NCBI GenBank assembly: GCA_963715595.1
Contig: OY970255.1
Location: 1,663,784 to 1,727,783, forward strand
Length of the DNA: 64,000 nt
From: an uncultured Actinomycetota bacterium
GTDB taxonomy: Bacteria; Actinomycetota; Actinomycetes; Actinomycetales; CAWJMD01
Direction of reading: 5' to 3'
Within the stretch, counting starts at the first letter, position 1; every line of letters starts with the position of its first letter. This document shows, one piece after another, positions 1-64,000 of this stretch. The translations under genes and the position numbers were made by a program. The notes below the pieces were generated by a model. That model saw only the letters and a program-made list of their open reading frames with translations. It did not search any database and was not told the DNA's origin.

Positions 1-62
1 GGGTCGGAGGTCGTTCAACGCGCGCGGACGGCAGGACGCATGCTGAGCCGGGCGCGCATGGG

Positions 63-1528
63 TCAGGTCGAACTGGTTGAGACCGCTGCTACGTACTGGG
101 CGTAGCCGGCTGCGGCGGTCCACGCGTGGCGTTCGATGGTGGCGGGGTGGTAGCCGAGAGCCTCGGCGATGACGGCGACCGGTGCGAGCTTGCTGAGCTC
201 CTCGAGGGTTCCGAGCCGGGCGGCGCGGGCGCCAAACACCTGCGTGAGCCGTGCGCGCAGGCTCATGGCGTGGATGTGACTGCCCGGGGACAGGCCGCGG
301 AACACCCAGTTGCTGGCGGGGTGGGCGGCGGTCTGGGTGTGCTCGGTGCTGGCCGCGAGTAGCCGCCAAGGCTCGTCGAGGGGCGCCGGGAGGGCGATGT
401 CGAGGCTGCCGAGTCGGACGGTGATCATGTCGTCGCTGACGGTGACGTCGTCCCAGGTGAGCCGGACGATCTTGTCGATCTGCTGGGCAAACACCAGCAC
501 CAGAAATCGCGGCGGCGCGGTCCCGTGGGGTCAGGTCGTCGGTGTGCACGACGCGCGCGATCGCGTGGTCCTGCTCGGTCGGGCTGAGCCGTCGGCTGGT
601 GCCGCGCCGGTGCTTGGGCACGGTGAGGTCGGCCGAGGCGAGGCAGCTCGTGATCGCCCAGCGCAGGAACCGGTCCGCGAGCAAGCGTGTGGACGGTCCG
701 GTCGCGATCCACCGGTCGAGGTGTGCCTGCCGCAGCTCGTCGAGCGTGATGCGTTCGGCCGTCAGCCAGTTCACCAGCTCGATCGCGACCGTGACGGTCT
801 GCTTGCTGGTCAGGAACATGCCCTGGGAGACGGCCTCGGAGTTGTGCATCCGGCGTAGGTGGTGCCAGCGGATGTACCGCTCGATGACCTCGCGCATCTG
901 CGGGTCGTCGACCCGGTCGACGGCCTGGGCGGCCCACTCCTGGTAGCGGATCATCGTCTCGTCCCGGCGGGGGAGGGCGCCGTGCTCGACCAGCAGCCCG
1001 CGGACGTAGTCGCGGGTGCGGCTGCGCGGCAGCCTGTCGAGCAGATCGTGCGTGATCATCGGGGCGAGCGCCAGGTCCTTCAGAAAGGCGCTGACGTGGG
1101 TCTGCCGGATCCAGGTCAGGCCGCTGTTGGCCCGCTTCATCGACTTCAACGCCGCGGCCATCGGCACCAGCTCGGGCGCCATCACGCCGGTGCGGGGATC
1201 AGTCAGGAGCTGGTCCACGACGACCGCGAGCTCGCACGGCCAGCACCGGCTGCCGCGGTAGAGCTCATCCTCCGCACCGCACTGCGAGCAGTCGAGGTTG
1301 AGCCGGACGCCGGAGCACCGGCGGCAGGCCGGTCGCTCGTCGATGCGGCCGGGTAGCACGCCGGTGTGTCCGCACGCGCAGGTGCCGCGGGTGCGCTTGG
1401 CCTGCTGGTAGCAGTAGCCGCAGACGCCGGCGTCGGGCCAGGTGGCGGCGATCGGGTAGTGCCCGCCGCAGCGCCCGCACGGTACCGGCCAGGCGTCGGG
1501 ATCGCTGGGCTTGCGCGGGTCTAGCCAT
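63..1528 (-). CDS. Tyrosine recombinase/integrase with a Cys-rich (multiple CxxC) N-terminal region. It has two apparent 1-nt frameshifts.
   Basis: My own translation of the minus strand gives PRKPSDPDAWPVPCGRCGG...CGYCYQQ...CACGH...CRRC...CSQCG...CWPCEL, followed by a core-binding-like region. The C-terminus is the ORF at 63-500 (..RLGTLEELSKLAPVAVIAEALGYHP..). The frame breaks at an extra t in a ttt run (plus-strand aaa at 505-507) and at the ccc run just after the ATG (plus-strand ggg at 1517-1519). The length of 1466 nt fits two extra bases. Confidence 0.7.
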
Positions 1529-1874
1529 CGGCGTCCGGCGGGATCAGCCGCACCCGGCGGGCGATCGGCTCGCCGGGCCTGACACCGAGGTCCTCCGGGC
1601 GACCTGGGGCGCTGGCGCTCTTCGCCGCGCGCAGCTCGACGAAGGGCTCGAACAGCTCATTCGGGGTGCAGTCGAGGATGTCGCACAGGGCGGCGAACGT
1701 GCGGGCCGGGATCCGCTCCGGTGTGCCTGTCACGAGTCGGTGGACCTGGGCGTTGGACAGGTTGATCCCGCGCGAGCGCAGCAGCGGGATCAGCTCGGTG
1801 GTCTTCCACAGGTTCCGCTGAGCCATCACCTGGCGCAGGTTCCACCGGTACCCGATCCGGCGCTGCTCGCTCAC
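1521..1874 (-). CDS. XRE-family helix-turn-helix transcriptional regulator
   Basis: The peptide VSEQRRIGYRWNLRQVMAQRNLWKTTELIPLLRSRGINLSNAQVHRLVTGTPERIPARTFAALCDILDCTPNELF is a typical HTH_XRE. Its GTG overlaps the upstream TGA (GTGA at 1871-1874). Its TAG overlaps the next ATG (ATGGCTAG at 1521-1528). Confidence 0.8.
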   Translation of the reverse strand: MSEQRRIGYRWNLRQVMAQRNLWKTTELIPLLRSRGINLSNAQVHRLVTGTPERIPARTFAALCDILDCTPNELFEPFVELRAAKSASAPGRPEDLGVRPGEPIARRVRLIPPDADG

Positions 1875-3130
1875 GTGGTGCTCCCGTCGGGCATCTCGCC
1901 GGTGCGGATGCGCCGGGCGATCATGCGCTGCACCGTTTTCTGCTTGAAGTCCGCCGACACCGACGTGTAGAGCGCGGTGGTGGAGGAGTACCCGTGGCCG
2001 ACCTGTTGCTGCACGAACAGCGGGTCGTAGCCGGCCTCGATCAGGTGCGTGACGTAGGAGTGCCTCAGCGCGTGCAACGTCAGCTCCTCGGGCAGCCCCG
2101 CTCGGCGGCGGATCCGCTGGAAGGCGCGATCGACGTTGCGCACCCCGGAGCCTTCGGCCCGTTCCGACGGCCACATCAGCGCAGACCGGTCGGCCGTGGG
2201 GAACCGTTCGCGTCCCTGCGGGGACAGCCAGAACGTCAGCAGGGGCACCACCTAGTCGAACTCGGGGACGGTCAGCACCGTCCGTCGTCGTGGGCCCGAG
2301 CCGCGGGTGCCCTTGGCCCACCTGACCTGGACCGCGCCGAACCGGTCGTAGGCCGGCACGTGCGGGTTCGGGCCGAAGTCGACGTGCTCGAGCATCGTCA
2401 CCTCGCGGCGCCGCAAGCCGTAGGCGTAGGCGACCTTGAAGGCGGTCGAGTCGCGCAGCGCCGGTAGCCACCGCTTGGAGCCCTTGGCGAACTCCTCGTC
2501 GACGACGTCGTCGGCCGCGTCGAAGAACGTCTGCAGCTCGATCTTGGTCAGGCTGCGCCTGGCCGGCGGCACCGCGTCGTCGGTGGTGTGCCGCGGAGCG
2601 TTCCAGTCGAACACCACCTGCGCGGGCAGCGCCCCGAACGTACGCTCGCAGAACGGGATCCAGCCGTACCGGGGTTCGGTCACGTAGGTGCAGAAGGCGC
2701 GGATCGCGCAGGCGTTGGCGCGCAGCGTGGACAGCGCGAGCTGCCGCTCGCCGCTGCGCCGGTCTGCCATGAACTCGTCGAAGTGGTGCGGCGACCACGT
2801 CCACGGGTATTCATTCGCGTGCTCCTGGAACCGGCTCACCAGCCGACCCGCGGCCAGGATGTGCGCCGTCGTCAGCCCCCGCGCCAGCTGCTGGGCACGC
2901 CAACCATCCAGCATCGCCTCGAACACCCGGTCCTCAGCCCGGAGCAGCCCGACGGCGTCGTCGACCAGGACCGCAGGGATCCGACCAGGCACCACCACGG
3001 GCAGGAACCTATGCGAGAAACTCTCATCTGATGAGAGCGACACGCGCTGACCTGCGACATCAGACTCCCGGCGCCGTCGACGGGTGCCACCTCGACCGAT
3101 AGGCCGTGAGCCGCTGACCTGCTGGGACAT
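1871..3130 (-). pseudogene. Tyrosine recombinase/integrase interrupted by an in-frame TAG
   Basis: The ORFs at 2252-3130 and 1871-2251 are in the same frame and are separated only by TAG (plus-strand cta at 2252-2254). The peptide reads ..TVLTVPEFD*VVPLLTFW.. . The catalytic motifs (HALRHSYVTHLIEAG, GHGYSSTTALYTSV) lie after the stop. Confidence 0.8.
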
Positions 3131-3328
3131 CGCGCGAGCATGCGGAGACGAGTTCTTGCATCTATCGCTACTCGTCCTAGTAGGCTACCGATAATGAGCA
3201 TTATGACAATCCAGGCGCACCGGAACCTGGGACGCCACGAACGGCACTCCCCTGTCGCAGGGTGCTGTCGGCGCACGGACGTGGTGGGGTGGTCCTCGGC
3301 GCCGCCCGCGCGCCGGTGAGGACACCAC

Positions 3329-4231
3329 GTGACCCAGGACCCTCGGCAGCGGCGCGAGCCCGCAACGCCGCCCGACCAGGCCGCCCACGCCGACGACCCG
3401 GCCGACGACCCGACCGACGATCCCTCCGGGCGGCGCGACGACGAGCGCACCACCGAGGAGAAGGACGACGCCCTCGACCGGGTCATCCTCGAGGGCCGTC
3501 CGCGCCTGCACCGCACGACGCCGGACCTGCTGGCGACCGGTGCGGTCGCGGGCATCGAGGTCGCGTTCGGCGTGCTCGCGCTCCTGCTGGTCGAGGAGGC
3601 GACGGGCAGCAGGCTGCTCGGCGCGCTCGCCTTCTCGATCGGCTTCGTCGCGCTGCGGCTCGGCCACAGCGAGCTGTTCACCGAGGGGTTCCACGTCCCG
3701 GTGATGGTCGTGCTCGCGCGAGAGGCCACGTGGGGTCAGCTGCTGCGGCTGTGGCTCGGCACGCTGGTGGGCAACCTCGTCGGCGGCTGGGCCGTGGCCT
3801 GGCTGATCGCAACCGCCCTGCCGAACCTGCACGCGGTCGCGGGTGAGAGCTCGCGGACGTTCACCGAGGCCCCTGCCGACCTGCGCACGGTTGCGCTGAC
3901 GGTGCTCGCGGGCGCCGCCATCACCCTGCTGACCCGGATGCAGAACGGCACCGAGGACGACGTCGCGAAGATCCTCGCCGCGGTGGGGATCGCGTTCGTC
4001 ATCGTCGGAGGCGGGCTGCTCCACTCGGTGCTCGACACCCTCATCATCTTCGTCGCGCTGCACGCCGGCGAGCCGGGTGCGACGTACGGCCAGTGGCTGC
4101 CGTTCTTCGCGATCGCGGTCGCCGGGAACCTCGTGGGTGGGCTCCTGCTCACGACGCTGCTGCGCGTCGTGCGCAGCCGCGAGCGGCTGATGCAGTGGCG
4201 CGCGACCGGCTCGCACGACGACGGGGCGTGA
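3329..4231 (+). CDS. Formate/nitrite transporter (FNT) family protein with an acidic disordered N-terminus
   Basis: Multi-TM protein with GHSELFTEGF and LLHSVLDT motifs typical of the FocA/NirC family. The start is uncertain. Confidence 0.8.
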   Translation: MTQDPRQRREPATPPDQAAHADDPADDPTDDPSGRRDDERTTEEKDDALDRVILEGRPRLHRTTPDLLATGAVAGIEVAFGVLALLLVEEATGSRLLGALAFSIGFVALRLGHSELFTEGFHVPVMVVLAREATWGQLLRLWLGTLVGNLVGGWAVAWLIATALPNLHAVAGESSRTFTEAPADLRTVALTVLAGAAITLLTRMQNGTEDDVAKILAAVGIAFVIVGGGLLHSVLDTLIIFVALHAGEPGATYGQWLPFFAIAVAGNLVGGLLLTTLLRVVRSRERLMQWRATGSHDDGA

Positions 4232-4285
4232 GGGCACGGACGGCCGGAGCGCCGTGGCTGCTCCCCCCGGCTAACGTGGCTTCCC

Positions 4286-5257
4286 GTGCGCATCCTCGTC
4301 GTCGGTGGCAGCGGGCACGTCGGCAGCTTCCTCGTCCCCCGGCTCGTCCGGGCCGGTCACGAGGTCACGACCATGAGCCGCGGCGAGCAACGGCCGTACG
4401 TCGACGACCCGGCGTGGGACGAGGTCGACCGGGTCCGCGTCGACCGGGTCGAGGAGGACGCCGCGGGCACCTTCGCCCACCGGGTTCTCGAGCACGAGCC
4501 CGAGGTCGTCGTCGACATGGTGTGCTTCTCCCCCGCGTCGGCCAGGGCCCTGGTCGACGGCCTGCGCGGCCGGGTCGAGCACCTGGTGCACTGCGGGTCC
4601 ATCTGGCGGTACGGCCCGAGCCGCACGCTGCCGGTCACCGAGCACAACGCCACCCCGCCGGTCGGTGAGTACGGCGTGCACAAGGCCGAGATCGCCCGGC
4701 TGCTGCGCGAGGAGACGGCGGACGGCGGGCTGGTGACGACCTCGCTGCACCCCGGCCACATCAGCGGTCCCGGGTGGGTGCCCATCGGCCCGCTCGGCAA
4801 CCTCGACACCTCCGTCTGGCGCACGTTGTCGGCCGGTGAGCCGCTGCGCGTCCCCGGCCTCGGTACCGAGGCCATGCACCACGTGCACGCCGACGACGTC
4901 GCCCAGGCGTTCGAGCTCGCCGTGACCCACCGCGACGCCGCGGCGGGGCTCGCCCTCGACGTCGTGGCCTCCACCGCGGTCACCGTGCGCGGCCTCGCCG
5001 AGGCCGGCGCCTCGTGGTTCGGCCGCGAGGCCGAGCTGACCAGCGTCGGGTGGGACGAGTTCCGCGCGGGGGTGTCGCCCGAGCACGCCTCGCAGAGCTG
5101 GGACCACCTGTGGCGCAACCACGTCGTGTCGATCGAGCCCACCCGCGAGGCCCTCGGCTACGCACCGGCTTTCGAGGCGCACGAGGCGGTCCTCGACGCC
5201 CTCCGCTGGCTGGTCGAGCACGAGCGCGTCGAGGTCGCCGGCCCGCTGGTGGTGTGA
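4286..5257 (+). CDS. NAD-dependent epimerase/dehydratase family protein
   Basis: N-terminal Rossmann motif MRILVVGGSGHVGSFLV. The length and composition fit an extended SDR. Confidence 0.85.
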   Translation: MRILVVGGSGHVGSFLVPRLVRAGHEVTTMSRGEQRPYVDDPAWDEVDRVRVDRVEEDAAGTFAHRVLEHEPEVVVDMVCFSPASARALVDGLRGRVEHLVHCGSIWRYGPSRTLPVTEHNATPPVGEYGVHKAEIARLLREETADGGLVTTSLHPGHISGPGWVPIGPLGNLDTSVWRTLSAGEPLRVPGLGTEAMHHVHADDVAQAFELAVTHRDAAAGLALDVVASTAVTVRGLAEAGASWFGREAELTSVGWDEFRAGVSPEHASQSWDHLWRNHVVSIEPTREALGYAPAFEAHEAVLDALRWLVEHERVEVAGPLVV

Positions 5258-5259
5258 GA

Positions 5260-5706
5260 GTGACCGCCGTGGACGACGAGAGCCCCTCCCCCACCTCGCA
5301 GGACCGCGGATCGCTGGTGCGGCAGGTGGTCTACGGCGTGCTCGCCGTCGCCGGTGCCGCGCTCACTGTGCCGTTCAACCTCCGCCACGACGGCACCGCG
5401 CTCGACTTCGTCCGGGACGCGACGTCGACACCGGCCGGCCTGTCGCTGTCGTTCGACCTCGTCGTGCTCGCGACGGCCTGCGTGGTGCTGGTGCTCGTCG
5501 AGTCCCGACGGCTGGGCATCCGGTGGCCGTGGGTCTACCTCGTCCTGTGCGCGCTGGTGGCGGCCGCGTTCGCGATCCCGCTGTTCCTGCTGGTCCGCGA
5601 GCGCGCCCTGCAGCGCCGGCGGCGGGAGGGTCAGGCCGGAGCACGCACCAGCACGGCGTCCAGCTCGATCACCCGCAGCGACCCGGCGTCGAACGAGACC
5701 GGGTAG
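5260..5706 (+). CDS. Small integral membrane protein (DUF2834-like)
   Basis: Hydrophobic segments (VVYGVLAVAGAALTVPF, LVVLATACVVLVLV, WVYLVLCALVAAAFAIPLFLLV). The GTG start is inferred. The 3' end overlaps the convergent gene. Confidence 0.5.
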   Translation: MTAVDDESPSPTSQDRGSLVRQVVYGVLAVAGAALTVPFNLRHDGTALDFVRDATSTPAGLSLSFDLVVLATACVVLVLVESRRLGIRWPWVYLVLCALVAAAFAIPLFLLVRERALQRRRREGQAGARTSTASSSITRSDPASNETG

Positions 5707-6344
5707 AGCCCGGCGACCGACCACCCGGCCCCGCCCGTCTCGGCCAGGTGCTCGTCCATCGTGGGCACGCCGTCGTAGATCGGGAGCAGCGCCACCTCGG
5801 TGACGACGGCCACGACCGGTCCCCCGGGCATCACCAGGTCGCCCGCACCGCGGAACGCCTCGAGGTCGTGGCCCTGCGTGTCGAGCTTCAGCAGCACCCG
5901 CGAGGCCCCGTGCGAGACCTCGTCCCACACCTCGTCGAGCCGGCGGACGTCGACGACCTCGTCGTGCGCGCGCCCCAGCACCTCCTTCCACGACCGTCCG
6001 AAGTCGGACGCCTCGCGCAGCGACCCGAGCTCGGACTCGTCGTCCACCGCGTTCAGCCGGGCGTCCCCCGACGAGGAGCCCAGGGCCTCCGGACGCACCC
6101 GCCACGCCTCGTCCTGCGCGGCGAGCCGCTCCAGCTCCGCGCGCGGCTGCGACGCCGGCTCGAACGAGACGACCGGACCGGCGTACCCCATCGCCCTCAG
6201 GGCGCCGGCGAACTGGCCCCGGTTGGCGCCCACGTCGAGCACCAGGTCGACGTCGAGGGCGCGCAGGAGCCACTCCAGGTGGGCGTCCCGGGAGCGTTCG
6301 CACAGCTCGCGCTGGCGCTGCAGCATCGTGGTCACGACCGGCAT
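5631..6344 (-). CDS. FkbM-family methyltransferase
   Basis: VLDVGANRGQFAG SAM-binding motif, and overall FkbM-like organisation. Confidence 0.8.
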   Translation of the reverse strand: MPVVTTMLQRQRELCERSRDAHLEWLLRALDVDLVLDVGANRGQFAGALRAMGYAGPVVSFEPASQPRAELERLAAQDEAWRVRPEALGSSSGDARLNAVDDESELGSLREASDFGRSWKEVLGRAHDEVVDVRRLDEVWDEVSHGASRVLLKLDTQGHDLEAFRGAGDLVMPGGPVVAVVTEVALLPIYDGVPTMDEHLAETGGAGWSVAGLYPVSFDAGSLRVIELDAVLVRAPA

Positions 6345-6400
6345 CCTGCCCGAGCCGCCGACTGGACGCCCGGCCGCAGGCCCTGGCAGGTTCGGCTTCC

Positions 6401-7429
6401 GTGGACGACTTCATCGCCGGACTGCCCAAGGCCGAGCTGCACGTGCACCACGTCGGGTCCGCGTCGCCGCGGATCGTCTCCGAGCTGGCCGCCCGGCACC
6501 CCGGCACGGTGCCGAGCGACCCCGACGAGCTGACGCGGTTCTTCGCGTTCCGCGACTTCGCCCACTTCATCGAGGTCTACCTGTCGGTGGTCGACCTGCT
6601 CCGCACGCCCGAGGACATCCGCTACCTCACCTACGAGGTCGGCCGCGAGCTGGCTGCCGGCCAGCAGGTGCGGTACGTCGAGCTCACCTGCACGCCCTAC
6701 ACGTCGGTGCGTCCGCACGAGGAGGGCCGGGGCATGCCGATCGAGGCGTACACCGAGGCCATCGAGGACGCCCGCGTGGCCGTCGAGCGCGACCTCGGGC
6801 TGGTGATGCGCTGGATCTACGACATCCCCGGCGAGGCCGGGCTGCCGTCAGCGGACTCCACGCTCGACTACGCGCTGCACCACGCGCCGGACGGCCTGGT
6901 CGGTTTCGGCCTCGGTGGACCCGAGATCGGTGTCCCCCGGGCGCAGTTCGCACCGCACTTCGAGGCGGCCCGCGCCGCCGGCCTGCGCAGCGTCCCCCAC
7001 GCGGGTGAGACCACGGGGCCGCAGACCATCTGGGACGCCTTGCAGCTGCTGGGCGCCGAGCGCATCGGCCACGGCACGACGGCGGTGCACGACCCCGCGC
7101 TGCTCGTCCACCTCGCCGAGCAGGGCGTCCCGCTCGAGGTGTGCCCGTCCTCGAACGTCGCGACGCGCGCGGTCGCGGCTCTCGACGAGCACCCGATCCG
7201 CGCGCTGCGCGACGCCGGTGTCGTCGTCACCGTCAACTCCGACGACCCGCCGATGTTCGGCACCACGCTGAACCGCGAGTACGAGATCGCCGCCGGGCTG
7301 CTCGACCTCGACCGCGCGGGTGTGGCCGAGCTCGCACGCACGGCTGTGCGCGCCTCGTTCGCCGACGACGCCACCCGGGCACGCGTCCTCGGCGAGATCG
7401 ACGAGTACGCGCGGGCGCACGGTGGATAG
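6401..7429 (+). CDS. add: Adenosine deaminase
   Basis: LPKAELHVHHVGS, HAGE and VNSDDPPMFGTTL metal and catalytic motifs. Confidence 0.9.
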   Translation: MDDFIAGLPKAELHVHHVGSASPRIVSELAARHPGTVPSDPDELTRFFAFRDFAHFIEVYLSVVDLLRTPEDIRYLTYEVGRELAAGQQVRYVELTCTPYTSVRPHEEGRGMPIEAYTEAIEDARVAVERDLGLVMRWIYDIPGEAGLPSADSTLDYALHHAPDGLVGFGLGGPEIGVPRAQFAPHFEAARAAGLRSVPHAGETTGPQTIWDALQLLGAERIGHGTTAVHDPALLVHLAEQGVPLEVCPSSNVATRAVAALDEHPIRALRDAGVVVTVNSDDPPMFGTTLNREYEIAAGLLDLDRAGVAELARTAVRASFADDATRARVLGEIDEYARAHGG

Positions 7430-7469
7430 GGCGGGCCGCTCCCACGGACAGCCGCCTACACTCCCCCGC

Positions 7470-8033
7470 GTGGCAGCCACCCCCTGCGTCGTCGTGACCG
7501 CGGGATGGAAGCTGCGGGCGCTCACCGTGCTCACCGGCGCCATGGCGGTCGGCCTGTGGCCGAACGCGATCGGTGTGCTCGACGGCGGGCTCGACGACGA
7601 GGGCCGCATCCCGTGGGTGGCCGAGGCGCTGGTCGCGGTGCTGCTGTGGACGTACACGCTCGCGTGCACCGCGGCGACCTGGGGCATCTGGTGGTTCCGC
7701 CAGACGTTCTCGGCGGACGAGGTCACCGTGCGGGTGGTCGGACCCACGGGGCGCATCCGGTTCGACACCGCCACCTCGCTGCAGGTCGGCGAGGCCCGGG
7801 TGCACACCGGACGGCTGGGCGGTGTGCGGCGCTACCGGCGGCTGAAGGTGACCGGTCCCGGGAAGCACGGCCTACCCACCACCGCCGGCGTCGACTCGAC
7901 GATGCGCAGCGATCGTGCAGCCCAGGCGGTGCTGCTGGAATGGGCTCGTCGCCGTCCCGAGCTGGTCGCCGACGACGAGACCCGTTCGTACCTGGACGAG
8001 ATCGCCTCCGTTCCCGCGGAGGGACGACGCTGA
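7470..8033 (+). CDS. Hypothetical membrane protein, first gene of the arr operon
   Basis: Two hydrophobic helices followed by a soluble tail. Its stop overlaps the next start (TGATG at 8031-8035). The start is either GTG 7470 or GTG 7494. Confidence 0.5.
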   Translation: MAATPCVVVTAGWKLRALTVLTGAMAVGLWPNAIGVLDGGLDDEGRIPWVAEALVAVLLWTYTLACTAATWGIWWFRQTFSADEVTVRVVGPTGRIRFDTATSLQVGEARVHTGRLGGVRRYRRLKVTGPGKHGLPTTAGVDSTMRSDRAAQAVLLEWARRRPELVADDETRSYLDEIASVPAEGRR

Positions 8034-8863
8034 TGTCCCCCGCCCTGCACGAGATCCGCACCCGCAACGCGCGCGTCCAGCAGTGGCAGGCCCTGCTGAC
8101 CAACCGGAACAAGCGGCAGCGCCTGCGCGCCTTCGTCGTGCAGGGCGTGCGGCCTGTCACGGTCGCGCTCGAGCACGGCTGGACGGTCGAGGCGGTCCTC
8201 GTCGACGGCAGCCGTCGCCTCTCCCGCTGGGCCGAGGACGTGCTGGCGACGGCGGGGGGCGAGCACTTCGCCCTCACCCCCGAGCTGATCGCCGAGCTCG
8301 GCGAGAAGGGCGACGACGCGCCGGAGCTCGTCGCCGTGCTGTCGATCCCCGACGACGACCTCGAGCGCGTCCGGGTGTCCGCCGACCTCCTCGGCGTCGT
8401 GTTCGACCGGCCCACCAACCCGGGCAACCTCGGCTCTGTGATCCGCTCCGCCGACGCGTTCGGCGCGCACGGGGTGGTGGTGACCGGGCACGCCGCCGAC
8501 CCCTACGACAGCGCCGCGGTGAGGGCCAGCACGGGGTCGCTGTTCGGCGTCCCCACCGTGAGAACCCCCTCCCCCGCCGCCGTCCTCGACTGGGTCGGAC
8601 GCCACCGCACCGCCGGCGTGCCCGTGCAGCTCGTCGGCACCGACGAGCGCGGCGACGTCGACGTCTTCGACGCCGACCTCACGGGGCCCACGCTGCTGCT
8701 CGTCGGCAACGAGACGACCGGTCTGAGCAGCGCCTGGCGCGAGGCCTCGGACCGGATGGTGCGGATCCCGATGGCGGGGTCGGCCAGCTCGCTCAACGCC
8801 GCCAACGCGGCCAGCGTCGTGCTGTACGAGGCCGTGCGGCAGCGCCGACGTGCTGCCCCGTGA
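8033..8863 (+). CDS. TrmH/SpoU-family RNA 2'-O-methyltransferase (TsnR-like architecture)
   Basis: C-terminal SpoU motifs (NPGNLGSVIRSADAFG, LLLVGNETTGLS, RIPMAGSASSLNAANAASVVLYE) plus an N-terminal substrate-binding-like domain. Confidence 0.85.
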   Translation: MSPALHEIRTRNARVQQWQALLTNRNKRQRLRAFVVQGVRPVTVALEHGWTVEAVLVDGSRRLSRWAEDVLATAGGEHFALTPELIAELGEKGDDAPELVAVLSIPDDDLERVRVSADLLGVVFDRPTNPGNLGSVIRSADAFGAHGVVVTGHAADPYDSAAVRASTGSLFGVPTVRTPSPAAVLDWVGRHRTAGVPVQLVGTDERGDVDVFDADLTGPTLLLVGNETTGLSSAWREASDRMVRIPMAGSASSLNAANAASVVLYEAVRQRRRAAP

Positions 8864-9303
8864 TCCCCGTGACGCACGACACCTGCGGCACGGTCGAGGG
8901 CCCGTTCTTCCACGGGACGCGGGTCGACCTGCCGCCCGGCACCGAGCTCGTCCCCGGCCACGGCTCGCACTTCCGTCCCACCCGGGCCCTGCGACACGTC
9001 TACTTCAGCGCCCTGCTCGACACCGCCGTGTGGGGCGCGGAGCTCGCCGCGGCGCTCACCGAGGACGGCGGTCGCGGGCACGTCTACGTCGTCGAGCCGC
9101 TCGGCCCGTTCGAGGACGACCCGAACGTCACCGACAAGCGCTTCCCCGGCAACCCGACGCGCTCGTTCCGGTCGACGTCTCCGTTGCGGGTCGTCCGCGA
9201 GGTGACGGATTGGCAGGGTCACGACCCGGACGCGCTGCGCCAGATGCTCGACCACCTCGCCGCTCTCCGCGAGCAGGGGCTCGACGTCATCGAGGAAGAC
9301 TGA
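8860..9303 (+). CDS. arr: NAD+-rifampin ADP-ribosyltransferase (Arr)
   Basis: GPFFHGT, HVYFSALLDTAVWGAELA, GHVYVVEPLGPFEDDPNVTDKRFPGNPTRSFRS and GLDVIEED closely match the Arr family as I recall it. GTG overlaps the upstream TGA (8860-8863). Confidence 0.9.
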   Translation: MIPVTHDTCGTVEGPFFHGTRVDLPPGTELVPGHGSHFRPTRALRHVYFSALLDTAVWGAELAAALTEDGGRGHVYVVEPLGPFEDDPNVTDKRFPGNPTRSFRSTSPLRVVREVTDWQGHDPDALRQMLDHLAALREQGLDVIEED

Positions 9304-9316
9304 GCCGCAGGGCTTC

Positions 9317-9871
9317 TCACGACGCGTTGTCCGCCAGCAGCGGCGGGCACGCCTTGTCCGGGCCCGCGAGCAGCTCGTAGTGCCAGATCTCGTTGGCGTA
9401 GACCTGGCAGAGCCCGAACGACGGGCCGTGCAGCGACATCCAGTACGCGGCGTCGGTCGGTCCGACGTCGACGGCGTCGCCCGGCACGTGCGCCGACGTG
9501 TCGGGGGTCGCGACCCACCGTGCGGCCTCCTCGGCGCTGCCGTACCTCGCGACCGCCTCGTCGAGGAGCTGCTGCTGGAACGCCCTGCTGCGCCACCCGC
9601 TGGTCACCTCGACCTCGATGCCGTCCTCGCGTGCGGCGGCGGCGGCCCGGCGCAGCGCGTCGAGCAGCGCCGGGTCGAGGCCGGTGACGGCCGCGACGTC
9701 GGCGTCGACCCCGACCCTCGCCCCGTCGAGGTCACCGCCCTGCAGCCCGAGCGCGTCGGCGGTCTCGCCCGATGGCGGCGGCGCCGCGTACGCCGGCTCG
9801 TCGCCGGGGCCCCCGCACCCGGCGAGGAGGAGCAGGACGAGGAGGGCGGTGACGGCTCGGCAGGTGTCCAC
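9317..9871 (-). CDS. M15-family D,D-carboxypeptidase (VanY-like) lipoprotein
   Basis: Lipobox LLLLAGCGG. SGWRSRAFQQQLL, HVPGDAVDV and NEIWHYEL are Zn-ligand and catalytic motifs of the VanY/M15 family. Start taken at GTG 9871; the longer ORF runs to 10012. Confidence 0.8.
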   Translation of the reverse strand: MDTCRAVTALLVLLLLAGCGGPGDEPAYAAPPPSGETADALGLQGGDLDGARVGVDADVAAVTGLDPALLDALRRAAAAAREDGIEVEVTSGWRSRAFQQQLLDEAVARYGSAEEAARWVATPDTSAHVPGDAVDVGPTDAAYWMSLHGPSFGLCQVYANEIWHYELLAGPDKACPPLLADNAS

Positions 9872-10025
9872 GGTCCAGGAGCCTCGCTCCGCCCGGGTGG
9901 GCCACGGATCCGTCGCAGGTACCGGTGGACGCTCCGCAGGTGCCACGTGACCGGCACCGCCCGGTGGACCACCACCCCCTGATCGGTCGAGACCCGTTGT
10001 CGTACCTGGCATCTAGAGTGGGTGC

Positions 10026-11438
10026 ATGAGGTCGGACGACACCAGCAGCACCCTGGTGGCCGACCTGCGTGCGCACTCGCTGACCGACTTCGCCCGCGAC
10101 GCGGCCCGGTTGCGCAAGATCGACACGATCACCCGGCACGTGCACGCCAGCGAGTCCTGGCAGCTCGGCCTGCCCGCCCTGGTCGGTGCCGCACGCGACG
10201 GCCGGATCGGGGCGCACGACCTGGACCTGATCGCCGCCGACGAGGTCGCCGCCTCCACCGGCCTGGCCCGCTGGCACGCCGAACGCGAGGTCCACGCCGC
10301 CCGCCGGCTGTGCCGGGTCCTGCCCCGCACCCTCGCGGCGTTGGAGCACGGCCGCCTCGACGGCGCCCGCGCCCGGGTCCTGGCCGCAGAGACCGACGGA
10401 CTGCCCGACCACCTCACCCACCAGGTCGAGACCACCGTGCTCGACGCGCTACCCGCACTGCCGCTGACCGGGACCGGCCCGGTCGGGCCCTGGGACGGGG
10501 TCCAGCCGCCGGCGTTCACCGCCCGCGTCCGCAAGGCCGTCGCCGCCGTACGCACCGACCACGAGGACAAGGTCCGCCGCGAGGTCCGCGAACGCACCGG
10601 CACCTGGGTCCAGGTCGACCCCACCAACCCCGCCGTCGCGACCCTGACCGTGACCGGCCCCACCGCCCAGATCGTGGGGATCGCCGACGCCCTCGAGACC
10701 CGCGCCCGCGCCCTGACCCCGGACGAGCTGGCGGGCCGCACCCTCGGGATGGCCAAGGTCGACACCCTCGAGGCCGCCGTCCTCGGCGACGCAGGCGGTC
10801 GGCCCGCAGGTGGGCCCAGCAGTGGCCGGCGCGAGCTCGGCGTGGTGCTGCACGCCGACACCCTGCTCGACGACGGCGACGCCAAGGACGCCCCCGGTGA
10901 GGTCCGCGGCGTCGGCGCCCCCGTACCCGCCTCAGCAGCGGTCGCCCGCGTCGCCGCGACCGACCTGCTCGACCGCGGCGCCACCACCTGCGTGCTGCTC
11001 ACCGACGACACCGGCCACCTCACCCGCCTCGTCCGCGTCGGCCGGGCCCCCGAGACCGGCTGGACCCGCGCGGCCCTGATCGCCGCCACCCGCCGCGCCC
11101 TGCGCACGCAACCCGACCCGCGCCACACCACCGACGCCTACGCCCCGACCGTCGAGATCGACCAGACCGTCCGCGCCCGCGACCCGGTCTGCACCTTCCC
11201 CGGCTGCGCCGTCCCCGCCGCCCGCTGCGACCTCGACCACCAGGTCCCCCACCCCGCAGGACCCACCACGGTCGCCAACCTGAGCCCGAGGTCGCGCCGC
11301 TGCCACCGCTGGAAGACCGCCGGCCTCTGGCACGTACAACCACGCCTCGACCACAACGGCCACGTCATCGCCCACCACTGGACCAGCCCCCTCGGCACCC
11401 CCCAGGTCGTCGAGGTCCCGACCCTGCCCGGCTGCTGA
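10026..11438 (+). CDS. DUF222 domain protein with C-terminal HNH endonuclease (REP13E12-type)
   Basis: C-terminal CTFPGCAVPAARCDLDHQVPH...RRCHRWK is an HNH motif. The long N-terminal region resembles actinobacterial DUF222. Confidence 0.85.
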   Translation: MRSDDTSSTLVADLRAHSLTDFARDAARLRKIDTITRHVHASESWQLGLPALVGAARDGRIGAHDLDLIAADEVAASTGLARWHAEREVHAARRLCRVLPRTLAALEHGRLDGARARVLAAETDGLPDHLTHQVETTVLDALPALPLTGTGPVGPWDGVQPPAFTARVRKAVAAVRTDHEDKVRREVRERTGTWVQVDPTNPAVATLTVTGPTAQIVGIADALETRARALTPDELAGRTLGMAKVDTLEAAVLGDAGGRPAGGPSSGRRELGVVLHADTLLDDGDAKDAPGEVRGVGAPVPASAAVARVAATDLLDRGATTCVLLTDDTGHLTRLVRVGRAPETGWTRAALIAATRRALRTQPDPRHTTDAYAPTVEIDQTVRARDPVCTFPGCAVPAARCDLDHQVPHPAGPTTVANLSPRSRRCHRWKTAGLWHVQPRLDHNGHVIAHHWTSPLGTPQVVEVPTLPGC

Positions 11439-11490
11439 GCGGCGGGCCCACCGCCTGACCGAGCACCCTCCTCAGGCGTAGGTTGCGGCC

Positions 11491-12643
11491 GTGAGCGACG
11501 TCGTCACCAGTGCGGCCCGACGGGCCGTGGCCGACCGGATGGCCGAGGCGGCCGAGGCCTGGCTGCACCTGCTCGACGAGGACCAGTGCGCGGTCGGACG
11601 GGGCGCCGTGCCGGTGGACGACGGGCACCGACGACGAGCGGCGGCGCTGGTTCTACACCCCGACCGACCACGGCGGGCTGTCCGTGCACCAGCAGCGGCC
11701 CGCACAGCAGCAGGCCGCGCTGCGGCTCGTGTCCACCGGCCTGTCCCCCGCCGGCTACGCCACGGTGGCGACGACGATGGGCCTGGAGAACGTCCTCGAC
11801 CACCTCGAGGGCTTCCGCGCCCGGCTCGACCGCGAGCGCGGCCGCGACCCGGGCCTGTACTACCTGCGGGTGTTCGGCGACCCCGCGGGCGACCGGCCGT
11901 GGGGCTGGCGCTTCGGCGGGCACCACGTGTCGCTGAACAACCTCGTCGTCGACGGCGAGCTGGTCTCCACCACGCCGTGCTTCGTCGGAGCCGACCCTGC
12001 CTGCGTGCCCCTGCTCGGTGGGGCCCTGAGCCGTCCGCTCGCCGCGGTCGAGGACCTCGCGCGCCATCTCGTCCGCTCGCTGCCGGGCGACCTGGCCGCT
12101 CGTGCGGTGCTGCTCCCCCGCGCCCCCTCCGACCTGGTCACCGCCAACCGGACCCGCGTCACCCCCGGGGACCGGGTCATCCCCCTGGCCGGCATCTGGC
12201 GGCACCGCTTCGCCGACGTCGAGGAGCAGAGCAGGCTGCAGGCACGCAGCGACTCGATCGACGACGCAGCCGGGCTCGACGACGACGACCACGAGGTGGT
12301 GGCGTTCACCACCTCCCCCAAGGGAGTCGCCGGACGCGACCTCGACGTGTCGCAGCGCGCGCTGCTGCGCGACCTGCTCGCCACCTACCTCGGGCGGGTG
12401 CCGGACGAGGTCTCGCCGCTCGCCGGCTACGACGACGCGGCCCTCGACGACGTCCACCTCGCGTGGGCCGGGTCCACCGAACCCGGTGCGCCGCACTACT
12501 ACCGGCTGCAGGGGCCGCGGTTGCTCGCCGAGTGGGACAACACCCAGCGCAGCGCGAACCACGCCCACTCGGTGTGGCGCGACCCGACGTCCGACTTCGG
12601 CCTGGACGTGCTCGCCGCGCACCGGACTCGCCACCACGGCTGA
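11491..12643 (+). CDS. DUF3500 family protein with an apparent 1-nt frameshift near the 5' end
   Basis: The N-terminus is in the frame of 11491 (..WLHLLDEDQCAVGRGAVPVDDG). The rest is in the frame of 11510 (TDDERRRWFYTPTDHGGLS..GGHHVSLN..). Removing one g from ggg at 11623-11625 joins them. The length of 1153 nt fits one extra base. Confidence 0.7.
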
Positions 12644-12687
12644 GGGAACGTCCGGCGCGGCCGGCGTCGAGGTGCGAGGCTGGATCC

Positions 12688-13287
12688 GTGGACCGGACCC
12701 GGGCGACGACGCTGCGCCGACTCCTCACGGGCACACCCCTGCTCGACCGGGTGGCCGACCTCGGCACCGGGCTGCGCTCCAGGTCGGGCCCGGGCGGGCT
12801 CCTGCTGGTCGGCACGCCGGACGAGGAGCCGTGGCACCTCGCGGCGCACCTGGGTGACGACGCGCGGCGCGCAGGGCTCCCGGGGCTGGTGCCGACGCTG
12901 GTGCGGCACCACGTCCCCGCGGGCGCTCGTCCGCACCTCGCGGTCGGGCTCGACCGGCTGGCCGAGGCCGGTCGGTCGTCGACGCTGCTCGTGGTGGCAC
13001 CGGACGACCCCGGCGAGCAGCTGCTCGAGCGCCTCGCCGACGCCCGGCGGCGCGGCAGCACCCTGTTCGCGGTGCACCAGGGCGAGGACGAGGTCGCGGG
13101 CCTCGCGCACGAGCAGATCGACGTGCCGGCCCTCCCCCTCGGCGGACCCGCGCGCGCGCCCGAGCTGCTCGACGGCAGCCGCTCGCTCGAGGTGGTGCAG
13201 CACCTGCTCAGCGTCACCGCCACCGACCCGCACCCGGCCCGCGCCGGCCGCCTCGCCGCGCTGCGCACCTGGCTCGCGCGGGGGTGA
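12688..13287 (+). CDS. Hypothetical protein
   Basis: Tail of the 11491 ORF frame, starting at GTG 12688. Coding-like composition, but no domain I recognise. Confidence 0.45.
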   Translation: MDRTRATTLRRLLTGTPLLDRVADLGTGLRSRSGPGGLLLVGTPDEEPWHLAAHLGDDARRAGLPGLVPTLVRHHVPAGARPHLAVGLDRLAEAGRSSTLLVVAPDDPGEQLLERLADARRRGSTLFAVHQGEDEVAGLAHEQIDVPALPLGGPARAPELLDGSRSLEVVQHLLSVTATDPHPARAGRLAALRTWLARG

Positions 13288-13326
13288 TCCCGGCCGGACG
13301 GTCCGGGCGACGTAGATTCTCTCGTC

Positions 13327-14007
13327 GTGCCCGCCCCCCTGCCCTTCTCCGCCGTCCTGTTCGACTGCGACGGCGTCCTCGTCGACTCCGAGCCCATCAC
13401 CAACCGCGTGCTGCGCGGCATGCTCCTCGACCTGGGCTGGGACCTCACCCCGGAGGAGTCGGTGCGCCGCTTCGTCGGCAAGGCCATCAAGGACGAGCTC
13501 GCGGTGATCGAGGAGCACACCGGCGTCCGGCCGGACGAGGTCTGGTTGCAGACGTTCCGGACGCGCCGCAACGCCGCGCTCCAGGCCGACCTGGTCGAGG
13601 TGCCGGGCGCCTCGGCCACCGTGCGCGCCGTCGCCGCGGCCCTCGGCCGCGTGGCGTGCGCGTCGGGCGCCGACCTGCACAAGGTGCACCTGCAGCTCAC
13701 CAAGGTCGGTCTCCTGGACGCCTTCGACGGACACGTGCACAGCGGGATGGACTGCCCGCGGAGCAAGCCGGCCCCCGACGTCTACCTGGCCGCGGCCGCC
13801 GGTCTCGGGGTCGACCCCGCGCGCTGCGTCGTGGTCGAGGACTCCGTCACGGGGGTGCGCGCCGGCGTCGAGGCCGGGGCCCGGGTGGTCGGCTTCAGCC
13901 CCGGCGGGGCGGCTCACACCCCGAGGGAGGCGCTGCTGGCCGCCGGGGCGAGCACCGTGGTGACCCGCGTGCCCGACCTGCTGCCCCTGATCGGCGTCGC
14001 CGCCTGA
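13327..14007 (+). CDS. HAD-superfamily hydrolase (subfamily IA, beta-phosphoglucomutase-like)
   Basis: The FDCDGVLVDSE motif I, and the distal VVVEDSVTGVRAG motif. Confidence 0.85.
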   Translation: MPAPLPFSAVLFDCDGVLVDSEPITNRVLRGMLLDLGWDLTPEESVRRFVGKAIKDELAVIEEHTGVRPDEVWLQTFRTRRNAALQADLVEVPGASATVRAVAAALGRVACASGADLHKVHLQLTKVGLLDAFDGHVHSGMDCPRSKPAPDVYLAAAAGLGVDPARCVVVEDSVTGVRAGVEAGARVVGFSPGGAAHTPREALLAAGASTVVTRVPDLLPLIGVAA

Positions 14008-14015
14008 CCCTGGTG

Positions 14016-14414
14016 TCAGGTGGTGCGGGCGTCGACCACCTCGTGGCCGAGCGGGGTGAGCGAGACGGGCACGAGCTTGAAGCTCGCGATGCCCAACGGG
14101 ATGCCGATCAGCGTGACGCAGAACGCGACGCCCGCCACGACGTGCCCCAGCGCCAGCCACCACCCGAACAGCACGATCCACAGCACGTTGCCGATCGCCG
14201 ACGGCACGCCGGCACCGGGGCGGCGCACCACGGTGCGCCCGAACGGCCACAGGCAGTACCCGGCCATCCGGAACGCCGCGACGCCGAACGGGATGGTGAC
14301 GACCAGCAGGCACGCCACCAGACCGGCGACGACGTAGGCCACCGCCATCCAGAAGCCCTCGACGACCAGCCACACCACGTTGAGGACGACCGCGATCGGG
14401 CCGCGGGGGTTCAC
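14016..14414 (-). CDS. YccF-domain inner membrane protein
   Basis: Duplicated YccF motifs (NVVWLVVEGFW..TIPFGVAAFRMAGYCLWPFG and NVLWIVLFGWW..LIGIPLGIASFKL). Confidence 0.85.
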   Translation of the reverse strand: MNPRGPIAVVLNVVWLVVEGFWMAVAYVVAGLVACLLVVTIPFGVAAFRMAGYCLWPFGRTVVRRPGAGVPSAIGNVLWIVLFGWWLALGHVVAGVAFCVTLIGIPLGIASFKLVPVSLTPLGHEVVDARTT

Positions 14415-14486
14415 GGGCGGGTCCTGCGGCGGCTGGTCGACATGCCGACAGCCTGCCGCACCGCGGGCCCGGCACTGCGCCCGGCC

Positions 14487-16268
14487 TCAGCCGGACAGCC
14501 GCTCCAGACGCGTGCGCAGCGACGCCTCGCGGTGCGCGTTGCCGCGCAGGCCGACGTACCGCTCACCGAACGCCGCGAGCAGCGCGTCGTCGAGGCGCCG
14601 CACCGCGCCCGGCGGGTACCGGTAGCCCATCCGCGCGGTGACCGCCTCGGCGTCGACCTCCCGCAGCACCGCGCCGAGCTCGACGAGCGAGTCGATGCCG
14701 AGCTCGAGCAGCAGACCGGAGATCCAGGCGTAGTGGTCGGTGCGCGACCAGCCCGCCTCGGCGTACTGGCCCGCGAGGAACGCGGCCAGCTCGCGCGCGC
14801 TGATGCGCGGGTCGTCGTCGACCGGTGCTGGTGCCTGCTCGGTCATGCCGGCCTGCAGCCGGTCGCGGATCTCGGAGAACTCGCGGTCGGCCAGCTCGAG
14901 CAGCCCGGCCGCGAGCGTGAACCGGCGGTCGAGGTCGGGCCCGTGCTCGTCGGGAACCGTTCCCTTGTACCGGATGTCGTGCTCGAACTCGGCCCAGGCG
15001 TGCTGCAGCACGGTACGGATCTGCACCTGCGCCTGCCGCCCGCGCAGGGGCGACAGCGCGGGCTGGCTGTCGCGGGCGGCGTCGAGCCGGACGAGGAGGT
15101 GGCGGCTGGCGTAGCCGAAGCGCCCCTCGCTGGCTGTCTCGCGCCCCATGTCGCGGTCGTCGACCACCACCACCTGGTCGTCGAGCAGGTCGGCGACGGC
15201 GTCGACGTCGCTGTGCACGTAGGTGATCACGCGCAGCCCGATCACGTCGGTGATCTGGGTGAGCGGGTCGTCGAAGGCGGGCACCCCGTCGACCACCCGC
15301 GCGGCCTTGCCCGCGAACGACGCGACGCTCTTGGCGCGACCGGTGACGCTCAGGTAGTTGATCCCGGCGTCGTCGAGGATCGCGGTGACCAGGCCGACCC
15401 ACTGCTCGGCCGCGTCGGCCAGGCCGGGCTGCAGCTCGCCGTAGGCCCGCACGGCGTCGCGCACGACGGCGGTGTGGTCGGGCGCCTCGCGCCGCGTGCG
15501 CGGCGACGGCGTCAGGCCCTCGGGCAGCGTCGGCGTGACGACGTACCCGGTGCGGCCGTCGCCGTACGTCGTGGTGGCCTGCGGCCGCCGCTCGGCGAAC
15601 AGCGCGACGTAGGCGGCGACCACGGCGTCGACCTGGTCCTCCACCTCGCGCAGTCCGCTCTTGCGGGTGGCGGTGGTGGCGGCCGCCCGCAGCCGCGCCC
15701 ACTCCCCGTCGTCGCCGCCGAGGTGCAGCGCCGGGTCGGCCGCCGACAGCCCCTCCAGGTGGGCCATCAGCAGCAGCAGCTCCGCACGCAGGCCCTCCAG
15801 CGTCCGCCCGGGCTTGTTCTTGTACTTGAGCGTGCGACCCAGCCGGAACAGCGCGACGGTCGCCGGGTGGGGGTAGACCTCGATGCCGCGGCGGCGCCGG
15901 CGCGAGCGCGGGTTGATGTCGAGCCCCAGGCGCGCGCAGATCCGTGCGCCGCGCGGGACCCCGCTGAACTCGGGCTTGCCGGTGTTGGACGGGTGGGCAC
16001 CGGCGTCGAACCGGGCGAAGTCGGCGTTGAGCAGCGCCTCGGCGGGACGGTTGCCGGTCGGGTTGGTGACGATCAGCGGCGCGTCGACGGCCACCAGGCA
16101 CCGGCCCTCGACGTACGGCCCCAGCGCGTCGACCACCTGGTCGTCGGTGCGCACGGTCGAGACGTGCACCAGCGTGCCGGCGTCGTCGAGGACGGCGAGG
16201 CCGGTGGGGTTCTTCTCGCCCCAGGCGAGGTCGATGCCGACGAAGTGCACGGCCCCACCCTGCCGCAC
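14487..16268 (-). CDS. actRel-type bifunctional protein: N-terminal DUF429 (RNase H-like) domain fused to a RelA/SpoT (p)ppGpp-synthetase domain
   Basis: The N-terminus has HFVGIDLAWGEKNPTGLAVLD and LVAVDAPLIV (DUF429/RNase H-like). The C-terminal half has TGRAKSVASFAGKAAR, DVIGLRVITY, GYASRHLLV and QVQIRTVLQHAWAEFEHDIRYK (RelA_SpoT synthetase motifs). Confidence 0.85.
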   Translation of the reverse strand: MRQGGAVHFVGIDLAWGEKNPTGLAVLDDAGTLVHVSTVRTDDQVVDALGPYVEGRCLVAVDAPLIVTNPTGNRPAEALLNADFARFDAGAHPSNTGKPEFSGVPRGARICARLGLDINPRSRRRRRGIEVYPHPATVALFRLGRTLKYKNKPGRTLEGLRAELLLLMAHLEGLSAADPALHLGGDDGEWARLRAAATTATRKSGLREVEDQVDAVVAAYVALFAERRPQATTTYGDGRTGYVVTPTLPEGLTPSPRTRREAPDHTAVVRDAVRAYGELQPGLADAAEQWVGLVTAILDDAGINYLSVTGRAKSVASFAGKAARVVDGVPAFDDPLTQITDVIGLRVITYVHSDVDAVADLLDDQVVVVDDRDMGRETASEGRFGYASRHLLVRLDAARDSQPALSPLRGRQAQVQIRTVLQHAWAEFEHDIRYKGTVPDEHGPDLDRRFTLAAGLLELADREFSEIRDRLQAGMTEQAPAPVDDDPRISARELAAFLAGQYAEAGWSRTDHYAWISGLLLELGIDSLVELGAVLREVDAEAVTARMGYRYPPGAVRRLDDALLAAFGERYVGLRGNAHREASLRTRLERLSG

Positions 16269-16275
16269 CGTCTCC

Positions 16276-16899
16276 CTACGCCTCGAAGCGGCTCGGGTCG
16301 CCGGCGCCGACCCGCACGACCTCCGGTGCGCCCGAGGAGAAGTCGACGACCGTGGTCGGCTGCGTGCCGCACTCGCCGGAGTCGACGACCACGTCGAGGA
16401 CGGCGTCGAGCTCGTCCTTGACCAGCCAGCCCTCGGTCATCGGCTGCTCCTCGTCGGGCAGGATCAGGGTGCTCGACAGCATCGGCTCGCCGAGCTCGTC
16501 GAGCAGGGCGCGCACCACCGCGTGGTCGGGGATGCGGACGCCGACCGTCTTCTTCTTCGGGTGCATCAGCCGCTTCGGCACCTCGGCGGTCGCCGGGAGG
16601 ATGAAGGTGTACGAGCCGGGGGTCGCCGCCTTGACCGCCCGGAACACCGCGTTGTCGATGTGCACGAGCTGACCGAGCTGGGCGAAGTCGCGGCACAGCA
16701 GCGTGAAGTGGTGCTTGTCGTCGAGGCGGCGGATCGCGACGATGCGGTCGCGTCCGGCCTGGTTGCCCAGCGCGCACCCGAGGGCGTACCCGGAGTCGGT
16801 GGGGTAGGCGATGAGCCCCCCGTCGCGGACGGTCTGCACGGCCTGCCCGATCAGCCGCGGCTGCGGGTCGTCGGGGTGCACGTCGAGGTAGCGGGCCAT
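16276..16899 (-). CDS. yciO: YrdC/Sua5-family protein, YciO subfamily (TsaC paralogue)
   Basis: VHPDDPQPRLIGQAVQTVRDGGLIAYPTDSGYALGC, HHFTLLCRDFAQL, TPGSYTFIL, KKTVGVRIP and LGEPMLSSTLILP resemble E. coli YciO as I recall it, more than TsaC. Confidence 0.75.
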   Translation of the reverse strand: MARYLDVHPDDPQPRLIGQAVQTVRDGGLIAYPTDSGYALGCALGNQAGRDRIVAIRRLDDKHHFTLLCRDFAQLGQLVHIDNAVFRAVKAATPGSYTFILPATAEVPKRLMHPKKKTVGVRIPDHAVVRALLDELGEPMLSSTLILPDEEQPMTEGWLVKDELDAVLDVVVDSGECGTQPTTVVDFSSGAPEVVRVGAGDPSRFEA

Positions 16900-17765
16900 C
16901 AGTCCTCCTGGTCGACGACGTCGCCCGGGCGGGCGACCTCCACGCGCGTGCTCAGGACGTGCGAGGCACCCGGGGCGAGGGTCACCGCGCGGGCGCCGAC
17001 CGCAGCCGCCTCGACGCAGACGAACCGCCGCCACTCCCCCGCGGCGAGGTCGGTCAGCGCCTCGCCCTTGCGTTCCCCCGGGCTCCACAGCACCGTGCTG
17101 CCCGACCCCTCCTTCGAGACGGTCAGCACGCGTCCCAGCACGGGGTCGTCGACCCGCACCGCGCCGGCCGAGTCGTAGACGCGGTCGACCTCGCCCCGCA
17201 CCGTCAGCGTCTCCCCGTCGGCCTCGCACCGCGCGGGCCCGCCCGCCGCCGTCTTGTCGAGGTACGAGGCGTCCTCGAGGCCGCTCACCCGCACCTGCTC
17301 GACGTCACCGACCCGCAGGTAGGTGTGCAGGGCGAGCTCGACCTCGGCCACCTGGCGCCCGGCGTTCGTCACCGTCAGCGAGATCGTGACGCCCTCGCCG
17401 AACGACGCGTCGAGGGTGGCGTCGAGCAGACCGCGGTCGGGGTCGAAACCGTCGACACCGGAGGCGATCTCGTGGCCGAGTCGATACGACACCTCGACCG
17501 AGGCGTCACGCGTCGTCAGGTGCAGGAGCTCCCACGGGGCCTGTCGGGCATAGCCGTGCGAGGGGGTCAGGTCGCCGTCGGGGCCGTTTCCGAACCACGG
17601 CATCACGACGGGGACGCCCATGTGGGCGGGGTGCACGTCGGGCAGCCGCTCGCCCGCGAACAGCACCGGCTCGTGCCCCGGCGGCTGCCACCGCAGCACC
17701 TGCGCGCCGAGGCCGCGCGTCTCGTGGACGGTGCCGTCGGCCAGGTGGCCGCTGGTGGTGCTCAC
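16899..17765 (-). CDS. Aldose 1-epimerase family protein (D-hexose-6-phosphate mutarotase-like)
   Basis: PWFG, HGYAR and HTYLRV motifs. The stop overlaps the yciO start (TGATG). The GTG start overlaps the upstream stop (GTGA at 17762-17765). Confidence 0.8.
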   Translation of the reverse strand: MSTTSGHLADGTVHETRGLGAQVLRWQPPGHEPVLFAGERLPDVHPAHMGVPVVMPWFGNGPDGDLTPSHGYARQAPWELLHLTTRDASVEVSYRLGHEIASGVDGFDPDRGLLDATLDASFGEGVTISLTVTNAGRQVAEVELALHTYLRVGDVEQVRVSGLEDASYLDKTAAGGPARCEADGETLTVRGEVDRVYDSAGAVRVDDPVLGRVLTVSKEGSGSTVLWSPGERKGEALTDLAAGEWRRFVCVEAAAVGARAVTLAPGASHVLSTRVEVARPGDVVDQED

Positions 17766-18190
17766 CCCGCGAGCGTAGTGCGGCGGCCCGTCCAGCGGAG
17801 CCAGGCGATGCCGAGCACGGGCAGCACCAGCGGGACGTAGCCGTACCCGCTGCCGAAGCCCGACCACACGGTCGCCTCGGGGAAGTCGGCGGCGTCGACG
17901 AGGGTGAGGGTGCCCACGACGAGCACGCCGACCAGCTCGACGACCACGGCGGTCCACGCCACCCGGCGCGCGCCCGGGGTGGACCGCGCCAGCGAGACGG
18001 TCGCCACCACGTAGACCAGCGCCGCCAGGGCCGACAGCAGGTACGCGGCCGGGGCCTCCGACAGCTTGGTGGCGAGCTGGTACCCCGCTCGCGCCGTCGC
18101 CGAGATCGCGAACACGCCGTAGACGGCCACCAGCAGCCGCCCCGGGCCGGCCGCCGTCGAGCGGGGGGCGAGCGGCTCGCGCTCAGCCAC
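17762..18190 (-). CDS. Hypothetical membrane protein
   Basis: Four predicted hydrophobic helices. Overlaps its neighbours in an operon-like way. Confidence 0.55.
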   Translation of the reverse strand: MAEREPLAPRSTAAGPGRLLVAVYGVFAISATARAGYQLATKLSEAPAAYLLSALAALVYVVATVSLARSTPGARRVAWTAVVVELVGVLVVGTLTLVDAADFPEATVWSGFGSGYGYVPLVLPVLGIAWLRWTGRRTTLAG

Positions 18191-18545
18191 GACCGGCCCA
18201 GATCTGCAGCAGGCGCAGCACCAGCACGACCTCGGTCGCGGCGGCGATCGCGAACACGCCGTTGCCCCAGCGGCTGCGGTCGGCGATGCCCCAGCCGACG
18301 CCGAGCACCAGCACGGCGAGCGCGGTCAGGTGGTACCCGACGAAGGTGACGGCGTCGACGTCGCGGTCGGTGGTGGCCAGCAGCACCACCCCGGCGATCG
18401 TCTGGAGCAGCAGGGCCACCTCGAGCACGGCGGCCGCGACGAGCTGGCCGGTGCTGGGCCGCACCCCGCGCACGGCCGCGACGAGCGACCACAGCGCCAG
18501 GCCCGACGCCGCGACGACCAGCGCGACGGCGACGGGGGTGAGCAC
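18183..18545 (-). CDS. Hypothetical membrane protein
   Basis: Hydrophobic 120-aa tail of the ORF at 18183-19130, starting at GTG 18545. The upstream part of that ORF is antisense to the phosphatase gene. Confidence 0.5.
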   Translation of the reverse strand: MLTPVAVALVVAASGLALWSLVAAVRGVRPSTGQLVAAAVLEVALLLQTIAGVVLLATTDRDVDAVTFVGYHLTALAVLVLGVGWGIADRSRWGNGVFAIAAATEVVLVLRLLQIWAGRG

Positions 18546-18575
18546 GTGCGCGAGTCTACGAATACGGTGCAGGGC

Positions 18576-19184
18576 ATGGACCACGACCTCGTCCTGGTGC
18601 GGCACGGCCGCACCGAGTGGGCGCACACGGGCCGTCACACCGGACGCACCGACGTCCCTCTCGACGACGTCGGCGAGCGCCAGGGCGCGGGCATCGCCGC
18701 GCTGCTCGCGGGACGCCGGTTCGCCGCCGTGGTCAGCAGCCCCCTGCAGCGGGCCCGCCGCACGGCCGAGCTGGCCGGGCTCGAGGTCACCGCGGTCGAC
18801 GACGACCTGCAGGAGTGGGACTACGGCGGCTACGAGGGGCTGACGACCCCGCAGATCCGCGAGCGGACCGGCACCGCGTGGACGGTCTTCGCCGACGGCG
18901 TGCTGCCCGGCGAGGGCGACCACCCCGGCGAGACCCTCGACGACGTGGCGGCCCGGTGCCGGCGGGTGCTCGACCGGGTGTCGCCGCTGCTGGAGCAGGG
19001 CGACGTGGCGCTGGTGGCGCACGGCCACCTGCTGCGGGTGCTCACCACCGCGTACCTCGGCCTGCCGCCCGCGGCCGGCGCCCACCTCGAGCTCGACGCC
19101 GGGTCGGTCTGCGAGCTGAACGAGCACCACGGCGTGCCGACGATCCAGCGGTGGAACCTCACGCCCGAGGTGTCGCCCGGCTGA
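18576..19184 (+). CDS. Histidine phosphatase family protein (phosphoglycerate mutase-like)
   Basis: LVLVRHGRTEW (RHG motif) and the distal LVAHGHLLR. Confidence 0.85.
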   Translation: MDHDLVLVRHGRTEWAHTGRHTGRTDVPLDDVGERQGAGIAALLAGRRFAAVVSSPLQRARRTAELAGLEVTAVDDDLQEWDYGGYEGLTTPQIRERTGTAWTVFADGVLPGEGDHPGETLDDVAARCRRVLDRVSPLLEQGDVALVAHGHLLRVLTTAYLGLPPAAGAHLELDAGSVCELNEHHGVPTIQRWNLTPEVSPG

Positions 19185-19666
19185 GGTCGAGGCCGGGCAG
19201 CCCGTCGATCGAGGTGGCGTTCTTCTCGGACAGGTAGCGCTCGTCGTAGGCGTCGTCGCGCCGCTCCTGGTGCCGGTCGGGCAGGTCGCGGTGGCCGACG
19301 AGGTCCATCAGCGGCACCGTGTACCCGCACGAGTCGGCGATGCGGTCGCACTCCACGACCACCACGGCCCGCTGGCCCCGCTCGCGCTCCTTGGGGAACA
19401 GCGCCCGGAGGTCGGCGAAGCCGGGGTCGCCGACCTGCACCACGCGTCCCGTTCCCTGCAGCCGCACGATGTTCGGCGCCCCGTGGAAGGCGTTGAACAT
19501 CAACGTGATCCGGCCGTTCTCGCGCACGTGCGCGATCGTCTCGACGCCGCTGCCGACGTAGTCGAGGTACGCCACGGTCGTCGGTCCGAGGACGGCGAAG
19601 GTGTCGGCCATGGTCGAGCAGCCAGGCCCGCAGCCTGTCGCCGATGGACTCGTGGACCGTTCCCAC
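19159..19666 (-). pseudogene. Pyridoxamine 5'-phosphate oxidase family protein with an apparent internal deletion near the 5' end
   Basis: The ORF at 19159-19611 starts at MADTFAVLGPTTVAYLD. A family-typical N-terminus (VGTVHESIGDRLRAWLLD) lies just upstream (to 19666) in another frame. About 20 expected residues between the two parts are missing. Confidence 0.5.
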
Positions 19667-19674
19667 GCCGGCCC

Positions 19675-22600
19675 TCAGCCCGCGCCGACGACGAGGACGA
19701 GGTCGCCGCCCTCGACCTGCTGCACGCTCGACAGCGCGAGCCGGGTGACGGTGCCCGCGACCGGCGTGGTGATGGCGGCCTCCATCTTCATCGCCTCGAT
19801 GGTCGCCACGGTCTGGCCCGCCTCGACGGCGTCGCCCTCGGCCACCTGGACCGACACGACGCCGGCGAACGGTGCCGCGACCTGGCCGGGTACGGAGGCG
19901 TCGGCCTTCTCGGCGGCCTTGACGTCGACCTGCACCGAGCGGTCGCGCACCTGCACCGGGCGCAGCTGGCCGTTGATGGTGCACAGCACCGAGCGCATGC
20001 CGCGCTCGTCGGCCTCGCCCACCGCCTCGACGCCGACGATGAGCTTGACGCCCTTGCCGAGGTCGACGACGTGCTCCTCGCCCTGCTGCAGCCCGTAGAG
20101 GTAGTCGCGGGTGTCGATGACCGAGACGTCGCCGTACTGCTCGCGCACCCGGTCGAGCTCGGCCGTGGGCCCGGGGAACAGCAGCCGGTTCAGGGCCGCG
20201 CGCCGCACCGGGCCGCTGTCGGCGAGCGCGCCGCGCTCCTCCTGCGGCACCTCCTCGACCCGCGGCTTGACCGTGCGGCCGGCGAGGGCCTTGGTGCGGA
20301 ACGGCTCCGGCCACCCGCCGGGCGGGTCGCCGAGCTCGCCGCCGAGGAAGCCGATGACCGAGTCGGGGATGTCGAAGTCCTTCGGGTTCTCCGCGAACTC
20401 CTCGGGGTCGGCCCCGGCCGCCACCAGGTGCAGGGCCAGGTCACCGACCACCTTGGACGACGGCGTCACCTTCACCAGCCGGCCGAGGAGCCGGTCGGCG
20501 GCGGCGTAGGTCGACTCGATCTGCTCGAACTTCTCCCCCAGCCCGAGGGCGATCGCCTGCTGGCGCAGGTTCGACAGCTGGCCGCCGGGGATCTCGTGGT
20601 CGTACACGCGTCCCGTCGGTGCCGTGAGACCGGACTCGAACGGCGCGTACGCGCGGCGGACGGCCTCCCAGTAGGGCTCCAGGTCCATCACGGCCCGCAG
20701 CGACAGGCCGGTGTCGCGCTCGGTGTGCGCCAGAGCGGCGACCAGCGCCGAGGCGGGCGGCTGCGAGGTGGTGCCGGCCATCGAGGCGCTGGCGACGTCG
20801 ACGGCGTCGACGCCCGCGTCGACCGCCGCGAGCAGCGTCGCGAGCTGGCCACCCGCGGTGTCGTGGGTGTGCAGGTGCACCGGGAGGTCGAACCGCTCGC
20901 GCAGGGCCGTGACCAGGGTGCGCGCCGCCTGGGGCCGCAGCAGCCCGGCCATGTCCTTGATGGCGAGCACGTGCGCGCCGGTGCCGACGATCTGATCGGC
21001 GAGGCGCAGGTAGTAGTCGAGGGTGTAGAGGTCCTCGGCGGGGTCGGCCAGGTTGCCGGTGTAGCAGAGGGCGACCTCGGCGACCGTCGTCCCGGTTTCG
21101 AGCACCGCCTCGACGGCCGGGCGCATCTGCTCGACGTCGTTCAGGGCGTCGAAGATGCGGAACACGTCGATGCCGGTGGCGGCCGCCTCGGCGACGAACG
21201 CCTGCGTCACCTCGGTGGGGTACGGCGTGTAGCCCACCGTGTTGCGGCCTCGCAGCAGCATCTGCAGGGCCAGGTTCGGCATCGCCTCGCGCAGCCGCGC
21301 GAGCCGGTCCCACGGGTCCTCGCCGAGGAAGCGCAACGTGACGTCGTAGGTGGCGCCGCCCCAGCACTCCACGCTCCACAGCTCGGGTGTCAGGCGCGCC
21401 ACGGTCGGGCCCGCGGCCAGCAGGTCGCGGGTGCGCACCCGGGTGGCGAGCAGCGACTGGTGCGCGTCGCGGAACGTGGTGTCGGTGACCGCGACCGCGG
21501 TCTGCTCGCGCAGCGCCCGGGCGAAGCCCTCCGGCCCGAGAGCGACCAGCTGCTGCCGGGTGCCGTCGGGGGCCGGCGCCGACAGGTCGGTGGCCGGCAG
21601 CTTGTCGGCCGGGTCGACGTGCACGGTCAGCTCGCCGTGCGGCTTGTTCACCGTGACGTCGGCGAGCCAGCGCAGGATCTTCGTCCCGCGGTCGGCACCG
21701 ACGCGCGCCGCGAGCAGGTGCGGACGCTCGTCGATGAACGACGTGGCGAGATCGCCTGCGGCGAAGGCGTCCTCGGCCAGCACGGCCTGCAGGAAGGGGA
21801 TGTTGGTGTGGACCCCGCGGATGCGGAACTCGGCCAGGGCGCGCGAGGCCCGTCGCACCGCCATCGGGAAGTCGCGCCCGCGGCAGGTGAGCTTGACCAG
21901 CATCGAGTCGAAGTGGGCGCTGATCTCGGCGCCGGTGGCGGCGGTGCCGCCGTCGAGCCGCACGCCGGCGCCGCCGGCCGAGCGGTACGCCGTGATCTGC
22001 CCCGTGTCGGGACGGAAGCCGTTCGAGGGGTCCTCGGTGGTGATGCGGCACTGCAGCGCTGCGCCGTTGACGCGGATGACGTCCTGCGACAGGCCGAGGT
22101 CGGCGAGGGTGGCGCCCGAGGCGATCCGCAGCTGCGAGGCGACCAGGTCGACGTCGGTGACCTCCTCGGTGACCGTGTGCTCCACCTGGATGCGGGGGTT
22201 CATCTCGATGAACACGTGCTGGCCGGCCCGCTCGCCCTCGGTCTCGACCAGGAACTCGACGGTGCCGGCGTTGACGTAGCCCAGGGCCCGGGCGAACGCC
22301 ACGGCGTCGCGGCACAGCGCGTCGCGCAGCGCGGGGTCGAGGTTGGGCGCCGGGGCGATCTCGACGACCTTCTGGTGCCGTCGCTGCACCGAGCAGTCGC
22401 GCTCGTACAGGTGCACGACCTCGCCGCTCGCGTCGGCCAGCACCTGCACCTCGATGTGGCGCGGACGCGCCACGGCCTGCTCGATGAACACGGTCGGGTC
22501 GCCGAACGCGCTGTCGGCCTCGCGCATGGCGGTCTCGAGCGCCTCGCGCAGCGCCTCGGGACGCTCGACGCGGCGCATGCCGCGCCCGCCGCCGCCGGCC

Positions 22601-23079
22601 ACGGCCTTGACGAACACCGGGAACCCGACCTCGTCGGCCGCCGCCACGAGCTCGTCGAGGTCGGACGACGGTGCGGACGAGCGCAGCACGGGGATGCCGG
22701 CCTCGCGCGCCGCCGCCAGCGCCCTGACCTTGTGGCCGGCGAGGCTGAGCACCTGCGGCGGGGGCCCGACGAACGCGATGCCCGCCGCCTCGCACGCCTC
22801 GGCGAGCAGCGGGTTCTCGGACAGGAAGCCGTAGCCGGGGTACACGGCGTCGGCGCCGCACTCCAGCGCGACCCGCACGATCTCGTCGACGTCGAGGTAG
22901 GCGCGCACCGGGTGCCCGCGCTCGCCGATCAGGTACGACTCGTCGGCCTTGATGCGGTGCACCGCGTTGCGGTCCTCGTACGGGAACACCGCGACCGTGC
23001 GCGCCCCGAGCTCGACGGCCGCGCGGAAGGCGCGGACGGCGATCTCGCCGCGGTTGGCGACCAGCACCTTGGAGAACAT
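19675..23079 (-). CDS. pyc: Pyruvate carboxylase
   Basis: 1134 aa. It has a biotin carboxylase N-terminus (MFSKVLVANRGEIAVRAFRA), a carboxyltransferase domain, and a C-terminal biotinyl motif EAMKME. Confidence 0.95.
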   Translation of the reverse strand: MFSKVLVANRGEIAVRAFRAAVELGARTVAVFPYEDRNAVHRIKADESYLIGERGHPVRAYLDVDEIVRVALECGADAVYPGYGFLSENPLLAEACEAAGIAFVGPPPQVLSLAGHKVRALAAAREAGIPVLRSSAPSSDLDELVAAADEVGFPVFVKAVAGGGGRGMRRVERPEALREALETAMREADSAFGDPTVFIEQAVARPRHIEVQVLADASGEVVHLYERDCSVQRRHQKVVEIAPAPNLDPALRDALCRDAVAFARALGYVNAGTVEFLVETEGERAGQHVFIEMNPRIQVEHTVTEEVTDVDLVASQLRIASGATLADLGLSQDVIRVNGAALQCRITTEDPSNGFRPDTGQITAYRSAGGAGVRLDGGTAATGAEISAHFDSMLVKLTCRGRDFPMAVRRASRALAEFRIRGVHTNIPFLQAVLAEDAFAAGDLATSFIDERPHLLAARVGADRGTKILRWLADVTVNKPHGELTVHVDPADKLPATDLSAPAPDGTRQQLVALGPEGFARALREQTAVAVTDTTFRDAHQSLLATRVRTRDLLAAGPTVARLTPELWSVECWGGATYDVTLRFLGEDPWDRLARLREAMPNLALQMLLRGRNTVGYTPYPTEVTQAFVAEAAATGIDVFRIFDALNDVEQMRPAVEAVLETGTTVAEVALCYTGNLADPAEDLYTLDYYLRLADQIVGTGAHVLAIKDMAGLLRPQAARTLVTALRERFDLPVHLHTHDTAGGQLATLLAAVDAGVDAVDVASASMAGTTSQPPASALVAALAHTERDTGLSLRAVMDLEPYWEAVRRAYAPFESGLTAPTGRVYDHEIPGGQLSNLRQQAIALGLGEKFEQIESTYAAADRLLGRLVKVTPSSKVVGDLALHLVAAGADPEEFAENPKDFDIPDSVIGFLGGELGDPPGGWPEPFRTKALAGRTVKPRVEEVPQEERGALADSGPVRRAALNRLLFPGPTAELDRVREQYGDVSVIDTRDYLYGLQQGEEHVVDLGKGVKLIVGVEAVGEADERGMRSVLCTINGQLRPVQVRDRSVQVDVKAAEKADASVPGQVAAPFAGVVSVQVAEGDAVEAGQTVATIEAMKMEAAITTPVAGTVTRLALSSVQQVEGGDLVLVVGAG

Positions 23080-23173
23080 GGCCCGAGCCTACCGAGCCGT
23101 CCGGCAGGTGGGACGCGCGTCCCGGCAGGTGAGCCGGACGTTCTCGTCCGGGTACCGGGCTACGGTGGACGGC

Positions 23174-23641
23174 ATGCCCAGGAGCATCGCCACCACCACG
23201 TCCGTCGACCGCGACGAGCTGCTCGACTTCGTCCGGCCCCGCCACCACTTCGTGCTCGTCACCACCCGCCGCGACGGCACGGCCCAGGCCTCACCGGTCA
23301 CCGGCGGCGTCGACGACCAGGGCCGGCTCGTGGTGTCGACCTACCCCGACCGCGCCAAGGCGGCCAACGTCCGGCGCACGGGTACGGCGTCGGTGCTGGT
23401 GCTCTCGGACGACTTCGGCGACGCGTGGGTGCAGGTCGACGGCGACGCCGAGGTGCTCGACCTGCCCGAGGCCGAGGACGCCCTGGTCGACTACTTCCGC
23501 TGCATCAGCGGCGAGCACCCCGACTGGGACGAGTACCGGCAGGCGATGCGCGAGCAGGGCAAGAGCCTGATCCGGGTCACCCCCACCCGGTGGGGCCCGG
23601 TCGCCACCGGCGGGTTCCCCGCCCGGCTCGCGGACGCCTGA
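23174..23641 (+). CDS. PPOX-class (probably F420-dependent) oxidoreductase
   Basis: FVLVTTRRDGTAQASPV and VLSDDFGDAWVQVDG are typical of the actinobacterial PPOX/F420H2-dependent family. Confidence 0.75.
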   Translation: MPRSIATTTSVDRDELLDFVRPRHHFVLVTTRRDGTAQASPVTGGVDDQGRLVVSTYPDRAKAANVRRTGTASVLVLSDDFGDAWVQVDGDAEVLDLPEAEDALVDYFRCISGEHPDWDEYRQAMREQGKSLIRVTPTRWGPVATGGFPARLADA

Positions 23642-23667
23642 CCCGACCGGCAGCGACCCGGCGCCGG

Positions 23668-23934
23668 TCAGCGCTGGGGGTGGTCCGGGGTCGCCGGGTC
23701 GCCGGGGCGCCGCGCGGTGCGGCGGTGCTGCTCGGCGAGCTTGTCGGTGGCGCCCTTGGCGGCCGTCTGCGCCTTGTCGACCTGCGACGCGTACCTGCCC
23801 TTGGTCCTGCGGTCGAGCGCGTCACCGGCCTTGTCGACCACGCCGTCGACCTTGTGGCCGTGCTGGGCGGCCAGCTTGCCCGCCTGCCCCTTCGCGTCCT
23901 CGAGCGCCTTCTTGGCCTTGTCGGCGAAACCCAT
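23668..23934 (-). CDS. MT0933-like small protein (annotated as an antitoxin family, function unproven)
   Basis: MGFADKAKKALEDAKGQAGKLAAQHGHKVDGVVDKAGDALDRRTKGRYASQVDKAQ repeat-like sequence. Confidence 0.7.
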   Translation of the reverse strand: MGFADKAKKALEDAKGQAGKLAAQHGHKVDGVVDKAGDALDRRTKGRYASQVDKAQTAAKGATDKLAEQHRRTARRPGDPATPDHPQR

Positions 23935-24035
23935 GGGCGTCCTCCCGGTCGGTCGTGTCGTGCGCGGACCCCCTCACCGTGCCACCACCGCGCTCGCGCG
24001 GCCAGCGAGCGGCACGCCCAGGGCAGCCGGCACGC

Positions 24036-25532
24036 TCAGGGCAGCTCCCAGGTGTGCACCGGCTCGTTCGAGTGCATGCCGTCGACGTAGATCTCGAGCA
24101 TCTTGGCCAGCGCCGTCGGCCGGTCCATGCCCTTGTCCTGCAGCCGCTGCACGGCGTTCGTCTGCCACCAGGCGCCGTTGCGGCCGGTCTTGGCGCGGCC
24201 CTCGATGACGCCCAGGTAGCGCTCGCGCACCGGGGCGGCCACGCCCCAGGCCTCGAGCCCCTCGTGCGCGACGCGCAGCAGCCGGCGCAGCACGAGCTCG
24301 TCGGCGGTCACCTCCCCCAGGCTCGGCCAGTAGACCGTGGCGTCGAGGCCGTTCTTGGCGCAGCTGATGAAGTTCTGCTCGGCGGTCGAGAAGCCGAGCT
24401 TGCTCCAGACCGGGCGCTCCATCTCGGCCAGCACCTTGACGCAGCCGTAGTAGAAGGCGGCGTTGGCCATGATGTCGACGACGGTGGGGCCGGCCGGCAG
24501 CACGCGGTTCTCGACCCGCAGGTGGGCCCGTCCGTCGACCACGTCGTAGATCGGGCGGTTCCACCGGTAGACCGTGCCGTTGTGCAGGCGCAGCTCCTGC
24601 AGCCGCGGGGCCCTGCCCTGCTCGAGCACCGCGACCGGGTCCTCGTCGGTGAGCTCGGGCAGCAGCGACGGGAAGTAGCGGACGTTCTCCTCGAACAGGT
24701 CGAAGATCGAGGTGATCCAGCGCTCGCCGAAGAACACGCGGGGCCGCACGCCCTGGTTCTTCAGCTCCTTCGGCCGGGTGTCGGTGGCCTGCTTGAACAG
24801 CTCGATCCGGGTCTCGTCCCACAGCCGGCGGCCGAAGAAGAACGGCGAGTTGGCGGCCAGGGCCACCTGCGGGGCCACGAGCACCTGCGCCGCGTTCCAG
24901 TGCGCCGCGAACGCCTGCGGCGCGACCTGCAGGTGCAGCTGCACCGACGTGCAGGCCGACTCGGGGGCGATCGTGTCGGAGTACACCGCCAGCCGCTCCG
25001 GGCTCGGTCCCGACCCGAGGATGTCGATGAACAGGTCCTCGCCGCGGCTGGTGAAGATCTGCTCGTTCAGGGCCGAGTAGCGCGCCGACGGGCTCATCCA
25101 CGCGCCCGTGAAGTGCTCGGGCATCACCGTGGGCAGGATGCCGACCATGACGATCTGGGCGCCCACGTCGCCGGCCTTGCCCGCCGCCGCGTTCAGGGTC
25201 TGGCGCAGGATCTGCTCCAGCTCGAGCGCGGACGAGCCGGGCAGCGGCCGCGGCGCCACGTTCAGCTCGATGTTGTAGGCGCCGATCTCGGTCTGGTAGC
25301 TCGCGTCGGCGATGTGGTCGAGCACCTGGGCGTTCTTCATCGTCGGACGGAAGTCGTCGCCGACCAGGTTGAGCTCGACCTCGAGCCCCGTGAGCGCCCG
25401 CCCGGACTCGAACGCGCTGGTCGACAGCATCCGCTCGAACACGTCGAGGCACAGCTGCACCTTCTCGCGGTACCGCTGGCGGTGCTCGCGCGTGTAGGCC
25501 GTGCCGCTGACCTCGTCTCCCACGCCCGTCAC
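24036..25532 (-). CDS. Glutamate-cysteine ligase family 2 (carboxylate-amine ligase) protein
   Basis: GLEVELNLV, YNIELNV and TSVQLHLQV motifs. Only the C-terminal ~499 aa of the 995-aa ORF look coding. Start at GTG 25532 or 25523. Confidence 0.85.
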   Translation of the reverse strand: MTGVGDEVSGTAYTREHRQRYREKVQLCLDVFERMLSTSAFESGRALTGLEVELNLVGDDFRPTMKNAQVLDHIADASYQTEIGAYNIELNVAPRPLPGSSALELEQILRQTLNAAAGKAGDVGAQIVMVGILPTVMPEHFTGAWMSPSARYSALNEQIFTSRGEDLFIDILGSGPSPERLAVYSDTIAPESACTSVQLHLQVAPQAFAAHWNAAQVLVAPQVALAANSPFFFGRRLWDETRIELFKQATDTRPKELKNQGVRPRVFFGERWITSIFDLFEENVRYFPSLLPELTDEDPVAVLEQGRAPRLQELRLHNGTVYRWNRPIYDVVDGRAHLRVENRVLPAGPTVVDIMANAAFYYGCVKVLAEMERPVWSKLGFSTAEQNFISCAKNGLDATVYWPSLGEVTADELVLRRLLRVAHEGLEAWGVAAPVRERYLGVIEGRAKTGRNGAWWQTNAVQRLQDKGMDRPTALAKMLEIYVDGMHSNEPVHTWELP

Positions 25533-25649
25533 GTCCCCTCGGGTCGGGGGCTCCACGGACCCGTCCGCGGCACCCGGCGTGAGCCAACCACACTCCGCCA
25601 CGCCGCACACGTCCCGCCGGATGTCGGACTCAGTTCCTACCGTGTGTCC

Positions 25650-26792
25650 ATGCGCCTGCTGCACACCTCCGACTGGCACCTGGGCCGGTCGTTCCACGGT
25701 GTCGACATGCTGGGTGCCCAGGCCGGGTTCCTCGACCACCTGGTCGAGGTGGTGCGGTCCGAGGGGGTCGACCTCGTCGTCGTGGCCGGCGACGTCCACG
25801 ACCGCGCGCTGCCCCCGGTCGACGCCGTGCGCCTGCTCGACGACGCCCTCGACCGGCTGCTGGCGGCCGGGGCGCGGGTCGTGGTCGCGAGCGGCAACCA
25901 CGACTCCCCGCAGCGACTGGGGTTCGGCGCCCGGCGCGCCGAGGCGTCCGGGCTGCACCTGCGCACCGACCCCGCCGACCTGCACCGCCCGGTGCTGCTC
26001 GACGACGCGCACGGCGAGGTGGCGGTGTACGCCCTGCCCTACCTCGAGCCGGCGATGGTCGCCCAGTCCCTCGGCACCCGGCCCACCCACCCGCAGGTGG
26101 TGGGGGCGGCGCTGGCGCGCGTGCGCGCCGACCTCGCCCGCCGGCCCGGCGCCCGCAGCGTGGTCGCCGCGCACGCGTTCGTGTCCGGCGCCGCGCCGAG
26201 CGACAGCGAGCGCGACATCCGCGTCGGCGGTGTCGGCGTCGTCTCCCGCACCCTCTTCGACGGGTTCGGCTACGCCGCCCTGGGGCACCTGCACGGGCCG
26301 CAGCGGCTCGCCGAGCACGTCCGCTACAGCGGCTCTCCCCTGCCCTACTCCTTCTCCGAGGCCGGCCAGCGCAAGGGCTCGTGGCTGGTGCACCTGGGCG
26401 CCGACGGGGTCGAGCAGGTCGAGCAGGTACCCGCCCCGGTGCACCGTCCGCTCGTGGTGCTGCGGGGCGACCTCGCCGACCTGCTGGCCGACCCCGCGCA
26501 CGCCGCGGCCGAGCACGCCTTCTGCCAGGTCGTCCTCACCGACCCCCAGCGTCCGGCGGCGCCGATGGAGCGGCTGCGCACCCGCTTCCCCCACACCGTG
26601 CACCTCGGCTTCGAGCCCCGGGGCGCCGTGCGCGACCAGCGGTCCTACACCGAGCGCGTGCAGGGCCTCGACGACGAGGAGGTCTGCTGCGCGTTCCTCA
26701 CCGACGTGCGCGGGCGCGACGCCGACCCGGCCGAGCGCGCGCTGCTGCGCCGTGCGCTCGAGCAGGTGCGGCGCGACGAGGTGGTGGCGTGA
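25650..26792 (+). CDS. sbcD: Exonuclease SbcCD, nuclease subunit D
   Basis: MRLLHTSDWHLGR, VVVAGDVHD and SGNHDS are Mre11-type phosphoesterase motifs. Confidence 0.9.
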   Translation: MRLLHTSDWHLGRSFHGVDMLGAQAGFLDHLVEVVRSEGVDLVVVAGDVHDRALPPVDAVRLLDDALDRLLAAGARVVVASGNHDSPQRLGFGARRAEASGLHLRTDPADLHRPVLLDDAHGEVAVYALPYLEPAMVAQSLGTRPTHPQVVGAALARVRADLARRPGARSVVAAHAFVSGAAPSDSERDIRVGGVGVVSRTLFDGFGYAALGHLHGPQRLAEHVRYSGSPLPYSFSEAGQRKGSWLVHLGADGVEQVEQVPAPVHRPLVVLRGDLADLLADPAHAAAEHAFCQVVLTDPQRPAAPMERLRTRFPHTVHLGFEPRGAVRDQRSYTERVQGLDDEEVCCAFLTDVRGRDADPAERALLRRALEQVRRDEVVA

Positions 26793-29700
26793 GGCTGCAC
26801 CGGGTGCGCGTCCAGGCCTTCGGCCCGTTCGCCGAGGCGGTCGAGGTCGACCTCGACGCGCTCGCCGAGCACGGGCTGTTCCTGCTGCACGGGCCCACCG
26901 GCGCCGGCAAGACCAGCCTGCTCGACGCCGTCTGCTTCGCCCTCTACGGCGTCGTGCCGGGCGCCCGGGCCGCGCTGCGCGGCACCGCGCTGCGCAGCGA
27001 CCACGCCGCCACGGGCGTCGCACCGGTCGTCGAGGTCGAGCTGACGGTGCGCGGGCGCCGCCTCGAGGTGGTGCGCTCCCCCGCGTGGGAGCGCCCCAAG
27101 GCCCGCGGCACCGGCACCACGACCGAGCAGGCGTCGGTGCGGGTGCGCGAGCAGGTGGGCACCGGGTGGGTGCCTCTCGCCGCCCGGCTCGACGAGGCGG
27201 GCCACCTGCTGTCGGGCCTGCTCGGCATGGACGTGCGGCAGTTCACCAGCGTCGTGCTGCTGCCCCAGGGCGACTTCGCGACGTTCCTGCGCGCCGGTCC
27301 CGACGAGCGCCGCACCGTGCTGGAGCGGCTGTTCGGCACCGACCGGTTCGCCGCCGTCGAGCAGTGGCTCGCCGAGCAGCGCACGCTGACCGGTCGGGCG
27401 GTGCGCACGGCGACCGCCCAGCACGCGACGCTGCTGGCTCGCGCCGACGAGCGGGTGTCGGCCGTGCGCGAGGCCTGCCCGGGCGTCGGCGCCACCGGTG
27501 GCGACGACGCCGCCAGCGTGCGCGCGCGTCACGACCTGCTCGCCGACGCGCTCGGCGCCGCCCGCACGCTCCTCGACCAGCAGCACGACGCGCTGCGCGT
27601 GGCGCGCGACGACGTCGAGACCGCCACCGAGACCGCCCGCCGCGACGGCGAGCTGCTCGCGACGCTGCGCCACCGTCGCCGCCTGCAGGCGGCGACGGCC
27701 GAGGTCGACGCGCTGCGCTCGGCCCTCGAGGCCGATGCCCGAGCCGGCGCGCTCGTCCCCCACCGCGACCGGCTCGCTCGCGCCGACGACGAGCTGGCCC
27801 GGGCGCAGGCCGACCTGCGCCTCGCGCTCGCCGCGCTCCCGGCGTCCCTCGACCTCGGCGAGCGGCCCGACCCCGACGCGCTGGCGACGCTGCTCGACGG
27901 CACCCGCGCCGAGCTGGCACGGCTCGGGCCGCTGGTCGAGCGCGAGCGGGCCGCCGCAGCGCTCGAGGCCGACGCCGATGCGCACCGCGACCTGCTCGCG
28001 GCGACCGAGGCCTCGCTGCGGGCCGGTGCGAGCGAGCGCGCCGCCCTCGAGCACGACCGCGACGCGCTGCGGGCGCGGCGCGAGCCGCTCGCGCTCGCCG
28101 CCGCGGGCCTGGGTGCGGCTCGCGAGGCGGTCGTGCGCGCCCACGACGTCGCGACCGCCGCCGCCGCGGCCGGCCGCCTGGCCCCGCGGCTGCGTGCGGC
28201 CGACGACGACGTCCGCGCGGCCGACGACGCGGCGGCGCGCGCCCGCGCCGACCACCTCGACCTCCTCGAGCGGCGCCTGGCCGGCATGGCCGGCGAGCTC
28301 GCGTCGGGTCTGCACGACGGTTCGCCGTGCCCCGTGTGCGGCGCCGACGAGCACCCGTCGCCCGCCACCGGCGCCGACCTGGTCGACGCCGCGGTCGTGC
28401 AGCAGGCCCTGGAGTCCTCGCAGGCGCTCACCGCCGCCGCCGGCACGGCCCGCGAGGACCGCGACCGGCTGCTGCAGCAGGTGCGCGAGGCCGAGCAGGC
28501 AGCCGGCGGGCGCAGCGTGCGGGCGGGCGCCGCCGACGTCGAGGCGGCCACCGCCGACCTGATCCGGCGGCAGCGGGCGCGCGGCACGCTCGAGCAGGTC
28601 GACGCCGCCCTCGCCGCGCACGACCAGCGGGTGGCCGAGCTGGCCCTCGAGGTCGAGGCGGTCACCGCCCGGGCCTCGTCCCTGCGCGAGCAGCTCGCCC
28701 GGCTCGGCACCCGGCGCGACGACCTCGGCGCCGAGCTGGTCGCCGCCCGGGGCGACGACACCACGGTCGCCGCGCGCGCGCAGCGACTGACCGCGCTCGT
28801 CGTCCCGCTGTCCCGTGCCCTGGCGCTGGCCCGCGAGCTGCCCGCGGCCCGGCGCGCCGTGCAGCAGGCCGGCGCCGACGCCGTCACCGCTTGCGCCGCA
28901 GCGGGTTTCGACGACCTCGCCGCGGCGGCTACCGCCGTCCTCGACCCGCGCGCACGCGACGACGCGCAGGCCCGGGTGGCGCGGCACGAGCGCGAGTCCG
29001 CCGGGGTCGAGCACCGCCTCGCGCAGGACGACCTCGCGCAGGCGGCCGCCGGCGCAGAGCCGGCCGAGCTCGAGCGCTCGCTCGCCGACCGGGCCGCCGT
29101 CCACGCCGCCACCCGCCAGCGCGCCGTCGACGCCGAGGCCGCGGTGCGGGCCACCACCGCCCGGCTCACCCTGCTCGAGGGTGCCGTGGTCGCCCTGCAC
29201 GCCCTGGCCGACGAGGTGGCCGCGCAGGAGCGCACGCTGCAGCGCCTGACCGCCGAGGCGCAGGTCGTCGAGGAGCTCGCCGGCTGCGCCCTCGGCACCT
29301 CGGCCGGCAACGCGCTGCGCATGCGGCTGTCGGCGTACGTGCTGGCCGCCCGGCTCGAGCAGGTCGCGGCCGCGGCCTCGGTGCGGCTGCAGGCCACCAC
29401 CGCCGGGCGCTACGAGCTGCGGCACTGCGACGCCCGCGGGCGCGGCGGCGGCCGCTCCGGACTCGGTCTGCTCGTCGTCGACCACTGGACCGGCCAGGAG
29501 CGCGAGACCGCGAGCCTGTCCGGCGGGGAGTCGTTCCTGGCGTCCCTCGCGCTCGCGCTCGGCCTCGCCGACGTCGTCCAGGCCGAGTCCGGCGGTCTCG
29601 GCATCGAGACCCTGTTCGTCGACGAGGGCTTCGGCACGCTCGACGACGACACGCTGGAGCTCGTCGTCGCCTCGCTCGACGAGCTGCGCGCGGGCGGGCG

Positions 29701-29815
29701 GGCCGTCGGCGTGGTCTCGCACCTGCCCGAGCTGCGCACCCGGATCCCCTCCCAGCTGCAGGTCCTGCGCGGCGAGCGCGGGTCGACGGTGCGCCCGGTC
29801 CACCGCGCCGGCTGA
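26789..29815 (+). CDS. sbcC: Exonuclease SbcCD, ATPase subunit C
   Basis: Walker A GPTGAGKTSLLDA, a long Ala/Arg/Leu-rich coiled coil, the zinc hook CPVCG, a signature LSGGESF and Walker B LFVDEGFGTLD. GTG overlaps the sbcD stop. Confidence 0.9.
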   Translation: MRLHRVRVQAFGPFAEAVEVDLDALAEHGLFLLHGPTGAGKTSLLDAVCFALYGVVPGARAALRGTALRSDHAATGVAPVVEVELTVRGRRLEVVRSPAWERPKARGTGTTTEQASVRVREQVGTGWVPLAARLDEAGHLLSGLLGMDVRQFTSVVLLPQGDFATFLRAGPDERRTVLERLFGTDRFAAVEQWLAEQRTLTGRAVRTATAQHATLLARADERVSAVREACPGVGATGGDDAASVRARHDLLADALGAARTLLDQQHDALRVARDDVETATETARRDGELLATLRHRRRLQAATAEVDALRSALEADARAGALVPHRDRLARADDELARAQADLRLALAALPASLDLGERPDPDALATLLDGTRAELARLGPLVERERAAAALEADADAHRDLLAATEASLRAGASERAALEHDRDALRARREPLALAAAGLGAAREAVVRAHDVATAAAAAGRLAPRLRAADDDVRAADDAAARARADHLDLLERRLAGMAGELASGLHDGSPCPVCGADEHPSPATGADLVDAAVVQQALESSQALTAAAGTAREDRDRLLQQVREAEQAAGGRSVRAGAADVEAATADLIRRQRARGTLEQVDAALAAHDQRVAELALEVEAVTARASSLREQLARLGTRRDDLGAELVAARGDDTTVAARAQRLTALVVPLSRALALARELPAARRAVQQAGADAVTACAAAGFDDLAAAATAVLDPRARDDAQARVARHERESAGVEHRLAQDDLAQAAAGAEPAELERSLADRAAVHAATRQRAVDAEAAVRATTARLTLLEGAVVALHALADEVAAQERTLQRLTAEAQVVEELAGCALGTSAGNALRMRLSAYVLAARLEQVAAAASVRLQATTAGRYELRHCDARGRGGGRSGLGLLVVDHWTGQERETASLSGGESFLASLALALGLADVVQAESGGLGIETLFVDEGFGTLDDDTLELVVASLDELRAGGRAVGVVSHLPELRTRIPSQLQVLRGERGSTVRPVHRAG

Positions 29816-29906
29816 CCAATCCGCAGCGCCCCGCGTCCCGAAGACCCACCGAGCGCGGCGCCAGGCCACGCGGACGTGCGGACGCAGGCAGGAGGGACGT
29901 GGGACA

Positions 29907-30530
29907 GTGGCCGACGTGCTCCCCTTCTCTCGGAACCGTGCCGCCGCGCACGTCGGCGACGGCGCACCCGCGCAGGCCTCGCCGGACGCCGCTCTCGCCG
30001 ATCTCATGCGCCTGGTGGCGCAGGGCGACGAGCAGGCGTTCGCGCAGGTGTACGACGCGCTGTCGCCGTCGGTCTACGGGCTCGTGCTGAGGGTCCTGCG
30101 CGACCCCGCGCAGTCGCAGGAGGTCGCCCAGGAGGTCATGGTCGACCTCTGGCGCCAGGCCACCCGGTTCGACCCCGACAAGGGCAGCGTCAAGGGCTAC
30201 GTGCTCACGATGGCCCACCGTCGTGCGGTCGACCGCGTCCGCTCCGCCCAGGCGTCCACCGACCGCGAGCTGCGGGTCGGCCAGGCCAGTCAGGAGCGCG
30301 AGTTCGACGAGGTCGCCGAGGCCGTGGAGAACAGGCTCGAGGTGCAGCAGGTGCGCCGAGCGTTGCGGGTGCTCACCGAGCTGCAGCGCGAGGCCGTGCA
30401 GCTCGCGTACTACGGCGGCTACACCCACCGGGAGGTGTCCGAGCTGCTCGACGTGCCGCTCGGCACGGTGAAGACCAGGTTGCGTGACGGACTGATCAGA
30501 CTCAGGGACGAGATGGGGGTGACGGCATGA
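29907..30530 (+). CDS. sigK: ECF RNA polymerase sigma factor (SigK-like)
   Basis: Sigma-70 region 2 (QEVMVDLWR) and region 4 (AYYGGYTHREVSELLDVPLGTVKTRL). It is followed by an RskA-type anti-sigma gene with an ATGA overlap. Confidence 0.8.
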   Translation: MADVLPFSRNRAAAHVGDGAPAQASPDAALADLMRLVAQGDEQAFAQVYDALSPSVYGLVLRVLRDPAQSQEVAQEVMVDLWRQATRFDPDKGSVKGYVLTMAHRRAVDRVRSAQASTDRELRVGQASQEREFDEVAEAVENRLEVQQVRRALRVLTELQREAVQLAYYGGYTHREVSELLDVPLGTVKTRLRDGLIRLRDEMGVTA

Positions 30531-31243
30531 GCGACGAGCGAGAGCTGCACATGCTCACCGGTGCCTACGCGCTCGGTGCGGTCGACGAGCTCGAGGCGGC
30601 CCGGATGCGGGAGATGCTGCGGACGTCGCCCGAGGCGAGCGCCGAGGTCCGCTCGTTCATCGAGACCGCCGCCCTGCTCGGCTCGGCCGAGGCGGTCGAG
30701 CCCCCCGCCGCGATGCGTGCCGCCGTGCTGGCCGCCGTCCGCGAGACCCGTCAGGTTCCGCCCGTGACCGTTCCCGCCGCCCACGCCCGGCGTGCCGCCC
30801 GGTCGGCCCGCTGGCTGTCGGTGGCCGCCGCCGGACTGCTCGTCCTCACCCTCGGCACCGGCGTCGCCGCCTGGCAGTTCCGCGAGGACGCCGGCGCCGC
30901 CTCCGCGGCCAACCAGGCGATGACCGAGGTGCTCGCCGACCCCGACCGGCAGGTGCTCGACGCCGACTTCGCCGGTGGTCGCGCCACCATGATCGTGTCC
31001 GGCGACCGGGTGGTCGTCCTCGGCACCGAGGTGGAGGCACCGCCAGAGGGCAAGGGCTACCAGCTGTGGCTCCTCGACGGCGAGACCCCGATCCCCTCGG
31101 ACATGCTCAGCGCCACCGGCGACGGCGGCTACTGGGCCGACACCACCGGGTACGAGGCCGGGCAGGCGCTGGCCGTGACCGTCGAGCCCGAGGGCGGCTC
31201 GCAGCAGCCCAGCAGCGACCCGCTCTTCGTCGCCAGCGCCTGA
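30527..31243 (+). CDS. rskA: Anti-sigma-K factor RskA-like
   Basis: N-terminal anti-sigma helix (LTGAYALGAVDELE), a central TM segment, and a C-terminal RskA domain (GKGYQLWLL..LAVTVEPEGGS). Confidence 0.8.
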   Translation: MSDERELHMLTGAYALGAVDELEAARMREMLRTSPEASAEVRSFIETAALLGSAEAVEPPAAMRAAVLAAVRETRQVPPVTVPAAHARRAARSARWLSVAAAGLLVLTLGTGVAAWQFREDAGAASAANQAMTEVLADPDRQVLDADFAGGRATMIVSGDRVVVLGTEVEAPPEGKGYQLWLLDGETPIPSDMLSATGDGGYWADTTGYEAGQALAVTVEPEGGSQQPSSDPLFVASA

Positions 31244-31341
31244 CGCACCGGTCGCACCTCAGCGCGTCACGTGCGGCCGCCCGGCGTCCCGGTCCGCCTC
31301 GCTGCCCGATGAGTTCGCGACCGCTGCGCGGTCGGACCTGC

Positions 31342-31899
31342 ATGGAGCTCCCCGCGCAGACCGCCGTCGGCAAGGTCCTCTGGCACTTCTCCATGAGCCT
31401 GGACGGCTTCGTCGCCGGTCCCGGTGACTCGCTGGACTTCCTCGACGGCGTGACCGCAGCGAGACCCGGCGTCGTCGAGGAGTACGTCGCCACCACCGGC
31501 GCCGTGCTCGGCGGCCGCCGTGGGTGGGACGCCTACCCCGACCCGAAGGCCGTCTACGGCGGCCTGTGGGACGGGCCCGTGTTCGTGCTGACGCACCACC
31601 CCGAGGACGCCGTCGCGGCCGACGGCGTCACCTTCCTCGACTGCGACCTCGCCGAGGCCGTGCGGATCGCCCGGGAGGCGGCCGACGGCAAGAACGTCGA
31701 GGTGCTGTCGGCGTCGGTGGGCACCCAGCTGCTGCAGGCGGGCCTGCTCGACGAGATCCACCTGCACGTCGTCCCCGTGCTGCTCGGCGACGGCGTGCGC
31801 CTGTACGACGTCCCGGGTGGCCCGCCTGTCCCCCTGCGCCACCTGGTCGGCGACGAGCCGCGGGTCGAGGTCGACCTGCGTCTGGCTCCAGTTCGTTGA
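31342..31899 (+). CDS. Dihydrofolate reductase family protein (RibD C-terminal domain)
   Basis: SMSLDGFVAGP, VLGGRRGW and DEIHLHVVPVLLGDG. Confidence 0.8.
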   Translation: MELPAQTAVGKVLWHFSMSLDGFVAGPGDSLDFLDGVTAARPGVVEEYVATTGAVLGGRRGWDAYPDPKAVYGGLWDGPVFVLTHHPEDAVAADGVTFLDCDLAEAVRIAREAADGKNVEVLSASVGTQLLQAGLLDEIHLHVVPVLLGDGVRLYDVPGGPPVPLRHLVGDEPRVEVDLRLAPVR

Positions 31900-32012
31900 G
31901 GCGCGCCGAGACGTGAGCCGGGGGGCGGGCGGCTCGTGAAGACGTCAGACGAAGTCAGTCGAACGAGCCGCCCGGCCGCCGGTGATCGTCGGAGACGAGA
32001 CGGCGACGCACG

Positions 32013-34881
<2,869 letters not shown>

Positions 34882-34971
34882 GCGGCGGAGGCTCCCTGCG
34901 TCGGCCCCGCGACGGCGGGACGAACCGGCCTCCCCCTCTGTCACCGACCTGCGGCTCCAGAGCTGCCTGTC

Positions 34972-35067
34972 CCGTGCGGTCCTGGCGCCTGAGAGGTTCC
35001 GGGGAGTTTGCCCCTTCGGCGCCCCGACCCACCCTGCGAGCAGGGCGGCGGGGACTCTCCCGCACGG
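34972..35067 (-). promoter_or_regulatory. Glycine riboswitch (single aptamer) in the gcvP leader
   Basis: The minus strand reads ccgugcGGGAGAGucc..gGCGCCGAAGGGGCAAacuccccggaaCCUCUCAGGCgCCAGGACcgcacgg. The conserved GGAGAG, CGCCGAAGGGGCAA and CUCAGGC..AGGAC blocks are present, and the P1 stem ccgugcgg/ccgcacgg closes. It lies about 90 nt upstream of the gcvP ATG. Confidence 0.85.
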
Positions 35068-35121
35068 TGTCGAACGGCTCCGTCGAGACTACCCCAGCAG
35101 CGGCGCGGGACGGTCAGCCGC

Positions 35122-35703
35122 TCAGCCGGTGGCGCGGGCCGCGCGGCGCGCGGAGAGCTCGTCGTCGGTGGCCGGGGCGTCGGAGCCGTCGGCCCGCTCG
35201 CTCGGCAGCGCGGCGAGGGTGCCCTCGACCTCGCGCCAGACGCGGCCGACGGCGATGCCGAACACGCCCTGGCCGCCCTGCACCAGGTCGATGACCTCGT
35301 CGGCCGAGGTGCACTCGTAGACGCTGGCGCCGTCGCTCATCAGGGTGATCTGGGCGAGGTCCTCGACGCCGCGCTCGCGCAGCGCCGAGACCGCCGTGCG
35401 GATCTGCTGCAGGGAGACGCCGGTGTCGAGCAGCCGCTTGACGACCTTGAGCACGAGGATGTCGCGGAAGCTGTAGAGCCGCTGGGAGCCCGACCCGCTG
35501 GCGCCGCGCACGGTGGGCTCGACCAGCCCGGTGCGTGCCCAGTAGTCGAGCTGGCGGTAGGTGATGCCGGCGGCGCGGCACGCGGTCGGCCCCCGGTAGC
35601 CCATGCCCTCGTCCAGGACGGGGAGGTCCTCGGTGAACAGCAGGCCCTGCGCCGCGGTGGGCACGGGCCGGGGTGCGTCGGTGGCGTCCTGAGTGCCGCT
35701 CAC
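35122..35703 (-). CDS. MerR-family transcriptional regulator (Rv1830-like position)
   Basis: YRGPTACRAAGITYRQLDYWARTGLVEP...RLYSFRDILVLKVVKRLLDTGVSLQQIR is a MerR HTH. Confidence 0.8.
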   Translation of the reverse strand: MSGTQDATDAPRPVPTAAQGLLFTEDLPVLDEGMGYRGPTACRAAGITYRQLDYWARTGLVEPTVRGASGSGSQRLYSFRDILVLKVVKRLLDTGVSLQQIRTAVSALRERGVEDLAQITLMSDGASVYECTSADEVIDLVQGGQGVFGIAVGRVWREVEGTLAALPSERADGSDAPATDDELSARRAARATG

Positions 35704-35868
35704 GCCGAACCTCCAGGTCAGGTGTCCCCCAGGGGGTGCGGCCGGCACTTGCAGCGCTGGAACTACACGGGGGACGTTCACCGTCGACGGTACGGGTGGC
35801 AGGGGGCGCGGTCAACGAGCACGACCCGCCCGACGCGGCGTGTCGCGGACCGTGACCAACTCTTGACC

Positions 35869-36379
35869 TCAGGTAGAGGGTTGGTCCCCCGGGTCGGGCT
35901 CTCCCAGCTCGGGGTCGAAGTCCTCGGCGCTCACCTGGTCGAGGAACTCGCGGAACCGCTCCACCTCGTCCTCGTCCTCGTCCGGGACGGGCACGCTGCC
36001 GGCCTCGAGCACGGCCTCGGCGCCCAGGATCGGGCAGCCGGCCCGCAGGGCGAGCGCGATGGCGTCGGAGGAGCGCGACCCGACCGTGACGCCGCCGGAG
36101 AACACCAGCTCGGCGTAGTAGACGTTCTCCTTCATGTCGACGATGCGCACCTGCTCCAGGGTGTGACCCAGAGCGGTGACGACCTCGCCGAGCAGGTCGT
36201 GCGTCAGCGGGCGCGGCGGGCACGACGCCCTGCTGGGCCATCGCGATCGCGCTGGCCTCGGCCGAGCCGATCCAGATCGGCAGGTACCGCTCGCCGTCGC
36301 GCTCGCGCAGCAGCACGATCGGCGTGCGCGAGGGCATCTCGACCCGAACTCCCACGACCTCGAGCTCCAACACACCCAC
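35869..36379 (-). CDS. Bifunctional nuclease family protein (DUF151) with one apparent 1-nt insertion
   Basis: The N-terminus VGVLELEVVGVRVEMPSRTPIVLLRERDGERYLPIWIGSAEASAIAMAQQGVVP is in one frame. RPLTHDLLGEVVTALGHTLEQVRIVDMKENVYYAELVF is in the next. Removing one c (plus-strand ggg at 36218-36220) joins them. The length of 511 nt fits this. Confidence 0.8.
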
Positions 36380-36432
36380 AACCTAACCCCAGCGGCACGG
36401 CCCGCGCGTTGCGGTCCGGCATCGACGGTCGC

Positions 36433-37158
36433 TCAGCCCTCCAGGGCGGCGCGCACGAGGGTGGCGTGCAGCCGCAGGCAGAGGGCGCTGATCTCGCGCG
36501 CGAGCTCGTCGGCCCGGGCGTGCGAGCCGGTGCCGCGGTGGTGGCGCAGCGGGGACGTGACCTGCTCGACCAGGCCGATCTCGCGGTCGGCGGCCGTCCG
36601 GAACGCCCGCAGGTGCCGGGGCTCGATGCCGTACCCGGCGAGCTCGCCGGCCGTGCGGGCGACCTCCAGGTCGTCGGCGTCGTAGTAGCCCTGCGTCTCC
36701 CACGGCGACCAGACCGTAGGTCTCCAGGCTCTCCAGCAGCGCCGCGTCGATGCCCGCCGCGGCCACCAGCTCGTCGCGGCGCAGCCGGGCGCGGGTGGGC
36801 GGCGCGAGGGCGTCGACGTCGTGCCGGACGGCGGCAGGAGCCGCGCGGGCCGCGGCGAGCCGCCGGGCAGCTCGGGCGCCACGCCCCGGTCGAGCTGGTC
36901 GAGGTACTCGCCGATCTTCTTCAGCGGCCAGTAGTGGTCGCGCTGCAGCTCCAGGACCAGGCGCAGCCGGGCGACGTCGGCGGGCGAGAACTTGCGGTAG
37001 CCGGCCGCGGTGCGCTCGGGCTCGACCAGTCCCCGGTCCTCGAGGAAGCGCACCTTGGAGTGCGTGAGGTCGGAGAAGTCCGGCTGCAGCTCGGCGAGCA
37101 CCTCCCCGATGCTGAGCAGCCGGCGGGTGCGCGTCGAGCGCTGGACGGCGCCGGTCAC
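36433..37158 (-). CDS. MerR-family regulator (FtsR/Rv1828-like) with two compensating frameshifts
   Basis: N-terminal MerR HTH (LLSIGEVLAELQPDFSDLTHSKVRFLEDRGLVEP) and C-terminal YYDADDLEVARTAGELAGYGIEPRHLRAF. The centre reads sensibly only in the frame of the ORF at 36383-36766 (..RLRRDELVAAAGIDAALLESLETYGLV..). Confidence 0.8.
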   Translation of the reverse strand: MTGAVQRSTRTRRLLSIGEVLAELQPDFSDLTHSKVRFLEDRGLVEPERTAAGYRKFSPADVARLRLVLELQRDHYWPLKKIGEYLDQLDRGVAPELPGGSPRPARLLPPSGTTSTPSRRPPAPGCAATSWWPRRASTRRCWRAWRPTVWSPWETQGYYDADDLEVARTAGELAGYGIEPRHLRAFRTAADREIGLVEQVTSPLRHHRGTGSHARADELAREISALCLRLHATLVRAALEG

Positions 37159-37198
37159 CGCTCGGTCCCGCGCGCCCGGGACCGGTCAGCGGGGGCGG

Positions 37199-37669
37199 TC
37201 ACTGCGCGGTGCCCTCGCCCTCGAGCTGCTCCGGGTGGGGGTGGAAGACCAGCCGGAACTTGCCGATCTGGACCTCGTCGCCGGACTGCAGCACGGCGTC
37301 GTCGACCCGCTCGCGGTTGACGTAGGTGCCGTTCAGGCTGCCGACGTCGCGGACGCGGAACCGGTCGCCCTCGCGCAGGAACTCGGCGTGCCGGCGCGAC
37401 ACCGTCACGTCGTCGAGGAAGATCTCGCTGTCGGTCTGGCGACCGGCGGTGGTGCGGTCGGCGTCCAGCAGGAACCGCGAGCCGGAGACGGGGCCGCGCT
37501 GGACGATCAGCAGCGCCGACGCCGGGGGCAGTGCGCCGATCGCGGCGCGCTCGTCCTGGCTGAGGCCGGTGGCGTCCGGGTCGACCTCGGAGCCGACGGC
37601 GGACAGGGTCATCGTGGAGTCGGGGTTGCGCACCTGCTCCTGGCCGTCGCGGCCGTCCTGCTCGCCCAT
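37199..37669 (-). CDS. garA: FHA-domain protein GarA/OdhI
   Basis: C-terminal FHA domain (GRQTDSEIFLDDVTVSRRHAEF..VRDVGSLNGTYVNRERV), in a position between the MerR gene and gcvH. Confidence 0.9.
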   Translation of the reverse strand: MGEQDGRDGQEQVRNPDSTMTLSAVGSEVDPDATGLSQDERAAIGALPPASALLIVQRGPVSGSRFLLDADRTTAGRQTDSEIFLDDVTVSRRHAEFLREGDRFRVRDVGSLNGTYVNRERVDDAVLQSGDEVQIGKFRLVFHPHPEQLEGEGTAQ

Positions 37670-37781
37670 CGTCAGACCTCCTCACCTCGTCGCGACTGGT
37701 CCTCCCGCCCGTCGCGGGCGGCGCCGGTGCACCACCCTAACCCTCGACGCGAGAGTGAGACCACGGGTTCCGGCAGAGCGG

Positions 37782-38175
37782 TCAGCCGACCTGGGCGGCG
37801 TACCCCTCGGCGTCGAGCAGACCCTCGACCGCGGACGGGTCGTCGAGGCGCACCTCGAACATCCAGCCCTCGCCGTAGGGGTCGGTGTTGACCAGCTCGG
37901 GGCTGGCCTCGAGCGCCTCGTTGCGGGCGGTGACCGAGCCGGCGAGCGGGGCGTAGACCTCGCTGACGCTCTTGGTCGACTCGACCTCGCCGCACGACTC
38001 CCCGGACGTGACGGTGGTGCCGGCGTCGGGGAGCTGGACGAAGACGATGTCGCCGAGGGCGTCCTGGGCGTAGGAGGTGATGCCGATGCGCACCACGGCC
38101 GGGTCGTCGGTGGTCTGCACCCACTCGTGCTCGGGCGTGTACTTCAGCTGCGCGGGGTACTCGAAGTCGGCCCAA
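37782..38175 (-). CDS. gcvH: Glycine cleavage system H protein, with an apparent 1-nt insertion right after the start codon
   Basis: ADFEYPAQLKYTPEHEWV..GEVESTKSVSEVYAPLAG contains the lipoyl-lysine motif ESTK. The only plausible start is TTG at 38173-38175, downstream of the ggaagga RBS, and it is 1 nt out of frame in a ggg run. The length of 394 nt fits this. Confidence 0.85.
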
Positions 38176-38212
38176 GGGGGTGTCCTTCCGGCCGCGAGGG
38201 TCGCTCGCGAGG

Positions 38213-38995
38213 TCAGGGGGTGGCGGTCGGCTCGGCCGGGCGAGCGTACTGAGGCGTCTGCGGCGTCCGCAACGCGTCGACGACGACCTCCTCGCGCTGG
38301 GTGGTACGCACCAGGGCGCCGCGCGAGGTCGCGGTCTCGACCACGCCCCCGGGGATCTCCAGCGCGGTCTCGAGCGTCGGCGGGTCGCCGATGACGACGA
38401 ACTCGTACGGCTGCTCCAGCAGGGTGCCGTCGACCTCGATGCCGTCGGCGGTGTCGGTGAACGACGTGGAGGCGACGATGCGCACCCCGCCCACCTGCAT
38501 CGCCTCGGCGCCGGAGTCGCGCAGCTCCTGCACGGCGTCGAGCAGCTGGGCCGAGGACAGCACGCCGTCGGGGTCGGTGAGCACCAGCGACAGGCCCGGC
38601 CCCTCGGCGGCCGCCGTGCCGGCGAGGATGCCGAGGGCGTCGACCTGGCGTCGCGCCGCCTCCTGCGCGGCGGCCCGCGCCGAGGTGCCGGACTCCAGCT
38701 CGGACCGGACGCGGGACAGCTCGGCCTCCTCGGCGTCGAGCCGCTCGTTGCGCTCGCCGAGGTCGTCGAGGATGCGGACCAGGTCGGAGTCGCGCAGCGA
38801 CCCCAGGTCGGCCTCCTGGGTCTGGCGCACCTGCACCACCAGGGCGAAGCCGAGGACGGCGCACAGCAGGCCCGCGAGCAGCTCGCCCCGTGACCCGCGG
38901 GGAACGAGCGAGCGCAGCAGCCTGCGGCGTGGCTCGGCCGCGTCGGCCACCGGCTCGTGGCGGTGCGCGGCGTCGTGCCGGCCGTGGGCGTTCAC
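38213..38995 (-). CDS. DUF881 domain protein
   Basis: An N-terminal TM segment, a coiled region, and a C-terminal DUF881-like domain (GPGLSLVLTD..AMQVGGVRIV..YEFVVIGDPPTL). GTGA overlap with the upstream gene. Confidence 0.8.
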   Translation of the reverse strand: MNAHGRHDAAHRHEPVADAAEPRRRLLRSLVPRGSRGELLAGLLCAVLGFALVVQVRQTQEADLGSLRDSDLVRILDDLGERNERLDAEEAELSRVRSELESGTSARAAAQEAARRQVDALGILAGTAAAEGPGLSLVLTDPDGVLSSAQLLDAVQELRDSGAEAMQVGGVRIVASTSFTDTADGIEVDGTLLEQPYEFVVIGDPPTLETALEIPGGVVETATSRGALVRTTQREEVVVDALRTPQTPQYARPAEPTATP

Positions 38996-39324
38996 GCCTT
39001 GAACACGTGCCGGCGGATGGCGGCCGCGTTGGAGAAGATCCGGATGCCGAGCACGACGACCACGCCGGTCGACAGCTGCGAGCCGACCCCGAGCTGGTCG
39101 CCGAGGTAGACCACCAGCGCCGCCACGACCACGTTGCTGAGGAACGACACCACGAACACCCGGTCGTCGAAGATGCCGTCGAGCACGGCCCGCAGGCCGC
39201 CGAACACGGCGTCGAGCGCCGCGACGACGGCGATGGGCAGGTACGGCTGCAGCTCCGGGGGCACGGTGGGCTGCAGCACGAGTCCGAGCACGATGCCGAT
39301 CACCAGCCCGAGCGCTGCGATCAC
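38992..39324 (-). CDS. Small basic membrane protein (DUF1290, Sbp-like)
   Basis: A 110-aa hydrophobic protein (VIAALGLVIGIVLGLVLQP..) sitting between two DUF881 genes, as in other actinobacteria. GTGA overlaps on both sides. Confidence 0.75.
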   Translation of the reverse strand: MIAALGLVIGIVLGLVLQPTVPPELQPYLPIAVVAALDAVFGGLRAVLDGIFDDRVFVVSFLSNVVVAALVVYLGDQLGVGSQLSTGVVVVLGIRIFSNAAAIRRHVFKA

Positions 39325-40268
39325 GGGTCCTCCTCCTGGTCCGGCTGCTGGTCGGGCGGGCTCCCGGGGACGGTGCCGCCGCCGGTGGTGGGCGCGGTGT
39401 CCTGCTCCTGCGCACCCGCGGGCGTGGCGTACCTGAGGCCGAGCCGTCCGGCCGCCGGCACCGTCAGGTCGTCGGCCCCCTGAACCGTCACCTGGATGCC
39501 GTGGTTCTGCTCCAGCGAGGAAAGGTAGCGACCGGCCGCCGAGGTCGCGAAGGCGGTCTGCACGCGGGCCGGGTCGCCGATCGCCTGCACCTCGTACGGA
39601 GGGGCGAGCGGCCGCAGGTCGACCAGGATCGCCTCGCCCGCCGACCGGATGGCCGAGGTGGCCGTGAGCCGGTGGCCGTTGACCGAGATCGCCTCGGCGC
39701 CCGCGGCCCACAGCCCGTTGGTGACCTGCTGCAGGTCGACGTCGAGCACCTGGCCCTGCGCGATCTCGTCGGGCGTGCGGTCGTCGCCCGGCGGCGGGTT
39801 CTTGAAGGCGAGGGCGTTGTCGAGGGTGTAGACGGCCCCGGGCCCGGTGACGGCCCGGGCGCCGGTGACGGCCTCGAGCGCGACGACCTGCTCCAGCAGG
39901 TCGTCGTCGGCACCGCCCAGGCGTGCGTCGCGCAGCACGGCGACCTCGTCGGTCAGGGCGACGATCGCCTGCTCGCGGGCGGCGACCTCCTCGCTGCGCG
40001 CGGCCACCTGCTCGCGCAGGCCGGCCGCCGCGTCCGAGCGCGGGGCGCGCAGCTGCACCACCCCGGTGACGAGCACGAGCCCGGCGACGAGCGACAGCGC
40101 CACCGTGAGGGGCGCGCGACGGCGGCGGCCGGTGGGCGGCAGGTCGGCGCGGGCGTCGGCGGCGGCCTGGTAGCCGGGGTCGAGCGGGCGCTCCATCACC
40201 TCCTTGAGCAGCGTCATGGAGGCGTCGGCGGCGCGGCGGCCCGCGCCCGGCGGGGCGGGCGCGCTCAC
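39321..40268 (-). CDS. DUF881 domain protein
   Basis: GPGAVYTLDN..AISVNGHRLT..YEVQAIGDPARV is a DUF881 domain. GTG overlaps the pgsA stop (40265-40268). Confidence 0.8.
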   Translation of the reverse strand: MSAPAPPGAGRRAADASMTLLKEVMERPLDPGYQAAADARADLPPTGRRRRAPLTVALSLVAGLVLVTGVVQLRAPRSDAAAGLREQVAARSEEVAAREQAIVALTDEVAVLRDARLGGADDDLLEQVVALEAVTGARAVTGPGAVYTLDNALAFKNPPPGDDRTPDEIAQGQVLDVDLQQVTNGLWAAGAEAISVNGHRLTATSAIRSAGEAILVDLRPLAPPYEVQAIGDPARVQTAFATSAAGRYLSSLEQNHGIQVTVQGADDLTVPAAGRLGLRYATPAGAQEQDTAPTTGGGTVPGSPPDQQPDQEEDP

Positions 40269-40852
40269 GCGGGCACCGCCCGCGCGCCGTCGGCGCGCAG
40301 CAGCCCGCGCAGCTGGCGGACGTAGAGGAACCCGGCCCACCAGTACAGGACGACGCCCCACCACGCGAACGCCCAGCCGAGCGGCCGCGCGACCTCGGCG
40401 AGGGTGCTGCTGCCCTCGCCCAGCAGGATGAGCGGGAAGGCGTAGAGCAGGTTGAAGGTCGCGGCCTTGCCGAGGTAGTGCACCGGGAGGGACTCGAGCC
40501 CGAGCCGCTTGAGGAACGGGATCATCCCGAACAGGATCACGTCGCGCGCCACCACGGCGCCGACCAGCCACCACGGGATGAAGTCGCGGTACGCGAGCCC
40601 GAGCAGCGTCGACAGGATGTACAGCCGGTCGGCCGCGGGGTCGAGCTTGGCGCCCAGCTCGGACACCTGGCCCAGCCGGCGCGCGAGCCAGCCGTCGAGG
40701 TAGTCGGTGACGCCGGAGACGGCCAGCACGGCGAGCGCCCAGTAGTCGTACTCGGCGACGATGAGGAACGCGAAGACCGGCACGAGGAGGAGCCGCCCGA
40801 AGCTGATCAGGTTCGGGACGGTCCAGATCTCCGTCGTCGCGGGCGCGGCCAC
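40265..40852 (-). CDS. pgsA: CDP-alcohol phosphatidyltransferase (PgsA-like)
   Basis: The motif DYLDGWLARRLGQVSELGAKLDPAADRL (D-G-x2-A-R...D-x3-D) and a multi-TM body. Confidence 0.85.
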   Translation of the reverse strand: MAAPATTEIWTVPNLISFGRLLLVPVFAFLIVAEYDYWALAVLAVSGVTDYLDGWLARRLGQVSELGAKLDPAADRLYILSTLLGLAYRDFIPWWLVGAVVARDVILFGMIPFLKRLGLESLPVHYLGKAATFNLLYAFPLILLGEGSSTLAEVARPLGWAFAWWGVVLYWWAGFLYVRQLRGLLRADGARAVPA

Positions 40853-40899
40853 GACGTCCAGCCTACGTGCGGGGGCCGACCGTCCGGGCCAGCCGCGGG

Positions 40900-42175
40900 T
40901 CACGGTGCGGCGTCGTCGAAGACCGCGAGCGTGCCGCCGTACGAGGCGACCCAGATCCGTTGCGTCAGAGCGTCGTAGGTGATGCCGATCGGGTGGTGGT
41001 CGACCGGCACCGACTCGAGCACCTCGAGGTCGGACGTGCGCACCCGCGAGACCGTGTCGGACTCGTAGTTGACGACGAACAGCGCGGTGCCGTCGGCCGA
41101 CAGCGCGGCGCTGCGCGGCTGCTCGCCGGTGCGCACCGCCCCGACGACCTCGCCGGTGGTGGTGTCGACCTTCACCACCTCGCCGTCCTTGTTGAGCGTG
41201 GCGTACAGCCAGCGCCCGTCCGGGCTGAGGTTGAGGTGGCGGGGCCCGCGACCGACGCCGTCGAAGGTGCGCACCGCGTCGTCGCCGGCGCCGGCCACGG
41301 CCGCGGCGATGTCGACGACGGCGATCTCGCTGCCGCCCATCACCGCGACGTAGGCGGTGCCCGAGTCGGGCGAGATCGCGACGCCGCGCGGGTACCGGCC
41401 GATGCCGACCCGGGCGACCTCCTCGCCGGCGGCGGTGTCGACGACCGACAGGTCCCAGGTGCACCAGTTGGTGACCAGCACGTACCGGCCGTCGGGGGTG
41501 ACCTCGAGGAACTTCGGCACGGCGCCGACCAGCGACGGCGTCGGCGATCTCGAGCGTCGAGGTGTCGATGCGGTACAGGAAGCTGGGGTCGACCCCGGTC
41601 TGCGGCGTGCAGTCGTCGTCGCCCGGGGACCCGAAGCCGGGGCCGTACATCGAGTAGTTCGACACCCACAGCTGCGAGCCGTCGCGCGAGAAGGCCGCCT
41701 CGACCGGGCCGCCCTCGACCTCGTCGTCCCACTCGGGGAACCCGAAGTCGGCCGGGACGATCGCGTCGTCGACGGTCTCGAGCAGCTTCCCGTTGCTGTT
41801 GAAGACCGAGACGGTGTGCGTGTAGATCATGTTCTGCGCCACCACCAGGCCGGTGCCGGAGGCGACGACCGACTTCGGCGTCATGTCGCCCGACAGCTCG
41901 TCGACCTCGTCGAAGGTGCGCTGGTCGCTCGGCAGGTCGGACAGCACCGCGTCGGGCAGCGGACCGGGCTCGAGCACCGGCGCGGGCGGCGTGGTGGGCG
42001 TGGGTGCGGGCGCGGCCGGCGCGGCGTCCGGATCGACGTCCGGCTCGGGCGAGGTGACCGCGACCGCGGTGGCGCCGTCGCCGACGGGCGGGTCCTGGGT
42101 CGCGCCGCAGGCCGCCAGGGCCGCCGCGGCGCTCGCGAGCGCGAGCGCGCGGACGAGCGTGGTGCGGGTCCGCAC
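40900..42175 (-). CDS. Lipoprotein with YVTN/YncE-type beta-propeller repeats and one apparent frameshift
   Basis: Lipobox ALAACG at the N-terminus (frame of 40265-42175). The C-terminal repeats are in the ORF at 40900-41520 (PRGVAISPDSGTAYVA, PRHLNLSPDGRWLYAT, ALSADGTALFVVNYESDTV). The junction near 41535 reads ..TLEIADAV/LVGAVPKFLEV.. . Confidence 0.7.
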
Positions 42176-42259
42176 GGTCGGGCCTCCCCCGGGGGACGTC
42201 TGGGCGCGTCCATGGTAAGCGCGGCGCGGGCGTGGTCCGCGCCGCCACGCCCGGCGCGC

Positions 42260-43825
42260 TCAGCCTGTCGCACCGGGCGCCACGCCGGCGCCGACCTCCA
42301 GCGCGCGCCGTGCCGCGGGCTCGGCCGCGGCCAGGTGGGCCTCGACCAGACCGGTGCGCGTGCGCCGGGCGAGCAGGTCGTCGACGGTCCGCGCCCCCTC
42401 GGCGAGGACGCCGAACAGCAGCTCGGCACCGGTCGTGGGGCAGCCGGGCGCGACCGGACCGGCGAGGTCGGGGTGGCGCACGCCCAGCGCGTGCACGTCG
42501 ACGGCCTCGGTGCCGTAGCGGCGCACCAGCCGGCGGGGTGCGCGGACCCGGGCGAGCACCTCGCGCGGGGCGGCGCCGACGAGGGGCAGCCCGCGGGTGC
42601 GGCACGCGAGGTGGTGGCCGGTGCGGCGGCAGACGGCGTCGACGGCGTCCTCGGCCATCCGCCGGTAGGTCGTGAGCTTGCCCCCGGTGATCGTGACCGG
42701 ACGGCCGGGACGGTCGACCAGCAGGTGGTGCCGCGACAGGTCGGACGTGGCGGCGGCGTGGCCGGCGACCAGGGGACGCAGCCCGGCGTACCGCCCGACG
42801 ACGTCGGACGGGCCGACGGGCACGGCGAGGGCGCGGTTCAGGGTGGCCAGCAGGAAGGCCTCGTCGTGGGCCGGGACGGCCGGCGCGCTGGGGTCCGCCC
42901 CGAGGGCCTCCTCGTCGGTGAGCCCGAGCAGCACCAGCCCGTCGGGCTGGGGCACGGCGAAGACGAACCGGCCGAACCTGCCCGGGACGGGCACGGTCAG
43001 CACGGCGCGCGGCCACCCGAGCGCGTCGGCCCGCAGCACCAGGTGCGAGCCGCGGCTCGGCACCATCTGCAGACCCGGCTCGTGCTCCGCCGCCCAGACG
43101 CCGGTGGCGTTCACGACGACCCCGCACCGCACCCTCGTGCGCTCGCCCGTCTCGGTGCACGTGAGGGTCAGCTCGTCCGCCCCGACGTCGCAGGCGGCTG
43201 CGCGGGTCAGCACGTCGGCGCCGAGGGACGCTGCGGTGCGGGCCAGCGCCACGACCAGGCGCGCGTCGTCCTCGAGCCGTCCGTCCCACGACAGCACCGC
43301 GCCGCGCAGGCCGTCGGCGCGCAGGCACGGCGCGTGCACCAGCGCGTCCTGGGCGCTGATGCGGGTCGGCGCGGGCAGCAGCCGGGTGGGGGTGCGAGCC
43401 GCGCGCCGCATCAGGTCGGCGGCGCGGGCGCCGGCGCCGACCACCCGTCCGGGCACCGGCGGCGTCGACGGGTCGAGGGGCACCAGGAAGGCCACCGGCT
43501 GCACCAGGTGCGGGGCGATCGTGGTGAGCAGGGCGTGCCGCTCGCGCGCCGACTCCCAGGCCACGCCCACCTGGCCCTGCGCGAGGTACCGGACGCCCCC
43601 GTGCACGAGCTTGGACGACCAGCGGCTGGTGCCGTTGGCGAGGTCGTCGCGCTCGACCAGCAGGGTGCGCAGGCCGCGTGCCGCGGCGTCCAGGGCCGTG
43701 CCGGCGCCGGTGACTCCCCCGCCCACCACCACGACGTCGTAGCGGGTGGACCCCAGCCCCTCCCGCACCCGCTCGCGCCGGCCGGGGCCGAGGTAGGAGG
43801 CGGCCGGGCCGGGGAGCGCGCTCAT
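42260..43825 (-). CDS. glpD: FAD-dependent glycerol-3-phosphate dehydrogenase
   Basis: YDVVVVGGGVTGAGTALDAAARG, TSRWSSKLVHGGVRYL and GGKLTTYR. Confidence 0.9.
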   Translation of the reverse strand: MSALPGPAASYLGPGRRERVREGLGSTRYDVVVVGGGVTGAGTALDAAARGLRTLLVERDDLANGTSRWSSKLVHGGVRYLAQGQVGVAWESARERHALLTTIAPHLVQPVAFLVPLDPSTPPVPGRVVGAGARAADLMRRAARTPTRLLPAPTRISAQDALVHAPCLRADGLRGAVLSWDGRLEDDARLVVALARTAASLGADVLTRAAACDVGADELTLTCTETGERTRVRCGVVVNATGVWAAEHEPGLQMVPSRGSHLVLRADALGWPRAVLTVPVPGRFGRFVFAVPQPDGLVLLGLTDEEALGADPSAPAVPAHDEAFLLATLNRALAVPVGPSDVVGRYAGLRPLVAGHAAATSDLSRHHLLVDRPGRPVTITGGKLTTYRRMAEDAVDAVCRRTGHHLACRTRGLPLVGAAPREVLARVRAPRRLVRRYGTEAVDVHALGVRHPDLAGPVAPGCPTTGAELLFGVLAEGARTVDDLLARRTRTGLVEAHLAAAEPAARRALEVGAGVAPGATG

Positions 43826-44415
43826 CCGCGCGGGGCCAGGTAGCCGTCGACGAGGCGCGCGACCTCGTCGTCGAGGTCGACCAGGTCCTTCGTGCCGGCG
43901 AGGATCTCGGCGGAGATGACGAGGTCCTGGGTCGCGTGCAGCAGCACGTGCGCGGCGGTGCGGGGGTCGAGGTCGCGCACCGACCCGTCGGCGAGGCCCT
44001 CCTCGAGCGCGGCCTGGGTCCAGGCGAGCACGGCGGTCTGGACCCGTCCGTACCGGTCGACCAGGTACGGCAGCAGCAGCTCGGGGTCGTGGCGGCGCAG
44101 CGCCTGCACCAGCGGGGCGTGGCTGGCCCGGGCGACGGCCTGCGACACGCCGGCCACGAGGCGCTCGCGGGCCGTCGGCGCGGCAGCGACGCCGAGCAGC
44201 CCGGCGAGCAGGGCCTGCAGCTCGTGCGCCAACGCGTCGAGCACGAGCTGGCGCACACCCCCGCCGCGGCGGTACACGGTCATCCGCGAGACGCCGGCGC
44301 GGGCCGCGATCGAGGTCGCCGTCGCCCGCCGCACGCCGTAGGCGATGACCTCCTCGCGGACGGCCTCCATCAGGCGCTCCTCGGTGCTGCCCACGCCGAC
44401 CTCCCTCGTTGTCAC
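43822..44415 (-). CDS. TetR-family transcriptional regulator
   Basis: N-terminal HTH (GVRRATATSIAARAGVSRMTVYRRGGG). ATGA overlap with glpD. Confidence 0.85.
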   Translation of the reverse strand: MTTREVGVGSTEERLMEAVREEVIAYGVRRATATSIAARAGVSRMTVYRRGGGVRQLVLDALAHELQALLAGLLGVAAAPTARERLVAGVSQAVARASHAPLVQALRRHDPELLLPYLVDRYGRVQTAVLAWTQAALEEGLADGSVRDLDPRTAAHVLLHATQDLVISAEILAGTKDLVDLDDEVARLVDGYLAPRG

Positions 44416-44418
44416 ACT

Positions 44419-44442
44419 GTTACACGAAGTGCTTCACTGTAA
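44419..44442. promoter_or_regulatory. Imperfect palindrome in the 30-bp divergent intergenic region (candidate TetR operator)
   Basis: The sequence ttacacGAAGtgCTTCactgtaa has a GAAG/CTTC core and flanking ttaca/tgtaa arms. It lies between GTG 44415 (minus strand) and GTG 44446 (plus strand). Confidence 0.4.
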
Positions 44443-44445
44443 CGC

Positions 44446-46156
44446 GTGACCCCGAGACGCACCACGACCGCCACCGCCGCCCTCGCGCAGCAGGTGCGTC
44501 GCTCGGTCTGGTGGGGCTGGGGCGACCCCGCCCTGGCCCACCCGCTGCCGGACACGGCGTGGCGCCGGCTCGCCGCCGAGCTCGGTGCCGATCCCGACGC
44601 GCCGGTGCGCGAGCCGGTCGACGTCGGCGAGGTGCGGTTGCCCCCGGGGCGCCTGCCCGCCGCCGACCTCGCCGCGCTGGCCGACCTGGTCGGGGCCGAG
44701 CACGTCAGCGCCCACCACCTCGACCGGGTCGAGCACGCGGCCGGGAAGAGCTACCCCGACCTGCGGCGGCTGCGCGACGGTGACGGCTCGGGAGCGCCCG
44801 ACGCGGTGGCGTGGCCGGGCTCGGCCGACGACGTCGCCGCCGTGCTGCGGTTGTGCGCCGACCGAGGCATCGCGGTCGTCCCGTTCGGCGGAGGCACCAG
44901 CGTCGTGGGCGGCGTCACCGCCGGTCGCGAGGGCGAGCACCGCCCGGTGCTCACCCTCGACCTGCGCCGGCTCGACCGGGTGCTCGCGGTCGACGAGGTC
45001 TCGCTCACCGCCACCGTCGAGGCGGGCGCGCGCGGACCCCAGGTCGAGGCGGCGCTGCACCGGCACGGCCTCACCCTCGGGCACTACCCGCAGAGCCACC
45101 AGCAGGCCACCGTCGGCGGGTACGTCGCCACCCGCTCGGCCGGGCAGGCCTCCACCGGCTACGGCCGCATCGACGACAAGGTGCTCGCCGTCCACGTCGA
45201 GACGCCCTCGGGCGCACTGCGTCTCGGCGGACGGGCGCCGGCGTCGGCCGCCGGTCCGCGGCTCCTCGACCTCGTGATCGGCAGCGAGGGCACCCTCGGC
45301 GTCGTCATCGAGGCCACCCTCGCCGTCCACCGGCTGCCCGCGCACCGCGCGCACGCGGCGGTCGCGTTCGCCTCGTGGGACGACGGCGTCGCGGCCCTGC
45401 GGGCGCTGGCCCAGGACCACGGCGCCGGGGCTCTGCCCGAGGTCTGCCGGCTCTCCGACCCGGAGGAGACCCGGGTCGCCCTGACGCTGGCGGGCACGAG
45501 CGGCGGGCGGCTGTCGCGCTGGCTCTCGGCCCGCGGTGCGCGCCGGCCGTGCCTGGCCGTCCTGGTCTGGGAGGGCGCGTCGGCGCGGGTGCTGCGGCGC
45601 CGGAGACGGGCCGCGCTGGCGGTGCTCGGCCGCTTCGGGTCGCGGTGGTTGCCGGCCGCCGTCGCCCGCTCCTGGCAGGCCGGACGGTTCGAGGGCCCCT
45701 ACCTGCGCGACGAGCTGCTCGGGCGCGGCGTCCTGGTCGAGACGCTCGAGACGGCGACGTCGTGGAGCGACCTGCTCGAGCTGCATCGGGCCGTGGGAAC
45801 CGCTCTGCGCGAGTCGTTCTCGCACGACGGCCGGTCAGCCCTCGTGCAGTGCCACGTCTCGCACGTCTACGCCACCGGCGCCTCGCTCTACGTCACGATC
45901 GCCGCCGCCGAGGGCGACGACCCGCTGGCGACCTGGCACCGCGCGAAAGCCGCTGCGAGCGAGGCGATCGTGCGCGCGGGCGCCACGATCACCCACCACC
46001 ACGCCGTCGGCACCGACCACCGGCCCTACCTGGCCGCCGAGGTCGGCGAGCTCGGGGTGCGGCTGCTGCGGGCCCTGGTGCGCGAGCTCGACCCGCAGCG
46101 GGGTCATGAACCCCGGGGTGCTCGTCCCGCCGGCCGGCTCTGCTCACCCCTGGTGA
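44446..46156 (+). CDS. FAD-linked oxidase (alkyl-DHAP synthase-like, Rv2251-like) with an apparent frameshift near the 3' end
   Basis: FAD-binding PCMH region (IAVVPFGGGTSVVGG). The expected C-terminus DPQ.GVMNPGVLV is in the frame of the ORF at 45536-46156. The break is in the gggg run at 46100-46103. The length of 1711 nt fits one extra base. Confidence 0.8.
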
Positions 46157-46259
46157 GCGCCGGGCCCGTGCTCTCCGGCGGAGAGCACGCACCGGGGAAC
46201 ATCCGCGTCCGCTGCGGTGCCGGATCTTCCCCGGTCGCGTGTCGCAGCGCCCCGGCCGC

Positions 46260-46655
46260 TCAGAGCTCCCCGTCCGCGGCATCGAGCGCGGCCCGCTCGT
46301 CGTCCGCGATCGCCCGCGGTGCGTGGGCGGCGGTGTCCCACAGCACGATCACGACCTGCGCGCGGGCCCGGTCGACGCCGTCGGGGGTGGCCAGCACCGC
46401 CCGCAGCGTCAGGCTGGTGCGCCCGACGCGCTCGACCTCGTGGCGCACCAGCACGTGGTCGTGCCCCGGGCCGACGGGTGCCAGGTAGTCGACCTCGACC
46501 CGCGCCACGACGTGGTCGCTCGGGCTGCGGACGCCGAGCGCGGTGAGGAAGCGCGACCTCGCCTCGTCGAGCAGCGTCAGGTAGGTCGCGTGGTAGACGT
46601 GCCCGAGCGCGTCGACGTCGACCCAGCGCAGCGGGACCACGACCGGGCTGCTCAC
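46260..46655 (-). CDS. Acyl-CoA thioesterase (4HBT/YbgC-like hotdog fold)
   Basis: VPLRWVDVDALGHVYHATYLTLLDEAR is a typical 4HBT N-terminus. Confidence 0.8.
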   Translation of the reverse strand: MSSPVVVPLRWVDVDALGHVYHATYLTLLDEARSRFLTALGVRSPSDHVVARVEVDYLAPVGPGHDHVLVRHEVERVGRTSLTLRAVLATPDGVDRARAQVVIVLWDTAAHAPRAIADDERAALDAADGEL

Positions 46656-46664
46656 GGCCCCACC

Positions 46665-47192
46665 CTAGGTCGCGCCGGTTCGGCACGGCGGACCGGCGAG
46701 GTGCCGCTGCACCAGGTCGGCCACCTCGTCGCGTCCCCGCGCCGCCGTGTCGACCTCGAGGCAAGCGCCCTGCCGCAGCAGGGGCTGCACCTCGGCGCGC
46801 AGCGCGAGCTCGCGGGCCAGCTCGCCGGCGTCCTTGCCATGGGCGTTGGTCGTGCGGGTCGTCAGCCGGTGCACGGCCACGTCGTCCGGCACCGACAGCA
46901 GCACGACGTGGGCGAACGAGCCGTAGAACGCGCCCTGGGTGGTGCAGGTGCCCGACACCACCAGCGGTTCGGACCCGGCCAGCAGGTCGGTGACCGCGTC
47001 GTCGCGCCAGCGCCAGTCGGTGGTGCCGTCGCCCACGGCGAACGGCGAGTCGTCCGGCACGTGGTGCGACCACCGCGGGTCGTCGAGGTCGACCGCACGC
47101 ACACCGCGAGCGGCCAGGTCGCCGACGAGGGTCGACTTGCCGGTGCCCGACATCCCCGTGACGAGCGCGTGCCCCACGTTCCCCTCCACCAT
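46665..47192 (-). CDS. P-loop NTPase / nucleoside-kinase-like protein
   Basis: Walker A motif VTGMSGTGKSTL. Only the last 175 aa of the 1227-aa composite ORF belong to this gene. Confidence 0.65.
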   Translation of the reverse strand: MVEGNVGHALVTGMSGTGKSTLVGDLAARGVRAVDLDDPRWSHHVPDDSPFAVGDGTTDWRWRDDAVTDLLAGSEPLVVSGTCTTQGAFYGSFAHVVLLSVPDDVAVHRLTTRTTNAHGKDAGELARELALRAEVQPLLRQGACLEVDTAARGRDEVADLVQRHLAGPPCRTGAT

Positions 47193-47258
47193 GCCGTCAT
47201 CCAACACGGCACGAAGGCACGTGCTCCGCGTACGCCCCCGACGTAGGCTCTGGCTCTC

Positions 47259-48506
47259 GTGAGCCGCCTGCTGGAGAAGGTCGTCCCGAGCCGCCTGGGC
47301 ACGGGCTTCCGCTGGCTCCTCGGCTCGTCCTGGGTGTCGAACCTCGGCGACGGCGTGGTGCTGGCCGCCGGCCCGCTGCTGGTGGCCTCGCGCACCGACC
47401 AGCCGTTCCTGGTGGCTCTGGCGGCGACCGTGGCGTGGCTGCCGCCGCTGCTGTTCGGCCTGTGGGCGGGCGTGCTCACCGACCGGCTCGACCGGCGCCG
47501 GCTCGTCATCGTGGTCGACCAGGTGCGGGTGCTGGTGCTGGTCGCGCTGGCCGCCGCCGTCGCGACCGACGTGGCGTCGATCTGGCTCGTGCTGGTGGCC
47601 CTGTTCGTGCTCGCCACCGCCGAGACCTTCGCCGACAACGCCTCGGCGACGATGCTGCCGATGCTGGTGCGCCGTGACGACCTGGCGCTGGCGAACTCGC
47701 GGCTGCAGGCCGGCTTCGTCACCGTCAACCAGCTCGCCGGGCCGCCGGTGGGGGCGTTCCTGTTCGCGGTGGCCCAGCCGCTGCCGTTCGCCGGCACGGC
47801 CGCGCTGATCGCGCTCGGCATCGTGCTCATCACCCGCGTGGTGCTGCCGCCGCACGGCGTCGCGACCTCGACGGCCCCGCCGCGGCGGATGCGCGAGGAC
47901 GTCCGCGAGGGCGTCCGCTGGGTGCTGCACCACGCCGCCGTGCGCACCCTCGTGCTGACGATCCTGATCTTCAACGTCACCTTCGGCGCCGCGTGGTCGG
48001 TGCTGGTGCTCTACGCCACCGTGCGGCTCGACATGGGGCCCGTCGGGTTCGGCCTGATCACCACGGTGGGCGCGCTCGGCGGCCTGCTCGGCATCGTGTC
48101 GTACGGCTGGCTGACCGCCCGGGTGAGCCTGGCGAACCTGATGCGGATCGGGCTCGTGATCGAGACGATCACCCACCTCGCGCTGGCGCTGACGACCGTC
48201 CCCTGGGTCGCGCTCACGATCTTCTTCGTCTTCGGCGCGCACGCGTTCGTCTGGGGCACGACGTCGGTCACCGTCCGCCAGCGCGCGGTGCCGACGGCGC
48301 TGCAGGGACGGGTCGGCAGCGTGAACCTGGTGGGGGTCATGGGCGGCCTGGTCGTGGGCTCGGGCATCGGTGGCCTGCTCGCCCAGCACTACGGGGTGAC
48401 GGCGCCGTTCTGGTTCGCGTTCGCCGGGTCGGCGGTGTTCGTCGTCGTGATCTGGCGCCAGCTGCGCCACATCGCGCACGCCGACGAGGCGCCGGCGCCG
48501 GACTGA
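47259..48506 (+). CDS. MFS transporter
   Basis: Twelve or so hydrophobic segments, and the motif GVLTDRLDRRRL between TM2 and TM3. Confidence 0.85.
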   Translation: MSRLLEKVVPSRLGTGFRWLLGSSWVSNLGDGVVLAAGPLLVASRTDQPFLVALAATVAWLPPLLFGLWAGVLTDRLDRRRLVIVVDQVRVLVLVALAAAVATDVASIWLVLVALFVLATAETFADNASATMLPMLVRRDDLALANSRLQAGFVTVNQLAGPPVGAFLFAVAQPLPFAGTAALIALGIVLITRVVLPPHGVATSTAPPRRMREDVREGVRWVLHHAAVRTLVLTILIFNVTFGAAWSVLVLYATVRLDMGPVGFGLITTVGALGGLLGIVSYGWLTARVSLANLMRIGLVIETITHLALALTTVPWVALTIFFVFGAHAFVWGTTSVTVRQRAVPTALQGRVGSVNLVGVMGGLVVGSGIGGLLAQHYGVTAPFWFAFAGSAVFVVVIWRQLRHIAHADEAPAPD

Positions 48507-48513
48507 CCGACCC

Positions 48514-50291
48514 TCACGGTGCCGCGACCCAGCCGTCGGCGACGAAGGCCTCAGGACCGCGGTCGCCGTCGAGCACCACGCCGCCGCCCTGGGCGTACGC
48601 CCGCACCGCGTCGACCCGCACGCCCCACCCCGAGTAGGAGGCGTCGGTCGTGTAGCGCCAGCGCAGCAGCTGCTCCCCCGGCGCGAGCCGGGCCCGCACC
48701 TGCCACCAGGCCCGGTGCCCGCTGCCGGAGAGCGTCCCGTCGTCGACCCGGCCGGGCGCGTGCCGGCCGCGCGCCTGCAGCGGCACCGGCGTCCACGTCG
48801 TCCCGCCGTCGACCGAGGTCTCGAGCACGACGGACGTCGGTGGTCTCGGTGTCGACGAACAGGTCGTACGTCAGGTGCGCGCCGCGCCGCGGGACGTCGA
48901 GGGCGACCTGGAGGGTCGACGTGGTCGCGTCGGCCGTGCTCGCCGTCCACGCGTCCGGGCCCCTGGTGGCCGGCACCCGCAGCGACCGCGCGGCACCGTC
49001 GGCCAGCGCGCGCCGGCTCGTGTTGTTCGACCCCCAGGCGCGGTCGGGGTGCACGCGGTTGGCCAGGTGCACCACCACCGTCCGCGACAGCCGGTCGACG
49101 GTCAGCGACGGCCCGGTGTAACCGGTGTGGCCCGCGGTGCCCTCGCCGACGAGCGCCCCCATGTAGAAGCGGGCGTCGAGCTCGAAGCCCAGACCCCGTG
49201 CGCTGGTGGTGATCCCGTCGACCTGGTTCGTCATCGCCTCGCGCAGCGTCTCCTGCCGCAGGACGCGCGCACCGCCGTAGCTGCCCCCGTTGAGCAGCAT
49301 CTGGCCGAAGACCGCGACGTCGCGCGCGGTCGAGAAGACCCCCGCGTGGCCGGCGACGCCGCCCAGGGCCCAGGCGTTCTCGTCGTGCACCTCGCCGCGC
49401 ACCATGCCACGCGGGGGCGTCGCCTGGAACTCGGTCGCGGCGGCGCGGTCGGCGAGCTCGCCGGTCGGGCGGTAGCCCGTGTCGCGCAGGCCGAGCGGCC
49501 CGGTCACGCGGTCGCGCACCAGCACGTCGAGGGGCGCCCCGCCGGCGCGCTCGGCCAGCACGCCGAGGCTGATCAGGCCGATGTCGCTGTAGACGTACGC
49601 CTCCCCCGGCTCCGTGGTCGGCGTGGCGGCGAGGGCGGCGGCGAACCGCGCCTCGGGGGTCGGGTACGCGCTCCACAGCGGCAGCCAGGCGGGCAGGCCC
49701 GGCGGTGTGGGTCAGCAGGTGGCGCGCCGTGATGTCGTCCTTGCCGTTCGCGGCGAACTCCGGCACCACCTCGGCGACCGGGGCGTCGAGGTCGATCGCA
49801 CCCTGCTCGACCAGGCCGAGGACGACGACGGTGGTGAACAGCTTCGAGATCGAGGCCAGGTCGTAGACGGTGTCCGTCGTCGTCGGCACCCGCTGCTCGG
49901 CCGGCAGCTCGGTCCCCGCGAGGTCGGCGTAGCGCACCGCGTACCCGGACGCCTGCTCGGCGACCACGACCCCGTCGTGCACCACCAGGGCCACCGCCCC
50001 GGCCTGCTGCGGACGTGCGGGCCCGGCGCCGTCCGGGTCCGCCGAGGCCGCCGCCACGGCCGCCAGCCCGGCCTGCAGCGGTGCCGGGTCGAGGCCGACC
50101 TGCTCGGGCGTGCCGTCGCGCAGCACCGTCGACGGCGGCGCGAACCCCGCCTGCAGCCGGTCGAACCGTCCCTGCACGGCACCCCCTCCGTCAGCGGCCG
50201 CCGCGGGGCCGGCCAGGCCGACCGCCAGCGCGAGCGCTCCCCCGGCGGCCAGGGTGCGCAGCGCGGTCGAGGACGTCGAGGGGGTCGGCAC
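48514..50291 (-). CDS. Secreted serine hydrolase (beta-lactamase/PBP4-like family) with a C-terminal beta-rich domain and two apparent frameshifts
   Basis: A signal-like N-terminus and the SxxK motif DLASISKLF. The pieces are in three frames (50291 to ~49697, ~49697 to ~48832, and 48832 to 48514). The junctions read LLTHTAG/LPAWLPLW and FVDTETTDV/VVLETSVDGG. The length of 1778 nt fits two extra bases. Confidence 0.7.
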
Positions 50292-50385
50292 GAGGTGGTC
50301 TCCCGAAACTTTGTCCCGAATAGTGCTCTTGCGATGAAACGTTCTCACCGACGTCGGCCCCGGTCAACGGGTCCGAACGCCTGAC

Positions 50386-51339
50386 GTGCGGCCCGGCTGC
50401 TGCTTGGGTGGTGCCGTGCCCCGGCGCCGTCGTCCTGCCTCGACCGTGGTCGTCGTCGCCTGCCTGCTGGTCGGCGCGGCCGGGTGCTCGTCCGACCGGA
50501 CGCCCGCACCGTCGGCGACGGACGGGGCGCCGCCGGAGCCGACGTCCGCGACGGCGTCAGCGACGGAGCCGTCGGGCCCCGTGCGCGTCGCGCTGCCGGA
50601 CGGCGACCGCTGGGTGTGGCGCTTCTCGGTCGCGCCCGACGGCCGCACGGCGCTGCTCGCGCGATCGCCCGGGTTCTTCCCGCAGACGCGGCAGAGCTCG
50701 GTCGTGCGGGTCACGCTCCAGGACGACGGGTCGTGGGGCGACCAGCAGCCGGTGCCGTGGAGCGACGGCTCGACGTCCGACATCGACCCGGTCTTCGTCG
50801 ACGGCGCCGTCCTGTTCTCCTCGATCCGCGGTGGACGACCCGACGTGCAGGTCTGGTCGGTGCCGCTCGCCGCTGACGGCGCGTTCGGGCAGCCGGTCCC
50901 CGTCCCCGGCGTCGACGGCAGCGGCGACGAGCTGTACCCGAGCGTCGGGCCCGACGGCGCGCTGTACGTGGGGAGCGACAGCGGCGGCGCGGGGTTCGAC
51001 GTCGTGCGGTTCGCGCCGGACGGCGCCGGCGGGTACGCAGCGCCCACGCCGCTGCCCGAGCCCGTCACCCTGCCGTCGTGGGAGTTCAACCCCACCTTCA
51101 CCCCGGACGGCCGTTGGCTCGTGTTCACCGCCATCGACCGCGACGGCGGCGAGGGCGAGGGCGACCTGTTCGCGGCGCCCTACGCCGACGGCGTCGTCGG
51201 CGCGCCCCTCCCCCTGGAGTCGGTCAACTCGGCCGACGACGAGTACCACCCGTCGTTCTCGCCCGACGGCGCCACCCTGTACCTCGTCCGCGACGGCGAG
51301 CTGCTGCAGGTGCCGGTCGCCGACACCGAGATCGGTTGA
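50386..51339 (+). CDS. Lipoprotein with PD40 (TolB-like beta-propeller) repeats
   Basis: Lipobox VGAAGCSS. The repeats include YPSVGPDGALY, FNPTFTPDGRWLVF and YHPSFSPDGATLYL. Confidence 0.7.
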   Translation: MRPGCCLGGAVPRRRRPASTVVVVACLLVGAAGCSSDRTPAPSATDGAPPEPTSATASATEPSGPVRVALPDGDRWVWRFSVAPDGRTALLARSPGFFPQTRQSSVVRVTLQDDGSWGDQQPVPWSDGSTSDIDPVFVDGAVLFSSIRGGRPDVQVWSVPLAADGAFGQPVPVPGVDGSGDELYPSVGPDGALYVGSDSGGAGFDVVRFAPDGAGGYAAPTPLPEPVTLPSWEFNPTFTPDGRWLVFTAIDRDGGEGEGDLFAAPYADGVVGAPLPLESVNSADDEYHPSFSPDGATLYLVRDGELLQVPVADTEIG

Positions 51340-51349
51340 GCCGCGACGC

Positions 51350-52147
51350 TCATCGATTCCCGTTCGCGCCCAGGAACGACCGCACGAGCGGGGTGACCCG
51401 GTCGGCCATCTCGACGAAGAAGCCGTGCCGTCCGTCCGGGACGACCTCGAGCACCGCACCGGGCACCCGGGCCGCGACGAGGCGGGCGTTCTGCACGGGC
51501 GTCATCCGGTCCTCGCCCCCGTGGAGCACCAGCGTGGGTGCCGCGACCTGCGGCAGCAGGTCCCACGCGTCGTGACCGTCGCTGACCCGCAGGTGCGCAC
51601 GCCGCTCGGCCGCCGACATGGCCGGGTCGCCGAAGAGGCGGTCGTCCTCCGGGCTCCCGGGGTGCGCGGGGGTGAAGAACAGCTCGTGCAGCGCGGCCCT
51701 GCGCCGTCCCGGGTCGGGGTCGCCCAGCAGGCGGCGCACCTCGGGCCCACGCTCGACGGCGTGCGGCCCCCCGGGCGAGGTGCACGCCAGCACCAGGCGG
51801 TCGACGAGGTCGGGACGGCGGGCCGCCAGCACCTGGGCGACGCGTCCGCCCATCGACGTGCCGTAGACCGCGACGGGGCGCCCGACGACCTGGTCGACGA
51901 CGGCTGCCACGTCGTCGGCGAACGAGCGCGACGTCCAGGGGCCCACCCCGCCGCGGCTGCCGCCCGTCCCCCGCCAGTCGAGGGTCAGGACGCGGAACGC
52001 GTCGTCGAACGCACCCCGCAACCCGTCCCACCACACGTGGGAGTTGGCCTGCCCGGCGAGCAGGACGAGCGGCGGCCCGTCGGCGCGGCCGCTCGCCTGC
52101 ACGGCGAGCGGCGCCCCGTCGGGCGCGGCGACGGTCGTGGACCTCAT
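51350..52147 (-). CDS. Alpha/beta hydrolase
   Basis: Nucleophile elbow YGTSMGG, LVLHGGED, and a C-terminal DGRHGFF motif. Confidence 0.85.
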   Translation of the reverse strand: MRSTTVAAPDGAPLAVQASGRADGPPLVLLAGQANSHVWWDGLRGAFDDAFRVLTLDWRGTGGSRGGVGPWTSRSFADDVAAVVDQVVGRPVAVYGTSMGGRVAQVLAARRPDLVDRLVLACTSPGGPHAVERGPEVRRLLGDPDPGRRRAALHELFFTPAHPGSPEDDRLFGDPAMSAAERRAHLRVSDGHDAWDLLPQVAAPTLVLHGGEDRMTPVQNARLVAARVPGAVLEVVPDGRHGFFVEMADRVTPLVRSFLGANGNR

Positions 52148-52334
52148 CGCGTCGCAGTCTCCACCAGCGGGCGCGTGAGCCGCAGGGCGAGCGGGACCGT
52201 CACGACGAACGAACCGGTCGGAAGGCGCCGACGCCGCACCACCCCTCGTCGACCGCGCAGGCCCCCGATAGCCCGTCGTCGCGCGGTCCGGGCGTCGGGT
52301 AGGCTCGTCCCGCTCGCCGGGAGACCGCGGGCAT

Positions 52335-52408
<74 letters not shown>

Positions 52409-52414
52409 CAACGA

Positions 52415-52444
52415 AGAGGGGCCCGGCTGGTGCCGGGCCCCTCT
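52415..52444 (+). terminator. GC-rich hairpin immediately after tRNA-Pro
   Basis: agaggggcccgg-ctggtg-ccgggcccctct forms a perfect 12-bp stem with no T tract. A second hairpin, agcgggca-cga-tgcccgct, follows near 52451-52471. Confidence 0.5.
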
Positions 52445-52578
52445 CGCTGTCAGCGGGCACGATGCCCGCTCCGGCCGGCCCGCCGCGAGGACGGCCCGTG
52501 TGCGAGGGTCGGCGGGTGCACGTCACGAGGCAGCCGCGGGATCACCACCACGACGTCGCGCGCCGGCTCTGACCCGAC

Positions 52579-53367
52579 GTGCCCTTCACGCTGTCGCACG
52601 CGGCCGCCGTCCTGCCGCTGCGTCGGAGTCCGCTCGTCCTCGCCGCGCTGGTGGCCGGCGCGATGGCGCCGGACGTGCCGTACTTCGTGCGTGCCACCGG
52701 CGTCGCGGTCTCGGCCGGGTCGTGGTTCGAGCCGCTGGCGAACGGCACGACGTCGCACGGCTGGCCCGGCGCGTTGACGGTGTCGGTTCCCCTCGGCCTG
52801 GCGCTGTACGGCGCCTTCCTGGTCGCCCGACGCCCGCTCGGCGCGCTGGGGCCGGACGGCCGACCTCCCGCCCGCCCGGTGCGCTCGGCGGCGGCCGGCG
52901 CGCTCCTGGTCGTGGTGTCGGTGGCGGTCGGCGTCCTCACGCACGTGGTGTGGGACGCCTTCACCCACACCGACGGGTGGGGCGTGGCGCTGGTCGAGCC
53001 GCTGCAGCGACCGGTCGGTGCCGGGCTCACCGTGGCGAGGCTGCTGCAGCACCTCAGCAGCGTGCTCGGCCTCGTCGCCGTCGCTGCCGTGGCCTGGCGC
53101 CACCGCGACCGCTGGCTCGCCCCGCGCGGCACCCGCCCTGCGCGTCGGCAGCGGCTGTCCCTGGTGTGGGCGGCCCCTGCCGCGACCGTCGGTGCCCTGC
53201 TGACGACCTCGCGGTGGTGGGGCGGCGGTCCTCGCTGGATGGAGCCGCCCCAGGCCGTCGAGGCCGCCGTGTCCGATGCCGTCAAGGGCGCCGGGCTCGG
53301 CGTCGTCACCGCGGCCGCCGTCGCGGTGGCGTGGTGGTGGCTGCGTCGCGCCGCCGGCCGCCGGTGA
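52579..53367 (+). CDS. DUF4184 family membrane protein
   Basis: The MPFTLSHAAAVLPL N-terminus, APDVPYF, and THVVWDAFTH histidine motifs. Confidence 0.7.
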   Translation: MPFTLSHAAAVLPLRRSPLVLAALVAGAMAPDVPYFVRATGVAVSAGSWFEPLANGTTSHGWPGALTVSVPLGLALYGAFLVARRPLGALGPDGRPPARPVRSAAAGALLVVVSVAVGVLTHVVWDAFTHTDGWGVALVEPLQRPVGAGLTVARLLQHLSSVLGLVAVAAVAWRHRDRWLAPRGTRPARRQRLSLVWAAPAATVGALLTTSRWWGGGPRWMEPPQAVEAAVSDAVKGAGLGVVTAAAVAVAWWWLRRAAGRR

Positions 53368-53406
53368 GGGCCGGCGTCCGGACGTCGCCGTGCGGACCGT
53401 GACGCC

Positions 53407-54044
53407 TCACCCTGTCCCGGCGGGCAGCAGCAGGACGTTCCCCACCTTGCGTCCGGTGTCGACGCGGGCGTGCGCGGCCGACTCCCGCTGGTGGCGGCGG
53501 TGACGTGGGCCCCGAGGATCCGCGCGGCCTGCACGGCGCTGGTGCCGACCGCACCGCCGGCGCCCACGACGAGCACCCGGGCGCGGGCACGCAGGCGGCC
53601 CTTGTCGCGCAGGTACGGCAGCGCCGTGGTGCCGCCGAACAGGATCGCGGCGGCGGTGCCGTGGTCGAGGCCCGGGGGCAGCGGGACCACCCGCTGCCGC
53701 GTGACGACCGCGAGCTCGGCGTGCCCGCCCATCCGCGTGCCGTTCATCGCGCTCACCGCGTCGCCGACCGCGACGTCGTCGACGCCGGGCCCGACCGCCA
53801 CGACGACCCCGGAGAGGGCAGCGCCGAGCACGGGCCGTCGCGGTCGCGCCCAGCCCAGGGCCAGGCGGGCCGGGAGGCCGAGCCCGCGGGGGAACCGCGC
53901 GCCCCGGATCCGGGCGTCGCCCGCGGTGACGGCCGCCGCCCGCACGCGCACCAGCACCTCCCCCGGGCGGGGCTCGGGGTCGGGCAGCTCGACGACCCGC
54001 ACCACGTCCGGGGGTCCGTACCCCGGCACCACGGCAGCCCTCAC
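53407..54044 (-). pseudogene. Zn-type/quinone oxidoreductase (MDR family) with a large internal deletion
   Basis: The N-terminal ~190 aa are intact (MRAAVVPGYGPPDVVRVVELPDP..VLVVGAGGAVGTSAVQAARILGAHVTA). They then join directly, and out of frame, to a typical C-terminal tail ESAAHARVDTGRKVGNVLLLPAGTG* (stop at 53407-53409). About 100 expected residues are missing. Confidence 0.6.
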
Positions 54045-54083
54045 GGCGACCCCTTCCTTACATGCGTAAGCCTGATACGCGGT

Positions 54084-54099
54084 ACTGTAGCCTTACAGT
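54084..54099. promoter_or_regulatory. Inverted repeat in the divergent promoter region (candidate TetR operator)
   Basis: ACTGTAgcctTACAGT lies between the oxidoreductase remnant and the TetR gene. The RBS aagggagg precedes GTG 54125. Confidence 0.4.
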
Positions 54100-54124
54100 C
54101 GTAAGTCGACAAGGGAGGTGCGAC

Positions 54125-54778
54125 GTGGTCCCCCGTCCGGGCCTGAGCAGGGAGCGCGTGGTCGAGGCGGCCGCGGCGGTCGCCGACCGCGGCGGCCTCG
54201 CCGCGGTCAGCATGCGCAGCGTCGGCAAGGAGCTCGGCGTCGAGGCGATGTCGCTCTACCACCACGTCGACGGCAAGGAGGCGCTGCTCGACGCCCTCGT
54301 CGAGCACGCCTTCGCGCAGATCGAGCTGCCCCGTGCCGACGAGCCGTGGCGCCCGGCCATGGCGCGGCGCGCCTCGTCGGCCCGCCAGGTGCTCGCCGCC
54401 CACCCGTGGGCGCTGGGGCTGATCGAGTCGCGACCGGTTCCCGGACCGTCGCTGCTGCGGCACCACGACTCGGTCGTCGGCTGCCTGCTCGGCGGCGGCT
54501 TCCCGCTGCGCCTGGCCGCGCACGCGTTCTCGGTGCTCGACGCCTACGTGTACGGCTTCGTCCTCACCGAGCAGAGCCTGCCGTTCGAGGCCGTCGGCGG
54601 GGAGGCCGAGTACGCCCAGGGCCTGTCGCTGGTCGCCGACGACCACCCGCACCTGGTCGGCATGCTCGGCGCCCTGCTGTCCGAGCCGGACTACCGGTTC
54701 GCCGACGAGTTCGACTACGGGCTCGAGATCGTCCTGGACGGCCTGCAGACCCGGCTCGACGCCGAGGTCGCGCGATGA
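54125..54778 (+). CDS. TetR-family transcriptional regulator (tetracycline-repressor-like C-terminal domain)
   Basis: HTH motif LAAVSMRSVGKELGVEAMSLYHHVDGKEALLDAL. The C-terminal region has FSVLDAYVYGFVLTEQSLPF. Confidence 0.85.
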   Translation: MVPRPGLSRERVVEAAAAVADRGGLAAVSMRSVGKELGVEAMSLYHHVDGKEALLDALVEHAFAQIELPRADEPWRPAMARRASSARQVLAAHPWALGLIESRPVPGPSLLRHHDSVVGCLLGGGFPLRLAAHAFSVLDAYVYGFVLTEQSLPFEAVGGEAEYAQGLSLVADDHPHLVGMLGALLSEPDYRFADEFDYGLEIVLDGLQTRLDAEVAR

Positions 54779-55155
54779 GCGCCGTCGCGGCCTGGTTCTT
54801 CACCGGGCTGCTGGTGTCGCTGTCGGTGCTGCAGGTGCTCCTCGCCACGGGCCGGTCCTGGGGAGCCCTGGCGTGGGGCGGGCAGCACCGGGTGCTCCCC
54901 CGGCGCCTGCGCGTCGCCAGCGCGGTGTCGCCGCTGCTGTACGCCGGCTTCGCCGCGCTGCTGCTCAGCCGCAGCGGGGTGCTGCCCGGGGGTGGTTCGA
55001 CGCCGGTCGTTGTCGGCACCTGGGTGCTGGTGGCCTACCTCGCGGTCGGCGTCGTCGTGAACGCGATCTCGCGCAGCCGTCCCGAGCGGTTGGTGATGAC
55101 GCCGCTCGCGCTGGCGCTGGTCGCGTGCGCCCTCGTCGTCGCTCTCGAGGTGTGA
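54775..55155 (+). CDS. Hypothetical membrane protein
   Basis: A four-TM, 126-aa protein. ATGA overlap with the TetR gene. Confidence 0.55.
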   Translation: MSAVAAWFFTGLLVSLSVLQVLLATGRSWGALAWGGQHRVLPRRLRVASAVSPLLYAGFAALLLSRSGVLPGGGSTPVVVGTWVLVAYLAVGVVVNAISRSRPERLVMTPLALALVACALVVALEV

Positions 55156-55168
55156 CCGCGAGAGCGGT

Positions 55169-56656
55169 TCAGCGACGGCGCTTCTCGCGCACCCGCACCG
55201 ACACCTCGATCGGCGTGCCCTCGAACCCGAAGGTCTCGCGCAGGCGGCGCTCGATGAAGCGGCGGTACCCGGCCTCGATGAAGCCGGACGCGAACACCAC
55301 GAACCGCGGCGGGCGCGTCGACGGCTGCGTCGCGAACAGGATGCGCGGCTGCTTGCCCCCGCGCACCGGGTGCGGGTGGGCCGCGACCAGCTCGCCGAAG
55401 AAGGCGTTCAGGCGACCGGTCGACACGCGCTTGTCCCACGAGTCGAGGGCGACGTCGAGGGCGGGCACGAGCCGCTCGAGGTGGCGCCCGGTGGTGGCCG
55501 AGATGTTGACCCGTGGGGCCCACTGCACCTGCACCAGGTCGCGCTCGATCTCGCGCTCGAGGTAGCGGCGGCGCTCGTCGTCCATGAGATCCCACTTGTT
55601 GTAGGCGATCACGAGCGCGCGGCCGGCGTCGATCACCATCGACAGGATGCGGGTGTCCTGCTCGGTGAGGGTCTCGCTGGAGTCGATCAGGACGACGGCG
55701 ACCTCGGCCTTCTCGAGCGCGCCCTGGGTGCGCAGCGAGGCGTAGAAGTCGGCGCCGGACGTCTGGTGCACGCGGCGGCGGATGCCGGCGGTGTCGACGA
55801 ACTGCCACTGCCGTCCGGCCAGGGTGACGACCTCGTCGACCGGGTCGCGGGTGGTGCCGGCGACCTGGTCGACCACGACGCGGTACGAACCGACCATCTT
55901 GTTCAGCAGCGAGGACTTGCCGACGTTCGGCTTGCCCACCAGGGCCACCCGGCGCGGACCGCCCTCGCCGTACACGTCGCCGACCTGGGACTCGCTGGGC
56001 AGCACCGCCATCACGGCGTCGAGCAGGTCGCCCGAGCCGCGGCCGTGCACCGCCGACACGGGGAACGGCTCGCCGAGGCCGAGGCTCCACAGCGCCGCGG
56101 CGTCGGCCTCGCCCTTGGCGTCGTCGACCTTGTTCGCGGCCAGCACCACCGGCTTGCCGGAGCGGCGCAGCATGGTCACCACCCGCTCGTCGGTGGCGGT
56201 CGCCCCGACGGTGGCGTCGACGACGAACACCACGGCGTCGGCGAGCTCGACGGCCACCTCGGCCTGCTTGGCCACCGCGGCGTCGAGGCCGAGCACGTCG
56301 ACCTCCCAGCCACCGGTGTCGACGAGGACGAAGTCGCGACCGGCCCACTCGGCGCGGTACCGCACGCGGTCGCGGGTCACGCCCGGGACGTCCTGCACGA
56401 CGGCCTCGCGGCGGCCGAGGATGCGGTTCACCAGCGTCGACTTGCCGACGTTCGGCCGTCCGACGACCGCCAGCACCGGCAGCGGTCCGCGGGTCTCGTC
56501 GTCGAGGTCGACCACCTCGCCCTCGATGAGCGCGCGGTCCTCCTCCGACAGCTCGTAGTCGTCGAGCCCGACCCGCAGGGCGGGGGTGGGGTCGACGAAT
56601 TCCTGCGTCGCGCCATCGGCCTCGTCGGGGCGGTCCTGCTCGGGTCCGTCGGTCAC
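55169..56656 (-). CDS. der: Ribosome biogenesis GTPase Der (EngA)
   Basis: Two G domains ([18 protein letters not shown] and [18 protein letters not shown]) and a KH-like C-terminus. Confidence 0.95.
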
Positions 56657-57351
56657 GGGGTCACCTCTCCCACCTCGGCGCGGACGACGTCCAGCACCGC
56701 CTGCACCGTCTGCTCGAGGTCGAGCTCGGACGAGTCGATCGTGACCACGCCGTCGGCGGCGCGCAGGAACTGCGAGACGGTCGAGTCGTCGCGGTCGCGG
56801 CGCAGCACCTGGTCGCGGGTGGCGTCGGCCTGGTCGTCGCCGACCTGGTCCTGGGCCGACCGGCGGCGCACGCGGGCGTCCTCGTCGGCGGTGAGCAGCA
56901 CCCGCACGTCGGCGTCGGGCGCCACGACGGTGGTGATGTCGCGCCCCTCGGCCACGACGCCGGGGTGCTCGAGCGCCGCGATCAGCTCGCGCTGGCGGCG
57001 CTGCAGCTCGGCGCGCACCTCGAGGTTGGTCGCGACGGCGCTCACCACGGCCGAGATGGCGCGGTCGCGGATCGCCTCGGCGACGTCGGTCTCGCCGACG
57101 TGCACGGTGGGGCCGTCGGGGTCGGTGCCGAGGCGCAGGTCGATCGTCTGCGCGGCGTCGGCCACCGCGCCGTGCTGGGCCAGGTCGATGTCGCGCCGCA
57201 GGCACCACCAGGTGACCGCGCGGTACATCGCGCCGGTGTCGAGGTAGGCCAGGCCGAGCCGGCGCGCGACGCCGCGGCTCACGCTGGACTTGCCCGACCC
57301 GGAGGGGCCGTCGATGGCGACGACCAGGCCGTCACCGGAACGCGCACGCAC
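56653..57351 (-). CDS. cmk: Cytidylate kinase
   Basis: [40 protein letters not shown] overlap with der. Confidence 0.9.
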
Positions 57352-57430
57352 GAGGTACCTCTGTTCTGCTGGGGGAACGCCCCAGCCTACGGGCGCGCAC
57401 CACGTCCGCCCCAATCGGTCGCTCGGTCAC

Positions 57431-57508
57431 CGTCCCCGCAGAGTGTGAACCCCAGGCGCGACACGCCCGGCGTGTCGCGCGTCCGGGTCACACTCTGCGG
57501 CCGGGACG
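57431..57508. repeat. Long nested, near-perfect palindrome (extended hairpin) between tyrA and cmk
   Basis: The outer arms 57436-57452 and 57485-57500 (ccgcagagtgtgaaccc / gggtcacactctgcgg) pair over 16 bp with one bulge. The inner arms 57456-57466 and 57470-57480 (gcgcgacacgc / gcgtgtcgcgc) pair over 11 bp. Confidence 0.6.
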
Positions 57509-57524
57509 GTGCGGTGCTCGCCGA

Positions 57525-58634
57525 TCAGCCGGCGAGCTCCCAGCCGCCGTCGCGGAGCACCTGCTCGAGCCGCTCGCGCGCGGCGGGCACCACCGACACC
57601 TCGGCCAGGCCGACCAGCCGGTCGGGGACGTGCTCCAGGCGCAGGTCCTCGAGGTTGACGTCGTGCTCGCCCATGAACGCCAGCAGCCGACCGAGCTCGC
57701 CCGGGCGGTCGGGCACCTGCACGGTGACCACCGCGAACCGCTGCGGCGCGGCGCCGTGCTTGCCGGGGATCCGCGACTGGCCGCGCACGCCGGCGTCGAG
57801 CGCGCGGGCGAGCTCGGCGCGGGCACCGGGGGCGTCGGGGTCGGCGGCGAGCGCCTCCAGGGCGGTCACGACGGCGTCGAGGTCGGACCGCAGCGCCCGC
57901 AGCACCTCGGCGACCGGTCCGGCGTTCGCGCCGAGGATCTGCACCCACAGCGCCGGGTCGCTTGCCGCGACGCGGGTGACGTCGCGCAGGCCCTGGCCGG
58001 CGAGCGCAACCGCGGCGTCGTCGGCGTCGACCAGGCGGGCGGCCACCAGGCTCGAGGCCACCTGCGGCACGTGCGAGACACGGGCGACGGCGCCGTCGTG
58101 GTCGGCCGAGGGCATCACGACCGGGGCCGCGCCGAGGTCGACGACCAGGTCGCGGACGGCGGCGACCGCAGCCGGGTCGGTGGTCGCGGCGGGCGTCAGC
58201 ACCCACGGCCGTCCGACGAACAGGTCGCCGCGCGCGGCGACGGCACCCGAGCGCTCGCGCCCGGCCAGCGGGTGCCCACCGACGTAGCGCTCCAGCCCGG
58301 TGACCCCGGACGCCACCAGCGCCGCCAGCGGGCGTCCCTTCACGCTCGCGACGTCGGTGACCACGGCCGCGGGCCAGCGCCGCAGGGCGGCCCCGACGAC
58401 GTCGGCGGTCACGTCGGGGGGTGCGGCCACCACGACCAGGACGGGGTCGGGCTCGCCGTCGCCGCCCTCGAGCCGGCCGGCGCCGAGGTCGCGGGCCAGG
58501 GCGCGGGCGGTCGGCGACGGGTCGTCGAGCACGACGTCGACGCCCAGGGCGCGCAGCCCGAGCCCGACGCTGGCGCCGAGCAGGCCGGTGCCGACGACCC
58601 GCACCGGACCGGTGGTGCGCACGGCGGGACTCAT
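57525..58634 (-). CDS. tyrA: Prephenate dehydrogenase
   Basis: The N-terminal Rossmann motif VRVVGTGLLGASVGLGL, a prephenate dehydrogenase core, and a C-terminal ACT-like region. Confidence 0.85.
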   Translation of the reverse strand: MSPAVRTTGPVRVVGTGLLGASVGLGLRALGVDVVLDDPSPTARALARDLGAGRLEGGDGEPDPVLVVVAAPPDVTADVVGAALRRWPAAVVTDVASVKGRPLAALVASGVTGLERYVGGHPLAGRERSGAVAARGDLFVGRPWVLTPAATTDPAAVAAVRDLVVDLGAAPVVMPSADHDGAVARVSHVPQVASSLVAARLVDADDAAVALAGQGLRDVTRVAASDPALWVQILGANAGPVAEVLRALRSDLDAVVTALEALAADPDAPGARAELARALDAGVRGQSRIPGKHGAAPQRFAVVTVQVPDRPGELGRLLAFMGEHDVNLEDLRLEHVPDRLVGLAEVSVVPAARERLEQVLRDGGWELAG

Positions 58635-58641
58635 CGGGCGG

Positions 58642-59007
58642 TCACTGCGCCAGGTCGCGCCGCAGCCCGACCGCGCCGCGCAGGTAGACGTGCTGGACGT
58701 CGGTGCGAGGCACGTCCATCTCGGCGTGCGCCATCAGGCGCACGACGCGCGGCATCGAGCCCGGGACGTCGATCTCGACGGTGCACAGCAGGGGCACGTC
58801 GCCCATGCCGAGCTCGCGCGCCGCCAGCGCGGGGAACTCGCTGCGCAGGTCGGCGGTGACGGTGAAGACGATGGAGATCAGGTCCTCGGACGACAGCGCG
58901 TTGGCCGTCATCACGGCGGTCACCAGCTCGCGGGTCGAGGCCAGCAGGTGCTCGCGCTCGTCCTCGTCGAGCTGGATCGCCCCACGGATCGCCCGGACCG
59001 CCACCAC
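58642..59007 (-). CDS. aroH: Chorismate mutase, AroH class
   Basis: VRAIRGAIQLDEDE..ISIVFTVTADL..VPLLCTVEIDVPGS..RVVRLMAH is a typical AroH-type sequence of ~120 aa. Confidence 0.85.
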   Translation of the reverse strand: MVAVRAIRGAIQLDEDEREHLLASTRELVTAVMTANALSSEDLISIVFTVTADLRSEFPALAARELGMGDVPLLCTVEIDVPGSMPRVVRLMAHAEMDVPRTDVQHVYLRGAVGLRRDLAQ

Positions 59008-59116
59008 GTCTCCCTCGCCCCGACACCGGTTGTCGGGACCACGGTAGGACCCCGTCCACCCGTCGGGACGGGGTATCCGGCTCGCGAGACGGCGCGGTCC
59101 GACCCGGAGCGCCGGG

Positions 59117-60037
59117 CTAGAGACCGACCGACGCCATCAGGGTGCCGAGCTCCTCGCGGGTGAGGGCGCGGTTCTTGCCCGGCAGCAGGTCGCCCAGCAG
59201 CACCGGACCGATCTGCACCCGCACGAGCTGCAGCACCGGGTGCCCCACCTCGCCGAGCAGGCGGCGGACGATGTGGTGGCGTCCCTCGTGCAGGACGATC
59301 TCGACCAGGGCCTTGCCCGGGCGCGAGTCGACCAGCTTGAACGAGTCGACCTTCACCAGGCCGTCCTCGAGCTCGATGCCGGCCCGCAGGCGCTTGCCGA
59401 GGTCGCGCGGCACGGGGCCGGGGATCTCGGCGAGGTAGGTCTTCGGCACCTCGTACGACGGGTGCTGCATGCGGTGCGAGAAGTCGCCGTCGTTGGTGAC
59501 GAGCAGCAGCCCCTCGGTGTCGACGTCGAGCCGGCCGACGTGGAACAGCCGGTCGGCGCGGTCGCCCACGAGGTCGCCGATCGACGGGCGGCCCTCGGGG
59601 TCGCTCATCGAGCTGACCACGCCGCGTGGCTTGTTGAGCGCCAGGTAGACCTTCGTGGTGTCGAGCTGCAGGCGCATGCCGTCGACGTGGATGACCGCCT
59701 TCTCGGGGTCGACCCGCACGCCGAGCTCGGTGACGACCTGGCCGTCGACCTCGACCCGGCCGGCGGCGATGAGGTCCTCGCTGGCGCGGCGCGAGGCGAC
59801 ACCCGCCTGGGCCAGCAGCTTCTGCAGGCGCACGCCCTCGGGGTCGTGGACGTCGACCGCGGGCTGCGCGGCGCGCGGCGGCTGCGGGCGGCGCTGCGGC
59901 GGACGCGAGCCCTGGCCGGCCTTGCCGCCCTTGCCCTGCGGCTTGCCGCCCTGGCCGGGACGACCGGCCCCGGCCGGCGTGCGGCGGGCGCCGCCCTTGC
60001 CGCCGGCGCCGCGGTCGGACGGCGGACGCGGCGTCAC
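59117..60037 (-). CDS. rluB: rRNA pseudouridine synthase (RluB/RsuA family) with a basic Gly/Pro-rich N-terminus
   Basis: An S4 domain (RLQKLLAQAGVASRRASEDLIAAGRV) and the catalytic motif HVGRLDVDTEGLLL. Confidence 0.9.
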   Translation of the reverse strand: MTPRPPSDRGAGGKGGARRTPAGAGRPGQGGKPQGKGGKAGQGSRPPQRRPQPPRAAQPAVDVHDPEGVRLQKLLAQAGVASRRASEDLIAAGRVEVDGQVVTELGVRVDPEKAVIHVDGMRLQLDTTKVYLALNKPRGVVSSMSDPEGRPSIGDLVGDRADRLFHVGRLDVDTEGLLLVTNDGDFSHRMQHPSYEVPKTYLAEIPGPVPRDLGKRLRAGIELEDGLVKVDSFKLVDSRPGKALVEIVLHEGRHHIVRRLLGEVGHPVLQLVRVQIGPVLLGDLLPGKNRALTREELGTLMASVGL

Positions 60038-60666
60038 GCCGTGCCCTCGGCCAGCTCGTCGAGCACGTCGACGTCGGGCAGGTAGGGGGCGAGGGCGGGC
60101 AGCTCGTCGAGGCTGCCGAGGCCCATGCGCTCGAGGAAGGTGGTGGTGGTGCCGTACAACGTGGCACCGGTGGTCTCGTCAGTGCCGACCTCGGTGACGA
60201 GGCCGCGTGCGGTCAGCGTGCGCACCACACCGTCGACGTTCACACCGCGGACCGCCGAGACGCGGGCGCGGCTGACCGGCTGGCGGTAGGCGACGACGGC
60301 GAGGGTCTCCAGCGCCGCCTGGGTCAGGCGCGCGGTCTGGCCGTCGAGCACGAACCGCTGGACGACCGGCGCGAGCGCCGGCCGGCTGTAGACCCGCCAC
60401 CCGCCGGCGACCTCGCGCAGCTCGAAACCCCGCAGCTGCGAGTCGTACTCGGCGGCGAGCTCGAGGAGCAGCTCGCGCACCCGCTCGCGGGGAAGCACGA
60501 GGGCGGCCGCCAGCTGCACCTCGCTCACCGGCTCGTCGACCACCATCAGCACGGCCTCGAGCGCGGCGCGGGCACCGCCGGGCAGCACGTCGAGGTCGAG
60601 GCCCTCCTCGACCGGGGGGCCACCGGCGTCCGGCTGGCGGTCGGGCTGCGGGTCCGGCTCGGTCAC
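60034..60666 (-). CDS. scpB: Segregation and condensation protein B
   Basis: ALEAVLMVVDEPVS, GGWRVYSRP, TLAVVAYRQPVSRARVSAVRGVNVDGVVRTL. The start is placed at GTG 60666, which overlaps a TGA in another frame (GTGA). Confidence 0.85.
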   Translation of the reverse strand: MTEPDPQPDRQPDAGGPPVEEGLDLDVLPGGARAALEAVLMVVDEPVSEVQLAAALVLPRERVRELLLELAAEYDSQLRGFELREVAGGWRVYSRPALAPVVQRFVLDGQTARLTQAALETLAVVAYRQPVSRARVSAVRGVNVDGVVRTLTARGLVTEVGTDETTGATLYGTTTTFLERMGLGSLDELPALAPYLPDVDVLDELAEGTA

Positions 60667-61470
60667 TGCGGGTCTCCGTCCTGGCGGCGGCGCGTCGTCG
60701 GCCGCCGGGTCGTCCTGGTCGAACTCGTCGCTGACGGCCGACGTCACCCTGCTCGCTGCCCGTCCACCGGACGGTGAGCTCGCCGAGGGCGTCGGCCTGC
60801 TCGAAGGTCACCGCCGCCTCGCGGAACAGCTCGAGCAGGGCGAGGAACCGGGCGACGACGACCAGGGTGGAGTCGGCGTCGGCCACCAGGTCGCGGAAGG
60901 TCGCGACACCGCTGCGGCGCAGCGGGTCACGACGATCTCGGCCTGCTCGGCCACGCTGACCCGCGCGCCGTGCAGGTGGTCGAGGCCGACCTGCTCGGGC
61001 GCGGTGGGCCTCGACAGCGCCCGGGCGGCGATCTGGGCGAGCTGCTCGGGGGTGAGGGCGAACACCAGCTCGGGCAGCAGCCCGGCCAGGTGCGGGTCGA
61101 GCGCGACGGCGCGCGGCGAGCGCCGGCCGGCGGTGGCGAGCCGCTCCCCCAGCACGCCGGCGACCTGCTTGTACGCGCGGTACTGCAGCAGCCGGGCGAA
61201 CAGCAGGTCGCGGGCCTCCAGCAGCGCGAGGTCCTCGTCGTCCTCGACCTGGCCGGACGGCAGCAGCCGGGCGGCCTTGAGGTCGAGCAGCGTCGCGGCC
61301 ACCACGAGGAACTCGCTGGCCTGGTCGAGGTCGAAGATCTCGGCGCGGCGGATGTGGGCGATGAACTCGTCGGTGACCGCCGCCAGCGCCACCTCGGTGA
61401 TGTCGAGCTGGTGCTTGGCGATCAGGCTGAGCAGCAGGTCGAACGGGCCGGTGAAGTTCGTCAGGTGCAC
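60663..61470 (-). CDS. scpA: Segregation and condensation protein A with two or more apparent frameshifts. Both start and end are uncertain.
   Basis: HLTNFTGPFDLLLSLIAKHQLDITEVALAAVTDEF.. is in one frame. After ~60932 it continues as ..RRSGVATFRDLVADADSTLVVVARFLALLELFRE..TVRWTG in a second frame. The acidic tail and stop need further frame changes near 60745 and possibly near 60690. Confidence 0.75.
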
Positions 61471-61595
61471 CTCGAACGCCGGGGTGCCCGGACGCGCCGA
61501 CGACGCCTCGGGCGCGACGGGGTCGGGCGCGTCGGCGTGCTGGGTGGCGGGGGCCTCGGGGTGGTGCTCACGGCGGGACGCGGCGCGGCCGCGGG

Positions 61596-62483
61596 TCAGG
61601 CGACCCGGCCGCGGGCGACGAGCTCGCGGGCGAGCTGGCGGTACGCCTCGGCGCCGGCGTGGCCGGACGCGTAGCGGGTGATCGGCGTGGCCACGACCGA
61701 CGCCTCGGGGAACTTCACCGTGCGCCCGATCACGGTGTGGAACACCCGGTCGCCGAAGGCCTCGACGAGCCGCTGCACGACCTCGCGGCTGTGCAGGGTG
61801 CGGGCGTCGTACATCGTGGCGAGGATGCCGTCGAGCTCGAGCCGCTCGTTCAGCCGGTCCTGGATCTTCTCGATCGTCTCCATCAGCAGCGCGACGCCGC
61901 GCAGGGCGAAGAACTCGCACTCCAGCGGGATCAGCACGCCGTGCGCGGCCGTGAGCGCGTTGACGGTGAGCAGGCCCAGCGAGGGCTGGCAGTCGATCAG
62001 GACGACGTCGTACTCGTCCACGACCGGGCGCAGCACCCGGCCCAGGATCTGCTCGCGCGCGACCTCGCCGACCAGCTGCACCTCGGCGGCCGACAGGTCG
62101 ATGTTGGCGGGCAGCAGGTCGAGACCCGGCGCGTCGGTGGTGCGGATGACGTCGTGGATGTCGACGCCGCGCTCCATCAGCAGGTTGTAGATCGTCGGGT
62201 CGAGCTCGTGCGGGTTGCTGCCGAGACCCACCGACAGGGCGCCCTGGGGGTCGAAGTCGACCAGCAGCACCTTGCGGCCGTACTCGGCGAGCGCGGCACC
62301 CAGGTTGATCGTCGAGGTGGTCTTGCCGACCCCGCCCTTCTGGTTGCACATGGCGATCACGCGGGCCGGGCCGTGCGCGCCGAGCGGCTTGGGCGAGGGG
62401 AACCTCGGGAGCGGTCGACCGGTCGGACCGAGGCCGGCCTCGGCGGGCTCCGCGGAGGCGGAGCCGGACGTCGTGCTGCTCAC
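61596..62483 (-). CDS. ParA/Soj-family ATPase
   Basis: A deviant Walker A motif, [16 protein letters not shown], and the ParA fold. It sits in the conserved xerD-parA-scpA-scpB context. Confidence 0.9.
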
Positions 62484-62566
62484 GGGTGGGATCAGCCTCT
62501 GGGTGCTCGGGGGCGGTGGCTCGCGTGCGGTGGCGCGGGGGCCGTGCAGGTCGTCGCGACCCTATC

Positions 62567-63560
62567 TCAGCGCGCCCGCGGGTGGGCCCCGGCGTAGACC
62601 TCGCGGAGCCGGTCGATCGTCACCAGCGTGTAGACCTGCGTGGTGGTCACCGAGGCGTGGCCGAGCAGCTCCTGCACCACCCGCACGTCGGCGCCGCCCT
62701 CGAGCAGGTGGGTGGCGAACGAGTGCCGCAGCGTGTGCGGCGAGACGTGGCCGGTCAGGCCGCGCGCGGTCGGCGGCCGCCCGCAGCACCGTCCAGGCGC
62801 TCTGGCGCGACAGCCGTCCGCCCCGGGTGTTGAGGAACACGGCGGGACCGCCGGCGCCCGAGGTCGCGAGCACCGGGCGCGCGCGCACGACGTAGGCCTG
62901 CAGGGCGCGGACGGCGTACGACCCGAGCGGTACCACCCGCTCCTTCCCGCCCTTGCCGAGCAGCCGGACAGCGGCCCCGCCCGCGGACGCCGCCGCGGCG
63001 GCCCCCTCGTGCACCTGCGGCGGCAGGTCGTCGAGGTCGAGCCCGACCGCCTCGCTGATGCGCGCCCCGGTGGCGTAGAGCACCTCGAGCAGCGCCCGGT
63101 CGCGCAGCGCGCCGGGGGTGTCGCCGACCGCCGCGGCCTCGAGCAGCCGGCGCACCTCGTCGACCGAGATCGCCTTGGGCAGCCGCTTCGGCGCCTGCGG
63201 GGGACGCACGTCGTCGGACGGGTCGGTCGGCGTCACGCCCTCGCGGGCCAGGAACCGGTGCCAGCCCCGCACCGCCACGACCGTGCGCGCCGCCGAGGTC
63301 GCGGTCAGCGCCGGACGCCCGTCGTCGCCGGTGCGCAGCGCCGCGAGGAAGTCGGACACGTGCTGCGCCTGCACCTCCCGCGGCGCGCCGACGCCGCGGG
63401 CGGCGAGGTACGCGACGTACCGGTCGAGGTCGCGCCGGTACGCCGACAGGGTGTTGCCGGCCAGCCCGCGCTCGACCTCGAGGTGCTCGAGGTACCCGCG
63501 CAGGTGCCGCCGGACCGTCTCGGACGGGCCCGGCGGCGCCTGCGACGCGGACGAGGTCAG
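62567..63560 (-). CDS. xerD: Site-specific tyrosine recombinase XerD with one apparent frameshift and no canonical start codon
   Basis: The N-terminal [26 protein letters not shown] is followed by ARISEAVGL and [14 protein letters not shown]. After ~62760 the true C-terminus ([52 protein letters not shown]) is in another frame and ends at 62567. Confidence 0.85.
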
Positions 63561-64000
63561 GCGAGCACCTCCGCCGGGTCGACGGCGTCGATGCCGTGCG
63601 CCTCGCCGACGGGGACGTTGGTCAGGCGACCGGCGTGGGTGTTCAGGCCGAGCGCCAGCGACCGGTCGTCGCGGCAGGCGTCCTGCCAGCCGCGGTTCGC
63701 CACCCGCACCACGTACGGCAGCGTCACGTTGGTGAGGGCGTAGGTCGAGGTGTTCGGCACGGCGCCCGGCATGTTCGCCACGCAGTAGAAGACCGAGTCG
63801 TGCACCGGGTAGGTCGGGTCGGCGTGGGTGGTGGCGTGGGAGTCCTCGAAGCAGCCGCCCTGGTCGATGGCGATGTCGACGAGCACCGAGCCCGGCTTCA
63901 TCCGCGACACCAGCTCGTTGGTGACCAGCTTCGGCGCGGCTGCACCGGGGATCAGCACCGCGCCGATCACCATGTCGGCCTCGAGCACCTGCTGCTGGAT
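63557..64000 (-). CDS. ald: Alanine dehydrogenase (C-terminal part; the gene continues beyond the window)
   Basis: [32 protein letters not shown] and [12 protein letters not shown] are typical Ald motifs. Confidence 0.9.

Follow-up and report, generated by a model that had tools for sequence, protein, structure and literature searches.

The one short sequence that almost no circular bacterial replicon can lose is dif. The elements known to exploit it, IMEXs such as CTXphi, VGJphi, TLCphi and the gonococcal genetic island, have no recombinase of their own, and XerCD acts for them within the central region of dif. SE elements, found in a different phylum and with a different gene set from the one described here, reportedly have as core genes two tyrosine recombinases and a "tyrosine recombinase fold protein" (intA, tfp, intB, srap); we know of no report that they target dif. 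In Actinobacteria, "Tn554-related" elements occur in multiple copies on plasmids and chromosomes, with recombinases of ~350 aa and abnormally long ones of 611-828 aa (Van Houdt et al. 2012, PMC3414803). "XER modules" were described on the Antarctic Arthrobacter plasmids pA2H2, pA8H1 and pA40H2 and put forward as integrative elements of a new type; ends, att sites and mechanism were not given (Romaniuk et al. 2018, PMC6305408).

Here we analysed a window of 64,000 nucleotides from an uncultured Actinomycetota bacterium, at one edge of which three overlapping minus-strand genes (within 63-3211) encode a Xer-like tyrosine recombinase (RecA), an XRE-family regulator and a recombinase-like protein (RecB) (Table 1). 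By sequence comparison, positions 1-3183 read best as most of a ~4.7-kb site-specific integrative element that lies just outside the XerC arm of the host dif and is dead in this copy; we give this reading a probability of about 80%. Its family, widespread in Actinomycetota, has a core operon of RecA, a putative XRE repressor and RecB; cargo that varies comes next, and then a right end of 33 nt that is conserved.

Table 1. Features of the element and its target site (coordinates in the window).
Feature	Position	Strand	Remarks
Spacer/cargo side begins	1..62	-	element runs on past window position 1
RecB pseudogene	63..1528	-	~488 aa; +1 insertions in a C run near 1517-1520 and a T run near 506-515
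XRE-family regulator	1521..1874	-	117 aa, HTH_26, intact; PF13443 E=1.6e-15
RecA, Xer-like tyrosine recombinase	1871..2998	-	~375 aa, split by TAG
Nonsense TAG	2252..2254	-	in place of conserved Trp (TGG); divides catalytic domain
Perfect 17-bp palindrome	3021..3037		CTCTCATCWGATGAGAG; just 5' of RecA start
Terminal inverted repeat, RecA side	3146..3177		AGACGAGT-N16-ACTCGTCC
Spacer, inverted repeat to dif	3178..3183		putative element boundary and crossover region
Host dif, 28 bp (probable)	3184..3211	+	GCTACCGATAA-TGAGCA-TTATGACAATC
dif XerC arm	3184-3194	+	
dif centre	3195-3200	+	
dif XerD arm	3201-3211	+	

The XER modules share with the trio the core order of tyrosine recombinase, XRE regulator and second recombinase-like protein, then passenger genes, the cargo of the window copy being taken for this comparison from a related locus (L086) and a contig of the Logan assembly. 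The third protein of pA8H1 is homologous to RecB (26% identity, E=3e-30, with 96% of RecB covered), although it has 828 aa against 488 aa. XER modules sit between umuD and a fragment of umuC, whereas dif adjoins the window copy, as it does 53 of 60 related loci; no dif-like site was found near the pA8H1 module. XER modules are a distant subfamily and not the same element as the trio. As in RIT elements, three genes with short overlaps, tyrosine recombinases among them, form one operon; unlike RIT, which has three recombinases (RitA/B/C), the trio has an HTH_26 gene in the middle and a RecB that, by manual alignment, is without canonical active site. The preliminary description had judged the layout to be neither that of RIT nor that of Tn554. 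This holds for the gene order; the related XER modules were already in the literature (PMC6305408).

RecA matches PF00589 (E=8e-16), its best sequence matches in the PDB are XerD (E ~1e-11), and its NCBIfam matches are of the XerC/XerD (Xer/integron) type, every one below cut-off. Residues R195, K228, H308, R311, H334 and Y343 are invariant among 18 family members and make up the R-K-H-R-H/W-Y set of tyrosine recombinases, in a domain that the TAG splits in the window copy. RecB, with at least 422 homologous proteins at 60-73% identity, has a zinc-ribbon-like N-terminus, a core-binding domain and a degenerate catalytic domain; the CxxC-rich N-terminus noticed earlier holds 12 Cys as six CxxC/CxC pairs, none of which varies within the family. 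Its PF00589 match is weak (E=0.006), and many homologues carry a precomputed PF00589 assignment. The profile of RecB found no match among PDB sequences, and in Foldseek its AF2 model matched only tyrosine recombinases (XerH, Cre, lambda Int and XerA, with 260-330 aligned columns), led by XerH 5jk0 (E=1.6e-4). Judged by this model, RecB has the tyrosine-recombinase fold. In a manual alignment to box I of XerD (RDRAAAILVLVFGQQIE), the Arg-I position is taken by a Gln that hardly varies, in exactly the region where the pLDDT of the model falls below 50; "RAARLG" stands in place of HxxR, "LGY" in place of LGH, and Tyr is absent at the canonical spacing. RecB may not be a catalytic recombinase. The preliminary description spoke of two tyrosine recombinases, which is right for the fold and overstates the case for RecB, since its catalytic residues are non-canonical in this alignment. 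Between RecA and RecB, hhalign gave no significant link (probability 0.4%) and hmmsearch only spurious, non-significant alignments. The fold protein of SE elements would be a precedent for such a non-canonical partner.

The order RecA-HTH-RecB was found at ~80 actinobacterial genome loci, nearly all of those examined, and on 250 plasmids, with the XRE gene in the middle at essentially all loci and the trio in differing genomic contexts. The partial integrative module that had been suspected from the window alone, with a recombinase / XRE / recombinase-like operon, is supported. Elements measure 3.2-7.6 kb; their ends are conserved and their cargo varies, and copies 98-99.9% identical to each other sit in different flanks. 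Repeat contigs of 3.0-7.6 kb begin a little ahead of the left repeat (by 4-8 nt from its arm in short-read contigs of relatives) and finish at ..CCAGT plus 1-2 nt. Tandem arrays exist, with attP-like internal junctions; the attP-like junctions could all be of this origin, and neither an excision product nor a circular form was seen. That the left part of the element falls outside the window, as had been stated, is confirmed. The window aligns to L086 at 89.9% as far as position 13, and the right-end motif of L086, ACTCGTCCCGGCAATACACGTCGCGCTGCCAGT, finishes at 3489. A Logan contig of 4853 bp with identical proteins carries the same genes, of 210 and 188 aa, beyond the RecB stop. Going by the gene list of this contig and by the 90%-identical L086/L087, the far end probably lies ~1.5 kb past the window, two cargo genes coming before the conserved 33-nt right end. 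The right end was also considered as a degenerate dif and rejected (position-wise identity ~8/26 by eye).

The right flank at 3131-3260 had been singled out as the least GC-rich stretch of the window, with small palindromes. The composition is confirmed (57-58% GC at 3081-3260 against 74.8% window-wide), and the palindromes correspond to three features, a candidate operator, a terminal inverted repeat and dif, of which the last two, the key to the nature of the element, had gone unrecognised. An equivalent of the 17-bp palindrome, CTCTCATTAGATGAGAG or CTGCATCTAATGCAG, lies at the matching place in all inspected loci, and we infer that it is a candidate operator of the XRE regulator. The arms of the inverted repeat, candidate recombinase-binding sites, co-vary by subgroup (ACGGGAGT/ACTCCCGT versus GGACGAGT/ACTCGTCC); the left arm also co-varies with the right-end repeat, as judged by eye, L008 and L032 being exceptions. 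The core of the site, CCGATAA-N6-TTATGACAA, differs from the dif pattern by one mismatch and is the sole match in the window, with 0 matches expected from shuffles, and the site agrees with published predicted actinobacterial dif sites. It is probably the dif of the chromosome. GC skew across the 64 kb reflects mainly local effects and gives no readable terminus signal; several loci in large contigs sit 3-35% along them, which is compatible both with a place near the terminus and with one away from it. No tRNA target was found within 12 kb, and an Rfam scan gave a single sub-threshold chance match.

Comparison between loci bears on how the element came to adjoin dif. In 53 of the 60 loci, dif lies at a matching distance, 184-206 nt upstream of RecA codon 47, with the consensus AACGCCGATAATCTACATTATGTCAAGT, which is that of the predicted Arthrobacter and Nocardioides chromosomal dif. 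At the loci, the site matches the predicted chromosomal dif of each host taxon: five loci of Arthrobacter and Paenarthrobacter (L021, L032, L043, L045, L058) agree at 28/28 positions with that of A. chlorophenolicus A6, L028 and L031 are one base off it, and Nocardioides loci agree at 27/28 with the JS614 dif. Beside L001 the site agrees poorly with dif (20/28), and the conserved TTATG has a mismatch there. L027 and L028 are 99.9% identical across 5.9 kb, yet they have 5 differences inside the dif stretch, so dif derives from the target and is not carried by the element. An empty site is available on plasmid 2 of Arthrobacter sp. FB24 (..TTATCGGCGTTC|CGAAAGCAATG), and the occupied counterpart is that of pASPHE302 (attL ..TTATCGGCGTTC|AAAGTACGGGAG; attR ..GCATGCCAGTTC|GAAAGCAATG). 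The junction coincides exactly with the outer edge of the XerC arm, dif is undisrupted, and no target duplication is evident. These comparisons place dif outside the predicted mobile unit. An element of the sister subfamily (type 2) sits at the edge of the XerD arm. Homologues of the neighbouring FNT gene in relatives (L093 and L094, 82-84% identity) share just ~100 nt upstream, with no dif there, and so do not bear on an empty site. In the literature searched we found no description of a target preference for the edge of dif.

Several other explanations were weighed. The trio and the dif-like site could together be a self-contained Xer-type module that resolves dimers of the replicon and is not mobile; on plasmids, resolvase genes commonly adjoin their own site, RecA is closest to XerD/XerC, and the adjacent site is a good dif. 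However, an empty dif with identical right flank exists without the trio, and its occupied version has sharp junctions; the dif sequence tracks the host taxon and differs between 99.9%-identical elements; right ends are conserved, cargo varies, and tandem arrays and multi-copy repeat contigs occur; finally, the distant subfamily of pA8H1 is without nearby dif. We regard such a module as extremely unlikely. Very unlikely, too, is a classical IMEX, in which host XerC/XerD would recombine a dif-like attP with dif and the recombinase genes of the element would be irrelevant. The trio family resembles IMEXs in integrating at the chromosome dimer resolution site, in leaving a functional dif and in its tandem arrays at dif, like those of CTX-type elements, and the last 9 nt of the right end are, by eye, weakly XerC-arm-like (ATGCCAGTT against ATCGGCGTT). 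Against this, the family always carries its own catalytically complete Xer-like recombinase, under purifying selection, and its insertions are found beyond the XerC or XerD arm. Junctions fall at the outer edge of such an arm rather than in the central region, dif stays intact, no hybrid dif arises at the junctions, and the right end is not a dif and is conserved with the element instead of being swapped with the host arm. A member of the Tn554-type transposons, with two tyrosine recombinases and a small third protein in rearranged gene order, seems unlikely to us. In its favour, "Tn554-related" elements likewise pair a recombinase of typical size (~350 aa) with a long recombinase-like partner (611-828 aa) bearing an uncharacterised N-terminal extension (PMC3414803), the 828-aa protein of pA8H1 is distantly homologous to RecB, long variants occur on 224 plasmids, and target duplication is not evident, as with Tn554. 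But the Tn554 order is tnpA-tnpB-tnpC, whereas the trio runs recombinase, HTH, long protein, with a small HTH gene in the middle, no TnpC-like gene and no third small conserved gene downstream; one end has a terminal inverted repeat, insertion is at an arm of dif and not at att554, and the NCBIfam matches are only Xer/integron-type and sub-threshold.

The state of the window copy is also open to two readings. The chained starts and stops seen earlier (GTGA at 1871-1874, ATGGCTAG at 1521-1528) are present, as is the in-frame TAG of the upstream recombinase, in the context PEFD-stop-VVPLL. RecA probably starts at the GTG at 2998 rather than at the ATG at 3130, because in the long ORF homology starts at residue 46-47, and a gene call made independently, with an N-terminal RecA fragment of 248 aa, agrees. 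The position of the stop is W in 83 of 86 homologue alignments, making TGG-to-TAG its likely origin and supporting the knock-out of this recombinase by substitution. The catalytic motifs had all been placed downstream of the stop, which does not hold: upstream of it are Arg-I (YGLRRRE) and the Lys of the beta-hairpin (WAKG), and only HxxR, His and Tyr are downstream, the stop being at residue 293 and the Pfam catalytic domain spanning residues 224-392. The two 1-nt insertions in RecB are borne out against both the family and the 90%-identical copy. Sequencing or assembly errors in an intact, active element would account for one-base gains in short homopolymer runs and for a low overall dN/dS. 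However, the Logan assembly of run ERR12037361, made independently of the window's although the run may be the genome's own read set, has the same ORF pieces (RecA of 248 and 126 aa, a RecB C-terminus of 145 aa) and lacks an ORF for the RecB N-terminus; the nonsense codon arose by substitution; and the closest relative, L086/L087, has a different frameshift of its own in two separate runs, a -1 change in L086 independent of the lesions of the window. We thus consider the lesions probably real, errors being very unlikely, and the suggestion that RecB may be intact does not stand up well. The XRE gene has a dN/dS of 0.17 against the L086 copy and the window element 0.17-0.27 against this 90%-identical copy, which points to recent inactivation. 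On the evidence of its sequence, the window copy is a recently inactivated, dead element.

Regarding the integrative element as our preferred reading, we hypothesize that it would excise as a circle, with an attP in which a spacer of ~6 nt would join the right end (..GCCAGT) to the left repeat arm. RecA, the sole protein with a full R-K-H-R-H-Y set, would bind the repeated 8-9-mers and cleave, and would recombine attP with an attB in which a short spacer separates a dif arm from a weak half-site resembling the repeat. The non-repeat half-sites, i.e. the right end and the dif arm, might be occupied by RecB or by dif-bound host XerC/XerD. The XRE protein would repress the operon through the palindrome ahead of recA. 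It is tempting to go further and propose, tentatively and at slightly less than even odds, that the trios form a distinct class of actinobacterial integrative elements whose attB is built on the outer edge of one dif arm, XerC in one subfamily and XerD in another, with an asymmetric core served by the element recombinase together with a degenerate RecB-type partner or host Xer proteins.

In summary, the three "genes" annotated at this edge of the window would be pseudogene fragments of one dead element. If our proposal is true, insertion beside dif and not within it would offer a safe landing pad on every circular replicon, and would be a second, mechanistically different use of dif as a universal landing site, by elements with an Xer-like recombinase of their own. 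This would provide a natural tool for dif-targeted integration in high-GC Gram-positives, and would explain the cargo modules of 3-8 kb shared by plasmids and chromosomes of Arthrobacter, Rhodococcus, Nocardioides, mycobacteria and their relatives.

Three genes with overlapping stop and start codons lie on the minus strand of the window between 63 and 2998, coding for a Xer-like tyrosine recombinase (RecA), an XRE/HTH_26 regulator (HTH) and a zinc-ribbon protein of recombinase fold (RecB). The overlaps named in the preliminary description, GTGA at 1871-1874 and ATGGCTAG at 1521-1528, are present in the sequence. RecA also gives sub-threshold matches to XerC and XerD in NCBIfam and, with an intact homologue as query, its best match among the sequences of solved structures is E. 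coli XerD (E ~1e-11). Since homology starts at ORF residue 46-47 and an independent gene call starts at 2998, the ATG at 3130 is probably wrong as start of the long RecA ORF. Elsewhere in the window, a 79% GC stretch (average 74.8%) and plus-strand ORFs of 1606 aa and 1529 aa were observed at 26000-30000 and 19270-30090.

Features of the element and its flank in the window
Feature	Position	Strand	Remark
RecA	2998 to 1871	minus	Pfam Phage_integrase, E=8e-16
HTH_26/XRE protein, 117 aa	1874 to 1521	minus	Pfam
RecB	1528 to 63	minus	readable once one base each is dropped near 1517-1520 and 506-515
Palindrome before recA	3021-3037		
Inverted repeat (left end)	3146-3177		
dif 28-mer	3184-3211		GCTACCGATAA-TGAGCA-TTATGACAATC

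The trio is widespread. More than 422 RecB homologues of 60-73% identity were found, all in Actinomycetota and variously annotated as 'Fis family transcriptional regulator', 'integrase' or hypothetical, and 250 plasmids carry members of the RecB family according to tblastn. Among species-representative genomes, 80 loci were retrieved, in which the RecA-HTH-RecB order is kept wherever sequence suffices; in Rhodococcus and Pimelobacter genomes the trio stands in unrelated neighbourhoods, and elements 98-99.9% identical occur in different flanks. Many short-read contigs of 3.0-7.6 kb have their start ~195 nt before RecA codon 47 and their end at a conserved motif. Contigs of this size with fixed ends are the signature of a multi-copy element.

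Immediately outside the RecA-side (left) end, every locus carries the motif TTGACATAA-N6-TTATCGGCG. Its reverse complement matches the predicted Frankia alni dif, CACGCCGATAATGCACATTATGTCAAGT (Kono et al. 2011), dif being the 28-bp chromosome dimer-resolution site made of XerC arm, 6-bp centre and XerD arm; the reverse complement also matches the chromosomal dif sites predicted in the same study for Arthrobacter, Rhodococcus, Nocardioides and Mycobacterium. In 53 of the 60 loci with enough flank, this site precedes RecA codon 47 at a distance of 184-206 nt; the remaining seven are tandem second elements, disrupted elements or loci with the site at another distance. The family consensus is AACGCCGATAATCTACATTATGTCAAGT. 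Five loci are identical at 28/28 positions to the dif predicted for A. chlorophenolicus A6, and Nocardioides loci agree at 27/28 with that of JS614, central region included. The core of the window dif is the sole match in 64 kb (0 expected from shuffles), and the AT-rich flank of the window element very probably represents the dif of the chromosome. Two loci (L034, 7340-7400; L051, 8660-8720) show an additional, weaker dif-like site, TTGACGAAAT..TTATCGGCTCTT, 0.8-1.9 kb past the right end, on the far side of RecB, in direct orientation and apparently unoccupied.

Two locus pairs bear on the ownership of this site. Over 5.9 kb, L027 and L028 share 99.9% identity, yet show five differences inside the dif stretch, and L017 and L085 are 98% identical and differ in their central dif regions. 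As read from these alignments, dif belongs to the host, not to the element. The decisive evidence for this, and for insertion at the dif edge, comes from an unoccupied site in Arthrobacter sp. FB24 plasmid 2, which reads ..TTGACATAATCTCCATTATCGGCGTTC|CGAAAGCAATG.., joined directly to an MFS-transporter flank that is 97.6% identical to the flank after the element in pASPHE302, a plasmid of Pseudarthrobacter phenanthrenivorans Sphe3. In the latter, attL reads ..TTATCGGCGTTC|AAAGTACGGGAG.. and attR ..GCATGCCAGTTC|GAAAGCAATG... Consequently, the empty and occupied sites indicate that a 3.6-kb element was inserted right behind the 11-nt XerC arm. This insertion shares only about GTTC, with no evident duplication, and the empty site predicted upon excision is TTATCGGCGTTC-CGAAAG. 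Plasmid pJ349-116 (L089, NC_019339.1, 5650-9700) has the same backbone and dif, with a remnant junction ..CGGCTGCCAGTTCCGCGGGAGTAGAAGTGGCTACG.. and, after it, a TnsA/TnsB/TniB element of Tn7-like type. Different kinds of mobile element appear to share the dif edge as a hotspot.

A divergent mirror-image subfamily (30-49% identity) uses the XerD arm. FB24 plasmid 2 (L088, NC_008538.1) carries at 425-4002 a divergent trio across the same dif (integrase of 368 aa, HTH of 111 aa, third protein of 505 aa), with its RecA end toward the XerD arm. FB24 plasmid 2 and pASPHE302 are both examples of plasmids with an intact copy. The uninterrupted backbone of pASPHE302 and pJ349-116 reads ..AGCAACTTTAG|TTGACATAAT, and the occupied FB24 plasmid ..AGCAACTTTAG|TGGCATCCC..(3.58 kb)..GCACTAG|TTGACATAAT. 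Both types stand head to head at one dif in six genome loci, L032, L034, L036, L041, L058 and L066 (~100-3300), so both sides of a single dif can be occupied. In Rhodococcus pyridinivorans a plasmid copy also adjoins the XerD arm, and in Prescottella equi a copy with 40% RecB identity adjoins the XerC arm.

The left end contains an inverted repeat of 8-9-mers, 16 nt apart, of the subgroups GGGACGAGT..ACTCGTCCC or ACGGGAGT..ACTCCCGT, and in the loci examined recA is immediately preceded by a palindrome. The right end is a conserved 33-mer ending ..GCCAGT, 0.1-4 kb past the RecB stop, which reads ACTCGTCCC-N8-ACGTCCCGCTGCCAGT or ACTCCCGTCCCATGAATACCCGTGCATGCCAGT according to subgroup. Left-repeat and right-end types co-vary across loci in a table read by eye (exceptions L008 and L032), as expected if a single element-encoded protein binds all repeats. 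Often the right end runs straight into a spacer and a new left repeat (L016, L021, L033, L036, L039, L046, L047, L050, L055); these loci represent tandem elements or remnants, with the junction ..GCCAGT-TAAAGT-ACGGGAGT.., the form expected of attP in a circular molecule. Where a copy stands alone, its right flank is often similar to a weak left repeat (xCGGGGGAG), as a B' half-site would be. Units of right end plus left inverted repeat, ~140 bp apart, were seen in L036 (7440-7700), L016 (7030-7160) and L021 (~7177), and resemble miniature elements or deletion derivatives that form arrays beside full elements. Positions 1-78 of L047 are a poly-C run and a Nextera adapter (GTCTCGTGGGCTCGGAGATGTGTATAAGAGACAG) left untrimmed in the deposited public contig.

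The right end was searched for in the window and none is present. In the closest relative with readable sequence (L086/L087; two runs of another project, 89.9% nucleotide identity to the window copy), 1.48 kb separate the equivalent of window position 13 from the L086 right end, which comes after cargo (2092-3304) composed of a 210-aa lipoprotein-like gene and a 188-aa HExxH metalloprotease/metallopeptidase (weak M10/M12 Pfam matches). The Logan contig bearing the window's proteins lists the same 210-aa and 188-aa genes. Thus, the window copy would measure ~4.7 kb, with its far end ~1.5 kb off-window; that end is predicted as ACTCGTCCC-N8-ACGTC..GCCAGT, ~1.47 kb left of window position 1. Just past the right end, L086/L087 hold a PemK toxin-antitoxin pair (3562-4115).

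RecA of the window carries an in-frame TAG at 2252-2254, inside the catalytic domain. Since Trp occupies this position in 83/86 homologue alignments, the stop probably arose by a TGG-to-TAG transition. All catalytic motifs had been placed downstream of this codon; HxxR, His and Tyr are indeed downstream, while Arg-I and Lys lie upstream. The 117-aa HTH, the 126-aa RecA C-terminal and the 145-aa RecB C-terminal fragments have exact copies in the 3,796,593-bp NCBI contig, in ENA and in the Logan assembly (run ERR12037361), whose contig has the ORF pattern of the window (248 + 126 aa, HTH, no N-terminal RecB ORF, 145 aa). All three lesions are thus reproduced by an independent assembler, from what is possibly the genome's own read set. 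In L086/L087, RecB is intact at the N-terminus and at the second lesion site, but the copy carries a -1 frameshift of its own at ~codon 236. The low dN/dS between the window and L086 copies (HTH 0.17, RecB 0.27, RecA C-terminus 0.21) implies that divergence mostly built up under selection and that the inactivations are recent and independent. For the window the outcome is an ordinary one, a recently inactivated mobile element lying partly off-window.

With its frame restored, RecB has ~488 aa, six invariant Cys pairs within the first 100 residues and a marginal Phage_integrase match (Pfam, E=0.006). A comparison with PDB sequences gave no match. An AlphaFold2 model from 54 sequences (mean pLDDT 74; <50 at residues 434-479) retrieved tyrosine recombinases only in Foldseek (XerH, Cre, lambda Int, XerA; E from 1.6e-4, 260-330 columns). 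Lined up by eye with XerD, the family segment RDRAAAILVLVFGQQIE places a nearly invariant Gln at catalytic Arg-I, and 'RAARLG', 'LGY' and 'ERHA' stand at the expected HxxR, LGH and nucleophile Tyr; Y475 and Y478 are invariant, farther downstream. RecB appears to be a DNA-binding partner with a recombinase fold, whose competence for catalysis is uncertain.

Anatomy, target, sharp junctions, arrays and repeat covariation can be read directly from the compared loci. As to mechanism, we hypothesize that the element excises as a circle, with the predicted junction GCATGCCAGT-TCAAAGT-ACGGGAGT. RecA would bind the 8-9-mer repeats and catalyse strand exchange within the ~6-nt spacer, and RecB or host XerC/XerD would occupy the non-repeat half-sites, which are the dif arm of attB and, in attP, the right end ..GCCAGT. 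At the palindrome, the XRE protein may autoregulate. If RecB is inactive, perhaps only one strand pair is exchanged and the junction would be resolved by replication or host factors, as it is in CTX integration.

XER modules of Arthrobacter plasmids, composed of recombinase, XRE, recombinase and passengers, have been suggested to be a novel integrative element, with ends and target undefined (Romaniuk et al. 2018, PMC6305408). The third protein of the module in pA8H1 is 828 aa long and shares 26% identity with RecB over its C-terminal ~440 aa (E=3e-30). This module is placed between umuD and a fragment of umuC with no dif-like site nearby, and is a distant relative with another target. In pA8H1 (L092, NZ_MH067977.1, 1954-18238), the far side is bounded by an inverted second HTH and recombinase pair near the umuC fragment, and the left end shows a long palindrome, CTCCCGTCTAATGCA..TGCATTAGACGGGAG, with no dif neighbour. 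Long RecB variants (770-830 aa) occur on 224 plasmids and, matched by description, are probably equivalent to the 'abnormally long TBSSRs (611-828 aa)' reported for actinobacterial 'Tn554-related' elements (Van Houdt et al. 2012, PMC3414803). RIT elements are excluded because the middle gene is no recombinase, and classical IMEX because the element has its own recombinase and a crossover outside the dif centre. In the literature on dif-associated elements in Actinobacteria, most subscription journals being outside our reach, we found no account of dif-edge integration.

In summary, the window element belongs to a large family, hardly described so far, whose members insert at the outer edge of dif arms. 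The family falls within known kinds of element, namely site-specific integrative elements and elements that exploit dif.
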